A DNA stretch of 64,000 nucleotides from Promethearchaeota archaeon. Its GTDB lineage: Archaea; Asgardarchaeota; Lokiarchaeia; Sigyniarchaeales; SOKP01. The stretch spans positions 22,699 to 86,698 of the forward strand of contig JBHLOI010000010.1 of the NCBI GenBank assembly GCA_048940645.1, given 5' to 3'. Position numbers and translations under genes: made by a program. This document shows, piece after piece, positions 1-64,000 of this stretch (the stretch's first letter is position 1; each line of letters opens with the position of its first letter). Under the pieces are notes generated by a model. It searched no databases and was not told the DNA's origin. It was given only the letters and a program-made list of their open reading frames with translations.

Positions 1-138
1 AAGGTTTTATGTAAAGGGTGCGGTACTTGCGTTGCAGCTTGCCCAAGTTCTGCTATCATACAAAATCAATTTGCAGATGTACAATTATTACCAATGGTAC
101 ATAATGCTATTCAAAAACCAGATGAGGTGGAAGGCTGA
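1..138 (+). CDS. hdrA: Heterodisulfide reductase subunit A, C-terminal fragment (5' truncated by window)
   Basis: Frame 1 reads KVLCKGCGTCVAACPSSAIIQNQFADVQLLPMVHNAIQKPDEVEG*. The CKGCGTCVAACP ferredoxin motif followed by a short tail is typical of the HdrA C-terminus, and mvhD lies directly downstream. Not in the ORF track. Confidence 0.85.
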   Translation, partial: KVLCKGCGTCVAACPSSAIIQNQFADVQLLPMVHNAIQKPDEVEG

Positions 139-566
139 TTACTGAGACAGAAATTGGATCTTTCGATCCATCAATTCTAGGCATTTTTTGCCATTGGTGT
201 TCATATGCAGGAGCAGATCAAGCAGGAACATCACGGATGCAAAGATATGCAAGCCTGAGAATTTTACGAGTAATGTGTGGAGGAAGAATTGATCCCCAAT
301 TTATAGTTACTGCTTTAAAAGATGGAGTAGATGGTGTTTTAATTTCACATTGCCATCTCGGAGATTGTCATTACGTATCAGGAAATTACAAAACTGCAAG
401 AAAAATACCATTATTATCAACATATATAAAACAATTCGGAATTAATCCTAAAAGAATCAAATATGTATTTGTTTCTGCTTCTGAAGGAACCAAATTAACT
501 AAAATTGTCAATAACTTTGTAGAAGAATTAAAACAATTAGGTCCTAATCCATTAAAAAAAAAGTGA
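135..566 (+). CDS. mvhD: Hydrogenase iron-sulfur subunit MvhD ([2Fe-2S]); true start upstream of the ORF-track ATG at 237
   Basis: The same frame upstream of 237 encodes the conserved FDPSILGIFCHWCSYAGADQAGTSRMQ, followed by RVMCGGRIDP, CHLGDCHY and SASEG. There is an in-frame TGA at 123-125 and no ATG/GTG/TTG before 237. CTG at 135 overlaps the hdrA stop and follows GAGGTGG. Confidence 0.9.
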   Translation: MITETEIGSFDPSILGIFCHWCSYAGADQAGTSRMQRYASLRILRVMCGGRIDPQFIVTALKDGVDGVLISHCHLGDCHYVSGNYKTARKIPLLSTYIKQFGINPKRIKYVFVSASEGTKLTKIVNNFVEELKQLGPNPLKKK

Positions 567-579
567 GAGTGAGCGAAAA

Positions 580-1254
580 TTGTATCCGAGAGTTAAGGAA
601 ATTAAAACAAATGAATTCAACGAAGCTATTTTAAATTTTTATACTGAAAATTATGCTATTAAAATTGACAAGGAGAAATGCATTGGATGTGGACTATGTA
701 TTAAAGTTTGTCCTAATAGTGCTATATCCAGTCAAAACTTAGAAGGAAAAATAAGGATTACTACTAAAGAACTTATACCAGATATACCTAATGTTCTTAA
801 ATGTTCATATTGTGGAACTTGTGCTTATATGTGCCCCTCAGTGGCAATATCACTGAAATATAATGGAAAATTAATAAATACAGACGATTTAGGAATAGTT
901 AAGAAAAAAGTTATCCCACAATTGGATTATGATTTGATTAAAAGTAAAAAATTTAAGAAAAATTTAAAAGTGTACACTGATGGAAAAATTTCTGTAAATT
1001 GGGATAAATGTATCTCATGTTTGTCATGTGTGGATGTGTGCCCTTCAGAAGCATTTTTTAAGACGTCAAATCAAAAGAAAACTAACTCAAAAACTAAAAA
1101 AGTATCATTTCTGCAAGAAAGATGTATTAGTTGTGGTACATGTGTAAGAGCATGTTCAAAAAAGGCTATAAATTTGAAAATTAATACGATACATTATTCT
1201 AGCGATTATAAAAAGATTTTCTGGGAATCGTTATTAGAACGTATTCTAAGTTAA
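580..1254 (+). CDS. Polyferredoxin with four CxxCxxCxxxC [4Fe-4S] motifs
   Basis: CIGCGLCIKVCP, CSYCGTCAYMCP, CISCLSCVDVCP, CISCGTCVRACS; TTG start 13 bp after mvhD. Confidence 0.85.
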   Translation: MYPRVKEIKTNEFNEAILNFYTENYAIKIDKEKCIGCGLCIKVCPNSAISSQNLEGKIRITTKELIPDIPNVLKCSYCGTCAYMCPSVAISLKYNGKLINTDDLGIVKKKVIPQLDYDLIKSKKFKKNLKVYTDGKISVNWDKCISCLSCVDVCPSEAFFKTSNQKKTNSKTKKVSFLQERCISCGTCVRACSKKAINLKINTIHYSSDYKKIFWESLLERILS

Positions 1255-1565
1255 TTTTATCAAAAACTTATATTTTATAAGAAATTGATAACAAAACCTC
1301 TAGAGCTTTTTAGAGATTGATCAAAAGAAGTGTAGTTTTGCTAGGAATAGATCATTTTTTATTGCATTTTTGACAAAGAAACAAAATTTATAAAAAAATT
1401 TTTACTCAGATTGAAACTTTAATATAATAATTGTTTAAAATTGAGACTGGGACCAATCGAATAGTTTAAATTAGCCTATAAACGTTATACTTAAATATTA
1501 TCAATTAGAATTTAATTTTAAGGAACATAAATTAATGTAAATTGAAAAAAAAAAGATGATAATGA

Positions 1566-1760
1566 ATGGTAGAAGCAATTTTAGATAAATTAGAGGATGA
1601 AATTAAGATATCTATTCCTGAAATCAAAATCAAAGGCAAGGAGAATATTGATCAATATTTCAGGCTATTATTAGCAGGAACACCTCGTTTAAGGTTTTCT
1701 ATAACCGATAATAAGGGAAAAGAACTTTACGCTAACATCTTAAATGTTGAAATGCGTTAA
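1566..1760 (+). CDS. Small hypothetical protein
   Basis: 64-aa ORF with protein-like composition, flanked by AT-rich spacers. Confidence 0.6.
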   Translation: MVEAILDKLEDEIKISIPEIKIKGKENIDQYFRLLLAGTPRLRFSITDNKGKELYANILNVEMR

Positions 1761-1983
1761 AAATTCATCGAATTCGTTTGTACCAGAATTGTCTCCTCAA
1801 GATTAGAATCGAATTAGATATTTTATTAATTTAAAACATTGAAATAATTTCAGCCCTTTAATTTAATGCTTAACACGAATTTTTAGATAACGAAAAGCAA
1901 ATGATATCTTTAGAATGAAACTAGAACTAAGTAAAATTATTTTTTTATTTTAAATCGTATAATTATAAGGAATTATTATTAAA

Positions 1984-4110
1984 ATGAATTTACAACCCAG
2001 TACAATTTATAGTGATTACAGAGGGCAAAATATTGGCAAATCTAAAGCTGTGGATCTATTAATTTTTATAATTGAGAATATTGAAAATGATGATATAAGA
2101 AAGGAATGTATTGATATTTTAAATAAGATTGAAATAAAACAGAATAGAGTATTTAAAATATTGGAAAATATTTTGATTTCTGATTCAAATGAAAATTTAA
2201 GATATGCTGCTACAAAAGTGATAAGAAATAAGTTTAGAAAGAAAGCATTAAGACCTTTTTTATGGGCGCTTCAACATGAATCTTGCTATAACTGCTTATT
2301 AACAATATTAAAATCACTCGAGGAATTTAATGATAAAAAAGTTAATATTATGCTTATTAATGAAATCAACAAGATTGAAAATGAAAAATTTATTGCAAGT
2401 TTATCATCCTTAATTGATAATAACAGAATTAAAAACTATTCAACTCAAGATTTAGCAAAGATTTTAATTAATCACTCAACAATTTTCTCTTTATCAAAGA
2501 AATTCAAAAAACTCAAATATAATTTGGAAAATGGTTTAGTATCTGAATTAGATTTCTCAAATGTTGATGATCTTGTTATAGATTGGCGACATAGAGAAAT
2601 ACTTCAAGATCATACTGATATTATTGGAATACAAAATTTATTAAATCTCAAAAGAATTGAATTTTTGCCTTTAAACTGGGCTTTAAAGAATGATTTAACA
2701 TTTAATTGTACAATGGCTTTGATAGACGCTTTAGAAAGGCTTAATAATCATATTGCTAAAAACACTCTAATTTCTCAAATAGAAAAAATTAAAGATAAAG
2801 AATTTGTGGATTCAATTAAAGATTTATTAAAAACTAATATTTCGTTTAATAATTTTTCAATATCTAACTTATCTGATATTTTAAGAAACTTTATAACCAC
2901 TTCTTATTTTAAAAGAAAAAATTGTCAATTAAAATATGAAATAGAAAAAGGAGAAGTAATAAAATTACATATTGAGGGAAAACCTATTGTTAATTTATCA
3001 ACTTTGATTAAACACCTTAACTCACTAAGACAGCTTGTTTTAAAAAAATGCAATCTATATAAACTTCCTGAATCTATTAGTACTTTTAATAATCTAGAAT
3101 TATTGGATTTAGAAGGAAATAATATAGAACATTTACCTTTTTATATCGGAATTCCCAATTCTTTAAAGATATTAAACCTAAATGATAATCAATTAAAAGA
3201 TTTGCCTTTTTCTATTGGAGAACTTTATAGATTAGAGTCTTTAAATTTGTCTAATAATCAATTAACTTTTATTCCTGATTCACTAGGACATCTTTCTTCT
3301 TTAAAATATTTAAATTTGGGCAGGAACAAATTAGAAAAGATTCCTGAATCAATTGGTGATTTAAAGTCTCTCAAATATTTAGATTTAAACTCGAATAAGT
3401 TAACTATTCTACCTGAATCAATAGGATTACTTAGATCACTCGAGATATTAGATGTTGCGAAAAACTTATTAATTAAACTCCCAATTACTTTAAATCTTTT
3501 TAGTTCATTAAAATATCTTAATTTAGAAGAAAATAAATTAACATATTTACCCGAATCAATTAGTAACCTCAGATCATTAGAAACATTAAGATTGGGATGG
3601 AATAAACTAAAATCACTTCCAATTTCGATTGGTTCCTTAAAATCAATTAAAACTATTTATCTAATCCATAATAACCTAACAAAACTTTCTGATTCAATAA
3701 GTCTTCTTTCTTCTCTTGAAACAATAGACTTAACTTGGAATCACTTAACATCAATCCCTGAATCCATTGGAAAATTAACTTATTTAAAAATTTTAAAATT
3801 GGGGGGCAATCAATTAAAAAAACTACCGAAATCAATAGGGGCCCTTATTTCTCTAGAAATTTTAAATTTAGATGAAAATAGGCTAAATAATCTCCCAGAT
3901 TCCATTTGTTTATTAAAATCTCTACAAGAATTATGGTTAAATGGTAATGAATTAACTCAATTACCGAAATCTATAGGGAATCTCTCATCATTAAAGAAAT
4001 TATTGGTAAATAATAATAAATTGAAATCCATTCCTAATTCAATTGAAAAAATATCATCTCTTGAAGTAATGTCTTTAGAATGGAACGAGATTAAAAATCT
4101 TAAATCTTAA
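1984..4110 (+). CDS. Leucine-rich repeat protein with N-terminal HEAT-like helical region
   Basis: About 16 LRRs of 23 aa (LxxLxLxxNxLxxLPxSIxxLxx) in the C-terminal half; HEAT-like LISDSNENLRYAATKVI at the N-terminus. Confidence 0.9.
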   Translation: MNLQPSTIYSDYRGQNIGKSKAVDLLIFIIENIENDDIRKECIDILNKIEIKQNRVFKILENILISDSNENLRYAATKVIRNKFRKKALRPFLWALQHESCYNCLLTILKSLEEFNDKKVNIMLINEINKIENEKFIASLSSLIDNNRIKNYSTQDLAKILINHSTIFSLSKKFKKLKYNLENGLVSELDFSNVDDLVIDWRHREILQDHTDIIGIQNLLNLKRIEFLPLNWALKNDLTFNCTMALIDALERLNNHIAKNTLISQIEKIKDKEFVDSIKDLLKTNISFNNFSISNLSDILRNFITTSYFKRKNCQLKYEIEKGEVIKLHIEGKPIVNLSTLIKHLNSLRQLVLKKCNLYKLPESISTFNNLELLDLEGNNIEHLPFYIGIPNSLKILNLNDNQLKDLPFSIGELYRLESLNLSNNQLTFIPDSLGHLSSLKYLNLGRNKLEKIPESIGDLKSLKYLDLNSNKLTILPESIGLLRSLEILDVAKNLLIKLPITLNLFSSLKYLNLEENKLTYLPESISNLRSLETLRLGWNKLKSLPISIGSLKSIKTIYLIHNNLTKLSDSISLLSSLETIDLTWNHLTSIPESIGKLTYLKILKLGGNQLKKLPKSIGALISLEILNLDENRLNNLPDSICLLKSLQELWLNGNELTQLPKSIGNLSSLKKLLVNNNKLKSIPNSIEKISSLEVMSLEWNEIKNLKS
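3025..4104 (+). repeat. Degenerate 69-bp coding repeat array (about 16 LRR units)
   Basis: 23-aa periodicity; recurring CCTGAATCAATTGG-like DNA units. Confidence 0.85.
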
Positions 4111-4146
4111 AAAGATTTTTTTTAGAAAAAATTCTACTATTATTTT

Positions 4147-5517
4147 CTAATAAAATTCACAATCATTAAGCAGTTGTGAGATATCCATAACCTTTATGGG
4201 TGAATTGTCTTCAGTTGCAACTTCGAATAAATTATTTTTACAAAAAACACATGAACTGACAAGAACTTCAGCATTAGTTTCAACTGCTTCTTTTAAACGA
4301 TCTTCTCTTATTCTAACCATACAAGCACGAGTTTCGGATATTCTATCTCTACCTATCTCACCTGCTATCTCACCATATAGGGCTTTTACTCCACCTCCGG
4401 CTCCGCAACACCAAGACATGTCTTTATTATGTTTCATTTCAAATAATTTGACACCTTCGATCATATTTATGAGTTCTCTTGGTTCTTCAAAAACCCCACA
4501 ATATCTACCTAGATGGCATGGATCGTGATATGTAATAAGTAAAGGATCTTCTTTTGAACGCTTTTTATATCGAATTTTTAAATTCTTTTCTTTAACAGTT
4601 TTTAATACGAATTGTGTTAAGTGATAAAGGTCAAATTCAAGTTTTTGACCCGCATACTTAGTATATTCAAGTGTGAATGTGGAAAAACATCCAGAACAAG
4701 AAAATACGACTTCAGATACGCCGCTCTGTAGAATAATTTTGTAATTATGTTTTACAAGTTCGATGGCTTCATCTTCTAATCCAGTTCGAAATAATACTGA
4801 TCCACAACATTGTTCTTCAGGAAAAAGAACAAATTCCACACCAAGTTTGGCTAAAACTTGGCTTGTTGCAGTAACTAATTCTTTATTTCTATAAGAAGAA
4901 GTACACCCTACAAAATAACCAACCTTGCCTGGAATGGGCTTCTGACTTTCTAAATCTATGCTTGTTCTTATCGAATCCATTTCTTGTTTTGCTCGTTCAT
5001 ATGCTTCTTTTCCTTCTTCACAAGCATTGCACCAATTAAATCTATCTATGTGCTTTTCTAAAAAAGGATTATTATTTTCAATAATCGAATTTTTTAGAAT
5101 TTTTAATTTTGCAGGTACTGCTCCTTTCTTCACTACTTCTTTACGAAAATTTTGAAATACTTCCAATGTATCAATCCCAACAGGGCATACGACTCTACAA
5201 TTACCACATAGCATACAACGAAAAACAGAAGGTATTATTTCCTCCTTATCAAATTTAATATCTTTATTATCTAATGCTTTAATAATTCTATTCCTTCCGC
5301 CAGCATAATCTGTTTCTGACCACGAAGTATTATATACCTTACAAACATGTCGACAATAGCCGCAATGTGTACACCGATCATATGAATATTTTTCTTTTGT
5401 TTTGCTCTTAGGTTCTATTAAGTTTTCTTTAGAAGGGGAAACTAAACCCGCAACAGGTGGACCAGTAGTAATTAAATTTTTCAAATCTTTTTTCTCTTTA
5501 CCTTCACTCATCTGCAT
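4147..5517 (-). CDS. Fe-S oxidoreductase with 2x[4Fe-4S] and two CCG domains (HdrD/GlpC/GlcF family)
   Basis: CTHCGYCRHVC, CMLCGNCRVVCP, YFVGC, EQCCGS, YHDPCHLGR, WCCGAGGG, SSCVFC. Confidence 0.9.
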   Translation of the reverse strand: MQMSEGKEKKDLKNLITTGPPVAGLVSPSKENLIEPKSKTKEKYSYDRCTHCGYCRHVCKVYNTSWSETDYAGGRNRIIKALDNKDIKFDKEEIIPSVFRCMLCGNCRVVCPVGIDTLEVFQNFRKEVVKKGAVPAKLKILKNSIIENNNPFLEKHIDRFNWCNACEEGKEAYERAKQEMDSIRTSIDLESQKPIPGKVGYFVGCTSSYRNKELVTATSQVLAKLGVEFVLFPEEQCCGSVLFRTGLEDEAIELVKHNYKIILQSGVSEVVFSCSGCFSTFTLEYTKYAGQKLEFDLYHLTQFVLKTVKEKNLKIRYKKRSKEDPLLITYHDPCHLGRYCGVFEEPRELINMIEGVKLFEMKHNKDMSWCCGAGGGVKALYGEIAGEIGRDRISETRACMVRIREDRLKEAVETNAEVLVSSCVFCKNNLFEVATEDNSPIKVMDISQLLNDCEFY

Positions 5518-5643
5518 CTCTCTTCTTTCTTTATATCTACCATACTGAAAATATATTCAAATTAAATAAATTTAATTATTATAATTTATTCGACTTTAAT
5601 CTTAATGGGTTATAGAAATTCATAATATAATTCAGACTTTTTT

Positions 5644-7149
5644 TCATAAAATTTTATATAATAATTTAGCAGTATTAAAGAGCAAAGAAATTCTCCAGAA
5701 TTTTAATCTAGAATCAACTATACGATAGGAGTTAAATAAATCCTTTGGATCTAATTTATTTTTTAAAATTTTTCTTTTAGCAACAATTTCGGGTTTGTAT
5801 TTTAATAAATAAAAAGTATTCACAATTCCTATTGTATATACACGATCCCCTTGATTAAAAGCTTGTATTGAAAGATCGTGTAAAAATGCTTTAACAGTGA
5901 AAAATTCTCTGGGTTTAACTATATCAGATAACCCGAAAACTTTTATTCTACTATATCCTTTTATTCCCGCGATTGTATATAGAGCTGTTGGAAATTTATA
6001 CTTTTTACTTTCTTTAAGATATCTTTCAAAAAACTTATTTAACCTCTGATCAGAAATCCAATATTCTTGAAATAACAAATTTCTTGTTGAACGTCCGATA
6101 GATACTTCAGCATCACTAATATCTCGCCATTTTTCTTTTAAATATACTTTATCTACTTCAATCCCTCCTAAATTTAAAGCAATAGTTTCAGAAGCTGATA
6201 AATTTTGAGAAGTAATTTCAGGATCATCATAAAATACAGCCCAAACTAGCCAATCTTGTTCTGGAAAATTTATATGAGAATATTTTTCAAATTTACGCTC
6301 TGAAATCGAAATAAAAAATGGCTTATTTGTAAATTGATCTTTAAGATTTCTATAAAAGTCAATTGCATTTTGGTATGAAGAAAAACCATATCCAATTATT
6401 TCCAAGGAAGTTTTAAGAGTTGTAAGAGATAATTCGACTTCTGCAATAGCACCATAAATCCCATAAGTCCCAACAATATCATCCAGAGAGATTTCTCCTT
6501 TAGAATTTTTGGAAATTTCCATTATTCTTCCATCAGGAAGGACTATTTTTAAACTCAGAATCGAGTCTTCCATGGATCCATATTTTGGTACTCCTATTCC
6601 AGCAGTTCCAGGAGTTGATATAAAACCACCAACACAAGAGGTCTTAAAACTTGTAGGGTAACATTTGGGTGCAAGACCATAATCAGCAAGTTTTTCAATT
6701 AAATTTAGCCATGAAATACCAGTTCCTACTTTAACTGTCATATTATTTTTGTCAATATTATGAATTTTGTTTAATCTGCGGGTATCTATTATTAAACCTC
6801 CTTTTGAAGGAGTTGCTGAAGAAAAACATGATGTACCTGCAGCTCTTACTGTTATTGGGATTTTTCGCTCATTACACTTTTTTATTAATAGAGAAAGACT
6901 TGTGATATCTGCGGGACGGGCTATTAAATTTGCAAGATAATTTTTTTTAAATTTATAATGATATGAAGGTAACGATGTGAGATCAGCAGATGCAGATTCA
7001 AGTTCATAAGGATTTGAACTAACGTGATAAGGAGATATAAATTCTTTTATAACTTCTTCAAAATTTTGGCTGGGTTTTTTTTTCTTTACATTTGGTGAGT
7101 TTATAATATTAGATTCACTCTCTGAATTTTTATTATTGATTCCATTCAA
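5644..7149 (-). CDS. FAD-binding oxidoreductase (GlcD / D-lactate dehydrogenase-like)
   Basis: PITVRAAGTS, SCVGGFIST, DIVGTYGIYGAI and C-terminal LDPKDLFN; upstream of the CCG protein on the same strand. Confidence 0.8.
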   Translation of the reverse strand: MNGINNKNSESESNIINSPNVKKKKPSQNFEEVIKEFISPYHVSSNPYELESASADLTSLPSYHYKFKKNYLANLIARPADITSLSLLIKKCNERKIPITVRAAGTSCFSSATPSKGGLIIDTRRLNKIHNIDKNNMTVKVGTGISWLNLIEKLADYGLAPKCYPTSFKTSCVGGFISTPGTAGIGVPKYGSMEDSILSLKIVLPDGRIMEISKNSKGEISLDDIVGTYGIYGAIAEVELSLTTLKTSLEIIGYGFSSYQNAIDFYRNLKDQFTNKPFFISISERKFEKYSHINFPEQDWLVWAVFYDDPEITSQNLSASETIALNLGGIEVDKVYLKEKWRDISDAEVSIGRSTRNLLFQEYWISDQRLNKFFERYLKESKKYKFPTALYTIAGIKGYSRIKVFGLSDIVKPREFFTVKAFLHDLSIQAFNQGDRVYTIGIVNTFYLLKYKPEIVAKRKILKNKLDPKDLFNSYRIVDSRLKFWRISLLFNTAKLLYKIL

Positions 7150-7174
7150 TCATATTAATATCTAGTTTTTAAAA

Positions 7175-8032
7175 TTATGACACCATTAAAAAACCTGAAA
7201 AAAAGGCAATCCACCAACAAGCTAAAGTAATATATCCTGTTAACTTAGCATATTTACGTTCAGCTGCAATTCCAAACAACATACTTAAAAATCCTGCAAG
7301 TAATCCAACTCCACCTAATATTATATGAGACCAGTGTATTCCTGTAGAAAATGAAGTCCAGATTAATGGATCAAAAATTACTAACGATATAACATTGATT
7401 AGGGTTAAAACCCATGAAAGTCCGGCAAAAATACCATGAATTTTAACAAATTTATTTTCATTAACTAGTACTAGAACTGTTCCAATAGATAATAAAAGTA
7501 AAGCTGATAAACCAATGTACATTTCAAAATGATTAAATATTTCTAGCTTTGGGGGTGTTGGACCAATACCCCCTATACTAAATCCAATTTCTATATAATC
7601 GAAAGGAGGTGGACTACCAGAAACAGAATCGTCTCCAGCAATGATAAGAATTATATAATATCCATCTTGAGTAGGAGTTGTAATATTAAAAACAACTGTC
7701 ATTGCATTAGAAGTTGGATTTATATCATCACCAGATCCATCTAATATTCTATTTGTGGTAGGGAGAATACTAAACTGGTTATTCTCTTTGGCATCAGCAG
7801 GCGCCTGAATAAATAAGTTGGGACCAGTAGCTGTAACATTAAAAATAATAACCGTTGAAGCATTTACCGCATTTGATGTGCTTATGTTAGTACCAATTGA
7901 ATAAGCTCCCGGTACTGTGTGGCAATCTTCATGAGGCTGGGTATTGCTAGGAAATGCATTCACGTTAAAAAGAACTGATATAAATAGAGTACCGAGAAAT
8001 ATAGAAATTATTAAGATAATTTTTTTTTTCAA
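7175..8032 (-). CDS. Exported HxxCH-domain protein fused to a 4-TM cytochrome b561-like membrane domain
   Basis: Signal peptide ending VNA-FPS, HEDCH (7919-7933), a beta-rich domain, then four hydrophobic helices with His in NHFE, KIHG and WSHIILG. Confidence 0.7.
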   Translation of the reverse strand: MKKKIILIISIFLGTLFISVLFNVNAFPSNTQPHEDCHTVPGAYSIGTNISTSNAVNASTVIIFNVTATGPNLFIQAPADAKENNQFSILPTTNRILDGSGDDINPTSNAMTVVFNITTPTQDGYYIILIIAGDDSVSGSPPPFDYIEIGFSIGGIGPTPPKLEIFNHFEMYIGLSALLLLSIGTVLVLVNENKFVKIHGIFAGLSWVLTLINVISLVIFDPLIWTSFSTGIHWSHIILGGVGLLAGFLSMLFGIAAERKYAKLTGYITLACWWIAFFSGFLMVS

Positions 8033-8224
8033 GATTCTTACCAGATTAATGAATATTTAAGTAATAAATGATGAAATCTTATTATTAAAATTTTTACTTA
8101 AAAATTATTAGTAGATATAAAGTTTTGATGTAAAAATGGCATCTAAATTTTAACTAAAAATTATTAAGATTACAAAGAAAGATTTTTAAAAATCTTTTTT
8201 AATTTTAGAAATTTAGGTTTTTTA

Positions 8225-9934
8225 ATGAAATTTAACAAAGATTCATTGAAAACGATTATTATACTTGATTGTGTGATAATTATAATTTTTGTCATAGTTA
8301 TTCCTAACTTATTAAATCTAGTTGGATTAGATTTAAAAATTCAAGTATTATCTAATCTAGCAAATTATCTAATTTTAACAACTATAATAATAACTGCCCT
8401 TGATTTAATCTTTTTGACATTAAAGAAAGAGAATTACTTTTATTTGGCATCTTTCAATATGTCACTTTCAATTTCAGTATTTCTACTTCTTGAATATTGT
8501 TTTGTAAATGATTATTATAATTTTTTATATGTTTGGAGTTATAGTAAATCAACTTTACCATTTATTTATAAACTTGTAGCTATTTGGGCAGGGGAAGCGG
8601 GTTCTATTATGACATGGATGGTATTTAACTCAATAGTTATTTTTTTTTATAGGATTAAAAACCAAAATAAAGAAGATATTGTTTTTATCCGTTCAGTTAT
8701 TATATTATTAATTATTTCAATATTTTTTCTAATAATTTTATTTTATTTGAATCCTTTTGAATTTAGTTTAGCACCTGTTTCTGATGGGTCAGGTTTAAAT
8801 CCTCTTTTAATATCTCCATTTATGATTTGGCATCCACTTTTTACCTTTATAGCTTATGCTATTTTTTTGATTCCATTTACAATAACTATAGCTGAAATGG
8901 TTTCAAAAGATTCAAAACTATTAAATTCATATCAAACTAACTTTTATGACTTTTCTTTAAAATTTGGATGGTTAGTTCTGACACTAAGCATTGGACTAGG
9001 AGCTTATTGGGCAAAAATTGCATTATTACCATGGGGGCGATATTGGGGTTGGGATCCCGTAGAAACTGTTTCGCTTATCCCTTGGTTTTTTATCACAGCA
9101 TTTTTTCATACAAGACTTTTTAAAAAGAAAAATCCAAATTTAATAAAAATAAACGTAACTTTGATTTTTTTTGCAATTATTTTCTCTACATTAATTACTC
9201 GAGGCGGAGGCTTAACTTCTCTTCATGCGTTTACAGGAAAAGCAGGGCTAGTAATCTGGGTCTTAATTGTTGGTTTAATATTAATATCTCTTTCTCTTTA
9301 CACAATTTACATAATATTAGATTATATCCTAGAAGAATATAGGAAAATTAACCTTCTCTTCGATTATTTAAGTTATTTATTTTTATTTGCGTTATCAATT
9401 GTGTGTATCATCGGACTTTTGGTGCCACCCTTCACTAATTTACTTTCTACTTTTTTGCCCATTGACACAGTAACTATAGGCGTGGACTACTTTATTATAG
9501 GTACCTCTATATTAGCCATCGGTTTGGCATTAACATTAACATTTTGTTCTTTGAGAGAATTTTTCAAGATTAAATTGATATTTTTATTGATACTTATCAT
9601 TGTAGCAATTCAATCCGCTTTATCATTAGTTTTAGGATTTTTATTAGATTTATGGATAAATCCTTTAATAATGATATATTTCATTGCGTTGTTTTCTTCT
9701 TTATTCAAATTAGTTAAAAATATCAATTTTAAAAGGGGAATTAAACAATTCTTTAGAATAAATTCAAAAACAATAATTCATGCAGGATTATCATTTATTT
9801 TAATAGGTACTTCAGTTGATCCTAGTATATGGGTTTTTCAAGATATTTTCTTTATCACAGGCTTTATATTTTTATTGAGTGGTATAATTCCTTCAACATT
9901 TATCTTATTTTTTATTAAAAAAATGAAATCTTGA
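8225..9934 (+). CDS. ccmF: Cytochrome c biogenesis heme lyase CcmF
   Basis: WAGEAGS, GLNPLL..WHP, WWD domain WGRYWGWDPVE, AFFH, TRGGGLTSLHAF, IIHAG; polytopic membrane protein. Confidence 0.93.
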   Translation: MKFNKDSLKTIIILDCVIIIIFVIVIPNLLNLVGLDLKIQVLSNLANYLILTTIIITALDLIFLTLKKENYFYLASFNMSLSISVFLLLEYCFVNDYYNFLYVWSYSKSTLPFIYKLVAIWAGEAGSIMTWMVFNSIVIFFYRIKNQNKEDIVFIRSVIILLIISIFFLIILFYLNPFEFSLAPVSDGSGLNPLLISPFMIWHPLFTFIAYAIFLIPFTITIAEMVSKDSKLLNSYQTNFYDFSLKFGWLVLTLSIGLGAYWAKIALLPWGRYWGWDPVETVSLIPWFFITAFFHTRLFKKKNPNLIKINVTLIFFAIIFSTLITRGGGLTSLHAFTGKAGLVIWVLIVGLILISLSLYTIYIILDYILEEYRKINLLFDYLSYLFLFALSIVCIIGLLVPPFTNLLSTFLPIDTVTIGVDYFIIGTSILAIGLALTLTFCSLREFFKIKLIFLLILIIVAIQSALSLVLGFLLDLWINPLIMIYFIALFSSLFKLVKNINFKRGIKQFFRINSKTIIHAGLSFILIGTSVDPSIWVFQDIFFITGFIFLLSGIIPSTFILFFIKKMKS

Positions 9935-10176
9935 AAGGAAAACTACTATGAAGGTTCATTTGAAACAAATCTTTCATTTTGAAACTGAAACGATCAAAAT
10001 AGGCAGAAATTGAAAATAAAACTTGTTTGATTGTTTAAAATAACCAATTTTAGCAAATTTTATAAATTTTTTGAGATTTCCATAAATAAAGCAAGGTTAT
10101 AACATATTAAGCTTATACTTATATACTAAAAATCTATATCAAAAATATATTTTAAATTTACATAAGGGGATTCTTA

Positions 10177-13038
10177 ATGAAGGTAAATAAAAAAGTTTCA
10201 TCTCTATTAATTACTGCTATATTATTCTTATCAATTATTGGGATTGCTATAGCTTACACCTCAGATTTTACTGATTTTTCTGGAGAGGGGCATAATAGTT
10301 GTCATGGAGATATAACACAAAGTGCTTCAGGATACATCTCATTATCATCAAGCTCAGGAACAACCGTGAATCCAAGTGAAACATTTACAATTAGCATTCA
10401 AGTCCTAAGCTTCACAGAGGCTCAAGGAAAGAATATTGAAACAGGCTTCCCAAGTGGAACACCTGGGAGAGGAGATAATAAAGATTTTACTTTTGATGCG
10501 ATTCAAAAATCAGCATCCATAGACAGCTCTGGAAATTCAATAACGATTGACTTTCAAGCTACAGCTCCGACAATTGAACAAACCTATACTCTCACTGCTG
10601 ATGCTATCTATCGAGAGGGGAGTTCTGCTTCATATTTTGCAACCGGAAATTTAATAATAACAGTTGAACCAATAAATACTCCACCTCAATTTAATAATCT
10701 AATTGAGAGTGCTGACCCATTAGAATTAGGGCAGCAAGAAAATATTCAAATAGATGTAACTGATTCTGAGTCAAGCGTTAGCGATGTTCTCATTGAATTA
10801 GAAAATATAAATTACACCATGTCAAACATTTTAGGAAACACATATGAATATAATTGGACTCCGAATACAATAGGTATAAAAAACTATATAATTTTTGCTA
10901 ATGATACAGAGGGAAGTTGGAATAAAGTTAGTGGAAATATTAACGTAATTGATATTACAGCTCCAATATTATCTAATCTAGTTGAAAGTGCTGACCCATT
11001 GGAATTAGGACAAACAGAAGTAATACAGATTAATGCTACTGATTTATCAGGAATTAGTCAAGTGTTAATAGAAATTGGTGGCGTGAATTATACTATGGTG
11101 AATATAGGAGGACCAATATGGGAATATAACAGCTGGACACCAACTAGCACAGGTTTAAAACCGTATATAATTTACGCTAATGATACAGAAGGAAATTGGA
11201 ATTCGTTAAATGATGATGTCACTGTAGATGACACAATAGCACCCAAATATTCTAATTTAATTGAAAATGCTGATCCACTTCCATTAGGGCAAAATGAAAC
11301 GATTTCAATTGAAATTTATGATTCACCGGGGTCTGGAGTGAAAGAAGTACTTATTGAATATGATGGTTCTAATCACACAATGATTTTTATTGGATTTAAT
11401 ACATGGAGGTGGTCTAATTGGAAGCCTATGTCTGTAGGAATCTTCAATTATTTCATTTATATGGTAGATAACAGCAACAATGTAAATATAACAGGAGGAT
11501 CTATTGAAGTCATTATCTCAACAGGACCAACAATTCAAAACTTATCAAAAAGTGCTGATCCTTTAGAATTAGGGAAGTTAGAAACGATTCAAGTTGACGT
11601 TGATGATACTAATGGAGTGAGCAATGTATTTATTGAAATTGGGGGATTAAATTATTCAATGGTGAATATTGGGGGAATAAGATATGAATTTACCTGGAAA
11701 CCAAATTCTACTGGAATAAAATTATTTAAGATTTATGCTAATGATTCTTTAAATAATTGGAATCAATTTGGAAATAGTATTTTCGTCCAAGATACAAAAC
11801 CTCCAAATTTTGGAAATTTAACAGAAAGTAGCGATCCAGTTGAATTAGGAGCTCCAATAACGATTTCTATTGACACAACTGACTTGTCAGGTATTAACCA
11901 AGTCAAAATTGAATTTGAAGGTGTGAATCATTCAATGTCTTATACCGGAGGAAATACATGGTTAAATGATACTTTGATATTTAGTACTGTTGATATTCAT
12001 TTATATACCATTTATATTCAAGATAATTCTAACAACTGGAATACGACAAATGGTTTTATCGAAGTAATCGATACAACACCACCTGTATTGACAAATTTAT
12101 ATGAAAGCAGTGATCCTTTAGAATTAGGACAAATTGAAGTAATTCAGATTGATATAATTGATTTAGCTCCAATAAATACAGTATTAATTGAATTTGAAGG
12201 AAAAAATTATACCATGGTAAAAATAAGCAGCTTAACCTGGGAGTACAACTGGGTTCCAACTAGCACTGGATTAAAATTATATACAATTTATGCTAACGAT
12301 ACAAGCAATAATTGGATCTCGTTAGTTGCTAATATTTCTGTGGTGGATACTAATGGTCCAGTCTTATCTGCTTTATATGAGAGTGCTGATCAACTAGAAT
12401 TAGGACAAACAGAGACAATTCAAATCAATGTTTCTGATCCATCAGGAATTAATCAAGTGGTAATAGAAATTGGTGGTGAAAATTATACAATGCAAAATAT
12501 CGGAGGATCAAAATGGGAATATAGTTGGGCTCCAAATAGTACAGGATTGAAGCTATATACTCTTTATGCATATGACTCGATAAATAATACGGTTTCATTG
12601 AAAAATAATATTACTGTTATAGATACAACAGGACCAATTTTTTCTAATTTGGTTAAAAGCAAGGCATCAATACTTTTAGGTGAATCTGTATCTATTCAAA
12701 TTGAAGTTGTGGATATATCTGGTGTTAGCGAAGTTCTTATTGAATTTAGTGGCTCAAATCATACTTTGATAAATACCGAAGGAAATACTTGGGAGTATAC
12801 TGATTGGTTCCCAAGTTCAATAGGTGAAAACTCTTTTACTATTCATGCCAAAGATAATCTTAATAATTGGAATACGGTAATTGGGAATATTTTAGTAACT
12901 GAGCAATCAGTAGGCAGTAATTTATTAACGATGAGAGAAATATTAGATATAACATTGTTTTCAAGTATATTTGGTATTACTATTTTCATAGCAATATTAA
13001 TAATAAGAACAGCAAGGAATAAACGATTTATTCAATAA
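10177..13038 (+). CDS. Large surface protein: signal peptide, HxxCH domain, 8 Ig-like repeats, C-terminal TM anchor
   Basis: AIA-YTS cleavage site, HNSCH (10291-10305), eight ~93-aa repeats with ESADPLELG...YTIYANDT..NW, many NxS/T sequons, C-terminal TM plus basic tail. Confidence 0.85.
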   Translation: MKVNKKVSSLLITAILFLSIIGIAIAYTSDFTDFSGEGHNSCHGDITQSASGYISLSSSSGTTVNPSETFTISIQVLSFTEAQGKNIETGFPSGTPGRGDNKDFTFDAIQKSASIDSSGNSITIDFQATAPTIEQTYTLTADAIYREGSSASYFATGNLIITVEPINTPPQFNNLIESADPLELGQQENIQIDVTDSESSVSDVLIELENINYTMSNILGNTYEYNWTPNTIGIKNYIIFANDTEGSWNKVSGNINVIDITAPILSNLVESADPLELGQTEVIQINATDLSGISQVLIEIGGVNYTMVNIGGPIWEYNSWTPTSTGLKPYIIYANDTEGNWNSLNDDVTVDDTIAPKYSNLIENADPLPLGQNETISIEIYDSPGSGVKEVLIEYDGSNHTMIFIGFNTWRWSNWKPMSVGIFNYFIYMVDNSNNVNITGGSIEVIISTGPTIQNLSKSADPLELGKLETIQVDVDDTNGVSNVFIEIGGLNYSMVNIGGIRYEFTWKPNSTGIKLFKIYANDSLNNWNQFGNSIFVQDTKPPNFGNLTESSDPVELGAPITISIDTTDLSGINQVKIEFEGVNHSMSYTGGNTWLNDTLIFSTVDIHLYTIYIQDNSNNWNTTNGFIEVIDTTPPVLTNLYESSDPLELGQIEVIQIDIIDLAPINTVLIEFEGKNYTMVKISSLTWEYNWVPTSTGLKLYTIYANDTSNNWISLVANISVVDTNGPVLSALYESADQLELGQTETIQINVSDPSGINQVVIEIGGENYTMQNIGGSKWEYSWAPNSTGLKLYTLYAYDSINNTVSLKNNITVIDTTGPIFSNLVKSKASILLGESVSIQIEVVDISGVSEVLIEFSGSNHTLINTEGNTWEYTDWFPSSIGENSFTIHAKDNLNNWNTVIGNILVTEQSVGSNLLTMREILDITLFSSIFGITIFIAILIIRTARNKRFIQ
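10675..12900 (+). repeat. Eight diverged ~279-bp tandem coding repeats (Ig-like beta-sandwich stalk)
   Basis: Recurring GAAAGTGCTGACCCATTAGAATTAGG-like DNA and the DTTxP..NL.ESADPLELGQ peptide, eight times. Confidence 0.85.
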
Positions 13039-13110
13039 ATAATTATTTTTTTTACTTTTTAATCACTTCTCTTTATTAGGTATCATTAATTTTTCAGAAA
13101 GTTAGATAAT

Positions 13111-13824
13111 ATGATTAAATCCAATAAAAATATAATAAATTGTAATACTGTTTCTAAACAATTTGGATATTTCTTTGCACTTAAAAAAGTTTCTTTTAGT
13201 GTTAAACAATATACGATATTCGGAATTGCGGGACCAAACGGAGCCGGAAAAACAACGTTAATTAAAATCTTATCTGGATTACTAAAGCCAACTTTAGGAA
13301 ATATTGAAATTGATGGAATGAATTATGATGATCACTCAAATATAATAAGACAAAACATCGGTATTACTACTGATGAATCATTTCTCTATGAAGAACTAAC
13401 TATTTTTGAAAATTTAAAATTCTATAATAATTTACATTTAAATTTTGAAAAGAGCAACATAAAGAATAAGATTGAGCGACTTGCTAGAAAATTCAATTTA
13501 GAAGACTGGGTAAATGAACCCATAAGTATATTGTCCCATGGAATGAAAAAAAAAGTAGAATTAATACGAGCTTTAATACATCAACCATCAGTTTTATTTT
13601 TGGATGAACCATTTTCAGGATTAGACTACCACACAACCAATATGCTGATCAACTTTTTTAAAGAATTAAAAGAATATGAGAAGGTTTCGATAATTCTGAC
13701 ATCTCATAAAATGGATCTATTCCAAAAGATTTGTGATGAGTTAATTATTTTAGAAAAAGGAAAAATTGTTAAATCCATTTCAAAAGAAGATTTTGATGAA
13801 TTCGAAATTGAATCATACTTTTAA
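13111..13824 (+). CDS. ccmA: Heme exporter ABC ATPase CcmA
   Basis: Walker A GPNGAGKT, signature LSHGMKKK, LDEPFSGLD; adjacent to ccmB in the ccm cluster. Confidence 0.82.
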   Translation: MIKSNKNIINCNTVSKQFGYFFALKKVSFSVKQYTIFGIAGPNGAGKTTLIKILSGLLKPTLGNIEIDGMNYDDHSNIIRQNIGITTDESFLYEELTIFENLKFYNNLHLNFEKSNIKNKIERLARKFNLEDWVNEPISILSHGMKKKVELIRALIHQPSVLFLDEPFSGLDYHTTNMLINFFKELKEYEKVSIILTSHKMDLFQKICDELIILEKGKIVKSISKEDFDEFEIESYF

Positions 13825-13836
13825 GGTGATAAATAA

Positions 13837-14562
13837 TTGAATCATGAAAAAAATACATTAAAATTGAGATTGAAGTTATTGAAAACAATTTTATTTAAAG
13901 ATATTAAATCTGAAATTAGACAAATAAATGATTTGTTTTCGGTTTTTCTTTTTGTTATAATAGCAACTTTTATTTTTTCATCTGTGTATAATTTTAGCAC
14001 GCAATATCAAAATATGCCATTAGAGATTTTTGTAATTGAAAACTGGTTGATAATGTTTTTTACCCTTATTTATATTATGACTAAGCTATTTATTAAGGAA
14101 AAAGATTCTGGAACGCTTGGTGGAATACTTTCGTCTCCTGTCTCTACTAGCATAATTCTTTTAGGTAAAATCTTATTTTGTTTGATTTTATTAAGTTTTG
14201 TAGAAATAATTCTATTTATTTTTAGTTTTTTTATATCTGCGCCCTCAATTGGTAATTTAAACTTAATTCAGCTATTAATCTATATTGCTCTGGGAGTATT
14301 ATTACCTACATTTGACTTATCTATTTGTGGAAGTCTTGTTTCCGCTTTTTCGATGTATGCTAAAAATAAGTCTTTTGTTCTGCCTATTTTATTATTCCCT
14401 TTAATTCTACCAATTACCATACCTATAATATCTATAAATATTAAACTATTAGAGGGAAATTTAATTTTTAATCTATATTACGAAATAATATTTTTAATAG
14501 CTCATATTACTCTAATGATTTCAATATTGACATTAATTTCTCAAACTCTCTTATATGACTAA
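13837..14562 (+). CDS. ccmB: Heme exporter permease CcmB
   Basis: KDIKSEIR, FIKEKDSGTLGGILSSP, LGK, VLPILLFPLILP; about 6 TM helices. Confidence 0.88.
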   Translation: MNHEKNTLKLRLKLLKTILFKDIKSEIRQINDLFSVFLFVIIATFIFSSVYNFSTQYQNMPLEIFVIENWLIMFFTLIYIMTKLFIKEKDSGTLGGILSSPVSTSIILLGKILFCLILLSFVEIILFIFSFFISAPSIGNLNLIQLLIYIALGVLLPTFDLSICGSLVSAFSMYAKNKSFVLPILLFPLILPITIPIISINIKLLEGNLIFNLYYEIIFLIAHITLMISILTLISQTLLYD

Positions 14563-14569
14563 AGTTATA

Positions 14570-14908
14570 TCAACTACACTGTGTAAGAATCTGATTTGCA
14601 ACCAAAATTAAAGAAGAATTGAATACACCTTTTACAACTACTTTTATGTCATTCTTAAAATCACTAGGAGGAGTAATCTGACTTATATCAACTAAAATAC
14701 TATCCTCATTCTCAGTTAAATTAAAATTCCCATTGGAATATCCCTGTACTATTCCGATTACTTGAATTTCTTTATTATAGTATTCAGAGGGATTTGATAC
14801 AACTTGAGAAACCTGAAGATAAGGTCGAGAGTATATTGTTACCAATGCAATTATTATACCTAGGGATATAACTATCCCTACGATTGCAAAAATTTTAGAT
14901 TTCTTCAA
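14570..14908 (-). CDS. ccmE: Heme chaperone CcmE, Cys-type, C-terminally truncated
   Basis: N-terminal TM, OB-fold pattern (YLQVSQV, IQVIGIV, PSDFKNDIKVVVKG, ANQILTQCS*). The Cys lies at the CxxxY/HxxxY position, but the protein ends one residue later. Confidence 0.85.
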   Translation of the reverse strand: MKKSKIFAIVGIVISLGIIIALVTIYSRPYLQVSQVVSNPSEYYNKEIQVIGIVQGYSNGNFNLTENEDSILVDISQITPPSDFKNDIKVVVKGVFNSSLILVANQILTQCS

Positions 14909-14918
14909 ATTCTCACAC

Positions 14919-15071
14919 CTAAGTAGTGTTTCTTTCTAAATTCTTAATTCTTTTTAAAGTTTTTCTTAATCGAAGTTTAGGATATAAGATTAAAATTAAA
15001 ATCACAATCCAAAATAATGTAAAACTAATGCTTATAGTTATTAAATCTGATTTTAGATAATGTTCTGACAT
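14919..15071 (-). CDS. ccmD: CcmD-like small membrane protein (50 aa, not in ORF track)
   Basis: MSEHYLKSDLITISISFTLFWIVILILILYPKLRLRKTLKRIKNLERNTT*: one TM plus basic tail, GAGGAG SD upstream, located between ccmC and ccmE. Confidence 0.8.
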   Translation of the reverse strand: MSEHYLKSDLITISISFTLFWIVILILILYPKLRLRKTLKRIKNLERNTT

Positions 15072-15076
15072 ATAAT

Positions 15077-15814
15077 TTACTCCTCTACTAATCTTTTTTG
15101 TATAAGTTTCTCTAATTCTTCTTTTGCTTTATCTAAATTTACTAATTTATGAACAACGTATATAAACAGAATTGTCATAGCTATTAAATTAAAGAATAAC
15201 ATAAATAATTTTAATGGATCCCAATAAATATTTCCCGGTTGACCTGGATTTGGACTAATTAATGGATGTAAACTGGTAAATATTATTGCTGAGATGTAGC
15301 TTAAAGGAACTGTGGGAAATAAAGCGATCGCTAGTGCTGATGTCAATTTTGCTTTTTTATCTTTATCTTCAATCACACTCCAAAAAATCAAATAAGATAA
15401 ATAAGAAAGAAATAATACTAAAGTCATTGTTTGTCGAGCATCACTCCACTGCCAATAAATATTATTATAATCTCCAGAAGTGGCATTAAACCATAGAGAA
15501 CCAGTTATTAATGTAAAAGCAGTAAAAAATACTCCAACTATTATACTATTCTTACCCAAACGACTCCAATATATTTTCTTAATTCTTAAATATAAAATAT
15601 GACATACTAAACTAATACCAAATGAAAGATACGCAAGCCATGCCCCAGACACATGGTAAAAAAAAATTGCGTATACAATTCGATTAGGGTCTCCCCATAA
15701 GATTAAATTAAAGGAAGATAGTCCAATTATCAAGGATAAATTTACCAATAGCATTATAATTGAAATTATTAACAGCAGATTAGTTCTAAGCAATCTTATT
15801 AAAACTATAATCAT
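15077..15814 (-). CDS. ccmC: Heme exporter / CcmE-loading protein CcmC
   Basis: FFYHVSGAW, TGSLW...YWQWSDARQT (WWD-like with insertion), TSLHP. Confidence 0.9.
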   Translation of the reverse strand: MIIVLIRLLRTNLLLIISIIMLLVNLSLIIGLSSFNLILWGDPNRIVYAIFFYHVSGAWLAYLSFGISLVCHILYLRIKKIYWSRLGKNSIIVGVFFTAFTLITGSLWFNATSGDYNNIYWQWSDARQTMTLVLFLSYLSYLIFWSVIEDKDKKAKLTSALAIALFPTVPLSYISAIIFTSLHPLISPNPGQPGNIYWDPLKLFMLFFNLIAMTILFIYVVHKLVNLDKAKEELEKLIQKRLVEE

Positions 15815-16064
15815 CGCCTCATCAAAGCATAACTATAAATTATTTTCTTATTCAATGAAATCTGTAAGCTTTTGTAGAATTAGGAAAATTATATTTAACA
15901 TTTAAGACATTATTTTTTTTAATTTAAAATTTGATATTATAAAAAAAAAGTAATAGATTCTTTAGATTTTATTAGTTTTTATTATTTTTTTCTATGTTTG
16001 GCTTCATAATAGTATGTTCTATATATTTTAGAAAAATAAAAAAAAAGAAACATTAAATTTTGAT

Positions 16065-16703
16065 TTATTTAGGAGCTTTATGTTTTTTACGGCGTACAAT
16101 TATTATTATTGAAGTAGTTACTGCTATGAATACACCAAACAAGGTATAAAGTTCAAAACCAGGAATGGCTCCACCGCTGACAGTTAAAGTTAAAGTGTCT
16201 GTAGCATAAATTATACCCAATTCACTTCCATCTGTATGATTTTCAGCAGTAATAACATCAACGACTAGATTATAATCACCGTTTGTGAATGGAGCTATTA
16301 GTTTAAAAGAAATCGAAACATTTGAATCTCCATTACTATCCAAGGTTATACCATGTAATCTTATAGGATCCTCTAGAATAGACCCAAATACTGCATTATT
16401 CCCACGAGTAGAGGGAACCGCTACACTTACTTCACTATTTCTATCTATTGTTAAAGCTTCAGTAAAATTTTCAATTACTACATTTACTGTAAATTGTTGC
16501 CCTGCAGTCAATGACGTACCTTCCACAGAAGTGACAGTTACTGTTGCGCCAACGCTCTGAGTAGTGGGGCTTACAAGACCATGGCATCCACCATGCGAAC
16601 CACCAGCAAAAGTTTCAATCATAGAGGGAAATGCAACTGCTCCTCCGACTAATAACAAAAGAAAACTAGCAATTATAAAAAGAGGTATTATTTTTCTTTT
16701 CAT
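16065..16703 (-). CDS. Exported HxxCH-domain protein with PGF-type (Loki-CTERM-like) sorting signal
   Basis: AVA-FPS cleavage site, HGGCH (16581-16595), beta-rich domain alignable to the 10177 N-domain (TQS..TS(L/V)..(Q/T)FT(V/I)..(N/S)FTEA..PS..RGNN/RGDN..F...AP), tail AIPGF-TM-RRKK. Confidence 0.85.
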   Translation of the reverse strand: MKRKIIPLFIIASFLLLLVGGAVAFPSMIETFAGGSHGGCHGLVSPTTQSVGATVTVTSVEGTSLTAGQQFTVNVVIENFTEALTIDRNSEVSVAVPSTRGNNAVFGSILEDPIRLHGITLDSNGDSNVSISFKLIAPFTNGDYNLVVDVITAENHTDGSELGIIYATDTLTLTVSGGAIPGFELYTLFGVFIAVTTSIIIIVRRKKHKAPK

Positions 16704-17169
16704 TCAATTACTCACTTTTTTTTTGTTTAAAATTTTAATTTTATTGCGGTTTTATATATTGAAATATTTTTAAAAAGTCGATGAAATTTCTATATTTTCA
16801 ATTCTTTTTAAAATATTACCTTAATACTTAAACCTAATTACTTATATTTTAAATTTTACTAAATCTGGATAAATTAAACAATCCGATTAATCTGAGTTTA
16901 AATCTCTACTAAAATATTCTTTTTAGTTTAAAATTGAAACTAAAAAAATTCTCAATTTAGACTTATAAGTTCAAGACTTCTAGTCAAATATCTGTAACTT
17001 AAAAAAAATTTAAGAAAATAAAAAAATCTAAATTTCCAATTTTATAATAAGGGTTAATTCTTACAATCTTTTATTCAATCACTCATATTTCAAATTATTT
17101 ATAAACAATAACTTTTAAAAAGTGGTAATCAAGATATTATTAACTAAAGCCCATTATTAATTTAATAAA

Positions 17170-17733
17170 ATGCAATTAGATAATATAGATAGACAAATAT
17201 TAAACGCATTGTTTAAAAATGGTCGTGAGAGCTTAACAAACTTGGAGAAGGTTATAATTAAATCTGATACAGATACTATGAGTCATACAGGAATTGCCAA
17301 ACGGATAACGAAATTAGAAGAAAGCGGAGTTCTTAAGGTTCAAGCTAATACAAATATAAATAAACTTCAATATAAAGTTTTATTCTTATTAATGGAAATG
17401 AGTAATTTTGAAGAAGTGCAAAATATTATTAAAGCTTATCAAGATTGCCCTAGAGTTTTTTTGTTGGCCCCCGTAACTGGACAATATAATTTAATTTTAG
17501 GAATAATAGGGCAAAATCTCGATGTTTTACATCGATATTTGAATTATTGCGGACCAACTAATAAAAAAGGAATTTTGCATTCCGCAACGATCTTTGCATC
17601 AGAATTTATTAAACCTAATTACATTCCTCTTAATTTATTCAGTCGGGAAAGCCAAGAAGATAAATGTGGAAATATTTGCAAAGAATGTGCAGCATATCTT
17701 GATGGGAAATGCTATGGTTGCGGAAATTTTTAG
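17170..17733 (+). CDS. Lrp/AsnC family transcriptional regulator with C-terminal Cys cluster
   Basis: LDNIDRQILNAL..GRES, RITKLEESGV HTH, VTGQYNL RAM domain, tail CGNICKECAAYLDGKCYGCG. Confidence 0.88.
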   Translation: MQLDNIDRQILNALFKNGRESLTNLEKVIIKSDTDTMSHTGIAKRITKLEESGVLKVQANTNINKLQYKVLFLLMEMSNFEEVQNIIKAYQDCPRVFLLAPVTGQYNLILGIIGQNLDVLHRYLNYCGPTNKKGILHSATIFASEFIKPNYIPLNLFSRESQEDKCGNICKECAAYLDGKCYGCGNF

Positions 17734-18127
17734 ATAATTTTATAACTTAATTTTGCCGCTTTCCATTTATTAAATAATGTTTTAGTTTCAAGTATATTTA
17801 AGCCTTTTAATTAAGCTCTTACATTTTTTTTATGAATACCTTGCTTCTTAAAATCCTGTAAGCATTATCAGTTAAATTAATAACACTGTATCAAATACTA
17901 TATAATAAGTATAGCTGATATTAAAAAGAAAAAAGTATAATAATTAAGATGATTCCCTATAGCTTCTAATTTATGATAAAAATGTCGAGAAATTATTTCT
18001 AAAATGAATATTATCTAAATTTCCAGTAAATTTTAATAAAATTTAATAATTAAATAAATACAACTAATTTCTTTAAAATTAATTAGCTAATTTAAAAAAA
18101 TATAAAAAATAAAATAGGTAAAAGAAA

Positions 18128-19447
18128 ATGGCAGTAAAAGTTGCTTTTATGCAATGTTCTGATTGCTGGGGCTGTCACCAGAGCCTACTTAATGCTCATT
18201 TAGGCTTATTACCAGTACTCCCAGCATTAGATATTGTATATTGGCCAGCAGTAGTAGATTTTAAACATGATTCATTGAAATCGAGGCCTGACGGAGATAT
18301 TTTAGTTGGATTTGTAGAAGGAAGCTTTAGAACTAATGAAGATATTGAAAATGCAAAACTAATGAGACAAAAATGCCAATTAATTATCTCATTTGGAAGT
18401 TGCTCATGTTATGGAAATGTTCATGGCTTAGCAAATCAATGGGATATTCAAGAACTCATCAAAAGAAAATTCAAGGACGCTGAATCAATTACCAACAAAG
18501 ATGAGGCTGGTGAACCTCAAAAACATGTTCCTGGGTTTACTGATAAAATAGTACCCTTAGATGAAATTATAAAGGTAGATGCCTATATTTCTGGTTGTCC
18601 GCCAAAACCAGAAGCAATTATTAGCTCTGTACAATTTTTACTTGGTCAAAAACCCCAACCTAAAGCAGAGAGGGCATTTTGTAATGATTGTATCTTGAGA
18701 GAAAGTGGATGTTTATTAGAAAAAAATACATTATGTTTTGGACCAATCACTAGTACAGGATGTTCATTAAAATGTACAAGTGATGGTAAACCTTGCGTTG
18801 GTTGTTTAGGACCATCTACTTCAGTAGATGCGAGAGTTAATAAGCTTGGCGATATGATTAAAAATATCGATTCCCTTAGTTCTGGAGACAAGAAGAACTT
18901 GTATGAATTTCTTGCTCTCTTCTTAAACATTCCATTAATGGCAGGATTTGATCTAGCTGGAGATATTCTAAAACAAATTAAAAAGAGTGGCACTCCTCAA
19001 ACTCCTTTAGCAGGAATGCCTGATGAAACAACCAATATTGCTTCGAATATAATGGCCTATTTAAAAGATCACCGAGAATTCACAGAAATTTCAAACGTAT
19101 GCGACACTTGTCCAAGAATTATTGGAAGTAAGTCTCAGATGACAAGAGTAAAGAGAGATTATGAAGGGTTACCTAATATGGATGATTGCTTTATTGAGCA
19201 AGGTTATCTTTGTGCGGGTCCAATTACTAAAGCTGGCTGTGGTGGTTTATGCATACGGGTCAATACTCCTTGTTCTGGTTGTTTTGGTCAAACAGAATGG
19301 AAAATTGATCAGGCAGAAAGATTTGCTGAAGTAGCAACAAAAGGCTTCAATGTGGCTTTATCAAAAGATGAACTTCTTTCCCAAATTAAGGATAAGATTG
19401 GTTTTACTGAAAAGTTCACATTAGCAGCTAATAAAAAATATAGGTAG
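18128..19447 (+). CDS. mvhG: F420-non-reducing hydrogenase small subunit (MvhG/VhuG), extended
   Basis: CSDCWGC, VEGS, FGSCSCYG, ISGCPP, and two copies of the CxxC...C..GPIT..GC...C.....C.GC module. Confidence 0.9.
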   Translation: MAVKVAFMQCSDCWGCHQSLLNAHLGLLPVLPALDIVYWPAVVDFKHDSLKSRPDGDILVGFVEGSFRTNEDIENAKLMRQKCQLIISFGSCSCYGNVHGLANQWDIQELIKRKFKDAESITNKDEAGEPQKHVPGFTDKIVPLDEIIKVDAYISGCPPKPEAIISSVQFLLGQKPQPKAERAFCNDCILRESGCLLEKNTLCFGPITSTGCSLKCTSDGKPCVGCLGPSTSVDARVNKLGDMIKNIDSLSSGDKKNLYEFLALFLNIPLMAGFDLAGDILKQIKKSGTPQTPLAGMPDETTNIASNIMAYLKDHREFTEISNVCDTCPRIIGSKSQMTRVKRDYEGLPNMDDCFIEQGYLCAGPITKAGCGGLCIRVNTPCSGCFGQTEWKIDQAERFAEVATKGFNVALSKDELLSQIKDKIGFTEKFTLAANKKYR

Positions 19448-19459
19448 GTGAAATTAAAA

Positions 19460-20764
19460 ATGGTAAAAGAAATTGAAGTAGAACCTGTCACTCGATTAGA
19501 GGGGCATGGAGGATTAAGATTAGTATTAGGTGATGATGGAAAAGTTCAAGATGTACAATTTAATATCACTTCTACAAGATTTTTTGAAAAATTTTTAGAA
19601 GGTCGTTATTGCGAACACATTCCAAGAATAACACCAAGAATTTGCGGAATTTGCCCAATCCCACATCATTTAGCTCCAACAAAAGCAGTAGAAGATGCGT
19701 GGGGAGTTGAAATTCCTACTCCGGCATATAAATTAAGACAATTATTAATTAATGCTAAACAATATAGTTCTCATGCATTACATTTCTATGCTCTTGCGGC
19801 ACCAGATTTTTTACTTGGTCCATTTGCTGATCCTGCGTTACGGAATGTTGTTCACGTAATCAGCCAAATGCCTGATGTTGGAGCAATGGCGTTAAAGATG
19901 ATGGATTTTGGACAGAAATTATGTGCTGCTATTGGAGGTAAATCAGTTCATCCTATTTCAGCAATTGTAGGTGGAATGAAGAAGGCATTGGATGAAGATG
20001 TTCGCAATCAATTTATAAAACAAATTGATGACCAAGTAGAATGGACTAAGAAGACTGTTGATATTGGCCTTAAAGTTGTTGAAGATTATTGGGATGTAGT
20101 AGCAAACGTAGGTGTTGTACCAACATACTATGCTGGAATGACTAAAAATGGTATTCATGACATATATGAAGGAGATCTTAGAATAGTCACTCCTGATGGT
20201 AAGAAAATCGATTATGATTTCCACGATTATTTAGATGCTTTAGGTGAACATATACCTAAACATTCTTATGCAACTCACATGTATTATAAACCTGCTGGCT
20301 ATCCTGAAGGTATATATCGCGCAAATACATTAGCAATGATTAACGCAGCAGATAAAATGGCTACACCATTAGCAGATGAAGCATTACAAGCTATGAGGTC
20401 AAAAGTAGGTCAAATATCACATCACACCTTTGCTTATCACTGGGCACGCTTGATTGAATTAGTTGAATCAATAGAAATGATAGCAACGTTACTTAAAGAT
20501 CCAGATATCGTGAATCCAGATTGTAAAACCTTAGATGTACAACCTAGGGAAGCCGAAGGAGTTGGTTTGGTTGAAGCTCCACGAGGTTTGTTATTATACC
20601 ATATATTTTCAGATGCAGATGGACTTTGTAAGAAAGCAAATCTATTAGTTGCTACAAACCATAATATCGCTGGAATAGAAAAGACATTAATGCATGTTGC
20701 AAAGCAAGTATTTGAAGACAACGCATTAGATGGATTAAAATTACCAGACCCCTGGATTAAATAA
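19460..20764 (+). CDS. mvhA: F420-non-reducing hydrogenase large subunit (MvhA/VhuA) lacking the C-terminal Ni-binding motif
   Basis: EPVTRLEGHG, L1 motif RICGICPIPH, EAPRGLLLYH, VATNHN; no DPCxxCxxH at the C-terminus. ATG 19460 preferred over GTG 19448 because AGGTGA precedes it. Confidence 0.93.
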   Translation: MVKEIEVEPVTRLEGHGGLRLVLGDDGKVQDVQFNITSTRFFEKFLEGRYCEHIPRITPRICGICPIPHHLAPTKAVEDAWGVEIPTPAYKLRQLLINAKQYSSHALHFYALAAPDFLLGPFADPALRNVVHVISQMPDVGAMALKMMDFGQKLCAAIGGKSVHPISAIVGGMKKALDEDVRNQFIKQIDDQVEWTKKTVDIGLKVVEDYWDVVANVGVVPTYYAGMTKNGIHDIYEGDLRIVTPDGKKIDYDFHDYLDALGEHIPKHSYATHMYYKPAGYPEGIYRANTLAMINAADKMATPLADEALQAMRSKVGQISHHTFAYHWARLIELVESIEMIATLLKDPDIVNPDCKTLDVQPREAEGVGLVEAPRGLLLYHIFSDADGLCKKANLLVATNHNIAGIEKTLMHVAKQVFEDNALDGLKLPDPWIK

Positions 20765-20788
20765 AGGTAGAATTAAGGAGGAAAAAAA

Positions 20789-20941
20789 ATGAGTGAAGAT
20801 GTACCAGAAGGAGTAGTAAACCTTCTTGAAATGATAGTTAGATGTTTTGATTGCTGACTATCGTGTGCCGCACATATCACAGTTGTGAAAGAAAACGGCG
20901 AGGAGGTTTATTCTCGTAAATTGAATGTTGGCTTAGGATGA
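20789..20941 (+). CDS. vhuU: Selenocysteine-containing hydrogenase subunit VhuU (50 aa; TGA at 20855-20857 read as Sec)
   Basis: AAGGAGG SD then MSEDVPEGVVNLLEMIVRCFDC-U-LSCAAHITVVKENGEEVYSRKLNVGLG*. It supplies the L2 motif missing from MvhA, and the TGA falls at the Ni-ligand position. Not in the ORF track. Confidence 0.92.
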
Positions 20942-20977
20942 ATATCTAATAAAAATAATAGATTGGATATAACTGCC
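20930..20977 (+). promoter_or_regulatory. Candidate eukaryote-type SECIS element of vhuU
   Basis: AUGA (20938-41) ... GA (20966-67) core, AUCUA/UAGAU upper helix, AAAAA apical loop, GGC-UUA/UAA-GCC lower helix; folded by eye only. Confidence 0.5.
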
Positions 20978-21043
20978 CTTGCTCGGGTTAAAGCCAAAAA
21001 ATATATGAAATGATTTGAAAAAGATAGGATAGAGTGAGAAAAA

Positions 21044-21550
21044 ATGGCAACAGATTTCGAATTTAGAAAACAAGTTATGGATTTTCATGTGGGGTCTGAT
21101 GTAATCAAATATTGTTATCAATGTAGTCGCTGTGCCGATAATTGTCCAGTTACAAAAGTAACCACAGATTTTTATGGCACTACAGGATATAATCCAAGAA
21201 GTAATATTTTAAATGCATTGTTAGGATACAAAGATGCTATTTTTACCGAAGATCCATTAGTTATTTGGGGGTGTACTGTTTGTGATACCTGTGATGAAGT
21301 ATGTCCGCAAAGCATTGAGTTAACTGAAATATTTACCTTGCTAAAAAATATGTCTATTAAACAAGGAGAGGGTCCTGAATTTATTTATTCTCAAGCAAAA
21401 GCAATATTTGAGAATGCGAAAGCTATTCCATCACAACCAGCAATTGAAAGAAGAAGAGACCAATTAGGCTTACCAGCTGTAGCTACACCTGACGTAAATG
21501 AAATTCAGACCTTAATGAAAAATATTGGAGCTGATAAAAAGCTCAAATAA
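21044..21550 (+). CDS. hdrC: Heterodisulfide reductase subunit C
   Basis: CYQCSRCADNCP, YNPR, IWGCTVCDTCDEVCPQ; upstream of hdrB. Confidence 0.92.
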   Translation: MATDFEFRKQVMDFHVGSDVIKYCYQCSRCADNCPVTKVTTDFYGTTGYNPRSNILNALLGYKDAIFTEDPLVIWGCTVCDTCDEVCPQSIELTEIFTLLKNMSIKQGEGPEFIYSQAKAIFENAKAIPSQPAIERRRDQLGLPAVATPDVNEIQTLMKNIGADKKLK

Positions 21551-21564
21551 AAGGAGGGATGTAA

Positions 21565-22437
21565 ATGACAGAATACAAATTATTTGAAGGTTGCACCATT
21601 GGAAACAGAATTCCTTTTATTGAAGCTGCTTCAAGAAAGGTTTTTGAAAAAGTTGGGATCGAAACATCTCAGGCTCCATTTACGTGTTGTCCGGATCCAA
21701 CAGGTATGAAAAGCTTTGACAATAATTCTTGGTTGGCAATAGGTGCTAGGAATCTATGTCTAGCAGAAGCTGAAGGTAAAGATATTTTATCATTATGTAA
21801 TGGATGTGCTAACACACTAAGAGGAGTACAGCATCAATTAAAGCATGATTCACTGAAAAAACAGAAAGTCAATGAACAATTAGCCAAAATTGGTAAAGAA
21901 TTCAAGGGAACTATAAATGTTAAACATTTTGTTGATGAATTAAAGGATAATCTCGATAAAGTAAAAGGTGCAATTACCAAACCCTTGAGTGGATTAAAAG
22001 TTGCTGTTCATCCAGGATGCCATTATATGAGGCCTGCTGAGTGGATGGAAGCAGATGATCCAATGCGTCCTGAGAATTTAAAGAAAATTGTTACTGAAAG
22101 TGGAGCAACTGTCATAGATTATGAAGAAATGGTTTTATGTTGTGGATCTGCGGTTACCAATGCTTACGAAGAACACGGTTTAGCAAACTTTAAAATTAAA
22201 ATGGATAGCATAAAGAAAGCTGGAGCAGATGTAATATGTGTAAATTGCCCGGCTTGCTTTCAGCAATTTGATACACGACAACGGGATTTAGGAAAGAAAT
22301 ATGAAACAGATTATGATATCCCAGTACTATACTTAACTGAACTGTTATCTTTAGCAATGGGAGTTAGTCCTGATGAAATAGGACTAAAATTCCATAGAAC
22401 TCGCATGAAGTCCCAATTAGAAAAACTAGGTTTGTAA
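21565..22437 (+). CDS. hdrB: Heterodisulfide reductase subunit B
   Basis: FEGC, TCCP, ARNL, LCNGC, VHPGCHYMRP, CCGS, CPACFQQFD, PVLYLTELL. Confidence 0.93.
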   Translation: MTEYKLFEGCTIGNRIPFIEAASRKVFEKVGIETSQAPFTCCPDPTGMKSFDNNSWLAIGARNLCLAEAEGKDILSLCNGCANTLRGVQHQLKHDSLKKQKVNEQLAKIGKEFKGTINVKHFVDELKDNLDKVKGAITKPLSGLKVAVHPGCHYMRPAEWMEADDPMRPENLKKIVTESGATVIDYEEMVLCCGSAVTNAYEEHGLANFKIKMDSIKKAGADVICVNCPACFQQFDTRQRDLGKKYETDYDIPVLYLTELLSLAMGVSPDEIGLKFHRTRMKSQLEKLGL

Positions 22438-22438
22438 A

Positions 22439-22485
22439 ATAGGTTAATAACCTATACAAAATTTTTTTATTTTAATTTTTTATCA
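22439..22485 (+). terminator. Inverted repeat plus oligo-T tracts after hdrB
   Basis: ATAGGTTA-A-TAACCTAT (22439-22455) followed by T7 runs. Confidence 0.4.
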
Positions 22486-22599
22486 ACTTTTTTAAATTTA
22501 ATTTTTTACGCTGTAAAATTTAAATACCAATGAATAAAAAATATCATTATTATTGGGTATATTAGAATATTTTAATTAATCAAATTAAAGTAGGTATTA

Positions 22600-23391
22600 T
22601 TGATGGTTCCTGTTAAATTTGAGCGCCAACCACCATGGTTTTTTCAATATATTGAAAATTACTCACACGTTTTGCTTGATATCAAATTTCATAAATGCGA
22701 AGATATTAAGGAAAGATTAGATTTTGCTATAGATTTAGATCTTAGGGGATTTGAAGGATTATTATTCTATATTTATAGACCAAATCATAATTTATTAAAA
22801 TTTGACATTATTGACCATAAAGAAGATTTTATTCATAAATTAGATGAATTATATTTAAGTATTAATCATAAATCCTCAATTCAAGCATTAGATTTTATTT
22901 TTATTCCTTTTGGACATTTTACAGAAAGTAATAAATTTATACCCAATATAAAATCTAGATATACCGAGCCTACTTATCAAATATTTACTTGGTCTCCTTC
23001 TTTATTATTCAAGAAAGTTAAATCTATAATTAAAATTGACAATAAATATACCGAATTAATACCTTTAGATGATGTTTATGGGTATTATTATAATTTTGAT
23101 ATCTCTTTTAAAGGAAATAAAACAGAATATCTTTTTAATTTAATTAATGTTTTATGTACTTTTGACAATTCACCTCGTTATGAATCAATAGTTTCAGAAA
23201 TAAAATCACTAATATCAAAATCCAATGAATATTTGTTCGAGCTTTATCAAACAGAACTTCCTATTGAGATGCAAAACTTATTAAGAGAATTAGAACGTTT
23301 AAAATTTAATATAGACAATTTAAGCCGAGAAGAAATTTTTAACTGGCTCGACGACCTAATCGCCTTTTATTCAAAAAGAACTCAAGAATGA
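22600..23391 (+). CDS. Hypothetical protein
   Basis: 263-aa ORF with no recognised motif. Confidence 0.75.
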   Translation: MMVPVKFERQPPWFFQYIENYSHVLLDIKFHKCEDIKERLDFAIDLDLRGFEGLLFYIYRPNHNLLKFDIIDHKEDFIHKLDELYLSINHKSSIQALDFIFIPFGHFTESNKFIPNIKSRYTEPTYQIFTWSPSLLFKKVKSIIKIDNKYTELIPLDDVYGYYYNFDISFKGNKTEYLFNLINVLCTFDNSPRYESIVSEIKSLISKSNEYLFELYQTELPIEMQNLLRELERLKFNIDNLSREEIFNWLDDLIAFYSKRTQE

Positions 23392-23446
23392 GCCTACTAA
23401 TATGGTTTAACTGTCTAACTGCTCCGCATGGACGACTTCGAAGAAT

Positions 23447-23481
23447 AATCTAATTTATTTGAAAATTAGATGAATTAGATT
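23447..23481 (+). terminator. 14-16 bp RNA hairpin downstream of the 22600 gene
   Basis: AATCTAATTTATTT-GAAAATT-AGATGAATTAGATT; the two mismatches are U-G wobble pairs on the + transcript. Confidence 0.4.
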
Positions 23482-23579
23482 TATATTGATTATAATTTTT
23501 TTATAGATTTTATCAAGTTCTTTTTTGAATTTCATTTGAAATTAATAAATTTATAAAAAGATGTTGTATAAATTATATC

Positions 23580-24446
23580 TTGGAGAGCGTTATAATGAAT
23601 TATCATATTACCTTATCATATTTTGATACTAAAATTGGCCCAGAAATATTTTATTCTTATCCTAAACAAGACACAGATGAGGAAATTGCAAGTCAGATAG
23701 TAAATATTATGGATCAAAATATATCGGAAAGCTTTTTTATGTTTAATTTTAATAGTATTTATTTATTTAATTATAAATTCGAAATTCAATCTCCCTGGTC
23801 GCGAGGAGATTACATACCATTAATGATTTCAGCTGTTTTTTTCCAGCGCCCTTCTATTGAGACTGAAAAAACCATTTTAAGCCTCTCCATTGAATTTTCA
23901 GAATGGTTAAAATCTAAAGATGATGTTTTTAGTGCTTTTTTTAGAAATACGGTAAAATATAGTGAAAGTAATAATAATAGAGAATTGATTGATAAAAATA
24001 TCGATTTAATTCAATTATGGATTAAAGAGCTTTATGGAGCAATATCAGATGAAATTCAAGAAAGAATTGAAAAAGAAGTCATAATAGATATCCTCAATAA
24101 GGAAAATACTATAAAAACCTTAAAGTATTTATTAGAAAATCCAATCTCTCTTCTTCAATTAAAAGAATGGTATACTCACAATTTTCCTAATCAGAACTTT
24201 TATAGTCTAATAATCAAATTAATGAAATATCAAATGATTTATATTCCCGATTTCGATAAATATAAGAAAGCACCATTTAGAATATACGTTTCTGATAAGA
24301 TCAAATCGATCATAAATTTAACCTTATTTAAAAATAAATTACTTAATAGTTATATTGAAGAACTTCAAGAATCAGCGTCAAAACCTCAGGAAAGTCAAGC
24401 TAGAAATTTAAAAGAATTATTAGATAATAGCTTAATAAATAAATAA
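23580..24446 (+). CDS. Hypothetical protein with N-terminal uDENN/longin-like domain
   Basis: ITLSYFDTKIGPEIFYSYP resembles the FD...GP start of uDENN/longin-like domains; ATG 23595 may be the real start. Confidence 0.6.
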   Translation: MESVIMNYHITLSYFDTKIGPEIFYSYPKQDTDEEIASQIVNIMDQNISESFFMFNFNSIYLFNYKFEIQSPWSRGDYIPLMISAVFFQRPSIETEKTILSLSIEFSEWLKSKDDVFSAFFRNTVKYSESNNNRELIDKNIDLIQLWIKELYGAISDEIQERIEKEVIIDILNKENTIKTLKYLLENPISLLQLKEWYTHNFPNQNFYSLIIKLMKYQMIYIPDFDKYKKAPFRIYVSDKIKSIINLTLFKNKLLNSYIEELQESASKPQESQARNLKELLDNSLINK

Positions 24447-24556
24447 TTAAAAAGTAGAATTATGCAAATTTTTCAAAAATAAATTATAATCATTTTTGAT
24501 AAATTTTATATGACCGTAAAATGAAATAAAATTTACCCAATGTTTGATGAGCTAAA

Positions 24557-25186
24557 ATGGCTATGTTAACATGGATTTATTTTATCCTTTTTATCCTTGT
24601 GTACTTATTTCTCATTTTAGGAAGTAAGGATCTAAAAAAGCACAATTTTGTGTCGACTAAACTCTTAATTATTATCGGTATATTACTTTTAGTTTGGTAT
24701 ATTTTGCTATATATTTGCTATATGTTTCCTACACCAACGGAAACAATTACACGTTTTATCTATCTCTTTTTTCTTGGATTTGGTTTTATAAGATTTGGGA
24801 TAATTTACCAAGTTTTACATATTATATTAGGAATCGGATTAATTAAGGTCGGAAGTAATAATAGAGAGCAAGGTGGAAAAGTCATGTTAGTTGGTGGTGT
24901 TTTATATCTACTAGCTTGGTCACTTAACACAATAGGATGGATTTTTGATTTAAACTATATTGTAGGATTTTTTGGTTTTCCAATCCCATCTGCTATTTTT
25001 TACATTATTTCCATTATGTATTGGTTTTTTAATATCGTGAGTCTTGCAGCAGTAAATCTAATCTTTATTTTCAGTATCTTTACTAAGAGACCTTTATTTA
25101 TAGTATTTGGTGCTTTATTTTTAGCAGTTTATTCAATTCAGTTCTCAATGTTCATTAATTTCTATTTCTTAGGGTTAGTGCCCTAG
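24557..25186 (+). CDS. Hypothetical polytopic membrane protein
   Basis: About 6 hydrophobic segments. Confidence 0.75.
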   Translation: MAMLTWIYFILFILVYLFLILGSKDLKKHNFVSTKLLIIIGILLLVWYILLYICYMFPTPTETITRFIYLFFLGFGFIRFGIIYQVLHIILGIGLIKVGSNNREQGGKVMLVGGVLYLLAWSLNTIGWIFDLNYIVGFFGFPIPSAIFYIISIMYWFFNIVSLAAVNLIFIFSIFTKRPLFIVFGALFLAVYSIQFSMFINFYFLGLVP

Positions 25187-25197
25187 TTTAAGAGGTT

Positions 25198-25232
25198 ATG
25201 AAGATGGTAATCTTCATTAATATCTATTTTTT
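25198..25232 (+). terminator. Hairpin plus T-run after the 24557 gene
   Basis: ATGAAGAT-GGTA-ATCTTCAT followed by TTTTTT. Confidence 0.4.
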
Positions 25233-25243
25233 ATAAGAAGTAG

Positions 25244-25339
25244 CGCTTAAAATTTAATATAGATAATTTAACGAAGGAAGAAATATTTAATTGGTTAGGT
25301 GATTTGATCGATTTTTATTCCAGAAGGACTCAAGAATAA
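25244..25339 (+). pseudogene. Diverged orphan copy of the last 31 codons of gene 22600..23391
   Basis: RLKFNIDNLTKEEIFNWLGDLIDFYSRRTQE* versus RLKFNIDNLSREEIFNWLDDLIAFYSKRTQE* (23296-23391); preceded by an in-frame TAG, no start codon. Confidence 0.85.
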
Positions 25340-25411
25340 ATTATAATCACAATTCTTTTTTATATGATAACATTTACAAATTTAAATCTAAATTATTTAA
25401 TTTGAAAACCT

Positions 25412-25660
25412 ATGTGTCTTGCTATACCTGGAAAAATAATAAAACTAAATGATGATGGAACCACTGCTCTTGTTGATTTTGATGGAATACAACAAAATGT
25501 AATAATTGCGTTAATTATGAATCCTGAGATCGGAAAATATGTAATTGTCCATGCAGGTTATGCAATAGAACAGATGAATGAGAAGGAAGCAACGGAAGCA
25601 TTAGAACAGTGGAAAGAGATCGCAGAGGATCAGGATTTAGACCTTTTAGATATGTTATAA
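25412..25660 (+). CDS. hypC: Hydrogenase maturation chaperone HypC
   Basis: MCLAIPGKI, ALVDFDG, GKYVIVHAGYAI. Confidence 0.95.
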   Translation: MCLAIPGKIIKLNDDGTTALVDFDGIQQNVIIALIMNPEIGKYVIVHAGYAIEQMNEKEATEALEQWKEIAEDQDLDLLDML

Positions 25661-25703
25661 CAGTAGAATTTATTTTTAAATTAATATTAAAATCTAAAAC
25701 AAA

Positions 25704-25892
25704 CTATTTGGATTTTTTCTTTTTATTGTCTAAAGAATTCATTATGATATATTGAGCACCAGAGAAAATTGAAATTCCTATAAACACAAGAACTATCAAA
25801 TTAACTATTAGGTCGTTAGTTCCTACCGTTTCTAAAGTTAGAGCGATACATAATGAAATCATTCCTAATACCAATAGATTCTCTTTTTTCAA
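25704..25892 (-). CDS. Small 2-TM membrane protein
   Basis: Two hydrophobic helices, basic tail, GGAGGGAG SD before TTG. Confidence 0.65.
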   Translation of the reverse strand: MKKENLLVLGMISLCIALTLETVGTNDLIVNLIVLVFIGISIFSGAQYIIMNSLDNKKKKSK

Positions 25893-26017
25893 ATCAAACT
25901 CCCTCCTTTTATTAATTTATTATTTTTTGGATTTCTCCAATCAGTGTATATCAAAATAAGTTATAAAAGTAAAATCTATATAGACTATATAGATAAAAAA
26001 ATGAAAACTATTGGATT

Positions 26018-26878
26018 CTATAAAAATTTCTGAGATTTTAGATCTTTAATTTCTTTGCTTTTAACTGATAATTTTCGTTCTAACTCTGCAATTTTATTCT
26101 TAAGAGCCACTGATTCGATTTCTTGTATTATTTTTTCTTTATCAGGCATCTCTAATTCAAATTGCTTGCGTTCAAGTTCTTGGTTCTCTTTTCTTAATTT
26201 CTTAATTTTCTTTTTTACTCTTTTAGACGTTTCTTCTTCAACAATTTCACTACTGATATTTTTTCCAATTGAGCTTATAATTTCTAATTCTTGATTTAAA
26301 GTAGTGAATTTTAAATTCAGCTGCTCAATTTTTTCACTTTTTTCTTCTAATTTTTCGTTTAATATTTCAATTTCATCTTTTAGTCTTTCTATTAAACTAT
26401 CCTTTGAGTTCAGGTTATTTTGTAAATGTTTAATTGAAGATTCAAGGAGTAAAATCTCTTTAGGTAATTGATTTTTTTCTCTTATTTCATCTATATTTAT
26501 TTTAGAAGAAATGGATTTTTTTCGTTTTAGATCATTTAATTCTTTCTGTGCCGCATTTTTCTCTTTTCTTAAAAACCCCATTCGGTTTTTTAACTCTCTT
26601 ATTACTCTTTCTTTTTCCTTTATCTCAAAAGTAAATTTAGATTCAAATGCTTTTTGTATTGTTTCTTGAGAAGCCTTTTCTGAAATGAAGTCATGAAATT
26701 GTAGAAGTTCTTCTTCGAGATTATCTATTTTTTCAAGATGTCCGTAAATTTCGTTTTCTTTTTTATCTAATTCCAATTTTAGTTGTTTTATTTGTCTCTT
26801 AAGATTATCTAGTACTTTTTTATCCACAATCATCTCAAATAATCCCATTAAAAAGAATAAGGAAATTATGCTATACAC
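26018..26878 (-). CDS. Coiled-coil protein
   Basis: K/E-rich heptad pattern; start uncertain. Confidence 0.75.
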   Translation of the reverse strand: MYSIISLFFLMGLFEMIVDKKVLDNLKRQIKQLKLELDKKENEIYGHLEKIDNLEEELLQFHDFISEKASQETIQKAFESKFTFEIKEKERVIRELKNRMGFLRKEKNAAQKELNDLKRKKSISSKINIDEIREKNQLPKEILLLESSIKHLQNNLNSKDSLIERLKDEIEILNEKLEEKSEKIEQLNLKFTTLNQELEIISSIGKNISSEIVEEETSKRVKKKIKKLRKENQELERKQFELEMPDKEKIIQEIESVALKNKIAELERKLSVKSKEIKDLKSQKFL

Positions 26879-26930
26879 ATTGATAATAATAATCTAGTTT
26901 TAAAAAATTATTTAAAATATTTTATATAAA

Positions 26931-27734
26931 TTATAAATCAAATAATTCTTCTTTCAATTTTTTCAGTTTAAGGTAAAGTTTCTTTAAAGAATTCATCGCT
27001 TCCGAATTTGAGTTAAAATCAATGGGGGAAGTTCCATTCAAATCTGCTTTCCCGACATCTGAATCGAAAGGAACAGTATGGTAAAGGGGTACTTCCCACT
27101 CACTTATTCGTTTATGAATAGCGTTAATCTGAGAATCATCTATAATTTTATTAGCAATTAAGAATATATTTATTACTCCAAGCTTTTTTGATAAATTTAT
27201 AATTTTAGAACATAGATCTAGAGATTTTTGGGAGGGTTCCGTTATTACAAGCATTATATCAATTCCTTTGGCAGTACCTCTACCTAGATGTTCCAAACCC
27301 GCTTCGAAATCAACTACAATAACTTCATTCCTTTTAACAAATAGGTTATATAGTAGTGTTCTAATTAGGGCATTTTCAGGACATAGACAACCTGTTGCGG
27401 GTTCTTCTATGCTCCCTAAAACTAAAAGTTGTAAACCATCAGGGCCATTAACCTTAAATCTGTCAGGTATATCAGACACTTCTGGATTAATATTATAGAC
27501 TCCAGGACCGGCACCAGATACACTTGTACGTTCTTCGATCATTTTTTTCATTTCAGATATCGGTACGATTTTTTCTTTTATATCTGTATCAATCCCTAAT
27601 GTATAGCTTAAGTTCATAGCGGAATCATTGTCAATTGCTAAAACATTAAATCCATCCTTGGCGAACATTCTTGCTAATGTTCCAGCTATTAATGTCTTTC
27701 CTACTCCTCCTTTTCCTGCTACCGCTATCTTCAT
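26931..27734 (-). CDS. cooC: CooC/AcsF-family nickel insertion ATPase
   Basis: MKIAVAGKGGVGKT, GCLCP (CxC), DFEAGLEHLGRGT. Confidence 0.9.
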   Translation of the reverse strand: MKIAVAGKGGVGKTLIAGTLARMFAKDGFNVLAIDNDSAMNLSYTLGIDTDIKEKIVPISEMKKMIEERTSVSGAGPGVYNINPEVSDIPDRFKVNGPDGLQLLVLGSIEEPATGCLCPENALIRTLLYNLFVKRNEVIVVDFEAGLEHLGRGTAKGIDIMLVITEPSQKSLDLCSKIINLSKKLGVINIFLIANKIIDDSQINAIHKRISEWEVPLYHTVPFDSDVGKADLNGTSPIDFNSNSEAMNSLKKLYLKLKKLKEELFDL

Positions 27735-27863
27735 AATAAATCTTCAGTATACAAGGATAATAAATCTTTAGTTTACAAGGTTTTAAGTAAAATTTTAAAA
27801 TGTATTAAAATCTAAAAGAGAATCTTCAATTTTTTTATAAGGTATTAATTAAAGAGAATAAAA

Positions 27864-28121
27864 TTATTGAATTCTACCCATAGATTGCATTCTCTTTGAA
27901 ATCTTTACCATTTCATCAAATATTTTATGATTTTCTCTTGGGTCTTGGCAAGCTATTAATTTATCATTTAATATTTTAATTTTAAATGTTAAGTCTAAGA
28001 ATTCTTTTGGTGGTTCTAATTGATAATAATATTTTTTCTCACCATTTATTAATTCAATATAGACCCATTTATTCCTCGCTTCATCCCAGTTCCATCGATT
28101 AACAGATAATTTCCTAGCCAC
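27864..28121 (-). CDS. Hypothetical protein
   Basis: 85-aa ORF, GTG start after a GGTGGGA SD-like sequence. Confidence 0.6.
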   Translation of the reverse strand: MARKLSVNRWNWDEARNKWVYIELINGEKKYYYQLEPPKEFLDLTFKIKILNDKLIACQDPRENHKIFDEMVKISKRMQSMGRIQ

Positions 28122-28266
28122 AATTCATCCCACCATGAGTTACCTTTTAATAATTAATCTAGATTAATTATAAAAACCCTAAAGCATGATTTACCTGTTA
28201 TTATTTATTCCTAAATTAAAATCAGTATTTATTATTTTTTTAATATTATATTAACAGGTTATTATT

Positions 28267-29724
28267 TTATAAATCAAGCTCTCTAAGTGCTTTTTCAGCA
28301 GCTTCTCGAACATCAACATCAGGATCCTTGTATAGTTCTTGTAATACCTCTTTAACTTCTGAATTTTTAAATTTAGTCAATGCTTTTACTAAGTACATTT
28401 TTATGATCCAATCATTATCCCTAATCATTTCTTTAAAAATATTAAAAATTTTGGGATTTCTAATCATACTCAGAAGTTTGATTGCTGTAATTCTTCTCAT
28501 TCTCATATTATCGTTTAAATTTTTAAATAATAGTTCTAAAATTTGATTTTGGGCATTTTCTTCCAATAAATTGAACATTTTCATAAATAAAGAGGGACTT
28601 AATGTTGCTGAATCAATATATTCTGCAGAAATCTTGGTTTCACTCTTAACTGGGATACCTTTTTCTTGTTCTTTTACTTTTAGTAATAATTTATTTAGCT
28701 GATTATTTGCATTCTCTACTTTAATTAATTTAACATTAAGAGCTTCTAATTCTTCTTCCTTTAGAGAAATTTTCTTTCTATATTCAGCCTCTCTATTTAT
28801 TTCTAAATTTCTTATTTCATTTAATTCATTTACTAATTCATTGTTATGATTTCTTAATTCATTTGTGATCATAACATTTTCATTTAAAGCATTTTTTAAA
28901 TTTTCCTTTTCTTTTTCTAATTCTTGTAATCTCCTATATGACTCTTCAATTTTTACATTGGAATCAATTTTCTGTTCTTCAAGATATGATTTGATTGTAT
29001 TCTCTATTTTTTGCTGTAAGTAATTTACCTTCTCTTTGTATTCATTGCATTGAATGACTAATTCTTCACGTTCTTTTCTTAGATTATTTAATTCTTCTGT
29101 TTCTTCTTTCTTTGTCGTTAATGCATCTTCTAACTTAGAAGTGATTTCTTGAATTTCAGCTTTTAAGGATTCAATTTTTACTCTATTTATTCCATTTTCT
29201 TCAGTTAATTGGAAGATTAGTCTTTTTGCATCAATTAGTTGTTGATCTTTATCTTCAAAGTCAATTTGCTGAGTGAAAATGGATTCTTGTTGTAATTTTT
29301 CTATTTTTTCTTGTAATTCGTTAATTTTAACATTTTTTAATTCGTTTTCTTCTGTTAATTGTACAATTACTTTATTTGAATAAATAATTTCTTCATTTTC
29401 CTCATTAAAATTTCTAGAATTTTCTAATTCATTACTGATATCTTCTAATGTCTGTTTTAAGATCTCAATATCTTTGTCTTTTTTAATGAGTTCTTCTCTT
29501 TGATTAGCAACCATTTCTTTTAATATTTGGATATCTCCAGGCAGATCATCATCTATATCAGAAAGTTGAGCGCGCTGATTCTGAATTATTTGCTTTTGCT
29601 CATTAATCGTGAAAGTTAATCTCAGGACCTCTTCTCTTAAATACCTGATTATTCTCTCTAAATCCGAATGGGCGCGATTAGTAGAATCAATTGATTCAAT
29701 TAAGTCTTTTAATTCTTTACTCAT
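28267..29724 (-). CDS. Long coiled-coil protein with C-terminal HEAT repeats
   Basis: About 350 aa of heptads, then DNDWIIKMYLVKAL and DPDVDVREAAEKAL HEAT-like units. Confidence 0.8.
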   Translation of the reverse strand: MSKELKDLIESIDSTNRAHSDLERIIRYLREEVLRLTFTINEQKQIIQNQRAQLSDIDDDLPGDIQILKEMVANQREELIKKDKDIEILKQTLEDISNELENSRNFNEENEEIIYSNKVIVQLTEENELKNVKINELQEKIEKLQQESIFTQQIDFEDKDQQLIDAKRLIFQLTEENGINRVKIESLKAEIQEITSKLEDALTTKKEETEELNNLRKEREELVIQCNEYKEKVNYLQQKIENTIKSYLEEQKIDSNVKIEESYRRLQELEKEKENLKNALNENVMITNELRNHNNELVNELNEIRNLEINREAEYRKKISLKEEELEALNVKLIKVENANNQLNKLLLKVKEQEKGIPVKSETKISAEYIDSATLSPSLFMKMFNLLEENAQNQILELLFKNLNDNMRMRRITAIKLLSMIRNPKIFNIFKEMIRDNDWIIKMYLVKALTKFKNSEVKEVLQELYKDPDVDVREAAEKALRELDL

Positions 29725-29980
29725 TTTTTAATCGTTTAGTTTTAATAATGTTAAAAAAATTTGATTTAAAAAATATTCACATTTATTATCATTTTATTAT
29801 TTTAGTGCCTATAATAAAATTTTATAAATGAATGAAAGAAATTTTCTAAAATAATTAATAAATGAGAAGTAATGATATCTACTGTAAATAGAAATATTTA
29901 AAAATATTTTTAAAATTTATTTCCATAGAAAATATAGTTAAACTATAAAAATACTACTATAAGGTACGGAAGTATTAATA

Positions 29981-30199
29981 ATGCCAGATGAACAATTAGA
30001 TGATTTAAAGCAGAGAGATAAAGATGATTTGGATGAGGACGACTGGGATGATGAAGATGACTGGGATGATGAAGATGAAATGGATGATGAAGATGAAATG
30101 GATAATTATAATGACGGAGAATGGGATGATGAATTCGAATATGATGATGACAACGACTGGGATAATGATGAGAATGAAGAAGATGACGAAGATTATTAA
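29981..30199 (+). CDS. Small, extremely acidic Asp/Glu/Trp-rich protein
   Basis: 72 aa, about 60% D/E, ATG start in an otherwise empty gap. Confidence 0.6.
   Translation: MPDEQLDDLKQRDKDDLDEDDWDDEDDWDDEDEMDDEDEMDNYNDGEWDDEFEYDDDNDWDNDENEEDDEDY
30041..30112 (+). repeat. 18-bp tandem repeat, 4 units
   Basis: GACTGGGATGATGAAGAT x2, GAAATGGATGATGAAGAT, GAAATGGATAATTATAAT. Confidence 0.8.
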
Positions 30200-30279
30200 G
30201 CATTATAATATCGATTAGACCTCTTAGATTCCCATAAAAAAAGGGAATAAATTAATTATATTTTTTTCAATATTTAGTT

Positions 30280-30756
30280 TTACAGAATTTTTATTTCACG
30301 AATAAAATCTCCTTGTACAATTGAGTTCACAACCTTTTGGTCTTCTGGACCCTCTACTTGACCGAATATTGTGTGACTGTTATTCAAATGTGGCGTCTCT
30401 ACATGAGTTATAAAGAATTGAGAGCCGTTTGTATTTGAACCTGCATTAGCCATTGCTAGTAATCCAGGGCTGTCAAATTTTCTTCCAGATTGAAACTCAT
30501 CTGCAAAAGGATATGAAATTTGCCTTCCTTGGTAAGGAAAAGAGTTAATCCCCACAGATCTAGGTCCACCGGTACCATTTCCAAGAGGGTCTCCACCTTG
30601 TATCATAAAGTTTTTAATAACACGATGAAACTTAAGACTATTAAAAAATCCTTGTTTAGCTAAAAATAGAAAGCTAGAAACGGTTAGGGGTGCTTCAGTA
30701 TCGAATAAATTAATATTAATATTTCCTTTATCTGTTATTAGAATTACTTTTGTCAT
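30280..30756 (-). CDS. Cyclophilin-type peptidyl-prolyl isomerase
   Basis: [38 protein letters not shown]. Confidence 0.95.
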
Positions 30757-30895
30757 AATTATTTTAAAATTTGTTTGTATTAAAATTATGTTTAAAATAC
30801 TCTACTGACTTCTTTTAAATTTATAAAAGATTTAAAATTAATAGCAATAAATCATTTTTATAGTTATATTAAATTCATTCAAATCAAGTACTAAT

Positions 30896-33067
30896 ATGAT
30901 AGTGGATAACGATCTCTCTTTCTTTTTTAATCCAAACAGTATAGCAATAGTTGGAGCAAGTTCTGCACCTGGAAAAGTTGGATATAATGTTTTAAAAAAT
31001 GTTATCGAATCAGGATATCCTGGAAAAATTTTCCCAATTAATCCAAAAACTAAAACTATTTTTGGATACAAAGCCTATAAAAGTGTTCTAGACGTTCCAG
31101 AAAATATCGATATCGCGATTTTTGTTATTCCAAGTGCAAATGTTATTCCTGTTGCTGAAGAGTGTGGAAAAAAAAAGATTAAGGGAATCGTCATTATTTC
31201 TGCAGGGTTTAAAGAAATTGGTGGAGAAGGTATAAAACGTGAACAAACGTTAGTTCAAATAGCTAAGAAATTTAATATGAGAATAATTGGCCCAAATTGT
31301 TTAGGATTTATAGGATTACACTATAATGGGTCCTTTGCGGCTAATACCCCTAAAAAAGGGCATATCGCAATGATTTCTCAATCTGGAGCTATGTTAACAG
31401 GAATGATGGATTATTCCATGGAACAAGCGTTTGGTTTTTCTTGTAATATAAGTTTAGGAAATAAAGCTGATTTAGATGAGGCTGATTTTATTAAATTTCT
31501 ATCAGAAGATAATGATACTAAAGTTATTCTTTGTTATTTAGAATCTATAGAAAATGGAAAAAAATTCTTAGAAGTCGTATCTAAAGCCGCTAAAAAAAAA
31601 CCAATAATAATTCTAAAAGCAGGTGTTACTGAAGCTGGAGCTAGGGCAGCATCAAGTCATACTGGCGCGTTAGCAGGTTCTGATATTGCATATGAGCTAG
31701 CTTTTGCAAAGTGTGGAATTATAAGAGCAAAAACTATAGCAGATCTTTTTGATTATGGTGAAGTGTTCCTTTTTCAACCTATTCCTCAAAAAAATTCTTT
31801 TGCAATAATAACAAATGCAGGTGGTCCAGGAATTGTAGCAACTGATGCATTTGAACAACAAAATTTAAAATTTGCAAAATTTTCAGAACCAATCCTCCAT
31901 CAATTAAGAGATAAACTACCTATAGAGGCCGCAATATTCAATCCCATTGACATTATTGGAGATGCATCCCCAGAACGATATGAATTTGTTATTAAAACTA
32001 TTTTTGGCTTAAATTCTGATGAATCAACTATAAAAGTTAATGATGAAGATATAACCGCATATGGAGCATTAATTATTATGTCCCCACAAGCACAAACGCA
32101 TCCTAATGATGTAGCCAAGTCAATTCATAACATTTCACAAAAATTTTTATCGCAAAAACCTATATTATGCTCTTTCATAGGAGGTGTATCTATTAATGAA
32201 GCAACAAAATATTTAAAGCAACATTCTATTCCTTGTTATCCCTTTCCAGAACGAGCGGCTCAGTCTCTCAAAGCGATGGTTGATTATAGTGAATATTTAA
32301 AAGAAACGCCATTAGAGCAATTGATTATCCCTCAATTTGAGGTAAATAGAGAAAGAGTAAAAGAAATATTTCAAAATGTTAGAAAAGACGATAGAACTGT
32401 TCTTCTAAGTCATGAAACAAGTGAAATATTTGAATGCTATGGTATTAAATCCCCAAAATCAAGATTAGCAAGCACTCCTCGTGAAGCGATGAAATTTCAA
32501 GAAGAAATTGGTACTGTTGTAATGAAAATAGTAAGTCCACAAATAATCCATAAAACTGATGTTGGAGGTATTATTTTAAACATTTCATCACCAGAACAGG
32601 CATTTGAAGCTTATATCCAAATTATTGATAATTCAAAGAGATTTGGCCCTCAAAATGCCAAAGTATATGGTGTAGAAGTTCAAGAGATGATTGATTTTAA
32701 AAAAGAACAGAAAATAAATGAATTAATTATTGGAATGTCGAAAGATCCACAATTTGGGCCGATCTTAATGGTTGGTTCAGGGGGTATTTACGCAAATTTT
32801 CTAAAAGATGTGTCATTTGCTCTCTCATATCAGTTTACAAAAGAAGATGCAAAAGAAATGCTTCAGAAAACCAAAATCTTCAGTATATTGCAAGGGGTTA
32901 GAGGTGAAAGCCCTTCAGATGTAGATTCTGTAATAGAAGTATTATTACGCCTCTCTCAATTAGTTAATAATTTTCCAGAAATTATGGAATTAGACATTAA
33001 CCCTCTGCTGAGTTTTATAAAAGATTATTCTGCTGTTGATATAAAAATTACAATCTCACGTGAATGA
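30896..33067 (+). CDS. acd: ADP-forming acetate/acyl-CoA ligase, fused alpha-beta
   Basis: IAIVGAS, IIGPNCLG, SQSGA, SLGNKAD, phospho-His SSHTGALAG, TNAGGPG, HKTDVGG, ELDINP. Confidence 0.9.
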   Translation: MIVDNDLSFFFNPNSIAIVGASSAPGKVGYNVLKNVIESGYPGKIFPINPKTKTIFGYKAYKSVLDVPENIDIAIFVIPSANVIPVAEECGKKKIKGIVIISAGFKEIGGEGIKREQTLVQIAKKFNMRIIGPNCLGFIGLHYNGSFAANTPKKGHIAMISQSGAMLTGMMDYSMEQAFGFSCNISLGNKADLDEADFIKFLSEDNDTKVILCYLESIENGKKFLEVVSKAAKKKPIIILKAGVTEAGARAASSHTGALAGSDIAYELAFAKCGIIRAKTIADLFDYGEVFLFQPIPQKNSFAIITNAGGPGIVATDAFEQQNLKFAKFSEPILHQLRDKLPIEAAIFNPIDIIGDASPERYEFVIKTIFGLNSDESTIKVNDEDITAYGALIIMSPQAQTHPNDVAKSIHNISQKFLSQKPILCSFIGGVSINEATKYLKQHSIPCYPFPERAAQSLKAMVDYSEYLKETPLEQLIIPQFEVNRERVKEIFQNVRKDDRTVLLSHETSEIFECYGIKSPKSRLASTPREAMKFQEEIGTVVMKIVSPQIIHKTDVGGIILNISSPEQAFEAYIQIIDNSKRFGPQNAKVYGVEVQEMIDFKKEQKINELIIGMSKDPQFGPILMVGSGGIYANFLKDVSFALSYQFTKEDAKEMLQKTKIFSILQGVRGESPSDVDSVIEVLLRLSQLVNNFPEIMELDINPLLSFIKDYSAVDIKITISRE

Positions 33068-33135
33068 ATGAATCAGAAAATATAAAAAATGTAATAAATA
33101 TAATTTATATTGATAAAATAAAAGAAGGTATAGTT

Positions 33136-34200
33136 ATGGCAAAAACAATTTATTTATGTTCTTTATCTGAACATGTCGGTAAGAGTTTACTTTCAATTGG
33201 CATTATGCTTAAATTAAAAGAAGAAGGCAAAAAAGTAGCATATTTCAAGCCTATTGGAGTACCTAAAGGAGCTTTTTCTGATAAGGCTGATAGAGATGTT
33301 GGTTTTATCCAAAGTACTGTATTTAAAACCACATTACCATATGATATTATTAGTCCTGTTTCAATTCCAGATTGTTATTATGTTGATTTAATTGATTCAT
33401 CAAAAAAAGAAGAATATCTAAATTCTATAAAAAGCGCCTATGATGAATTAGAAAAAGATTTTGATTATATTATTATTGAAGGTGCTCCAAGTATCAAAAA
33501 ATATATTCGTGTTGGCTTAGACGACATTACTGTTGCTCAAAAATTAGGTTTAAACGAGTTAGTTTTCATACAAACAGAATCTTCTGATAAGTGTATTGAT
33601 ACCTTATTTTTTACTAAAAAATATTTCGAATTTAGAAATATTAAGTTTAAAGGAATTATATTTAACAAAATTGATTACGAATATAAAGCTAGAATCGAAG
33701 AATTACAAGAAAATCACATAATTCGTTATGAAATTCCCATTATAGGAATTATAGAAAAAAGTCTTGAATTATTAAGCCCCAGAGTGTCTGAAATTCAATA
33801 TGCAATTGGAGGTGAACTAATCAACGAACCAGCAAGAGAAAATTTAGATAAGATGGTTGAAACCTATATAATTGCCGCAATGAATGTTCAAGCCGCTTTG
33901 AAATATTTAAGATCTGTTAAAAAAGCAGCTGTTATTACTGGTGGAGATAGAACTGATGTTGCTCTAGCAGCGTTAGATGAAGATGTGTCGTTATTAGTGC
34001 TAACCGGATTTATTCAACCAGATGTTGCAGTAATTAGTGCTGCTAATGAGAAAAAGATTCCAATAATTTTAAGCCCTAGTGATACCTATACTACCATTCG
34101 AAATATGGAGCGCGTAAAACCTGGAATTCAAGAAGAAGAAATACAATTAGTTCTAGAACTTGTCAAAAAGCACTTAAATTGGGATATATTACTGAAATAA
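33136..34200 (+). CDS. Phosphotransacetylase-family N-terminal-type protein (BioD-like P-loop plus DRTGG)
   Basis: HVGKS, YFKPIG, IIIEG, VITGGDRTD; no Pta catalytic domain. ATG 33136 preferred over 33064. Confidence 0.85.
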   Translation: MAKTIYLCSLSEHVGKSLLSIGIMLKLKEEGKKVAYFKPIGVPKGAFSDKADRDVGFIQSTVFKTTLPYDIISPVSIPDCYYVDLIDSSKKEEYLNSIKSAYDELEKDFDYIIIEGAPSIKKYIRVGLDDITVAQKLGLNELVFIQTESSDKCIDTLFFTKKYFEFRNIKFKGIIFNKIDYEYKARIEELQENHIIRYEIPIIGIIEKSLELLSPRVSEIQYAIGGELINEPARENLDKMVETYIIAAMNVQAALKYLRSVKKAAVITGGDRTDVALAALDEDVSLLVLTGFIQPDVAVISAANEKKIPIILSPSDTYTTIRNMERVKPGIQEEEIQLVLELVKKHLNWDILLK

Positions 34201-34449
34201 AATATTATTTTTAAACCCTATTTAATTTTATAGTTATTATTCAAGTTAAACCCAATTAATAATAAGATTATTTTGTCGAATTTTGTCATCTAAAAAATTC
34301 CTCCTTTGAACGATGCTATCAAATTAAGTAAAAATATTACTAATCTACTAATCAGAAATCTTTAAATATAATAGATAAAAAATTATACCTAACACCTTTA
34401 GAAATCTAAAAAAAAACAAAAAATATACAAAATTAAAAGGTTATTAATT

Positions 34450-34893
34450 ATGGCTTTTAAAAGTAAAATATGGATATTTTGTTTAATTGGAGCGATAGTT
34501 GTCCTTATCGGGTATTTCACTCCCTATGTAAGTGCTATGGGAATAATTAACATGTGGCTATTTGGATTCATTTCTTCACCGTATGGTGGTTATATGATAC
34601 CATGGACAGGATCATTTCTGATGGTGGGGATTTTAGGGATAATCATTGTAGCTTTAGCTGCTTTAACTTTAGTTATGTCTTTTCTCATGAAGAGCCGAGA
34701 AGATAACAAGGTAATGAAGATTTTAGTTATAATCTTTGGCGCTGTAATTCTCATTATGGGACTACTTCCTCCTCTTTTAGCTACGGGATATTATGCAATA
34801 CTATTTAGCTTCGTTGGTATCGGATACTATTTAATAATAATCGGTGGTGCGCTCTTAATTCTTTTTGGTATACTTGGTATGGTTCTCAAATAA
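34450..34893 (+). CDS. 4-TM hypothetical membrane protein
   Basis: Hydrophobic; IWI...G..P..MWLFG...G.G...GG pattern loosely similar to the next two genes. Confidence 0.75.
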   Translation: MAFKSKIWIFCLIGAIVVLIGYFTPYVSAMGIINMWLFGFISSPYGGYMIPWTGSFLMVGILGIIIVALAALTLVMSFLMKSREDNKVMKILVIIFGAVILIMGLLPPLLATGYYAILFSFVGIGYYLIIIGGALLILFGILGMVLK

Positions 34894-35136
34894 AGAACTT
34901 ACTATTTTATACTATAAATTTAAACCTTTTTTTTTCTTTTTGTTTACATTTTAACAAATTTCCTTGTTTGTTACTTACTTATAAGTTAAAGGTATCATCA
35001 AGTTATTTATCGAGAACCACAAAATATTAAAAAAAGTGATTTATAGAATATGATCTAATTTCAATTCAAAAAGCTTTTATACTTCTAAAAAGAAATATAA
35101 TTTAACAAAAGAAATTCAAAAAATAGTTACTATTTC

Positions 35137-35850
35137 ATGACAGAAGCAAGAGATTATATTTGGATTATTCCATTAATAGCAGGTATTTTAGCAATTGTCT
35201 CTCTTTTAGCCCCTGCAGCTTATTTTAACTTTAGGTTTTATGCCTATTCAATAATGGACAATCTTTGGTTATGGGGCTTATATGCTGCACCCCCCTACGG
35301 ATCGCCAGTAGAATTCGTACCCTCTCCTTTAGTTATGATTCCATCAATCGTTACAACAGCGCTTATAGCAGTAAGTGGTATTTTACTTATAGTCTTTGCT
35401 GCTAAAGGAAAAAGTGGATCAGATTTATTACCAGTTAGAAATGTATCAATAATAACAGGAATTTTAATTTTAGCTAGTGAAATTTTATGGCTTATATTGG
35501 TCCCCCTATTCTTCCCAATAGAGGTCTACTGGGGTGGTTTACCTCCAAGTTATGAAATAACATTTTGGAGTATAAGTTATTATGGAATACATATTATGAC
35601 CATACATAATGTCGGTTTTGGGATTATCGGAGGATTCATTGCAGCTGCGCTTAGTTTTATTGGAATGGGTGCCGCACATTATTTTTCAAAGCAAAGACCA
35701 GAAAAAATATCTAAATCAATAGAACCCATATTGCCAAGTGAAAAAGTTGAGCCTACAGGTAAAACTGATTTTATATTCTGTCCTGAATGTGGAGCAAAAA
35801 TCGAAGATCCTAATCTTAAATTCTGTGGAAATTGCGGATATGAATTTTAA
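35137..35850 (+). CDS. Membrane protein with C-terminal zinc ribbon (paralogue 1)
   Basis: 4 TM; FCPECG..KFCGNCG. Confidence 0.8.
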   Translation: MTEARDYIWIIPLIAGILAIVSLLAPAAYFNFRFYAYSIMDNLWLWGLYAAPPYGSPVEFVPSPLVMIPSIVTTALIAVSGILLIVFAAKGKSGSDLLPVRNVSIITGILILASEILWLILVPLFFPIEVYWGGLPPSYEITFWSISYYGIHIMTIHNVGFGIIGGFIAAALSFIGMGAAHYFSKQRPEKISKSIEPILPSEKVEPTGKTDFIFCPECGAKIEDPNLKFCGNCGYEF

Positions 35851-35892
35851 TATAAAATTATTTTTTGAAAATCAAATTAGAGTTGAATTTTT

Positions 35893-36594
35893 ATGACAGA
35901 TCCAAAAAAATATATTTGGCTTATTCCTTTAATAGGAGGAATTATAGCGATAGTAGCCACCATAGCGACACCAGCAGTTTCTATGGTCTTTATGGGAATG
36001 GCAAGAGATAGTCTTTGGATGTGGGGTTTTTATACTTTAGACGCTGGACCTGATTCTATAACTCATTTCATACCAAATATAGCAATTTCGATTACATCAT
36101 TAGTAGTAACAGCACTTATTGTGGTAAGCGGAATATTACTTATACTATTTGCTGTACTATCAAGAAAGGGAACAAAATTAAGGCGTGTTAGAAATATATC
36201 CATAATAACAGGGATCCTAATTTTAGCTGGTGAAATTTTATGGCTCATAATTGTGCCAGCAAACTTTCCATTTGAACAATATAGTTTCTGGAGTGGTTAT
36301 CCTGGAACTTTTTGGAAACTTTGTTATGGGGTAGTGTGTTTTAACATGCACAATGTAGGATTTGGAATCATTGGAGGATTCTTGGCTGCTGGGCTCGCTT
36401 TTCTCGGAGTTGGTTTGGCAACTTATTATTCAAAGGAAAGACCAGAAAAAGTGATTCAAGCAAAAGAGCCTGTATTGCCAAGTGAAGAAAAGGGTACAGT
36501 AACCAAAACTGAACTTCTATTTTGTTCAGAATGTGGAACAAAAATCGATGATCCTAATCTTAAGATCTGTACCAATTGTGGACATAAATTTTAA
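35893..36594 (+). CDS. Membrane protein with C-terminal zinc ribbon (paralogue 2)
   Basis: Shares RN(V/I)SIITGILILA.EILWLI, HNVGFGIIGGF and RPEK with 35137; FCSECG..ICTNCG. Confidence 0.8.
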   Translation: MTDPKKYIWLIPLIGGIIAIVATIATPAVSMVFMGMARDSLWMWGFYTLDAGPDSITHFIPNIAISITSLVVTALIVVSGILLILFAVLSRKGTKLRRVRNISIITGILILAGEILWLIIVPANFPFEQYSFWSGYPGTFWKLCYGVVCFNMHNVGFGIIGGFLAAGLAFLGVGLATYYSKERPEKVIQAKEPVLPSEEKGTVTKTELLFCSECGTKIDDPNLKICTNCGHKF

Positions 36595-36824
36595 AAAATA
36601 TTTATCCTTTTTTTTTAAATTAATTTATATTAGATAGATTTCTAACATTTTTGTTAAAACTATATTAGATTGATAACGGTTATCAATTTTTGCTCGCTTT
36701 AGATAATTTAGTATGAAGCATTTTTTTTCCCTATCTAGTCTAATTAGCATATATTTAACAAACAAATTTTTTAATAGAGTTTAAATTTGCATATCTAATG
36801 AAAATTTCACTTATTTATAAGTAA

Positions 36825-38090
36825 ATGAAGATACAGAAAGGATATTCAAAAAAAATTGCAGATAATTTAACGCTACGCATAGCTGTTGGTAACATAGATG
36901 AGTTGCAAAGATTTATTTCATTTAATGATGCTGTACATCAAGAAGAATCATTAGAAAAATATATTAATCGTTTATTTTTAGAGCATCCCGAGAGAGATGA
37001 AATTTATTGGATTTATATAGAAGAAAATAATTCTAAAAAATTAATTTCTTCTATTACACTGGCGCCCTTAGTATGGGACTTCGATAGAACCTCAATCCCA
37101 ATTTGTGAGATGGGTTTGGTAGGCACTTTAGCAGGATATAGAAATAAAGGATTGATGGGAATCTTAAATCAATTATATGAAAATATTATGGAACAAAAAG
37201 GATATTTGATTTCTGCAATTAGAGGAATACCATATTACTACCGAAGATTTGGATATGAATTTGCTTTAAATCTTGATGAACGGATAATATTAAATAAAAG
37301 TCAAATCCCATTAAAAGAAATTGAAGAAATTTCTTTTAGAAAAGCCACTAAACTAGATTTAAACTTCATTAAATCGATTTATAATAAGCAAAGTGAAAGA
37401 TTTTTTATTACCAATAAATTTAATCAAAATAATTTCTATTATAAGTTCATGAACATAGATTTTGATAACAATTTTTCAAGTACATATCTTATTGAGGTAA
37501 ACGGTAGATTAAAGTCTTTTTTTTCACTTGGTATGTCTTATGATAACGTTGGCTATTCACTTGTGGTTCCGGAAGTTAATGAGAAATGCATGTTCAAGAT
37601 TATACAATTCATTAATAACCTAAATAAAGAAAAGGATCAAATTGTTTTTCAAGTAAATTCCAATACTAAATTTTCTCAGTATATATTTTCAATAGGAGGA
37701 AAGAAAAGTTTAGGTTATGGATGGCAAATTAGAATCCCAAATATCAAAAAATTTTTACATGCGATTAGTCTAGTATTAGAACAAAGAATTGAAAGATCTT
37801 CTTATAAAGGATTAACTCAAGATGTAGTAATTAGTAATTATAAAGAAATTTTTACTTTAATTTTTAAAAACGGGAAAATTGAAGCTATTAAGGTAAAAAA
37901 GGGTTATCCCATCCCAGGAAGTTGTGATGTCCAGATACCGAACTCATTTCTAATAAAATTACTTCTTTCAGATAGATCCTTTGAAGAAATTAAATATATA
38001 GTCAGAGATTCAATGTTAAGATCAGGATCAGAAGAATTGATCAAAATTCTATTTCCAAAAAAACTTTCTATTCCTGATACATATTATTAA
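36825..38090 (+). CDS. GNAT acetyltransferase (Eis-like)
   Basis: VGTLAGYRNKGLM motif A, GIPYYYRRFGYE, SCP2-like C-terminus. Confidence 0.85.
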   Translation: MKIQKGYSKKIADNLTLRIAVGNIDELQRFISFNDAVHQEESLEKYINRLFLEHPERDEIYWIYIEENNSKKLISSITLAPLVWDFDRTSIPICEMGLVGTLAGYRNKGLMGILNQLYENIMEQKGYLISAIRGIPYYYRRFGYEFALNLDERIILNKSQIPLKEIEEISFRKATKLDLNFIKSIYNKQSERFFITNKFNQNNFYYKFMNIDFDNNFSSTYLIEVNGRLKSFFSLGMSYDNVGYSLVVPEVNEKCMFKIIQFINNLNKEKDQIVFQVNSNTKFSQYIFSIGGKKSLGYGWQIRIPNIKKFLHAISLVLEQRIERSSYKGLTQDVVISNYKEIFTLIFKNGKIEAIKVKKGYPIPGSCDVQIPNSFLIKLLLSDRSFEEIKYIVRDSMLRSGSEELIKILFPKKLSIPDTYY

Positions 38091-38118
38091 TTTTTATTTT
38101 AAAAAAAGGAAGAATCAA

Positions 38119-38385
38119 TTAAAATTTTAAATAATTTATTAATATGGCTGTTCTAGAATATTTTAATGCCTCTCTAGATTGACCAGATGTATTTAATGCA
38201 GTATTCCATTGATCTAATGCATCATTTATGGAATTTAATATTCCAATCGACTCATTTTCAGTAGTAATTTGCACTTCTCCTACAACAAAAATTCCATTAT
38301 CATCAATTATGAATGATTCATTCATAGTGCTCCCTGAATCAAAAGTTTTAGCAATAATATTCTTTACCATATTTTTACAATTCAT
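38119..38385 (-). CDS. Hypothetical protein, possibly a fragment
   Basis: 88-aa ORF with no recognised motif. Confidence 0.35.
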   Translation of the reverse strand: MNCKNMVKNIIAKTFDSGSTMNESFIIDDNGIFVVGEVQITTENESIGILNSINDALDQWNTALNTSGQSREALKYSRTAILINYLKF

Positions 38386-38553
38386 AATAATTAAATCTTA
38401 AGAGATATTACCATTTCTCTTTTGAAAGATATAAAAGATTCTTACAAATGACCATTGAAAATAAAAAATTTATAAAAGTATGTATCTTATTTGTTTTCTA
38501 GAATAATTATTCATATTTAACAAGAATTTAAAAAAAATCCCAGGTAAAAAGGA

Positions 38554-38862
38554 ATGAATGAATTAGAAAAGAATTATACTGTTTTTGAAATTAATGATGA
38601 ACTAGAAGATTTTCAACAATTAGATTTAGTTGAAGGACCATTATATAAGGTCTTAAAACCGGATTCTATATTTTTGTTCCTTGACCCAAACAACAAACAA
38701 ATTTGGCTCTGGCATGGACGTCATGCTGGAGTTAGAAAAAAGTTTATGGCGACTCAATCTGCCCCTAAAATTAGAGATAACTATGGAGTAGATTATAAAA
38801 TTACAGCTGTGGATGATGGTAATGAAGATTTGGCTTTTAAAGTGTTTTTAGGTTTGGATTAA
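38554..38862 (+). CDS. Single-domain gelsolin-like protein
   Basis: LKPDSIFLFLD...IWLWHG..A...K...A..IRD....I..VDDGNE..F matches the gelsolin-domain pattern. Confidence 0.8.
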   Translation: MNELEKNYTVFEINDELEDFQQLDLVEGPLYKVLKPDSIFLFLDPNNKQIWLWHGRHAGVRKKFMATQSAPKIRDNYGVDYKITAVDDGNEDLAFKVFLGLD

Positions 38863-39003
38863 ATAAATATTTTAGTAAATCTAAAATTTTAAGAAAAAAA
38901 CATGATATATCTGTAATAAAATAAAGACAATAACTTTTTCCAGTGAAATAAATCTACATCTAACATTGATTGATTAATAATCATGTTTATTATTTTTGCA
39001 TAA

Positions 39004-39029
39004 ATGTGATGAGAGTTCCATCATCACAT
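39004..39029. promoter_or_regulatory. Perfect 9-bp inverted repeat upstream of the 39092 gene
   Basis: ATGTGATGA-N8-TCATCACAT. Confidence 0.4.
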
Positions 39030-39091
39030 AAATTACAAATTATATTGAAATTTTTAAATGCATAGTTTTTATTTAGTTTAGGTGGTATAAG

Positions 39092-39358
39092 ATGCAAAAT
39101 AAAGATATTATTTTTGAATCAACAAAAAAAGCATTAGTCAATTTTGAAAACATAAAAGAATGTATTCAAGCTTTATATGAGATTTTTAAAATTGCTCTAC
39201 CTAATAATAATATTTACCATCAGATGGGTCAAGATAATATTGAAGCATTATATCAAAATTTTATTGAGCTTTTGGTTAATGAACTTGGTACAAAGGAATT
39301 TATGAAAAAAGTTAAAAGTGCTGAAATTGACTTAGAAATGCCACTTGAGAAATTCTAA
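39092..39358 (+). CDS. Hypothetical protein
   Basis: 88 aa, AGGTGG SD. Confidence 0.7.
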   Translation: MQNKDIIFESTKKALVNFENIKECIQALYEIFKIALPNNNIYHQMGQDNIEALYQNFIELLVNELGTKEFMKKVKSAEIDLEMPLEKF

Positions 39359-39363
39359 TTTTT

Positions 39364-39990
39364 TTACTTTAATATCTTTCCTGTTTCTAAAAACCATAAA
39401 TAGAGGTCTAATTCAGCTAAATTAAGATTGAGTTTGTCACCTAAATTCTTTAAGATATTTTCAATTTCCAAATATTTTCTTTTAGTAAGGGTTTTTGGCC
39501 TTTCAATTAATCCATGCGTAACCAATAAATCAATAATATGAAAGTCTATTATTGCATAATTAGGAAAACCAATATTTCTTAAGAAATGACTTGCTTCTTT
39601 ATAACCGATTCCTTTAATATTCCTTACAATCCATTCTCTTAAATTATTATTATTTAATTCAGATTCAATCTTATTTTTTAATTCAAGTTTAGATTTCCTA
39701 GCTTCTATAATAAATTTTGATCTAATATTAGGGAAGCGATAACCATATTCCTTAAATTTCTCCGTCAATTTCAATTCAGTCAAAGTATTAAATTTATCTC
39801 CAATTTTTTCATGAATTTCAATACATTTTTCAGCACCACAATTAGCAGTCATAATACAGAAACATAATTCCCTAAATATATCACTTCCACCCAGATTTTT
39901 AATCTTTGAAAATTCATTGATTCTGATATCAATTATCTCCGATATCTCAGAACCTTTAAGCGCCTCAATTGATTCTATTAGATCATTCAT
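39364..39990 (-). CDS. ogg: 8-oxoguanine DNA glycosylase/AP lyase (archaeal Ogg type)
   Basis: ELCFCIMTAN, GYRFPNIR, KGIGYKEASHFLRNIG, AIIDFHI, LDLYLW..ETGKILK. Confidence 0.93.
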   Translation of the reverse strand: MNDLIESIEALKGSEISEIIDIRINEFSKIKNLGGSDIFRELCFCIMTANCGAEKCIEIHEKIGDKFNTLTELKLTEKFKEYGYRFPNIRSKFIIEARKSKLELKNKIESELNNNNLREWIVRNIKGIGYKEASHFLRNIGFPNYAIIDFHIIDLLVTHGLIERPKTLTKRKYLEIENILKNLGDKLNLNLAELDLYLWFLETGKILK

Positions 39991-40264
39991 AAATATATAA
40001 GTATTATAATAGGTTCTTTAAAATATCAACTCTTTATATTAATAAGTAAACATTTTAACTCTTTTTCCCGTAAAATAATATCTAAATATTATATTAGATA
40101 ATTAGATAGGTCAAAAAATCCATCATTTGACTTTTGTCATATTCCAAAAAATATGTAAAATAGGCAAAGTTCGAAATATAAGCACAAAATACTGAATTTC
40201 TGAACTAATTTAAAAATTTTATCTAAGGTTATATAATAAAAAATAAAGATTTAAAGAAGTAAAT

Positions 40265-40582
40265 ATGCCTGCTGCTAACGACGAATTCGAATTAGAATAT
40301 TATACAAAAATTATCAATTTTTTTAAGAGCCAACCTTCCAACAAGGAATCTATCGAAATTTGGAAAAGCAAATCTTTTATTGAGTTAATGAAAGTATTAG
40401 AAAGAACAAAAAATAAAGAACTAGTTCAAAATGCTATAATCCTTATTATATCTTTATTTGAGCAATTACCTCCAGATTTGTATGCTAATAGAGGTATGAA
40501 TGTAAATTTAATTAAAAAAAAGGATAAAAAATCATATTTATCAGTCCTTAAGTCAGAATTCATTGATGAAATCCCTAACTAA
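40265..40582 (+). CDS. Hypothetical protein
   Basis: 105-aa ORF. Confidence 0.7.
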   Translation: MPAANDEFELEYYTKIINFFKSQPSNKESIEIWKSKSFIELMKVLERTKNKELVQNAIILIISLFEQLPPDLYANRGMNVNLIKKKDKKSYLSVLKSEFIDEIPN

Positions 40583-40739
40583 TGAAAACCTCAATTGATT
40601 TTTAAATTAATTAATAACTTATTTTAAATGGTTTATTAGTCTTTACAGATGGTCTTTTAATATCTATAAACATAGATTTATTAAAAAATTCTTTCATGTA
40701 TTTTTTATATTTATCTGCTTTAAATAACAGGGGTTTATT

Positions 40740-43700
40740 ATGTATAGACAATTTAAGAGAAAAAATTTTAATCAAGGCAGACTTTTTGGTAAAATTTCAT
40801 TATTAGGCTTAATAACACTGGGATTACTTTTATCAATTAATCCGAATATAAAGGTAAATAATAATAATAATTTAAATGCTTTAAATGAAATCTTTAGACT
40901 TGCGGATGATAATTTAAACTTGATTGAAGGAAAATTAAACCCTTTAAATATCACAGATTATGGGAATTTATACAATAAAAGTCAAAGCGTTTCACTAACC
41001 AATCAAGAAGAGATCAATTTAAATTATTATTTAGATGATAGCCATGGGTGGAAAGTATCAGAAATTAGTGGAAGTGTGAGCAATATCCAAGATACAAGGG
41101 ATTGGGTTACTGGAAAAGACTTTTATGAGCTTGATACGCCTTATAGAAAATATCAAGCATTTGCAAATATTGATCCTCCCGGATTTCCAGATCATAATTA
41201 TAGTGCAGATTTAGATCATGATCCAATAAATCCTTCAAATATTCATAGTACCATAAATGAACCTGGAGCCAGTGCCATTCGCCTACATTTCTCAAGAATT
41301 GAAATTGAAACCGATTGGGATTTACTATGTATCTATGATGGGGCTAATAATCTTCAATATACTTTTACTGGTGCCACTACTGATTATTATTCACCTTGGA
41401 TTACATCAGATATTTTAAAAATTACTATAAATTCAGATAGTTTAATAGAATGGTACGGGTATGATATTGATTTTTATGAATTTTATAATGAATCTACTAA
41501 TTATTATAATTATAAAAATTCATGGGGATATAATAACGGAACGAGCTCTAGAAATTTCGGACCTGGAGAGATTGCTAATAATTCGGCAATGTACGTAACA
41601 TTACTTGGAGAACCATATAGAGATACGGGTTATCCGATGAGTGCTACTTACTATAAGAACGATTTTTCTGAAATATACCAAAATTTAACGATACCCAGAG
41701 GTAGCGTTATAGATGGCTATATAAGTTTCGATTATTATGCAGAATCTGTTATGGATTCCAATGAAAACTTTATTTATTGTGAAATTAATAATAAAAAAAT
41801 ATATTCTAAAGGATTAGGAGATATAATAAATCATACATGGCTTCATTCTGGAAAGATATATTTAGATTTATGGATTAACACTTCAAATATTTTTGAAAAC
41901 ATCCAGAATAATCAAAATTTCAATATATCTGTAGGAATAAAAAGTGGAGCTTCAGTTACATATTCCGGATTTGATGATAGATTTCAACAAATTTTCTGGT
42001 TTGACAATATTTCATTAGTGCTTACAACTTTAGCAAACGCAAGTCAAAATGGGATTAATCTAAAATTGAATGGGCAAAATTTGACTGAAGGAAATGAATG
42101 GGGAATAGCCAGCACGATATTTAATGGAAATTGGGAGATGAATCCTGTAATTCTCACAGTAAATACATCCTCACCTAGTTTAACGTTTGATTTGGATACC
42201 ACTTTATATGGATATCATGAAGTAACTTCAAAAATTAATCAACAAAATGAAGAAGGGATTTCATATACAATCTTAAATAATGGAACGATATTTTGTGAAT
42301 TTTACCATAATTTCTATATGCCATCGTTTTATTCTGAATTTGAGTTTATTGTCGATAAACCTTCAAATTGGAAAATTATTTCTATTTTAGATCCAACTTT
42401 CTTGTTGATACCATTTGAAGGGGGTAATTATGGAGTTAATTACACTAAAGTAAATAAATCATATGCTAAATTTCCTGGTTGGTGGAAATTTAAAGCAATT
42501 TTACCAAATTATATACAAGATGAAAATACAGTACTTTCTAGAAATGGTCAACGGAACGTCATGGAATTTTATACTGGAGATTTTGGTAAGATAAAAACAC
42601 AAGTAAATTATTCTGACGATATACCAGCAGGTTTGGATCAAACCGTTGTAAATCTAACTATATATAATCCACAAGGAGATATTTGGTATGAAGAAGCAAA
42701 AGTGCCGGAATCTAATGGAACTGTAATATTTTCACAATTTAGTTTTTCATCACTAAACACAACAGGCGGTGTTTATAACTTTACACTTTTTTGGAATAAT
42801 GATACTTCATTAGGTGGATTAAAATCCTACTTTACAGTTATTCATGAGAGTTATATTACCCTTCTTAAACCAGATGATGCCAAAGAAGATTTAATAACAG
42901 GAGGATCGGTTGGTGATATAATCCCATTACGAGTATTTGTAAGAGATTTTGAAAATAATTTCACCTTATCTGATGCCATTGTAACATATAACTGGAGTTC
43001 GGGTCCTAGATATATGACTCAAGCGGCCTTGGGAATATACGAGGCCATTCTCGATACGGGAGATTTAGGGGTACTTGGATTATATACTATAGTTATTAAA
43101 ATGAATAAAACAGGGTATATGGGGACCAACTTAACATTAAATATTAATTTAGGGGCAGAAACGATCTTACAAAGATTAGATTCAGAATCTCATATTGTAC
43201 TCAATGCAAATAGCACAATTAGATTTTATTATTATACGGATTTTGATGAAGTAGGAATTCCTGGAGCATATGTAACTGTTAATATATCAAATCCAAATTA
43301 TTACGCTGTTCATGATCTTTCAGATGGCTATTATGAAATTGAATTTAGTACAGTTTTTATTGATATGCCGGGAACATATAGATTAGAATTTGGATTTTCT
43401 GCTCCAGGATATGAAGAACAAATCGAACTATATCAATTTAATATAATTAATCCCCCACCTGATAATAATGAAGCAAACATTCTATTTTTGGTAATTATAA
43501 TAGCTGCTACTGCTATTATAGGAGTGTTAGGAGCTTTAAGTCTAAGATCCTATGTAATTCTACCAAGAAAGAGAAGAAAAGAATCTGAATTACTCGCAAG
43601 AACTCAAAGATTTAAAGATCTTTCGAATATTGAAGCTATTGTTATAATTAATAGAATTAGTGGAATCCCCCTTTTCTCAAAGAGTTATTCAATTCTTGAG

Positions 43701-44294
43701 AAACATAAAAAGGAACTATTTTCTGGCTTCATTCAAGCAATAACAACTATAGGAGAAGAAATTGTAGGAAAAAACTCAAATTATGAAGAAGAAGAATCCA
43801 AATCCAAAATTCAATCGAAAGAGAGAATTTTAGAATTAGATTTTAAATATTTCTACTGCCTAGTATTCGATAAGGAAGATCTTCGGATCGTTTTTGTTCT
43901 TAAAGAAAAAGCATCACAGAGATTAAAAGAACAAATAAAGCATCTTTCACTGGGATTAACTTTACAATTGAGTGAACGTATTGAAAATTGGGATGGGTCA
44001 TTAGATCAATTTGAAGATTTAGTGCCACCAATTATCTGTGATTACATTGAACTATATTATAAAGAACCATTTGTAATTAATAAACCAGTACCAGTTGCAA
44101 AACTAAGAAAAGAAAGCGAGTTAAGCACTATGGAAACGAGAATTCTCAATGTTATCTATTCGATAGCAAAAAATAAGAGTGAATTTCAGTTAGATTTCAT
44201 TATTGATTCTGTTCATGAGCATAATAAAGAGAAAATTATTGATGCCCTAGAATCATTAATTCAAAAGAAAGTCATTATTCCTAAAACCAATTAA
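40740..44294 (+). CDS. Large receptor-like membrane protein: CUB-like and Ig-like ectodomain, TM, cytoplasmic longin-like and wHTH-like domains
   Basis: GASAIRLHFSRIEIETDWDLLCIYDG..FTG..SD..YG (CUB-like); TM ILFLVIIIAATAIIGVLGAL; IVIINRISGIPLFSKSY..LFSGFIQAITTIGEE (longin-like). Confidence 0.75.
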   Translation: MYRQFKRKNFNQGRLFGKISLLGLITLGLLLSINPNIKVNNNNNLNALNEIFRLADDNLNLIEGKLNPLNITDYGNLYNKSQSVSLTNQEEINLNYYLDDSHGWKVSEISGSVSNIQDTRDWVTGKDFYELDTPYRKYQAFANIDPPGFPDHNYSADLDHDPINPSNIHSTINEPGASAIRLHFSRIEIETDWDLLCIYDGANNLQYTFTGATTDYYSPWITSDILKITINSDSLIEWYGYDIDFYEFYNESTNYYNYKNSWGYNNGTSSRNFGPGEIANNSAMYVTLLGEPYRDTGYPMSATYYKNDFSEIYQNLTIPRGSVIDGYISFDYYAESVMDSNENFIYCEINNKKIYSKGLGDIINHTWLHSGKIYLDLWINTSNIFENIQNNQNFNISVGIKSGASVTYSGFDDRFQQIFWFDNISLVLTTLANASQNGINLKLNGQNLTEGNEWGIASTIFNGNWEMNPVILTVNTSSPSLTFDLDTTLYGYHEVTSKINQQNEEGISYTILNNGTIFCEFYHNFYMPSFYSEFEFIVDKPSNWKIISILDPTFLLIPFEGGNYGVNYTKVNKSYAKFPGWWKFKAILPNYIQDENTVLSRNGQRNVMEFYTGDFGKIKTQVNYSDDIPAGLDQTVVNLTIYNPQGDIWYEEAKVPESNGTVIFSQFSFSSLNTTGGVYNFTLFWNNDTSLGGLKSYFTVIHESYITLLKPDDAKEDLITGGSVGDIIPLRVFVRDFENNFTLSDAIVTYNWSSGPRYMTQAALGIYEAILDTGDLGVLGLYTIVIKMNKTGYMGTNLTLNINLGAETILQRLDSESHIVLNANSTIRFYYYTDFDEVGIPGAYVTVNISNPNYYAVHDLSDGYYEIEFSTVFIDMPGTYRLEFGFSAPGYEEQIELYQFNIINPPPDNNEANILFLVIIIAATAIIGVLGALSLRSYVILPRKRRKESELLARTQRFKDLSNIEAIVIINRISGIPLFSKSYSILEKHKKELFSGFIQAITTIGEEIVGKNSNYEEEESKSKIQSKERILELDFKYFYCLVFDKEDLRIVFVLKEKASQRLKEQIKHLSLGLTLQLSERIENWDGSLDQFEDLVPPIICDYIELYYKEPFVINKPVPVAKLRKESELSTMETRILNVIYSIAKNKSEFQLDFIIDSVHEHNKEKIIDALESLIQKKVIIPKTN

Positions 44295-44323
44295 ATTAAT
44301 TATTTACTTTTTATTTTTATATT

Positions 44324-44926
44324 TTGAATATGGTAAAATCACATGATTTTAGATTTGAATGTAATAGATGTGGGAATTGTTGTACAGATAGTAATACAAT
44401 AGTAAATATTACTTATATTGATATAATAAGGATTAAAAATGGATTATCTCTAACTCTTAATGAGTTAATTTATGTATTAGCATTTTATATATTTGAAAGG
44501 GAGCTGGATGAAAAAGATCGTAAAAAAATGGTTATATCTCCCGTAAAAACACAAAAAGGGTTTGCTTTTGTAGGTTTATTCAAGAAAAAGACTGGAGAAT
44601 GTTATTTTTATGATACTAAAAATAAATTATGTAAAATCTATAATTTACGTCCTACCTTTTGTCGAACCTTTCCCTTTTCATTTAAAAGAATAAATAAAAA
44701 TGAAATAGACATATTTTATAGTAAAAAAGGGGTTGAATACTGTCCCGGAATAGGCGGAGATTCTCGTCTTATTAATATTGAGAAGTACTTAAAATTAGGA
44801 AATGATGCCTTAAAGGATATCGATTTGAATGAAGATATAATTAATAGGTATAATATATTAGTTAATGGAAACAAAATACAACCTTCGGTGAAAAATTACT
44901 TAAATTTTGTTTTAAATAATATTTAA
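44324..44926 (+). CDS. YkgJ-family (CxxCxxCC) cysteine cluster protein
   Basis: FECNRCGNCC, CYFYD..CKIYNLRPTFCRTFPF, CPG. Confidence 0.9.
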   Translation: MNMVKSHDFRFECNRCGNCCTDSNTIVNITYIDIIRIKNGLSLTLNELIYVLAFYIFERELDEKDRKKMVISPVKTQKGFAFVGLFKKKTGECYFYDTKNKLCKIYNLRPTFCRTFPFSFKRINKNEIDIFYSKKGVEYCPGIGGDSRLINIEKYLKLGNDALKDIDLNEDIINRYNILVNGNKIQPSVKNYLNFVLNNI

Positions 44927-46548
44927 CCCTCTAAATAATCCGAAAATTGTAAAAAAGCTAATAAAGTCCAGAAAAGCATACGAAGTTCTACTTTAAACGC
45001 AAGTTTATTATTCGTCCAATTAAAATCTTTTTTAAAATCTACTTCTTCAAAGAAGTTGGAATAACTAATTATATTACTAAGTAAAGTTTTAATAGTTGCA
45101 AATTCATCCGTTCTTAATTCTAACAAATCATATATTAATAATGCTCTAGCAGTATCTGTTAAATTACTATTTATAAGTCCTGTTGGAGAAATTAACTTTT
45201 TAATTTCGGTATTATAAGGGTTTTTAAATATATTTAAATTAATATCTTTATCAATCATTTTCAAAAGCCCAATATGGTATAACATATCCACAGGAAAATT
45301 TTTGTCTTTTAATTTAATCAAATCTAATTCTATTAGTGGCTTAATTAAATTATTTTTATCTATAATTACTCCACCGTTTCTCTCCAAAATTTTTAAGGAT
45401 AATAAAGTAAAAAAGTTTAAAGATATTTTTTTTGGCAAAAAAGATTTTAATTCATTTTCTAAAAACATTTCAATATCTAAAGGATCTATTATTTCTGTTT
45501 GATCTATTAAGCCTAATTCAGACAATATAGATAAGCCAAAAAAGTTACTTCTTGGATTTGGTTTATGATACTTTCCTGTACTAAATACTTTTCCACTTCC
45601 AAAATTATCTAAGGCTTTTAATATTTCCTCTTGAGTAAAGGGTAATTGTTTTCCTAATATTTTTAATATACTTAAAAAGTAAAAGAGATTTTCTAAATCG
45701 AAAAAAGAGTAAAGCTTATCAGCAGAGTTGATAAGATCCGTAACATTAATGTTTAAATTAGCTATTAAAGTTTGATCTAATTGAGGAAAATTTCCAAAAT
45801 AATCAAGGAAACTAGTGTAAAGTTGAATAACTTCATTTGTGTTGTCAATTTGAACGTCATTATTTGTTATTATGCCTGATAATGGTAATTTACCAAGAAC
45901 TTCAATATTTTCTTTTTTTGCTTCTTCTAGTTGTTTTAATATGTCATCACTCGAATCTTCTTGTATTTTTCTGCTTAATTCCTCTAAATTTTCTTGGTTA
46001 ATTGAAAAGTTGGTTGCATCATAAAACTTATTAAGTTTTTCAATGATTTTTTTTAGGTATTCTATGTCTTCTAAGTAATTTTCGCTTTTCCTTTTAATTT
46101 TATTCACTTTCTTTAGAAAATTTTTTGGTAATAAATCAAACAAATCTAAATTTTTTATTTTTTTATCATCAAACCCAACTAGATATTCAAGAACGCTTTT
46201 AAAGATGTATTGATTAATATATGGCTTTAAACTTAATTCAAAGAAACTATTATAATCTGAATATCTTTTTCTTTGAATTTTAAAAAGTCCATTAAATATT
46301 TCAGCCTCAGTGATTAATTCTTGAAAAGGAATTCCAATCGTATTTAAAGCTGAATTAGTAGCAGAAATTATAGCATAAATGTTTTGTTCGACTAAATTAT
46401 TAGGTGAGTCAGACAATTTTTTACTAACATCTATCTTCTTATATGAATATAAATCTTTTATGTAGATGTAGCATTTATCATAACAGTCTAAAATTTCTGA
46501 TTTAAGCTGGTTTATTAATTCTGCTAATATTTTACTTATATTTTCCAT
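44923..46548 (-). CDS. Hypothetical helical protein
   Basis: 541-aa ORF with no confident motif. Confidence 0.75.
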   Translation of the reverse strand: MENISKILAELINQLKSEILDCYDKCYIYIKDLYSYKKIDVSKKLSDSPNNLVEQNIYAIISATNSALNTIGIPFQELITEAEIFNGLFKIQRKRYSDYNSFFELSLKPYINQYIFKSVLEYLVGFDDKKIKNLDLFDLLPKNFLKKVNKIKRKSENYLEDIEYLKKIIEKLNKFYDATNFSINQENLEELSRKIQEDSSDDILKQLEEAKKENIEVLGKLPLSGIITNNDVQIDNTNEVIQLYTSFLDYFGNFPQLDQTLIANLNINVTDLINSADKLYSFFDLENLFYFLSILKILGKQLPFTQEEILKALDNFGSGKVFSTGKYHKPNPRSNFFGLSILSELGLIDQTEIIDPLDIEMFLENELKSFLPKKISLNFFTLLSLKILERNGGVIIDKNNLIKPLIELDLIKLKDKNFPVDMLYHIGLLKMIDKDINLNIFKNPYNTEIKKLISPTGLINSNLTDTARALLIYDLLELRTDEFATIKTLLSNIISYSNFFEEVDFKKDFNWTNNKLAFKVELRMLFWTLLAFLQFSDYLEG

Positions 46549-46665
46549 TTTGCTCCTAAAAATAGTAAAATAAAATCTAATATCTGCTAATGAATTAAAA
46601 TTTTATAGACTTTATTTATTTTCTTAATCATAAAATATGTAAATTGTTTTAAAACTTCTTATAAG

Positions 46666-47418
46666 ATGGCTCTAAAAAATTCTATATATGATTTAATAGC
46701 AAAAGACTATCATTTAAAGAGAAAAAGACCGTGGAAAGATCTTGAAAGTTTCATATTATATCTAAAAAGCAAATATTATAAACTTTTTGGAAACACGATT
46801 GATTTGGGGTGCGCTAATGGAAGAAATTTTGAAATTCTTTCCACCTTTTCAGAAAAATTGATTGGAATTGATATTTCTAGTGAATTTTTAAGAATAGCTA
46901 ATTCGCAGTTAAAAAATCTAGAGTTAACTGTTAATACATTAAAATCTACCCCCCAATTAATTTTAAGTGATATTCGTTATTTACCAATTAGACCAAAATC
47001 ATTCCATAATGTTTTTTCAATAGCAACTATCCACCATGTTCACACTCATTTAGAAAGAAATAAAATTTTCTCTCAAATTTATAAGATTTTAAAGCCAGGT
47101 GGTTATTGTTGTATTACATTATGGAGAAAATTTCAAAAAAAATATAGATTTTATTTTATTAGAGATTTCATTAAAAGGGTATTTTCCAACCAATATAGAA
47201 TTAAGCAAAAGGAAAAAGGGTTAAATTCTTTTGGGGATAAACTAGTTTCTTGGAAAATTTCAACTGATAACAAAATCTATTATCGATTTTATCATTTTTT
47301 CTCTAAAAACGAAGTTAAAAAGATTCTAAAGGAATTTAAAATCAGAGAGTTTAAGAAGTTAGGAGGACCAAATAAGAAAGACAACTTTTTTGTTTTGGCT
47401 GAAAAAATTTATAAGTAA
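46666..47418 (+). CDS. Class I SAM methyltransferase, Trm9/ALKBH8-like
   Basis: DLGCANGR, SIATIHH...R..LKPGG...W, YRFYHFF. Confidence 0.8.
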   Translation: MALKNSIYDLIAKDYHLKRKRPWKDLESFILYLKSKYYKLFGNTIDLGCANGRNFEILSTFSEKLIGIDISSEFLRIANSQLKNLELTVNTLKSTPQLILSDIRYLPIRPKSFHNVFSIATIHHVHTHLERNKIFSQIYKILKPGGYCCITLWRKFQKKYRFYFIRDFIKRVFSNQYRIKQKEKGLNSFGDKLVSWKISTDNKIYYRFYHFFSKNEVKKILKEFKIREFKKLGGPNKKDNFFVLAEKIYK

Positions 47419-47438
47419 ATTCATGAATTCACGAATAA

Positions 47439-47939
47439 TTAATGGCATAAAATATTATTATAACATTTAAGAATAAATGGCTTAAAGTTTTCATATAATT
47501 TATCAACAATAGTAGTATGAATATTAATCAATCGTTCAGTATTATCACAATAAAATATACCATGAATGCTTTTTTCATTATAATATCTTTTTCTGATCAT
47601 TTTTGAGCGTCGTCCATACCAAAAAGTAAAATTATGACTCATAACGTACGTATTCTCTTTTGAAATAATAACTAATCCAATTGTATTGTATGTATCAATA
47701 GATTTTTGAATTTCTTTTGCATAAAAAAAACTTGAGTGATCTTTTTTTTCCCAAAAAATCTCCATTTTGGCATCAGCACCCCAAATATCATCATAGTTAT
47801 TTTGAGAATGAAGTAAAATAGTTCCTTCATTATAATCTCCTATAAACTTAACTTCTCTGAACCAAATAGGCATCTTGTTTATAGTCAATTTACATTCAGG
47901 TTTATCATAAATATAATAATTGTATTCCACGCTTAACAC
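47439..47939 (-). CDS. Hypothetical protein
   Basis: 166-aa ORF. Confidence 0.65.
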   Translation of the reverse strand: MLSVEYNYYIYDKPECKLTINKMPIWFREVKFIGDYNEGTILLHSQNNYDDIWGADAKMEIFWEKKDHSSFFYAKEIQKSIDTYNTIGLVIISKENTYVMSHNFTFWYGRRSKMIRKRYYNEKSIHGIFYCDNTERLINIHTTIVDKLYENFKPFILKCYNNILCH

Positions 47940-48077
47940 TAAGTTTTATATAATTAAGAAAAAACTTATTTTTCTAATATATTAAAACTTTAAAAATCTT
48001 TATAAAAATGAAAATTAAGATTAAAGAAATTATTCAAAATAAATTGAATAAATTAATTAAAGAGTTTGATGGCTTTA

Positions 48078-48686
48078 TTATTTGATTAGCTCTTTTCCTT
48101 CTTCAATCCACTTTAGGAATCTCTCTTCTGAAGCTCCTTTAACCAGCGCTGCAAGTTCTTTAGGATCTTCTTTTATTAAATCTTCAACTGTATTGACTCC
48201 TAATTCTTGAAGTTTTGTCTCTGTTGCTGGTCCTAGCCCACTTAATGAAGTTAATGGCATACCTCCTAGTTCAACAGTTTCTTTCTTAACTTTTTTAGGT
48301 TCAACTTTTATTTTTTCTTTTTTAATAGGTTTTGGTTTCTTTTTAGCCGGTGGTTTTTTAACAGCTACCCGTTTTTTAATTGTTTTTTTAACGACTTTTT
48401 CTTTTTTCGGTTTAAAAGGTGTACGTTTCTTTTCCTTAAACACATAGGGTTTCTTTTTTTGACCTTTTTTTTTTTCAATTTTTAACTTTTTTAACTTTTC
48501 TACATTATCCTTATGAATAGATTTCCTAAAATAATCAACAGGAATATTTAACTCATGCAATGATTGTATTGTTTTACCAGCCTCTTTAATTTCAGTTAAT
48601 GAGAATCCTGTTCCTTTCCGTATATGATGGTCTCTAGTGGGTGATTTAATTGTTGGGTGAAATTTTTCGTTAATTTCCGTTTCCAT
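48078..48686 (-). CDS. rpl13e: Ribosomal protein eL13 fused to a Lys-rich linker and a helix-hairpin-helix domain
   Basis: RKGTGFSLTEIKEAG, IPVDYFRKS..NVEKLK; C-terminal LSGLGPATETKLQELGVNTVEDL. Confidence 0.85.
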   Translation of the reverse strand: METEINEKFHPTIKSPTRDHHIRKGTGFSLTEIKEAGKTIQSLHELNIPVDYFRKSIHKDNVEKLKKLKIEKKKGQKKKPYVFKEKKRTPFKPKKEKVVKKTIKKRVAVKKPPAKKKPKPIKKEKIKVEPKKVKKETVELGGMPLTSLSGLGPATETKLQELGVNTVEDLIKEDPKELAALVKGASEERFLKWIEEGKELIK

Positions 48687-48813
48687 AATTCAAACACTTA
48701 ATTTAGCAGTAATAATTGTATTAAGGATAAATATCGAAAGTTTTTATTTTTTTCTATTTAACATAGAAATTGTAATATTTACGATGGTTTGAATAAAATG
48801 TTTAATACAAACC

Positions 48814-49455
48814 CTATATTTTAATAATGTCTAATTCTTCTAATTTTTTCAAGACTTCATTAATTTCATTTCTTGTTTTATTAAAAAATCTAGCAATCTT
48901 TAGGGGTGAATTATCTCCAGTGCATTTTATAGCTATTTTAAAGTCAAATTCATTAATCATCCCCATAGATAGAATTTTTTCCAATACATTTCTAACAATC
49001 AATAAGTTTGGGAAAGTTTCTGCAATTTTTCCCCCATGTGTCAAATTTTGAATATCCGTCTCAATAGTTTGAAATCTACTTTTTTCGGTTGTTGTTCGAA
49101 ATGTTTTAATATCTGATTGATGTTTTTTCCAAAATCTATTCGAGATTTTATGTATTACTTCGGTTAATTTATCCGTGTTATCATCAGCATCAGAAATGGA
49201 ACAAAAAAGAATTCTAGACGCAGGATGATAATAAATTACTATCGTGGAATTTTCAGATTCTAGGATTCTTATCATTTCATCACTTCTCTTCCCTTTAGCC
49301 ATAGCTTCTTGAATATTATCAATAATTTGATTTAGCTCTTTGAAAAATCCAGGTATTACATTATTTCCGATTTTACCTTTCTGAAATTCCTTAAAAGTTA
49401 TTTCTAGTATTGAAATCCCATTATCCCCATCGATTAGATAGATTTTGTATATCAA
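48814..49455 (-). CDS. Longin-like domain plus C-terminal wHTH protein
   Basis: IYLIDGDNGISILE...GFF longin-like start; SPLKIARFFNKTRNEINEVLKKLEELDII HTH. Confidence 0.7.
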   Translation of the reverse strand: MIYKIYLIDGDNGISILEITFKEFQKGKIGNNVIPGFFKELNQIIDNIQEAMAKGKRSDEMIRILESENSTIVIYYHPASRILFCSISDADDNTDKLTEVIHKISNRFWKKHQSDIKTFRTTTEKSRFQTIETDIQNLTHGGKIAETFPNLLIVRNVLEKILSMGMINEFDFKIAIKCTGDNSPLKIARFFNKTRNEINEVLKKLEELDIIKI

Positions 49456-49574
49456 GATTTATAGAAAGTAATTTATTTTTATTACCAAAATAATAAAATT
49501 ATCTTCTTAAGAATCTTTACTTTCCTTTTTCTTAATTATCAAAAATAAGAAGTGAGAGGGGTATAAATTAAATT

Positions 49575-50993
49575 TTAGATATAAGTTTGGATTAATTCTT
49601 TTACATTTTTAGAAAATTTTGGTAATTGCTTTTCTATCTTTTCAATTCCTTCATATTTCTCCATAAAAAGAAGTAAATATAAATTATGTTTATCTACATT
49701 AATTTTTTTAAAAATAATCTTTCTTTCTTCATCAGTTATTCCTGAAGAAACTATAAAGTCTTGTTTTAACAATTTAAATTCTTTAAATGTTTTATAGAGA
49801 GTTTGGAAGTGAGGTGCGGATATTTCAAAAACCTTTTCAGATATTTTTGATTTCTCATTTGAGTAGTTTGATAAAATAATTCCGTTATCATTTAGTAGTA
49901 ATAATGCATCTGATTTTGTCTTATTTGCCAAGAATTTTAATTGGTTTTCAAATAATTCACGATTTGGGCTAAGTTGTGAGAGCCCATAAGAATAAGCTGA
50001 AATTAAAGACCAGTGATCAAAGACTGAAGTATGAAATATTTTAAAAAAGAAATCATATGAGCACTTAATTATTTCTATTTCAAGGATTTTTATATTCTGC
50101 TTAATCTGTTTAGATTTTTTCAAATCTGGGTCAAATTTATTTACACATATCACTATTGGTGGAAATTCATCTAAATCCCTTAATGAGTCTAAGATTTTTT
50201 TAAATAAATCAATAGCTTCTTTAATTCTTTTTATATCTTGTATATCTATAAAATAAAATAATAGATCTACGTTATATAGATATATTTTACCTTGTTCAAG
50301 AAATTTTTCTCGATATTTTTGCTGTCCACCTAAATCCCAGATTGATATTTGAGAGTTTTGCTCTTCAAACAATTTTTCTTCGGTTCTAACAACACCTTTA
50401 GTAGGTAGAACTTTTATAATTTCAGAATAGCGCTTCTTGATTCCATACAAAAAGCTTGTTTTACCAGCTCTATCCAATCCAACAAAAAGGATTTTTAATT
50501 GTCGTTTTATTGATAAAGGATCTTTTAATTCATTAGTAAATTCAAATAATCCTTTTCTTAAATCTTCCATAATTTCTTTATTCTCATCGAAACTTTTTGA
50601 AGTTTGAACTCTCGAAGCTGCTTTGTCTATAATTATTCTAAGGTATTTCATATTTTCATAAAAAAAGACCCTGTTATTCTCTTCAATTAAAACTGTAATG
50701 GTTGCTGCTGTTGCATTTCCACGTGCTTTTAAATCAGGGATTAAAAAGAAATATGTTAATCCATTCATTTTTAAATCAGGAAAAGGTAATATACCAAAAT
50801 AATTAACTCCATCAATGTCAGTTCCATTTTGATATACTGCATCTCCCATTAAAAGGCTTATTGTTTTCATTGCTATCAATAAGCGAGCCGATTCTTCTAT
50901 ATCTTGGGGCCAGTATATTTTAGGTGTAGGTCCATCTTCGTCAAATAAACTTAAAATTACTGATTTTATAATCTGTTTTTCTGTACCACTCAT
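49575..50993 (-). CDS. uDENN/longin-like domain + Rag/Arf-like small GTPase + roadblock-like domain fusion
   Basis: FDEDGP N-domain; GLDRAGKT, PT, WDLGGQ, NKFD, TSVFD; C-terminal ALLLLNDNGIILS. Confidence 0.85.
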   Translation of the reverse strand: MSGTEKQIIKSVILSLFDEDGPTPKIYWPQDIEESARLLIAMKTISLLMGDAVYQNGTDIDGVNYFGILPFPDLKMNGLTYFFLIPDLKARGNATAATITVLIEENNRVFFYENMKYLRIIIDKAASRVQTSKSFDENKEIMEDLRKGLFEFTNELKDPLSIKRQLKILFVGLDRAGKTSFLYGIKKRYSEIIKVLPTKGVVRTEEKLFEEQNSQISIWDLGGQQKYREKFLEQGKIYLYNVDLLFYFIDIQDIKRIKEAIDLFKKILDSLRDLDEFPPIVICVNKFDPDLKKSKQIKQNIKILEIEIIKCSYDFFFKIFHTSVFDHWSLISAYSYGLSQLSPNRELFENQLKFLANKTKSDALLLLNDNGIILSNYSNEKSKISEKVFEISAPHFQTLYKTFKEFKLLKQDFIVSSGITDEERKIIFKKINVDKHNLYLLLFMEKYEGIEKIEKQLPKFSKNVKELIQTYI

Positions 50994-51201
50994 AATTTAA
51001 TGGGCATTGTTAAATTTTAATTAGTGAAAATGAGAGCCTGAAATGTATATAATAATTTTCTCTTAAGAAACACCAATATATTTTATTTTTTTATTCAAAT
51101 GTTTTTGATTTAAAACAATATAATATGTTAATATATCAAAAATAGTTCTATTATTTAATTTTTTATTTTAATTCCAATATAAAAAATAAAACTGGAAGCA
51201 A

Positions 51202-53031
51202 TTAAGGAATAAATTTAAGACATCCAATTTGAGTTTTTTCACTTGTATATTTTAGAAAATTTTGGAAAGCTTGAACATCTTGAAATTCGCTCTTGTTTTT
51301 ACTAATAGAAATTTGTTCAATAACTCCATTTTGAATTAAATATTGAAATCTTCCCTGTTTAACTATTTGTTCTCTTAAGTTTAAGTTATTGTTCTTATTG
51401 AAATGAGCAGAATTATTATAATATAATTTTTCACCACTTTTATAACGCCTTATAATTTTGGGATTAATTTTCATAGGAAAATGCTTATGGTCTAATCTAG
51501 CGAATCTAAACATTAGTCCATTTGAAGTGTTTTCAACTAGCGAGTAGTTTCTATTAAATTGATTAGATTTCTCATTGCATATTTTATTGAGTTCTAGCAA
51601 TATTTTTTTGCCAAGGGAAAAAGCGTCATCATTCTCGTGAAGTTCATAATTAGTTAAAAATTGAACTGCTTCATTTAATCCAATAAACCCTAAACATAAA
51701 TCTTGCCTGTTCAAATCATATAAAGGATTCCCATTAATACTCCCACTACATAGTGGCAAATAATTTGTTGTCAATCGTTTTTGTATAATATCATATTTTT
51801 TATTCAGAATTTCTATAGATAAATCTATATAACGCCTTAATGTTTCCAAGAAAGAATCTTCATCTTTGCTCAAATAGGCATATCTAGGAAGATTCAATGA
51901 TATTTTTTGAAGAATTCCGTGATTTAAATATGAATCTGAAATGTTTCTAATAATTTTATCTTTTATCCATTTACTTGATAAATTTATAAGATAGGGAGTG
52001 TATGTTTTATTGATTTCCTCATAAAGCTTTAAGTAAGAGTCTTTAACTTGATATGAGTGATTCAAATCAAAATATACTAAATGTTTCGGTATAAGAAACG
52101 GACTTTTATTATAATCTCCCCCAATAAAAATATCGATAATAGCATTAAATATTTTTAGACTCTCTTCCTCAAAATCTCCATAAACTCCCTTTTTGTTTCC
52201 CACTGAATCAAAATAATCAAGATTCATTAAACCTTCTATAATCATTGGAAAACAAGCAATAGAAGATTTTAAAATGCCTTTACCAGAAATCAAAGAAAAA
52301 TGGTTAATCTCATTAATGAATCTTCTTAATTCGGTTTTAATCTCTTGGTATGATAAATGAGTGGCGTATGGAGCTAAAAATATCGTAAAAAAATCATAGC
52401 CTTGATTTCCACAGAATTCACTTTGAATAATTCCCAACCAGTTAGCTAATTGAATACAGGCGTCTGTTAGGTTTTTTGGAGGCTGTGTTTTACTTGAAAA
52501 ATTCCAATTCTTCAATGGAGGAAGGCCATAATGCAAAATTAATCTTGGATCCCATAATTGGCTATAAGGTCTTAAATCAAAATATTTTAATTGGTGGATA
52601 TAAATATCTCCATGTAAATGTGCTTTAGATTCTTCATCATTAAGAATTCTTAAAAGAGTGTATTCCTCAGCTAATTGATTTGCAGCTTTGTGGTGTATTT
52701 TTTCAGGATTTATTATTTGATACTTCTCACTCTTAAATCCTTTTTCAAGTAATTCTTCATAATCCATTAATGGCATACCAATTCTAGTATATAGTTTGCG
52801 TTCTTCTTCAAAATGCTGTTCTGATAAAATAGAACAGACAATCTCCCGAATATGAGGTCCAGAGAGAAATTTTATTCCTGAACTAATAATTCTCCGTACA
52901 ACAAGTTCTGTAATCTCTTTAGCATCATCCACCTTCATATGTGTTTCGCTGATTATACTATTAAATATTTTACTTGGATCAAAATCAACCATATCCCCCT
53001 CAGTACGGAACACTTTAGGTAATAAGTCCAT
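51202..53031 (-). CDS. nrdD: ATP-cone / class III ribonucleotide reductase (NrdD)-like protein, apparently degenerate
   Basis: ATP cone (FDPSKI..IREIVC), TRIGMP, AHLHGDIYIH, SLNLPR, GFIGLNE, RFARLD, YYNNSAH; no C-terminal Zn ribbon or RxxGY. Confidence 0.75.
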   Translation of the reverse strand: MDLLPKVFRTEGDMVDFDPSKIFNSIISETHMKVDDAKEITELVVRRIISSGIKFLSGPHIREIVCSILSEQHFEEERKLYTRIGMPLMDYEELLEKGFKSEKYQIINPEKIHHKAANQLAEEYTLLRILNDEESKAHLHGDIYIHQLKYFDLRPYSQLWDPRLILHYGLPPLKNWNFSSKTQPPKNLTDACIQLANWLGIIQSEFCGNQGYDFFTIFLAPYATHLSYQEIKTELRRFINEINHFSLISGKGILKSSIACFPMIIEGLMNLDYFDSVGNKKGVYGDFEEESLKIFNAIIDIFIGGDYNKSPFLIPKHLVYFDLNHSYQVKDSYLKLYEEINKTYTPYLINLSSKWIKDKIIRNISDSYLNHGILQKISLNLPRYAYLSKDEDSFLETLRRYIDLSIEILNKKYDIIQKRLTTNYLPLCSGSINGNPLYDLNRQDLCLGFIGLNEAVQFLTNYELHENDDAFSLGKKILLELNKICNEKSNQFNRNYSLVENTSNGLMFRFARLDHKHFPMKINPKIIRRYKSGEKLYYNNSAHFNKNNNLNLREQIVKQGRFQYLIQNGVIEQISISKNKSEFQDVQAFQNFLKYTSEKTQIGCLKFIP

Positions 53032-53172
53032 AAAAATTCTTAAAGAATGTATTTTTTCAATTTATATATTAAATAGATTTAAAAAACTATTTTATTAACA
53101 TATTAAAATCAAAGTTAAATATTATCGATATTCATAAAAAAAACATTATTGAATTAAATAAGAAGAAAAACC

Positions 53173-53919
53173 TTATTTATATTCATTTAATTTTTGTTCA
53201 ATTTGATTTAATACATATTCCTTTTGGGTTGCAAACTGATCTTTAGACTGCTGTTTTACTTTTACTGGGGTTATTGTTATTTTCAAAGAGATGGGTTTTT
53301 TTTCGGTTTCTAATTCAAGAGTATAGGAAATCGAATTTTTTCCTCTCTTTATATTTATCGCTTTATAAATTGGAAAATAATAGCCCCACTCACCAAGATT
53401 CCATTCCGCTAAATCTTTACGAAATGCTTGTGTAATAGCTCTCCGTACAGCCATCCGATGTGATGTTATTCCTGACCTAACTAATGTACTAATCAAACCT
53501 GAGTATCCAACTGATTTTTGTGCTGATCTTACCACTTGATTGCCACATGCAAGTAATCGATAGTTAGTCAAATAAATACGTCCTGAAGTTGTAGTTTTTT
53601 TATCAACTATTCTACCGTAAAATATGGCTATGATATCTTCACCTTCTATTAAGCAATTAGCTTTTTTAAAAATAATTTTATCCATTTTAACTAAATCAGA
53701 GAATGCCCATTTCCTGATCAAACCTTGAAGTCGCGGCATTATTACATTCATTAAATATGTTGGATCTTTTATAGTCAATTCACCAATAATATCAGATTTT
53801 TCTTGGAGAGAGAATTGACGATTTTTTAAAAATCTAGCTAAAGTTCTCGTTAATTTCGCACTCTTATGATTATTAAGACAAAATATTATTTCATTTTTAA
53901 TTTCAGTTAGTCCACTCAA
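53173..53919 (-). CDS. Hypothetical protein with PH/GRAM-like domain
   Basis: LIEGEDII...GRIYLTNYRLL pattern. Confidence 0.6.
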   Translation of the reverse strand: MSGLTEIKNEIIFCLNNHKSAKLTRTLARFLKNRQFSLQEKSDIIGELTIKDPTYLMNVIMPRLQGLIRKWAFSDLVKMDKIIFKKANCLIEGEDIIAIFYGRIVDKKTTTSGRIYLTNYRLLACGNQVVRSAQKSVGYSGLISTLVRSGITSHRMAVRRAITQAFRKDLAEWNLGEWGYYFPIYKAINIKRGKNSISYTLELETEKKPISLKITITPVKVKQQSKDQFATQKEYVLNQIEQKLNEYK

Positions 53920-54021
53920 CTTTTTTCACTTAATTTGTATGATTTTATACCAATTTAAAACTTTTATTTAATTTTGTCTTATGAGAGACTTTGCATCAAA
54001 GTATTTATATTTTATCTTCAA

Positions 54022-54465
54022 TTAATTAAAAAGAAATAGTAATAAATACCAAAAACCCATCAAGTTCAATCCTCCTAAGATCAAACCTCCCAATGCTCTA
54101 TAATTAATTTCTCTTTTAAAAACTACAATCCCGCCAAATACCATTGCTAATATTGCAAAAATTATTTCAAGGATTATTCCAGCTAATCGATCTAGGAATA
54201 CCACAAAAATAAATCCACTGACCAAGCTAAGTATTCCAAAAGTGAGAGCTAAATTACCAAAAATTACTTTTTGGGCAAACTTATCATCTCGCCGAAAATA
54301 CTTGGGATATTCTTGTTTGTTAGGATGTCTAAAACGTGCTTGAAAAGGGTTCTTAGGTTGAGTTTTTTGATTGGTTGATTCATAAATTTTATTCCCACAA
54401 TCTGGGCATATACTCCATCCTTCCTCTATTTCAATTCCACAATATGTACAAAATTTTGTCTTCAT
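54022..54465 (-). CDS. Zinc-ribbon plus membrane (DUF4190-like) protein
   Basis: FCTYCG..ICPDCG; ALTFGILS...AILAMVFG...ALGGLILG. Confidence 0.75.
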   Translation of the reverse strand: MKTKFCTYCGIEIEEGWSICPDCGNKIYESTNQKTQPKNPFQARFRHPNKQEYPKYFRRDDKFAQKVIFGNLALTFGILSLVSGFIFVVFLDRLAGIILEIIFAILAMVFGGIVVFKREINYRALGGLILGGLNLMGFWYLLLFLFN

Positions 54466-54571
54466 AATGCAAATTATTAATTTTATTAATATAAATATTT
54501 CATTAAGATGAATTAATCATTATTTCATTACACTCTTCTCATTATTTTTATATATTATTAAAGATCTGCCT

Positions 54572-55369
54572 ATGGTTAAAAAAATTGTAAAATCCTTTTT
54601 GATTAAGTTTTTCTTCGAATTGTACCACATTTTAATTGATTCAGAAAAAGAAGCTATAGAAATTTGGTGCGAAGTATATGAAATTAAGTCTCTGAAAGGA
54701 TTGGATGAAGTTGAACTGCAATATATTCTAAACAATTTCGATTTTATTTCAATTAAAAAAGGTCCCTATAATAACTATTATGCTATTAATAAAATCCTAT
54801 TCATTATTGAAGCAATTAATATTTTAAAACTAGACATTAAGAACTTATCTAATTTAATAGATTATAATGGTTTTGAATATTTAATCCAAGAAATTCTCAT
54901 GAAGAACGGTTATAAAACTATAAAGAACTATCGGTTTTCAGACAAGTCATACTTTAGGAAAAAAACTAATCAATCTAAGTATGAAATTGATGTTATAGGA
55001 TTAGAACAAGGTTATCTTTTACTCATCGATGCAAAACAATGGAAGAAGAGGGATGTTTATAGTATGATTAATAAAGCAGCGAATTTACAATATCAAAGAG
55101 CGCTAGTTCTTCAAAAAAATCCTGAACTCTTATCAAGTCTCGTACAATCTCTAATAGGGAAAAATGGCAATTTGAAAATAAGAATGCCAATAATTATTAT
55201 TCCTTTAATTGTTACATTCGAAGAAAATTGGATTAAAATTAGTGAAAATTTTGTGCCTTTAGTATCTATTTATCGATTTAATTCTTTTTTACAAGAATTA
55301 AGAAATAATTTATCATATTTTAAAACTCTTAAAATTAGTAAAATATCATTTCAACAGCAGATTTTTTAG
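54572..55369 (+). CDS. PD-(D/E)xK restriction-endonuclease-fold protein (Mrr/NERD-like)
   Basis: FEYLIQEIL..NGY, EIDVIG, LLIDAKQW. Confidence 0.75.
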   Translation: MVKKIVKSFLIKFFFELYHILIDSEKEAIEIWCEVYEIKSLKGLDEVELQYILNNFDFISIKKGPYNNYYAINKILFIIEAINILKLDIKNLSNLIDYNGFEYLIQEILMKNGYKTIKNYRFSDKSYFRKKTNQSKYEIDVIGLEQGYLLLIDAKQWKKRDVYSMINKAANLQYQRALVLQKNPELLSSLVQSLIGKNGNLKIRMPIIIIPLIVTFEENWIKISENFVPLVSIYRFNSFLQELRNNLSYFKTLKISKISFQQQIF

Positions 55370-55377
55370 GGATTAAT

Positions 55378-56334
55378 TTATTTTGAAAGACCTAAATATT
55401 CCTTAACTTGTTTTTTAACTATATTGGCTGCAAAATGAATTATTCCGCTCTTAACTCGCGGATGTGAAAGAATAATTAGAATCATATCACTCCCTTGAGT
55501 TGTTTTAATGTCTATGGGTGCTAGATCCAGAACTCCATTAGTGCCTCGTAATGAAATATTTAGTAGTTTTCCTGCACTTAAACTTTCAATTACATCCATT
55601 CCGATTAAAGATAGGCTTTGACCAATTGTAGCAAATAAGGAATCGGATATGCGAGAAGATATGGCTGAGGCGAGAATAGTACCATCTTTTTTGACAATTG
55701 CTGAAGCTTCGATATGGAGGTCTAGTTTTAATAAATCTTTCAAAATTTCATTCATACTCGATGGGGAAATAACCTTCTCTTTTTCTTTCTTTTTTTCCTT
55801 AGTTTTTTCAGTTGGTAATTTTTCAACGGTTATTTTTTTTGAAAGAAATTTAAGAACTTTTGTCATATCCTCCTCTAACTGTTTTTGTTTTAATAAGGTA
55901 GATTCCCGAACTTCTGTAGTTTGTTTAGAAACTTTTTTAGTCACTTTTGCAGGAGGGGTTCCGAATACTACTTTAGAAGAAATGATTGATCCTCTAAATG
56001 GTTTAGGAGTTATTTCTTTTAAAATTTCCTTTTCTTCCTCAACTGTGATATTTTCATTCTCAACTGAGTCTTGAGTAATCTCCCTATATTCATTTGATTC
56101 ATTTTCATTAAAATAAGGTTCATCAAATTCTTTTGGTATTTCTTGTAGCTCTAATAATGAAGGTTTTTCAACTTTTTTCTCTTGGATTGCCTTTTTTTTT
56201 GATTTGGGTTTTTTTTTGCCAGTTCCAATTTTCATACGTGGTGATTTATTCGAGATAGGGAGAAGAGCTCCACAGGTTCTGCAAATACGTTCTTCTGAAG
56301 AATTTGTTGTTCCACAATTAGAGCATATTATCAT
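55378..56334 (-). CDS. Zinc-ribbon, disordered linker, C-terminal roadblock/LC7 domain protein
   Basis: CSNCG..CRTCG; IEASAIVKKDGTILAS..LSAGKL.ISLRGTNG...KSGII. Confidence 0.82.
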   Translation of the reverse strand: MIICSNCGTTNSSEERICRTCGALLPISNKSPRMKIGTGKKKPKSKKKAIQEKKVEKPSLLELQEIPKEFDEPYFNENESNEYREITQDSVENENITVEEEKEILKEITPKPFRGSIISSKVVFGTPPAKVTKKVSKQTTEVRESTLLKQKQLEEDMTKVLKFLSKKITVEKLPTEKTKEKKKEKEKVISPSSMNEILKDLLKLDLHIEASAIVKKDGTILASAISSRISDSLFATIGQSLSLIGMDVIESLSAGKLLNISLRGTNGVLDLAPIDIKTTQGSDMILIILSHPRVKSGIIHFAANIVKKQVKEYLGLSK

Positions 56335-56460
56335 TTTTTTAAATTTAAAACATAAAGTAATTTTTGTATTATAATAATGAAAATCAAATTTTATTAATGT
56401 TTTTTTTTAAGAAAAAGAAAGAAATTTTTTATAAAAAGAAGTTTTGTTAATTATTTTAAC

Positions 56461-57423
56461 CTATTTATAGAGGATTTCACTTAATAAATTTGAAAAACAG
56501 TCAAAATCCTCCTTTAGGACGTTTGGATCTTGCTTAAGCATAATTAAATAGTATGGAGGAGTTCCTTCCTTTAACGCTAATTGTTTAAAAATAAAATTTT
56601 TACCAAATCTTTGTACTACCATTTTACTTTCATCATATTCTTTTCCAGGTAAAACTTGGGTAAACTGAAGGTTATCATTGAGGGCGAGAAAATATGGTGT
56701 TGAGGCGGATAAGAGGTTACGTGCCTCATCACTCTTATAATATGCTCCTAATATAAGTGAATTATCATCAAGAATAACCACTCCATCAGAGTTAACTTTT
56801 TCGGCAAATTGATTTATTGTTTTCTCTATTAAATCTGATTTTGGATATAAATTCAACAAAATCTCAGACATTGCTTTGATTATTGATGGTAAATCATAAA
56901 TAGAAGTATTATAAAAATAGATCTCCCGATAATCAACAGAATTTTTAATTTTTTCTTTTATCTCAATTTCTAATGATTTTAGTTCATTTAAAGCGTTCCG
57001 TCGTAGTGCAGGATCATATTTGTGCAGGAATACGTATATAGGAGGTGAGATTTCAAGTTTCTTAAATTGCTCAACAACATCTTTAAAATAACTTATTGCC
57101 TCGGGAATTCTAGCCTTACTTTGTATATCTATCACATATATAGCAATCTCAGTGCCATCAAAATATTTTCCTGGGTTTTTTAAATAGGCAATTCGATAAG
57201 AAACTTGACCTCCCAAATCCCATTCCGCTATATCTCTCCCTAGAAATTCAAATATTCTTCTTTGTGCACCACGAGTTGGCTTAAGCAAAGCTATTTTAGA
57301 AAATTCGCGCTGTAATCCCAAAATGATGGTGGTCTTACCCGCTGCGTCAAGTCCTGTGAATAAAATCTTAGAAGGTTCAGCAGGTCTTTCTTCTTTTTTC
57401 TTGGTTAAATATTGGATTGACAA
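56461..57423 (-). CDS. Rag-like small GTPase with C-terminal roadblock-like domain
   Basis: GLDAAGKT, KPT, WDLGGQ, HKYD, TSIYD; C-terminal GVVILDDNSLILG. Confidence 0.88.
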   Translation of the reverse strand: MSIQYLTKKKEERPAEPSKILFTGLDAAGKTTIILGLQREFSKIALLKPTRGAQRRIFEFLGRDIAEWDLGGQVSYRIAYLKNPGKYFDGTEIAIYVIDIQSKARIPEAISYFKDVVEQFKKLEISPPIYVFLHKYDPALRRNALNELKSLEIEIKEKIKNSVDYREIYFYNTSIYDLPSIIKAMSEILLNLYPKSDLIEKTINQFAEKVNSDGVVILDDNSLILGAYYKSDEARNLLSASTPYFLALNDNLQFTQVLPGKEYDESKMVVQRFGKNFIFKQLALKEGTPPYYLIMLKQDPNVLKEDFDCFSNLLSEILYK

Positions 57424-57622
57424 ATAAATTCACCTATCTAAGGTTTTGATAATTAAAACAAAATATAAATATATTCTTTTATAAAAAAATAGATTATCTT
57501 ATTGTATAAAATTCTTTCGTAAAAAATTTTTAAAATCTTGATAATCTTCCCGTATACTTAAAATAACAGGTTTAAAATCAACATTAGACGCAAGATCTTT
57601 TATTGAAGCAAAGTTCATATTT

Positions 57623-57874
57623 CTAAAATCCGATTCCAAAAAAATCTGTTATTTCAAAATAAACCTCAGTATTACTCCCATTTTCTAATTGTATTTCTAA
57701 AAGATCATAAACTTTTCCGCTTTCTTCAAGCAAACTCTGTTTTATGAGTTTGTATTTACCAAATCTTTTCTTTAATACAATATATTCATGGTCAATACCT
57801 TCAAAGTGTGAACAATCAGAAATAATTATAGCATCATTAAAAGAAGTTCCATTTCCTCCAGTAATTTTTACCAT
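57623..57874 (-). CDS. Small hypothetical protein
   Basis: 83 aa; GGNGTSFNDAIII...YD.LEI...VYFEITDFFG. Confidence 0.75.
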   Translation of the reverse strand: MVKITGGNGTSFNDAIIISDCSHFEGIDHEYIVLKKRFGKYKLIKQSLLEESGKVYDLLEIQLENGSNTEVYFEITDFFGIGF

Positions 57875-57925
57875 AATCTTCTCAACATTTCGATAAGTAA
57901 TATTATTTTTATTTACGATATATAC

Positions 57926-58483
57926 TTAAATTTTATCATTAATACTACGAGTTAATTTAGCATTTGAATTAAGCAATTCATCTATTTTTCTAATTGCCTC
58001 TTGAGGAGTTTCAACACCATGTATCTTATCAGGCCTTCTATCATCGATTTTTTGATTTGAAATTTTAGATGACCAACCAGGTATATTAGATAAAGCAATT
58101 ATTGGTTTTTGATATATCCATGCAAAACAAAGCTCAGATAAGGTGCCCGCTTTTCCACCAATCGCAATACAAATATCACCTGTCAAAACCACTACAATAT
58201 TTCTCGCTTGAGAAAAAGGGACAGGAATAACAATATCAACATATTTATTTGCAGCAGATTTCTCAATAAAGGGAATAATTCCTATTGTTATTCCGTTTTC
58301 CTCTTTAACACCTTTACATATTGCTTCCATTACTCCAGATAATCCTCCACAAGCTACAGCATATTTATTTTGTGCTAATAATTTTCCCAATTCAAAAGTT
58401 AGTTTTTCTGTTTTATTATCAATTTCGCTTGCACCTATTATTGAAACAATACCCTTAATATTTTCCCTAAAGTCAAAATTCAT
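57926..58483 (-). CDS. LOG / TIGR00725-family nucleotide-binding protein
   Basis: CGGLSGVMEA, TIGIIP, ARN, GGKAGTLSE. Confidence 0.9.
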   Translation of the reverse strand: MNFDFRENIKGIVSIIGASEIDNKTEKLTFELGKLLAQNKYAVACGGLSGVMEAICKGVKEENGITIGIIPFIEKSAANKYVDIVIPVPFSQARNIVVVLTGDICIAIGGKAGTLSELCFAWIYQKPIIALSNIPGWSSKISNQKIDDRRPDKIHGVETPQEAIRKIDELLNSNAKLTRSINDKI

Positions 58484-58534
58484 AATTTCTAATCCTCATT
58501 CCCTTATTTACAAATCCATCTAATTTAGCGAATT

Positions 58535-59497
58535 TTAATAGCTTATAACTTTTAATGATTCTTTACCATTATTAATTTTTAATTGGTTCCCTGTTATGAT
58601 TTTCCCAATAATATTAGAATGTATCCCAAATTTTGAAAAAATGTTTAAGATTTTCCTTGAATTGTATTTTGATGCGGTTAAAATATAGGACGTTGTTAAA
58701 TACATTTCTATATATTTATTTAAAGTATAGTTCTGTTTAATTAAAACTTCGGGAATATGAATATTATTGATATTTACATTTGCACCCATATTTGAATATT
58801 TGATTAATTGAAATAAAGTTCCAAAAATCCCGCCATTAGAGATGTCTTTTGATGAATTAGCCAAATGTTTTTCAGCAATAAGATTCATTGACTCTCTTTT
58901 TTGTAATACTTTAGCAGTGCTTTTAAATGTAACTGTATCCCAGTAATATTCACTAGCTCTTCCTACCTTTCCATCAAAATCTACTGCTAAAATTATGTCA
59001 TCGCTCTCTTTAGCGTTTAATGCAGAGATATAGTTTTCCTTTTTAATTTCCCCGATAAGAGTAGAACTAAGTTCATAGTGATTACTCCCCGGTTTAGTAT
59101 GACCTCTAATTATTGGTAATTGGAATTTTTGCGAACCTTCACAAATTCCTTCAATAATTTTCTTTCCTATATCTGAATCCTTATACGAAAGAATAATACT
59201 TACCGCAATAGGCTTTCCACCACAACAATAAATATCATCAACACCAACCAAAATTGAGCTGAAACCTGCTCCAAACGGAAAGTTTTCTACGAATTCTGTT
59301 TTAATTCGGTCGGTTGTTACTAAGATATAACTTTTATTGTTTTTTATTGCAGCTGAATCCTCGCCAATGTCAGAAAAAATACGCTCACTTTTGAAGGAAT
59401 TTTTATTAATAAATTTGACTATTGGATTAATTTCTTTTTTTTCAAGTATATTTTCATTATTTCTAATACTATCTGCAATTCTTTCTAGCATATACAA
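58535..59497 (-). CDS. AIR synthase-related (PurM-like) protein
   Basis: GEDSAAI, DDIYCCGGKP, IIRGHT, KDISNGGIFGT. Confidence 0.85.
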   Translation of the reverse strand: MYMLERIADSIRNNENILEKKEINPIVKFINKNSFKSERIFSDIGEDSAAIKNNKSYILVTTDRIKTEFVENFPFGAGFSSILVGVDDIYCCGGKPIAVSIILSYKDSDIGKKIIEGICEGSQKFQLPIIRGHTKPGSNHYELSSTLIGEIKKENYISALNAKESDDIILAVDFDGKVGRASEYYWDTVTFKSTAKVLQKRESMNLIAEKHLANSSKDISNGGIFGTLFQLIKYSNMGANVNINNIHIPEVLIKQNYTLNKYIEMYLTTSYILTASKYNSRKILNIFSKFGIHSNIIGKIITGNQLKINNGKESLKVISY

Positions 59498-59575
59498 ATC
59501 TAATATATAAATAATTAATTATCCTAAAAAATAATATAAGTGTTTTAATTCTAATTAAATCAAAAGTCTTAGGTA

Positions 59576-61075
59576 ATGGAAAAAATACTTAAATCATCAA
59601 TAGTCAAAGGAATTCTATTCAGTGCATATGATAAATTAGGTCCTGAACCGATATACATGGTCCCAAAATTCAGTGAGCAAAACAAATCTGAAGCAAAAGA
59701 CACTAAACATAAGGATATTCTCGATTTAAATTTAAGAGATTATACTCAAATTTCAATAAAGAATTTGAGTTTATTAATTGGTGATAGCAGTATATTTAAT
59801 AGGGTGGATGTTAAAAAATTTCAATATTTTGGTATAATCCCATTTCCAGACTTCAATTTAACATCATTGACATTTTTTCATTTTGTGGATGTAAAATTTA
59901 GTCAAGAACCTTTAGCGACAGCATTTTCTCTATTTGTGGATGAGAATAAGAGGAGCTTTTTGTATAATAACATTAATAGGTTAAAAAACATTATTTTGGA
60001 TTTTTTTCAAGTTTTTGATAATGAAATTGTTGATGGTTTTAAATCACAAGATGAAATAGACCATCATTTTAAGGATTTCTTAGAAAAAGTTCTTAAGATT
60101 GAGGAAACTCCTACAACGCCAATTACAACCCAGAGAAAAATGAAAATTATATTTGCTGGTTTAGATGATTCGGGTAAAACCTCATATTTATTATCAGTAG
60201 ATAGAAAGTTCTCTAAATTAATGGGATTAAAACCAACCTTTGGAGCTGAAGTGAGTTCTATTGAAACACTTGGTACGACAATTTTTTTATGGGATTTAGG
60301 AGGTCAGTTAAGTCTTAGGGAAAAATATCTTTATAGAGCTCAAATTTATTTGTATGAAGCAGATTTAATATTTTACTTTATTGATATTAGAAATCCGAAT
60401 AGATTTGAAGAGAGTTTTGAATATCTGCAAAATATAACTAAAGTATTAAAAAGCTTTAAGCAGGATACTCCAATTATATACATTTTATCGAAGGGAGACC
60501 CCGATATTATTGAATCTAAAGAAATAAATGATAATTTAAAATTTATTAAGGACAAATTAATTAATATACATTCGACTAGTAAACCAGAAATTTATATTAC
60601 TAGCATATTTCGTCTCTTTTCAATTTTAAGAGCTTTCTCCTCTGGAATATCTAAACTTAGTCCTAATAAGGAATTAATAGGGCATAATTTAGAGAACTTT
60701 TCAAGAGAAACTGGGAGTTATTTAACTTTAATGTTAAACAGTGATGGTTTAGTACTAGCTGATTATTATACTCCTGAAGCTGTGGCTTTAACAAATATAT
60801 CTAAAACAGCGGAATTATTAAACGTGTTTGAAATTAGCGCACCTCAATTTGCATTGCTGTTTAAAATCTTTTCTAAATATAAAGCAATAAAAGAAGATGA
60901 AGCTGTATTTAAAGTAGCTGACTCCACCATTCTCTTTAAAAAAATAAATATTTATAGATATGAAATGTATCTCTTATTTCTTTTAGATGAGGAAATTAAA
61001 AAGGATAAAGTAAATGATAGTTTACCAAATTTCCTAAATCGTACAAAAGATTTAATAATTAGATACATCGCTTAA
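59576..61075 (+). CDS. uDENN/longin-like domain + Rag/Arf-like GTPase + roadblock-like domain fusion (paralogue of 49575)
   Basis: YDKLGP, YFGIIPFPD, GLDDSGKT, KPT, WDLGGQ, SKGD, TSIF, LSPN, VFEISAP.F. Confidence 0.85.
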   Translation: MEKILKSSIVKGILFSAYDKLGPEPIYMVPKFSEQNKSEAKDTKHKDILDLNLRDYTQISIKNLSLLIGDSSIFNRVDVKKFQYFGIIPFPDFNLTSLTFFHFVDVKFSQEPLATAFSLFVDENKRSFLYNNINRLKNIILDFFQVFDNEIVDGFKSQDEIDHHFKDFLEKVLKIEETPTTPITTQRKMKIIFAGLDDSGKTSYLLSVDRKFSKLMGLKPTFGAEVSSIETLGTTIFLWDLGGQLSLREKYLYRAQIYLYEADLIFYFIDIRNPNRFEESFEYLQNITKVLKSFKQDTPIIYILSKGDPDIIESKEINDNLKFIKDKLINIHSTSKPEIYITSIFRLFSILRAFSSGISKLSPNKELIGHNLENFSRETGSYLTLMLNSDGLVLADYYTPEAVALTNISKTAELLNVFEISAPQFALLFKIFSKYKAIKEDEAVFKVADSTILFKKINIYRYEMYLLFLLDEEIKKDKVNDSLPNFLNRTKDLIIRYIA

Positions 61076-61974
61076 AAAATCTTTTTTAAAGGTGTCTTCT
61101 CCGATATAGACTTCCTTAAAATTCTTTTTCTATAATATGAATTTATTCCTGAAATTAATGAAATCGCTGGCACAATACATTTGGCAAATTTAATAGGACC
61201 AAACAAAACAAAGTCACTTCCACCATTTACACAATAAGTCATTATGGATGCAATTGCTCCACATCTCGATGTTTCCCCATACTTTTTACCATATTTCCAT
61301 CCATAAATTGCATTTGCAGGTGCAAAACCAGTTGGTAACCCAAATTCACTTTTTACTAGTCGAGTAGTTTCAATGTTTATCCCAATTGAAGGTAAATCTA
61401 ATACGGCAGTATCTACTAAAAAGTTTTTTATCTCTGCTCTTTCCGCTTTGGGAATAAGTTCACTCCGTAAAAATTGAATTTTCTGTTTTGGAAAGATATA
61501 TTTTGAGCTAAAGGTTAAGAGTACGGCATTTTTGACTCCAATCTCTTTTAATTTATTTAAACTTTCTTCAGTCGTATTTTCATCAATGCTGTTTAAAATT
61601 GCTCTATCTAATAATCCTATCTCTTTCAACCCTTCCATGGCTGGAATACGTGATTCGTCGTTTAATCCATCAACCAGAAAAGGATATTCAACAATTTCTG
61701 AAACGAACTCACATTCTTTAATAAGAGCCTCTGAATAAGCTCCAACAATGTCAATAATACCTTGCATTCCGGTATCTTCAATTATTTCAGAAAACTCATT
61801 CAATTCTTTCTCAACAAGGTGCTTTTCTATTTTTCCAGTTTTTTCATCTAACAAAGCAGGATGCTTAGCATAAAAAACCGTACCAATCATAACTGTTGAA
61901 TTTTCTCCTGGTTGGCCACCAATTTTTACCTTACCTATTTCTACAATCTTTTGTTCTTGTTTGTAATCTAACAT
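61072..61974 (-). CDS. mtrH: MtrH-family pterin-dependent methyltransferase
   Basis: KIGGQPGEN.TVMIGTVFY..H, ILNSI, LVDTAV, GLPTGFAPAN, DFVLFGPI, C-terminal PLKKIF. Confidence 0.88.
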   Translation of the reverse strand: MLDYKQEQKIVEIGKVKIGGQPGENSTVMIGTVFYAKHPALLDEKTGKIEKHLVEKELNEFSEIIEDTGMQGIIDIVGAYSEALIKECEFVSEIVEYPFLVDGLNDESRIPAMEGLKEIGLLDRAILNSIDENTTEESLNKLKEIGVKNAVLLTFSSKYIFPKQKIQFLRSELIPKAERAEIKNFLVDTAVLDLPSIGINIETTRLVKSEFGLPTGFAPANAIYGWKYGKKYGETSRCGAIASIMTYCVNGGSDFVLFGPIKFAKCIVPAISLISGINSYYRKRILRKSISEKTPLKKIF

Positions 61975-62009
61975 TTTATTTTCCTTTATCTAGTTAAATT
62001 TATAGTTAA

Positions 62010-63074
62010 TTAATTTTGATTTTTCTCTGTAGTTTTACCAGTTTTTCCAAGCTTTTTTTTGATTAATGTTCCAATATAAATTATACTTATAATAAACTCT
62101 GGAATCCATTTGTGCATTAATAATATTATAATCGCAGCAATAAATGATGAAGCTGCGCTTATAGATACATGAATCGATTCCCAAGGATATCCGAGATAAT
62201 ATAATTCAATTTGAATAAGCATTCGTATAATATTTACGACGTAAAATATAAACGAGGAAATTACCAGAGATTTAGCTTTCCTCCAAATTATATCTTTATT
62301 TGTTTCTCTATCTTGGGAGTGTGGAATAAAAATAATAATTCCTGCAAATACACAAATTGCTTGGACTCCGGTACAGAAGGTTTCAAAAAAAATGCTATGC
62401 TGTCCAGGAACTATAAAACTCCAATGATAGTTTCCAATAGGAAAATAGCTAGCTGCTGATCCCATATCAAAGAATAAATTAAGAAAGTAAACAGTTTGTT
62501 TAACTACTATCTCGTGCAACCAGTAATTAGCATTCCAATCAAAAAAATAATAAATTAATAAGGCTAATAAAGGAGCACCAACTGCTAGAGCTATCAAAGA
62601 TCGGAGTGAAAAAATATACCTTTTTCCTTCAAACTCAATAACTGGGCGATTAATTTCTTGATCGATATCTGATTTTGAATCTCTATGCTTGCTATTCTCA
62701 AAATCCTTAAAGAATTTATCAGTTATTATTAGACTCAAAATTACTAATAAAGGCAGCATAACTATTGCGAAGTTGTTTCTACTGTAAGATTCCATTAAAG
62801 GAATTGTAAATCCTATGATGAATGAAAATAATAAATTAAAACTATGCATAATTACCGCTCCCAATTTCTTATGCGAAATTAGAGCACCAATCTTAGATCT
62901 AATAATAGCAAAATATTGAAGTAGAAATAAAATAGTTGCAATAATTATTAAAACGATTTTTAATAATCCAGAAGGAATTGAAGATATAGAAACTCCAATA
63001 AAGAAGATACCAATCAAAATAATTGATAGTATTAACCATATTATATATTTATTCAAATCTGAAAATTTCATCAT
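62010..63074 (-). CDS. Archaeosortase (exosortase family; probably the Lokiarchaeal ArtH type)
   Basis: Polytopic membrane protein with catalytic-type motifs FETFCTGVQ (Cys), NIIRM (Arg) and WESIH (His). Confidence 0.85.
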   Translation of the reverse strand: MMKFSDLNKYIIWLILSIILIGIFFIGVSISSIPSGLLKIVLIIIATILFLLQYFAIIRSKIGALISHKKLGAVIMHSFNLLFSFIIGFTIPLMESYSRNNFAIVMLPLLVILSLIITDKFFKDFENSKHRDSKSDIDQEINRPVIEFEGKRYIFSLRSLIALAVGAPLLALLIYYFFDWNANYWLHEIVVKQTVYFLNLFFDMGSAASYFPIGNYHWSFIVPGQHSIFFETFCTGVQAICVFAGIIIFIPHSQDRETNKDIIWRKAKSLVISSFIFYVVNIIRMLIQIELYYLGYPWESIHVSISAASSFIAAIIILLMHKWIPEFIISIIYIGTLIKKKLGKTGKTTEKNQN

Positions 63075-63293
63075 ATTTCAACAAAAAATCTAATAATGAA
63101 AAAGTTAATTATTAAACTCTAAAAAGCTTTATGGCATAAATTCTCAACTAAATCGTTTCGTTTATTTAGAAATTATAAATTAAGTCATAATAAAAAAAAA
63201 TAATTAATTTTTTCATGATAAGAATAAAATTTTTTTTAAAGAATAAATTCTCATCTTTAAAATTGAAATTAATTATATAAAGGGAGATTTATA

Positions 63294-64000
63294 ATGCCAA
63301 AAAAGAATGACGAACCTCAAAATTCCAAAAATGATGATGAAACAAAAACAAAACCCCCTGAAAGTGAGAAAGCAGAAGAAAAAGGGGAAGAGGAGGCCCC
63401 TAAAACGAAATTTACGTTTAAATGTACTCGTAATGATAAATGCTGCTTAGAAAGAGGACCAATTCCCGTTACTTTTTGGGATTTAGAACTTTGGGCCAGA
63501 AATGGTGTGATTGCTAACTTTATGCCATATTTGGACGTATATCAAAAACCAGATGGAGTTATGGATTTAATTCTAAAACCTTTACCACCACCTCCAGAAG
63601 AAGGTGAAGATACATCAAAAAAAGAGCCCTTTTCTATTACGCCAATTGAAGATTTATTAGAAGTTAAGTGTCCTTTATATAATCAAGATGATAAAAGATG
63701 TTTAGTCTATGACAATCGACCATTGAGCTGCAGGGTATATCCCCTCGAATTTGATGGAAAGAATTTTACCATTGTCGATGTAGATTGTCCAGGAGTAGGA
63801 GAAGAGGGAATGACTAAAGAAGATTTAAAAGATATGCGTGAATCTGCTAAAACTATGTATTATGAATTAACACGAATACGAATAGCTTTACCCGTTTTGA
63901 ATCAAATAGTTTCACAGAAAGTTATGATGGATTTAATGAGGCAAAATTTAGAAGCTATGAGTAAGATGTCAGATGAGGATAGAGCTAAATTAGATGAAAT
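63294..64000 (+). CDS. YkgJ-family cysteine cluster protein (3' truncated by window)
   Basis: Open to the window end: FKCTRNDKCC, CPLYN..CLVYDNRPLSCRVYP, DCPG. Not in the ORF track. Confidence 0.85.
   Translation, partial: MPKKNDEPQNSKNDDETKTKPPESEKAEEKGEEEAPKTKFTFKCTRNDKCCLERGPIPVTFWDLELWARNGVIANFMPYLDVYQKPDGVMDLILKPLPPPPEEGEDTSKKEPFSITPIEDLLEVKCPLYNQDDKRCLVYDNRPLSCRVYPLEFDGKNFTIVDVDCPGVGEEGMTKEDLKDMRESAKTMYYELTRIRIALPVLNQIVSQKVMMDLMRQNLEAMSKMSDEDRAKLDE

Follow-up and report, generated by a model that had tools for sequence, protein, structure and literature searches.

Among the closest described systems is the archaeal 'System I*', which consists of CcmABCEF with a CxxxY-type CcmE and no CcmH, in Methanosarcina acetivorans (PMC9084895) and Desulfovibrio. 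The System I of E. coli is very inefficient with single-Cys substrates, which stall as a CcmE-heme-cytochrome adduct (PMC3268396). Natural single-Cys c-type hemes occur in the Euglenozoan mitochondrial cytochromes c and c1, which read (A/F)xxCH (PMC8262978), and SfmD carries a single thioether in an HxnHxxxC motif (PMC8179489). Here, we analysed a stretch of 64,000 nucleotides from a Promethearchaeota archaeon (the window), whose Ccm locus, judging from its sequence, probably makes one-cysteine cytochromes. We found no paper describing this system and, if the reading is true, such cytochromes are invisible to standard searches.

The Ccm genes of the window follow the configuration of System I* in several respects. 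CcmA, CcmB, CcmC, CcmE and CcmF are present and CcmH and CcmI absent, CcmE has a Cys as its heme-binding residue, and CcmC and CcmF retain their WWD motifs and His ligands. The ABC ATPase CcmA (13111-13824, forward strand; Pfam ABC_tran, 113.3 bits) adjoins CcmB (13837-14562, forward; PF03379, 32.9 bits vs a cut-off of 24.9), an adjacency also kept in loci L001 and L004. CcmC (15077-15814, reverse; PF01578, 49.7 bits) keeps a WWD-type WQWSDAR plus His54 and His183, and reaches 75.1 bits with TIGR01191, under the cut-off of 186. The first-pass annotation had placed ccmF, A, B, C, D and E in this cluster, interleaved with three genes for surface proteins; F, A, B, E and C are recovered by Pfam, whereas the CcmD call, a small membrane protein of 50 aa (14919-15071, reverse), misses both curated cut-offs of Pfam and NCBIfam (21.3 vs 25.6, and 19 vs 25.95). 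In the loci examined from three Asgard families, ccmC and ccmE are likewise separated by a homologous ORF, of 44-54 aa.

The locus differs from System I* by this CcmD-like ORF, by the clustering of the ccm genes with their own, one-Cys substrates, by CcdA, which was found neither in the window's genome nor in any of the four genomes of the genus, and by the form of CcmE and CcmF. CcmE (112 aa; 14570-14908, reverse; PF03100, 37.7 bits) ends in ...QILTQCS-stop; because it stops one residue after the heme-binding Cys111 (nt 14576-14578), it would be without the Tyr ligand of CxxxY, which is missing together with the tail. The QCS ending is common to 15 genomes of the window's family, with TGA, TAA or TAG as stops and no conserved reading frame beyond them, and 87 of 91 public CcmE representatives of 90%-identity clusters end in QCS, QCSS or QCSN, none of the 91 having CxxxY. 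The short CcmF (569 aa; 8225-9934, forward; PF01578, 91.8 bits) aligns with T. thermophilus CcmF 6ZMQ (E 1.6e-25) and retains the WWD motif, WGRYWGWDPVET; its His residues number exactly four, H203, H295, H334 and H519, which correspond in position to P-His1, TM-His1, P-His2 and TM-His2. Aligned with CcmF from four other Asgard families, it is without the C-terminal outer domain of ~110-130 aa that precedes the last TM helix, and it has an additional N-terminal TM helix. The Ccm ORFs are intact across the 15 genomes, and the machine appears to be complete but remodelled and functional-looking, with its heme-handling residues intact.

The three proteins encoded among these genes have a signal peptide and an HxxCH motif, and all the motifs and nucleotide positions given in the first-pass annotation were confirmed. 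The 285-aa protein (7175-8032, reverse) consists of a signal peptide, HEDCH (residues 34-38, nt 7919-7933), an Ig-like domain and four TM helices, with an AF2 pLDDT of 82; C37 and H38 are invariant in 25 orthologues, and its membrane part bears the conserved His residues H168 (NHF), H199 (KIHG) and H236 (SHIILG). Neither Pfam nor a fold search gave a family match for this four-helix part, the latter returning generic four-helix bundles only. The 953-aa protein (10177-13038, forward) runs from a signal peptide and HNSCH (residues 39-43, nt 10291-10305) in an Ig-like heme-site domain through eight Big_7-like repeats (60.9 bits with Big_7) of ~93 aa each, starting at residues 180, 273, 366, 461, 553, 646, 738 and 830, to a C-terminal TM anchor. 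In the 212-aa surface protein (16065-16703, reverse), the signal peptide, HGGCH (residues 37-41, nt 16581-16595) and Ig-like domain are followed by a Loki-CTERM sorting signal (residues 180-209; NCBIfam, 25.3 bits vs a cut-off of 19.9), likely processed by the Archaeosortase H (ArtH) encoded at 62010-63074 (reverse; NF041736, 322.9 bits vs 200). Its AF2 model is a beta sandwich (pLDDT 86) with the lowest confidence near the motif (pLDDT 65-74), and orthologues at 70-75% identity occur in Promethearchaeota MAGs. All three Sec signal peptides have a K-rich n-region, a hydrophobic core and an A-x-A-like site, and the motif, described earlier as within about 15 residues of the cleavage site, lies 11 to 16 residues past it. 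The claim that the motif Cys is the only one in each ectodomain also stands, the second Cys of the 285-aa protein being inside TM4. Since the proteins are paralogues (24-31% pairwise identity), HxxCH was inherited rather than acquired in three independent events.

We then considered which proteins the Ccm machine could serve. In a six-frame scan of the genome (3.8 Mb, about 90% complete; 5,839 ORFs of at least 60 aa), HxxCH occurs 29 times, mostly in cytoplasmic CCG domains of Hdr-like proteins, and the only proteins with both a signal peptide and an HxxCH within the first 45 residues are these three. The absence of exported CxxCH proteins, first noted for the window, holds for the whole genome (a signal peptide in 0 of 42 CxxCH ORFs), no further exported Cys-His or CxxCH candidate was found in it, and 71 genomes of the window's family yielded neither PF13442 nor PF09699 cytochromes. 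The three HxxCH surface proteins are plausibly the only customers of the machine.

The wider domain family suggests what the motif is. Across 74 homologous domains, with a mean column identity of 17%, only the Cys and the His are invariant, and there is no conserved Met, His or Lys as potential distal ligand. The earlier statement that H..CH is fixed is correct within the window but not across the family, where the upstream residue is a His at a spacing of 2 to 6 or a Cys, and a few members have no upstream His; two-Cys forms among the representatives are six CxxCH, five CxCH and two Cx4CH. The motif position is, by this comparison, a c-type heme-attachment site, because homologues from Asgard family f9, two-Cys in every case examined, and the orthologue of the 285-aa protein in the syntenic locus L001 (CGECH) carry a true CxxCH there. 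The predicted linkage to ccm was borne out: CcmC/F is present in 54 of 55 genomes carrying the domain, in the window's family domain and ccm occur together in 14 of 68 genomes and neither in the other 54, and L004, L001/L053 and 13 additional genomes share the gene order of the cluster. Within the window's family, the substrates observed in 15 genomes all have a single Cys; they accompany CcmE cut at QCS and CcmF without the outer domain, and CcdA was not found in the genus of the window's genome, whereas the two-Cys substrates of f9 go together with CPS[KR]Y CcmE, a CcmF of full length and CcdA (5 of 5 genomes). This co-variation may be one evolutionary event, as essentially two clades underlie it, and at L001/L053 a truncated CcmE coexists with one CxxCH substrate.

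The explanation that we favour, and regard as reasonably likely, is that all three proteins represent derived c-type cytochromes, with heme attached through one thioether by a variant System I. That Ccm acts on the HxxCH proteins, as first proposed, is supported at the level of sequence by the CxxCH homologues, the linkage, the lack of exported CxxCH proteins and the co-varying machine. Each protein would be exported by Sec, with one heme site at the mature N-terminus packing on the Ig-like beta sandwich. The invariant Cys would hold the heme covalently by a single thioether, the adjacent invariant His would be the proximal iron ligand, and the first Cys of the ancestral CxxCH would have been swapped for His. 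CcmABC(D) would put heme, probably scavenged, on Cys111 of CcmE, and CcmF, with WWD and four His and without its C-terminal outer domain, would transfer it to the substrate. The thiol-reducing CcdA would not be needed, as the substrate site has one Cys. Given the established geometry of CxxCH, a role for the extra His as second axial ligand is sterically unlikely, since it precedes the Cys by three residues and sits on the proximal side.

The extra His could instead be chemically active, either in a second covalent link from its N to a vinyl C alongside the Cys thioether or, as nucleophile or base, in freeing heme from the Cys adduct of CcmE; we consider this rather unlikely, and it would be a linkage type new for cytochromes c if the His acts in attachment. 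It is consistent with what replaces Cys1 in the window's family: His, and not Ala, Phe or Ser, in 36 of 43 proteins, at a variable spacing of x2 to x4 that matches that of the Cys in the sister family. The change takes two nucleotide substitutions (TGY to CAY), and in the tree His-type proteins fall in both deep clades (support 99), each beside two-Cys members, such that at least two independent Cys-to-His changes would have occurred, coinciding with the loss of the CcmE Tyr ligand and the CcmF outer domain. His-vinyl bonds also have chemical precedents in cyanobacterial GlbN (His117) and bacterial holo-CcmE (His130). In addition, as single-Cys substrates of E. coli Ccm stay trapped on CcmE (PMC3268396), some agent must resolve the adduct here. 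However, a lone Cys without a His close by is seen in six of the window's family proteins and in four representatives (LGCHP, LSCHP, AFCHG), so the His is not obligatory, and Euglenozoan cytochromes function with a free vinyl.

It is quite improbable that no covalent heme is involved, and that the Cys-His pair and upstream His bind Cu, Zn, Fe or non-covalent heme while ccm serves an unrecognised substrate or only exports heme, for example for the four-helix membrane domain. H-x2-C-H could chelate a metal, CcmE and CcmF are both non-canonical, and the lack of a conserved distal ligand would agree with it, as would the heme supply: searches for HemB, HemC and AhbA/B in the genome gave no match, and none of 68 genomes of the window's family yielded HemB. 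The heme is therefore probably imported, but the missing HemB does not discriminate between the readings, because f9, with canonical CxxCH and Ccm, has HemB in only 1 of 76 genomes. Against an absence of covalent heme, the CcmF catalytic residues are all kept in 15 genomes, and to our knowledge thioether formation is the only role of CcmF. Moreover, cluster and domain are gained or lost together, homologues have bona fide CxxCH, the invariant pair is exactly the C-H of the second thioether and iron ligand, and the genome offers no other exported candidate.

The genes next to the 285-aa protein suggest what one-thioether cytochromes could do. A flavoprotein (5644-7149, reverse; FAD_binding_4, PF01565, 115.2 bits), GlcD / D-lactate dehydrogenase-like, has orthologues of at least 72% identity only in genomes with the ccm cluster, beside the gene for the 285-aa protein type, and a paralogue of ~50% identity elsewhere. 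The HdrD-like iron-sulfur protein (4147-5517, reverse; CCG 106.7 bits, Fer4_8 46.1 bits), with Fer4_8 and two CCG domains, is the last gene of this run of three, whose order is repeated in L001 and L004. We tentatively propose a path for electrons from cytoplasm to surface, in which the FAD dehydrogenase and HdrD-like protein would give electrons to, or take them from, the four-helix His-bearing domain on its cytoplasmic side, and the outer heme domain of the 285-aa protein would trade them with two partners, the 212-aa protein anchored by archaeosortase and the heme domain tipping the 953-aa eight-repeat stalk. The conduit part is weakened because a single heme tipping a long stalk cannot serve as a wire. 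That single site on eight repeats, the surface anchoring by Loki-CTERM and ArtH, and the likely heme auxotrophy would also suit surface receptors that scavenge or sense heme, the 953-aa stalk fishing for external heme and covalent chemistry being secondary. This seems highly improbable, as Ccm moves heme outwards, not inwards, and the f9 relatives are ordinary-looking CxxCH cytochromes; redox work fits, because the module is tightly linked to the FAD dehydrogenase, the HdrD-like protein and the four-helix His domain.

These proteins can also be compared with the two-Cys homologues of other Asgard families (loci L007, L008, L016 and L035-L052), which share the signal peptide, an aromatic-x-G, the heme motif, the beta sandwich, the ccm neighbourhood, and small anchored, about 400 aa and giant types, but differ in CxxCH, CxCH or Cx3-5CH motifs and canonical CcmE, CcmF and CcdA. 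Weak matches to NF041895 (NCBIfam 'choice-of-anchor V') occur in 25 of the 74 family members; the window's proteins score 33.6 and 21.3 bits, under the cut-off of 42, and the sole true match seen reads CGPSCH. Cytochrome f also has a heme motif near an aromatic-starting mature N-terminus followed by a beta-sandwich domain, and gives structural matches from the mature N-terminus (2jxm_B, Z 7.3, 127 residues; 4ogq_C, Z 7.0), although these Z scores are within the background of Ig-like folds, sequence similarity is absent and its motif is CxxCH. Methanosarcina HdrDE (a membrane b-type cytochrome plus HdrD) and the GlcD/LldEFG-type FAD/CCG dehydrogenases have a similar gene set, HdrD-like Fer4+CCG and FAD_binding_4 genes adjoining a His-bearing membrane helical domain; in the window, by contrast, the membrane part is four helices fused to an outer heme c-type domain, matches no family and is a putative heme b binder. 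Among heme proteins, SfmD, GlbN and CcmE offer precedents for a single Cys-vinyl bond and for His-vinyl bonds, but their folds and motifs are unrelated and their heme is attached autocatalytically or along another route. The Euglenozoan cytochromes likewise have a natural heme site reduced to the second Cys and the His, implying one thioether, but they are class I mitochondrial cytochromes with non-Ccm maturation, whereas the window's domain is an Ig-like sandwich, its first Cys is mostly replaced by His and its maturase is a variant of System I.

Three exported paralogues are encoded among the ccm genes of the cluster, each with a typical signal peptide and with its motif 11 to 16 residues past the likely cleavage site. 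The 285-aa protein (7175-8032, minus strand) carries HEDCH in the shared domain, which is followed by four TM helices; ccmF (8225-9934, plus strand) comes next, and the 953-aa protein (10177-13038, plus strand) carries HNSCH and continues after the shared domain with eight repeats, each about 93 aa long, and a TM anchor. The genes ccmA and ccmB follow on the plus strand (13111-14562; ABC_tran 113.3 bits, PF03379 32.9 bits against a cut-off of 24.9), then ccmE, a 50-aa ccmD-like ORF and ccmC on the minus strand (14570-15814), and last the gene of the 212-aa protein (16065-16703, minus strand), with HGGCH and a C-terminal Loki-CTERM sorting signal (NF033507, 25.3 bits against a cut-off of 19.9). 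The three motifs sit exactly at the nucleotides where the first-pass annotation had placed them, Pfam and NCBIfam confirmed the ccmF, ccmA, ccmB, ccmE and ccmC that it had named, and CxxCH is absent from all three proteins. They share 24-31% identity over about 150 residues, and orthologues with 70-75% identity come from MAGs labelled Hodarchaeota or Promethearchaeota, the Asgard phylum containing Lokiarchaeia. An archaeosortase H (ArtH) is encoded at 62010-63074 on the minus strand (NF041736, 322.9 bits against a cut-off of 200), and the 212-aa protein would bear a modification at either end, N-terminally a putative heme and C-terminally an anchor.

The cluster is directly followed downstream (18128-22437, plus strand) by genes for an MvhG/MvhA-like NiFe hydrogenase and HdrC/HdrB-like proteins, and the same genes flank the syntenic cluster L004, which places the module within a hydrogenase-heterodisulfide reductase neighbourhood. 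At 17170-17733 on the plus strand, between the cluster and these hydrogenase genes, a gene encodes an Lrp/AsnC-like regulator whose C-terminal tail is rich in Cys (CGNICKECAAYLDGKCYGCGNF) and which might control the module by sensing redox state or metals. Close upstream of the module, at 1984-4110 on the plus strand, a 708-aa protein of leucine-rich repeats (LRR_14, 162 bits) is encoded, whose N-terminus is HEAT-like. In another genome of the same genus (G109, locus L018, 4675-4827), the orthologue of the giant protein shows up only as a 50-aa fragment (PPGASCHF), either because the gene may be broken or through a possible fault in the assembly.

Conventional customers of the Ccm machinery were looked for in the whole assembly (3.83 Mb in 126 contigs, 89.6% complete; 5,839 ORFs scanned). 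None of its 42 CxxCH ORFs has an exported-type N-terminal signal or anchor, so that the lack of exported CxxCH proteins, first noticed in the window, extends to the assembly; these ORFs encode Hdr, Mvh, zinc-ribbon and radical-SAM-like proteins. A signal peptide precedes 3 of the 29 HxxCH motifs in the genome, only those of the cluster. In the window's GTDB family, 0 of 71 genomes gave a match to the cytochrome families of class I (PF13442) or of the multiheme type (PF09699).

A profile built from the three domains retrieved 112 representatives among 1.84 billion proteins, and 74 of these could be compared in an alignment with a mean column identity of 17%, where only two columns are invariant, that of the Cys and that of the His directly after it. 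The claim that H..CH is fixed thus holds within the window; family-wide it gives way to the rule (H/C)-x(1-6)-C-H. An upstream His stands at spacing 2 from the Cys in 33 of the 74 domains, at spacing 3 in 15, at spacing 4 in 6 and at spacing 5-6 in 3; an upstream Cys is found at spacing 2, the true CxxCH, in 6, at spacing 1 in 5 and at spacing 4 in 2, and 4 domains have neither residue upstream. As judged from the alignment, the loci and the tree, relatives carry CxxCH at the same site as the HxxCH of the substrates, which by homology is a putative heme c site. Unusual two-Cys spacings also occur there: CxCH (CGCH, CNCH), Cx4CH (CSASGCH, CGTTGCH) and Cx5CH (CDSLAGCH), in loci L033 (694-1546), L034 (486-1709), L035 (9838-10434), L016 (5744-6940) and L002 (10001-11893). 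To our knowledge, the CxCH spacing is not present in described cytochromes. A further relative, P0015 (436 aa, MFX0099613.1, 'Candidatus Hodarchaeota'), has an HGGCH domain fused to a Cys-rich region with 14 Cys, annotated at source as (Fe-S)-binding.

AlphaFold models the domain with confidence as a beta sandwich (pLDDT 86); the N-terminal arm, which bears the motif, is modelled with lower confidence. Foldseek against the PDB returned only generic Ig/MG/CARDB/SoxYZ matches, none at E <= 1e-3, and a wide fold search gave MG/Ig domains at Z of about 9. Cytochrome f appeared at ranks 21 and 31 (Z 7.3 and 7.0), within the beta-sandwich background and with alignments that begin at the mature N-terminus; this possible likeness, seen in a predicted model, is a lead and not a result. 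Two named families were considered and rejected for the domain. Choice-of-anchor V (NF041895, cut-off 42 bits) is weakly related at sub-cut-off scores: 33.6 bits for the 953-aa protein, 21.3 bits for the 212-aa protein, no match for the 285-aa protein, and E<1e-3 for 25 of the 74 relatives (best 3.9e-10). It exceeds the cut-off in only 1 of 301 genomes and is not Asgard-centred; the sole example above cut-off that was looked at reads CGPSCH. The Reeler domain (PF02014) came only from a language model, as its lead with high confidence in one case and slightly less in another; it has no match at E<=0.1 in the three substrates and does not appear among the 25 families that the 74 relatives match most often.

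The main new result is that substrate and machine co-vary between the window's family and a sister Asgard family, as seen in the ccm and domain loci of 15 and 13 genomes, respectively. The domains of the window's family have one Cys in 43 of 43 cases, 36 of them having a His at x2-x4, 6 lacking a His (LGCHP, LSCHP and others) and 1 lacking the CH dipeptide, whereas those of the sister family always have two (CxxCH, CxCH, Cx3-5CH). CcmE of the window's family has 112-116 aa and ends in QIL[TVI]QCS (one in QCST); in the sister family it keeps the canonical CPS[KR]Y and a tail. The window's own CcmE matches the PF03100 fold at 37.7 bits, retains its Cys, lacks the Tyr of H/C-x3-Y and ends C-S-stop. 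Recoding of this stop was ruled out, since the codon alternates between TGA, TAA and TAG among genomes and nothing is conserved beyond it; the stop is therefore real. Among 91 public CcmE clusters at 90% identity, which include sequences from the Loki's Castle sediment metagenome, 87 end in QCS, QCSS or QCSN and none has CxxxY. CcmF differs as well: with 563-593 aa in the window's family, it is without the outer domain (about 110-130 aa) that precedes the last TM helix and has an additional N-terminal helix, and it has 684-698 aa with the outer domain in the sister family, a domain also found in the further Asgard families f16, f20 and f24. The heme-handling parts are intact: the window CcmF keeps WWD and exactly four His (203, 295, 334, 519), which in alignment to 6ZMQ are the canonical P-His1/2 and TM-His1/2 heme ligands, and CcmC (PF01578, 49.7 bits) has WQWSDAR, H54 and H183. 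Of the thiol-reduction branch (CcdA/DsbD, CcmG, CcmH), CcdA (PF02683) was not found in the roughly 90% complete genome of the window nor in 4 of 4 genomes of its genus; a second genus of the family gave one weak match, and 5 of 5 genomes of the sister family have the gene. Families f24 and f20 have a canonical CcmE and no member of the domain family. The metagenomic locus L001/L053 combines the short CcmF type and a QCS CcmE with HSGCH, HTGCH and Hx4CH proteins, yet also with one CGECH orthologue of the 285-aa protein, so that either the remodelled machine is not incompatible with a two-Cys site or the locus is an intermediate.

The 50-aa CcmD-like ORF scores 21.3 and 19 bits, under the Pfam and NCBIfam cut-offs, and its position and sequence are kept across Asgard loci. 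Such membrane ORFs of 44-54 aa separate ccmC from ccmE in the ccm loci of three or more Asgard families (14919-15071, minus strand, in the window; L004 11561-11698; L005 7919-8083; L007 5296-5433; L013 9588-9743); ccmD has been stated to be uniformly absent from archaeal genomes, and CcmH is absent from archaeal systems in general (PMC9084895). In f16, genome G181 has a CcmF-like gene next to those of two CGECH proteins of 330 aa and of a thioredoxin-like protein with WCETC (L011, 1605-8896). The f16 genomes also hold members of the domain family that have a single Cys and no His (GVCHA, LGCHD; L046 794-1756, L047 626-4327), and no CcmE was found by PF03100 in 5 genomes of f16.

The linkage of the domain to ccm, which the first-pass annotation proposed to check, is borne out in a phylum sample of 301 genomes, where the domain was found in 55 and CcmC/F, detected by PF01578, in 80. 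Both occur together in 54 of the 55 domain-bearing genomes, the remaining one having a weak partial match. Within the window's family the same 14 of 68 genomes (8 of the window's genus and 6 of the second genus) have both, and the other 54 have neither. We give these as counts, with no statistics, because kin genomes are not independent. The co-occurrence reflects inheritance of one physical module: the gene order is repeated in L004, in L001/L053 and in loci from 13 other genomes, and orthologues of the neighbouring FAD_binding_4 gene at 72% identity or more are found only in cluster-carrying genomes.

In an unrooted maximum-likelihood tree of 71 domains, obtained in a short search with SH-aLRT support only, there are two deep clades with a support of 99. 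The giant and small types of the window's family fall in one of them, together with two-Cys proteins of the sister family and of a metagenome, and the membrane-fusion type is nested in the other among two-Cys proteins of the sister family. On this topology at least two independent Cys-to-His changes would be needed. Gene conversion between paralogues is a possible alternative. If the changes were independent, each required two nucleotide substitutions (TGY to CAY), and their repetition argues that the His at the former Cys position was probably selected and not merely tolerated.

As to maturation, heme, probably scavenged, would be loaded onto Cys111 of CcmE and handed by CcmF to the substrate, where the Cys would form one thioether and the adjacent His would serve as iron ligand. 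Single-Cys proteins are "very poor substrates" in E. coli, where they accumulate as a covalent CcmE-heme-cytochrome intermediate (PMC3268396); a natural one-Cys system must resolve such an adduct. Candidates for this are the lost Tyr and tail of CcmE, the lost domain of CcmF and the new substrate His, which may form a bond, catalyse release or merely pack against the free vinyl. That an Asgard lineage re-engineered System I into a new class of cytochrome c whose His, in place of the first Cys, is chemically active, through a His-vinyl bond beside the thioether or by releasing heme from the CcmE adduct, appears rather unlikely to us. As for the supply of heme, the genome of the window yielded no HemB, HemC or AhbAB. 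The counts for HemB (PF00490) are 0 of 68 genomes in the window's family, 1 of 76 in the sister family and 1 of 21 in f24, but 9 of 11 in f16; since HemB is equally missing from families with canonical cytochromes, heme synthesis is a test that does not discriminate. Asgard archaea seem often to combine Ccm with a lack of tetrapyrrole synthesis, and this implies that heme is scavenged.

After the gene of the 285-aa protein, on the same strand, come a FAD_binding_4 dehydrogenase and an HdrD-like Fer4/CCG protein, in an order kept in L001 and L004, and the four-helix domain of the 285-aa protein has conserved His at both membrane faces. This suggests an exchange of electrons between the cytoplasm and the surface hemes, which would run through the 285-aa protein. 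A wide fold search with its model returned generic four-helix bundles only (Z 9-11; cytochrome b562, cytochrome c', STEAP1 at 9.3), and a possible b561-like nature of the predicted domain is neither supported nor excluded. One heme carried on a long stalk does not make a wire. Should the His prove active, some Lokiarchaeia-like Asgard archaea, regarded as fermenters or syntrophs without cytochromes, would gain through these stalked and anchored one-heme proteins a heme-based electron route to the cell surface.

CxxCH is the search key for cytochromes c, and a lineage-wide switch to HxxCH makes genome surveys score these Asgard archaea as cytochrome-free when they have a dedicated maturation system and three or more candidate surface heme proteins. 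Such hidden candidate cytochromes bear on models of Asgard syntrophy and electron disposal. For Ccm biochemistry, a natural System I that apparently serves only single-Cys substrates is a natural experiment with defined differences, namely a CcmE without Tyr and tail, a CcmF without the outer domain, the apparent absence of CcdA and a substrate His at the place of the first Cys, and the closely related two-Cys system of the sister family is its control. With it, old questions become directly testable: the need for two cysteines, the roles of the Tyr of CcmE and of the outer domain of CcmF, and the way in which CcmE gives up its heme. We found no description of such a system in the literature on HXXCH motifs, on single-cysteine sites, or on Ccm, cytochromes, thioethers and EET in Asgard archaea or Lokiarchaeia; the ccm case treated in PMC10849945 is that of a bacterial class. 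The system would be categorically new if the His proves covalently or catalytically involved. Among the closest systems, archaeal System I* (PMC9084895) differs from the cluster described here in CcmE, CcmF, CcdA and substrate motif, and the single-Cys cytochromes of Euglenozoa (PMC8262978) have another fold and another maturase.
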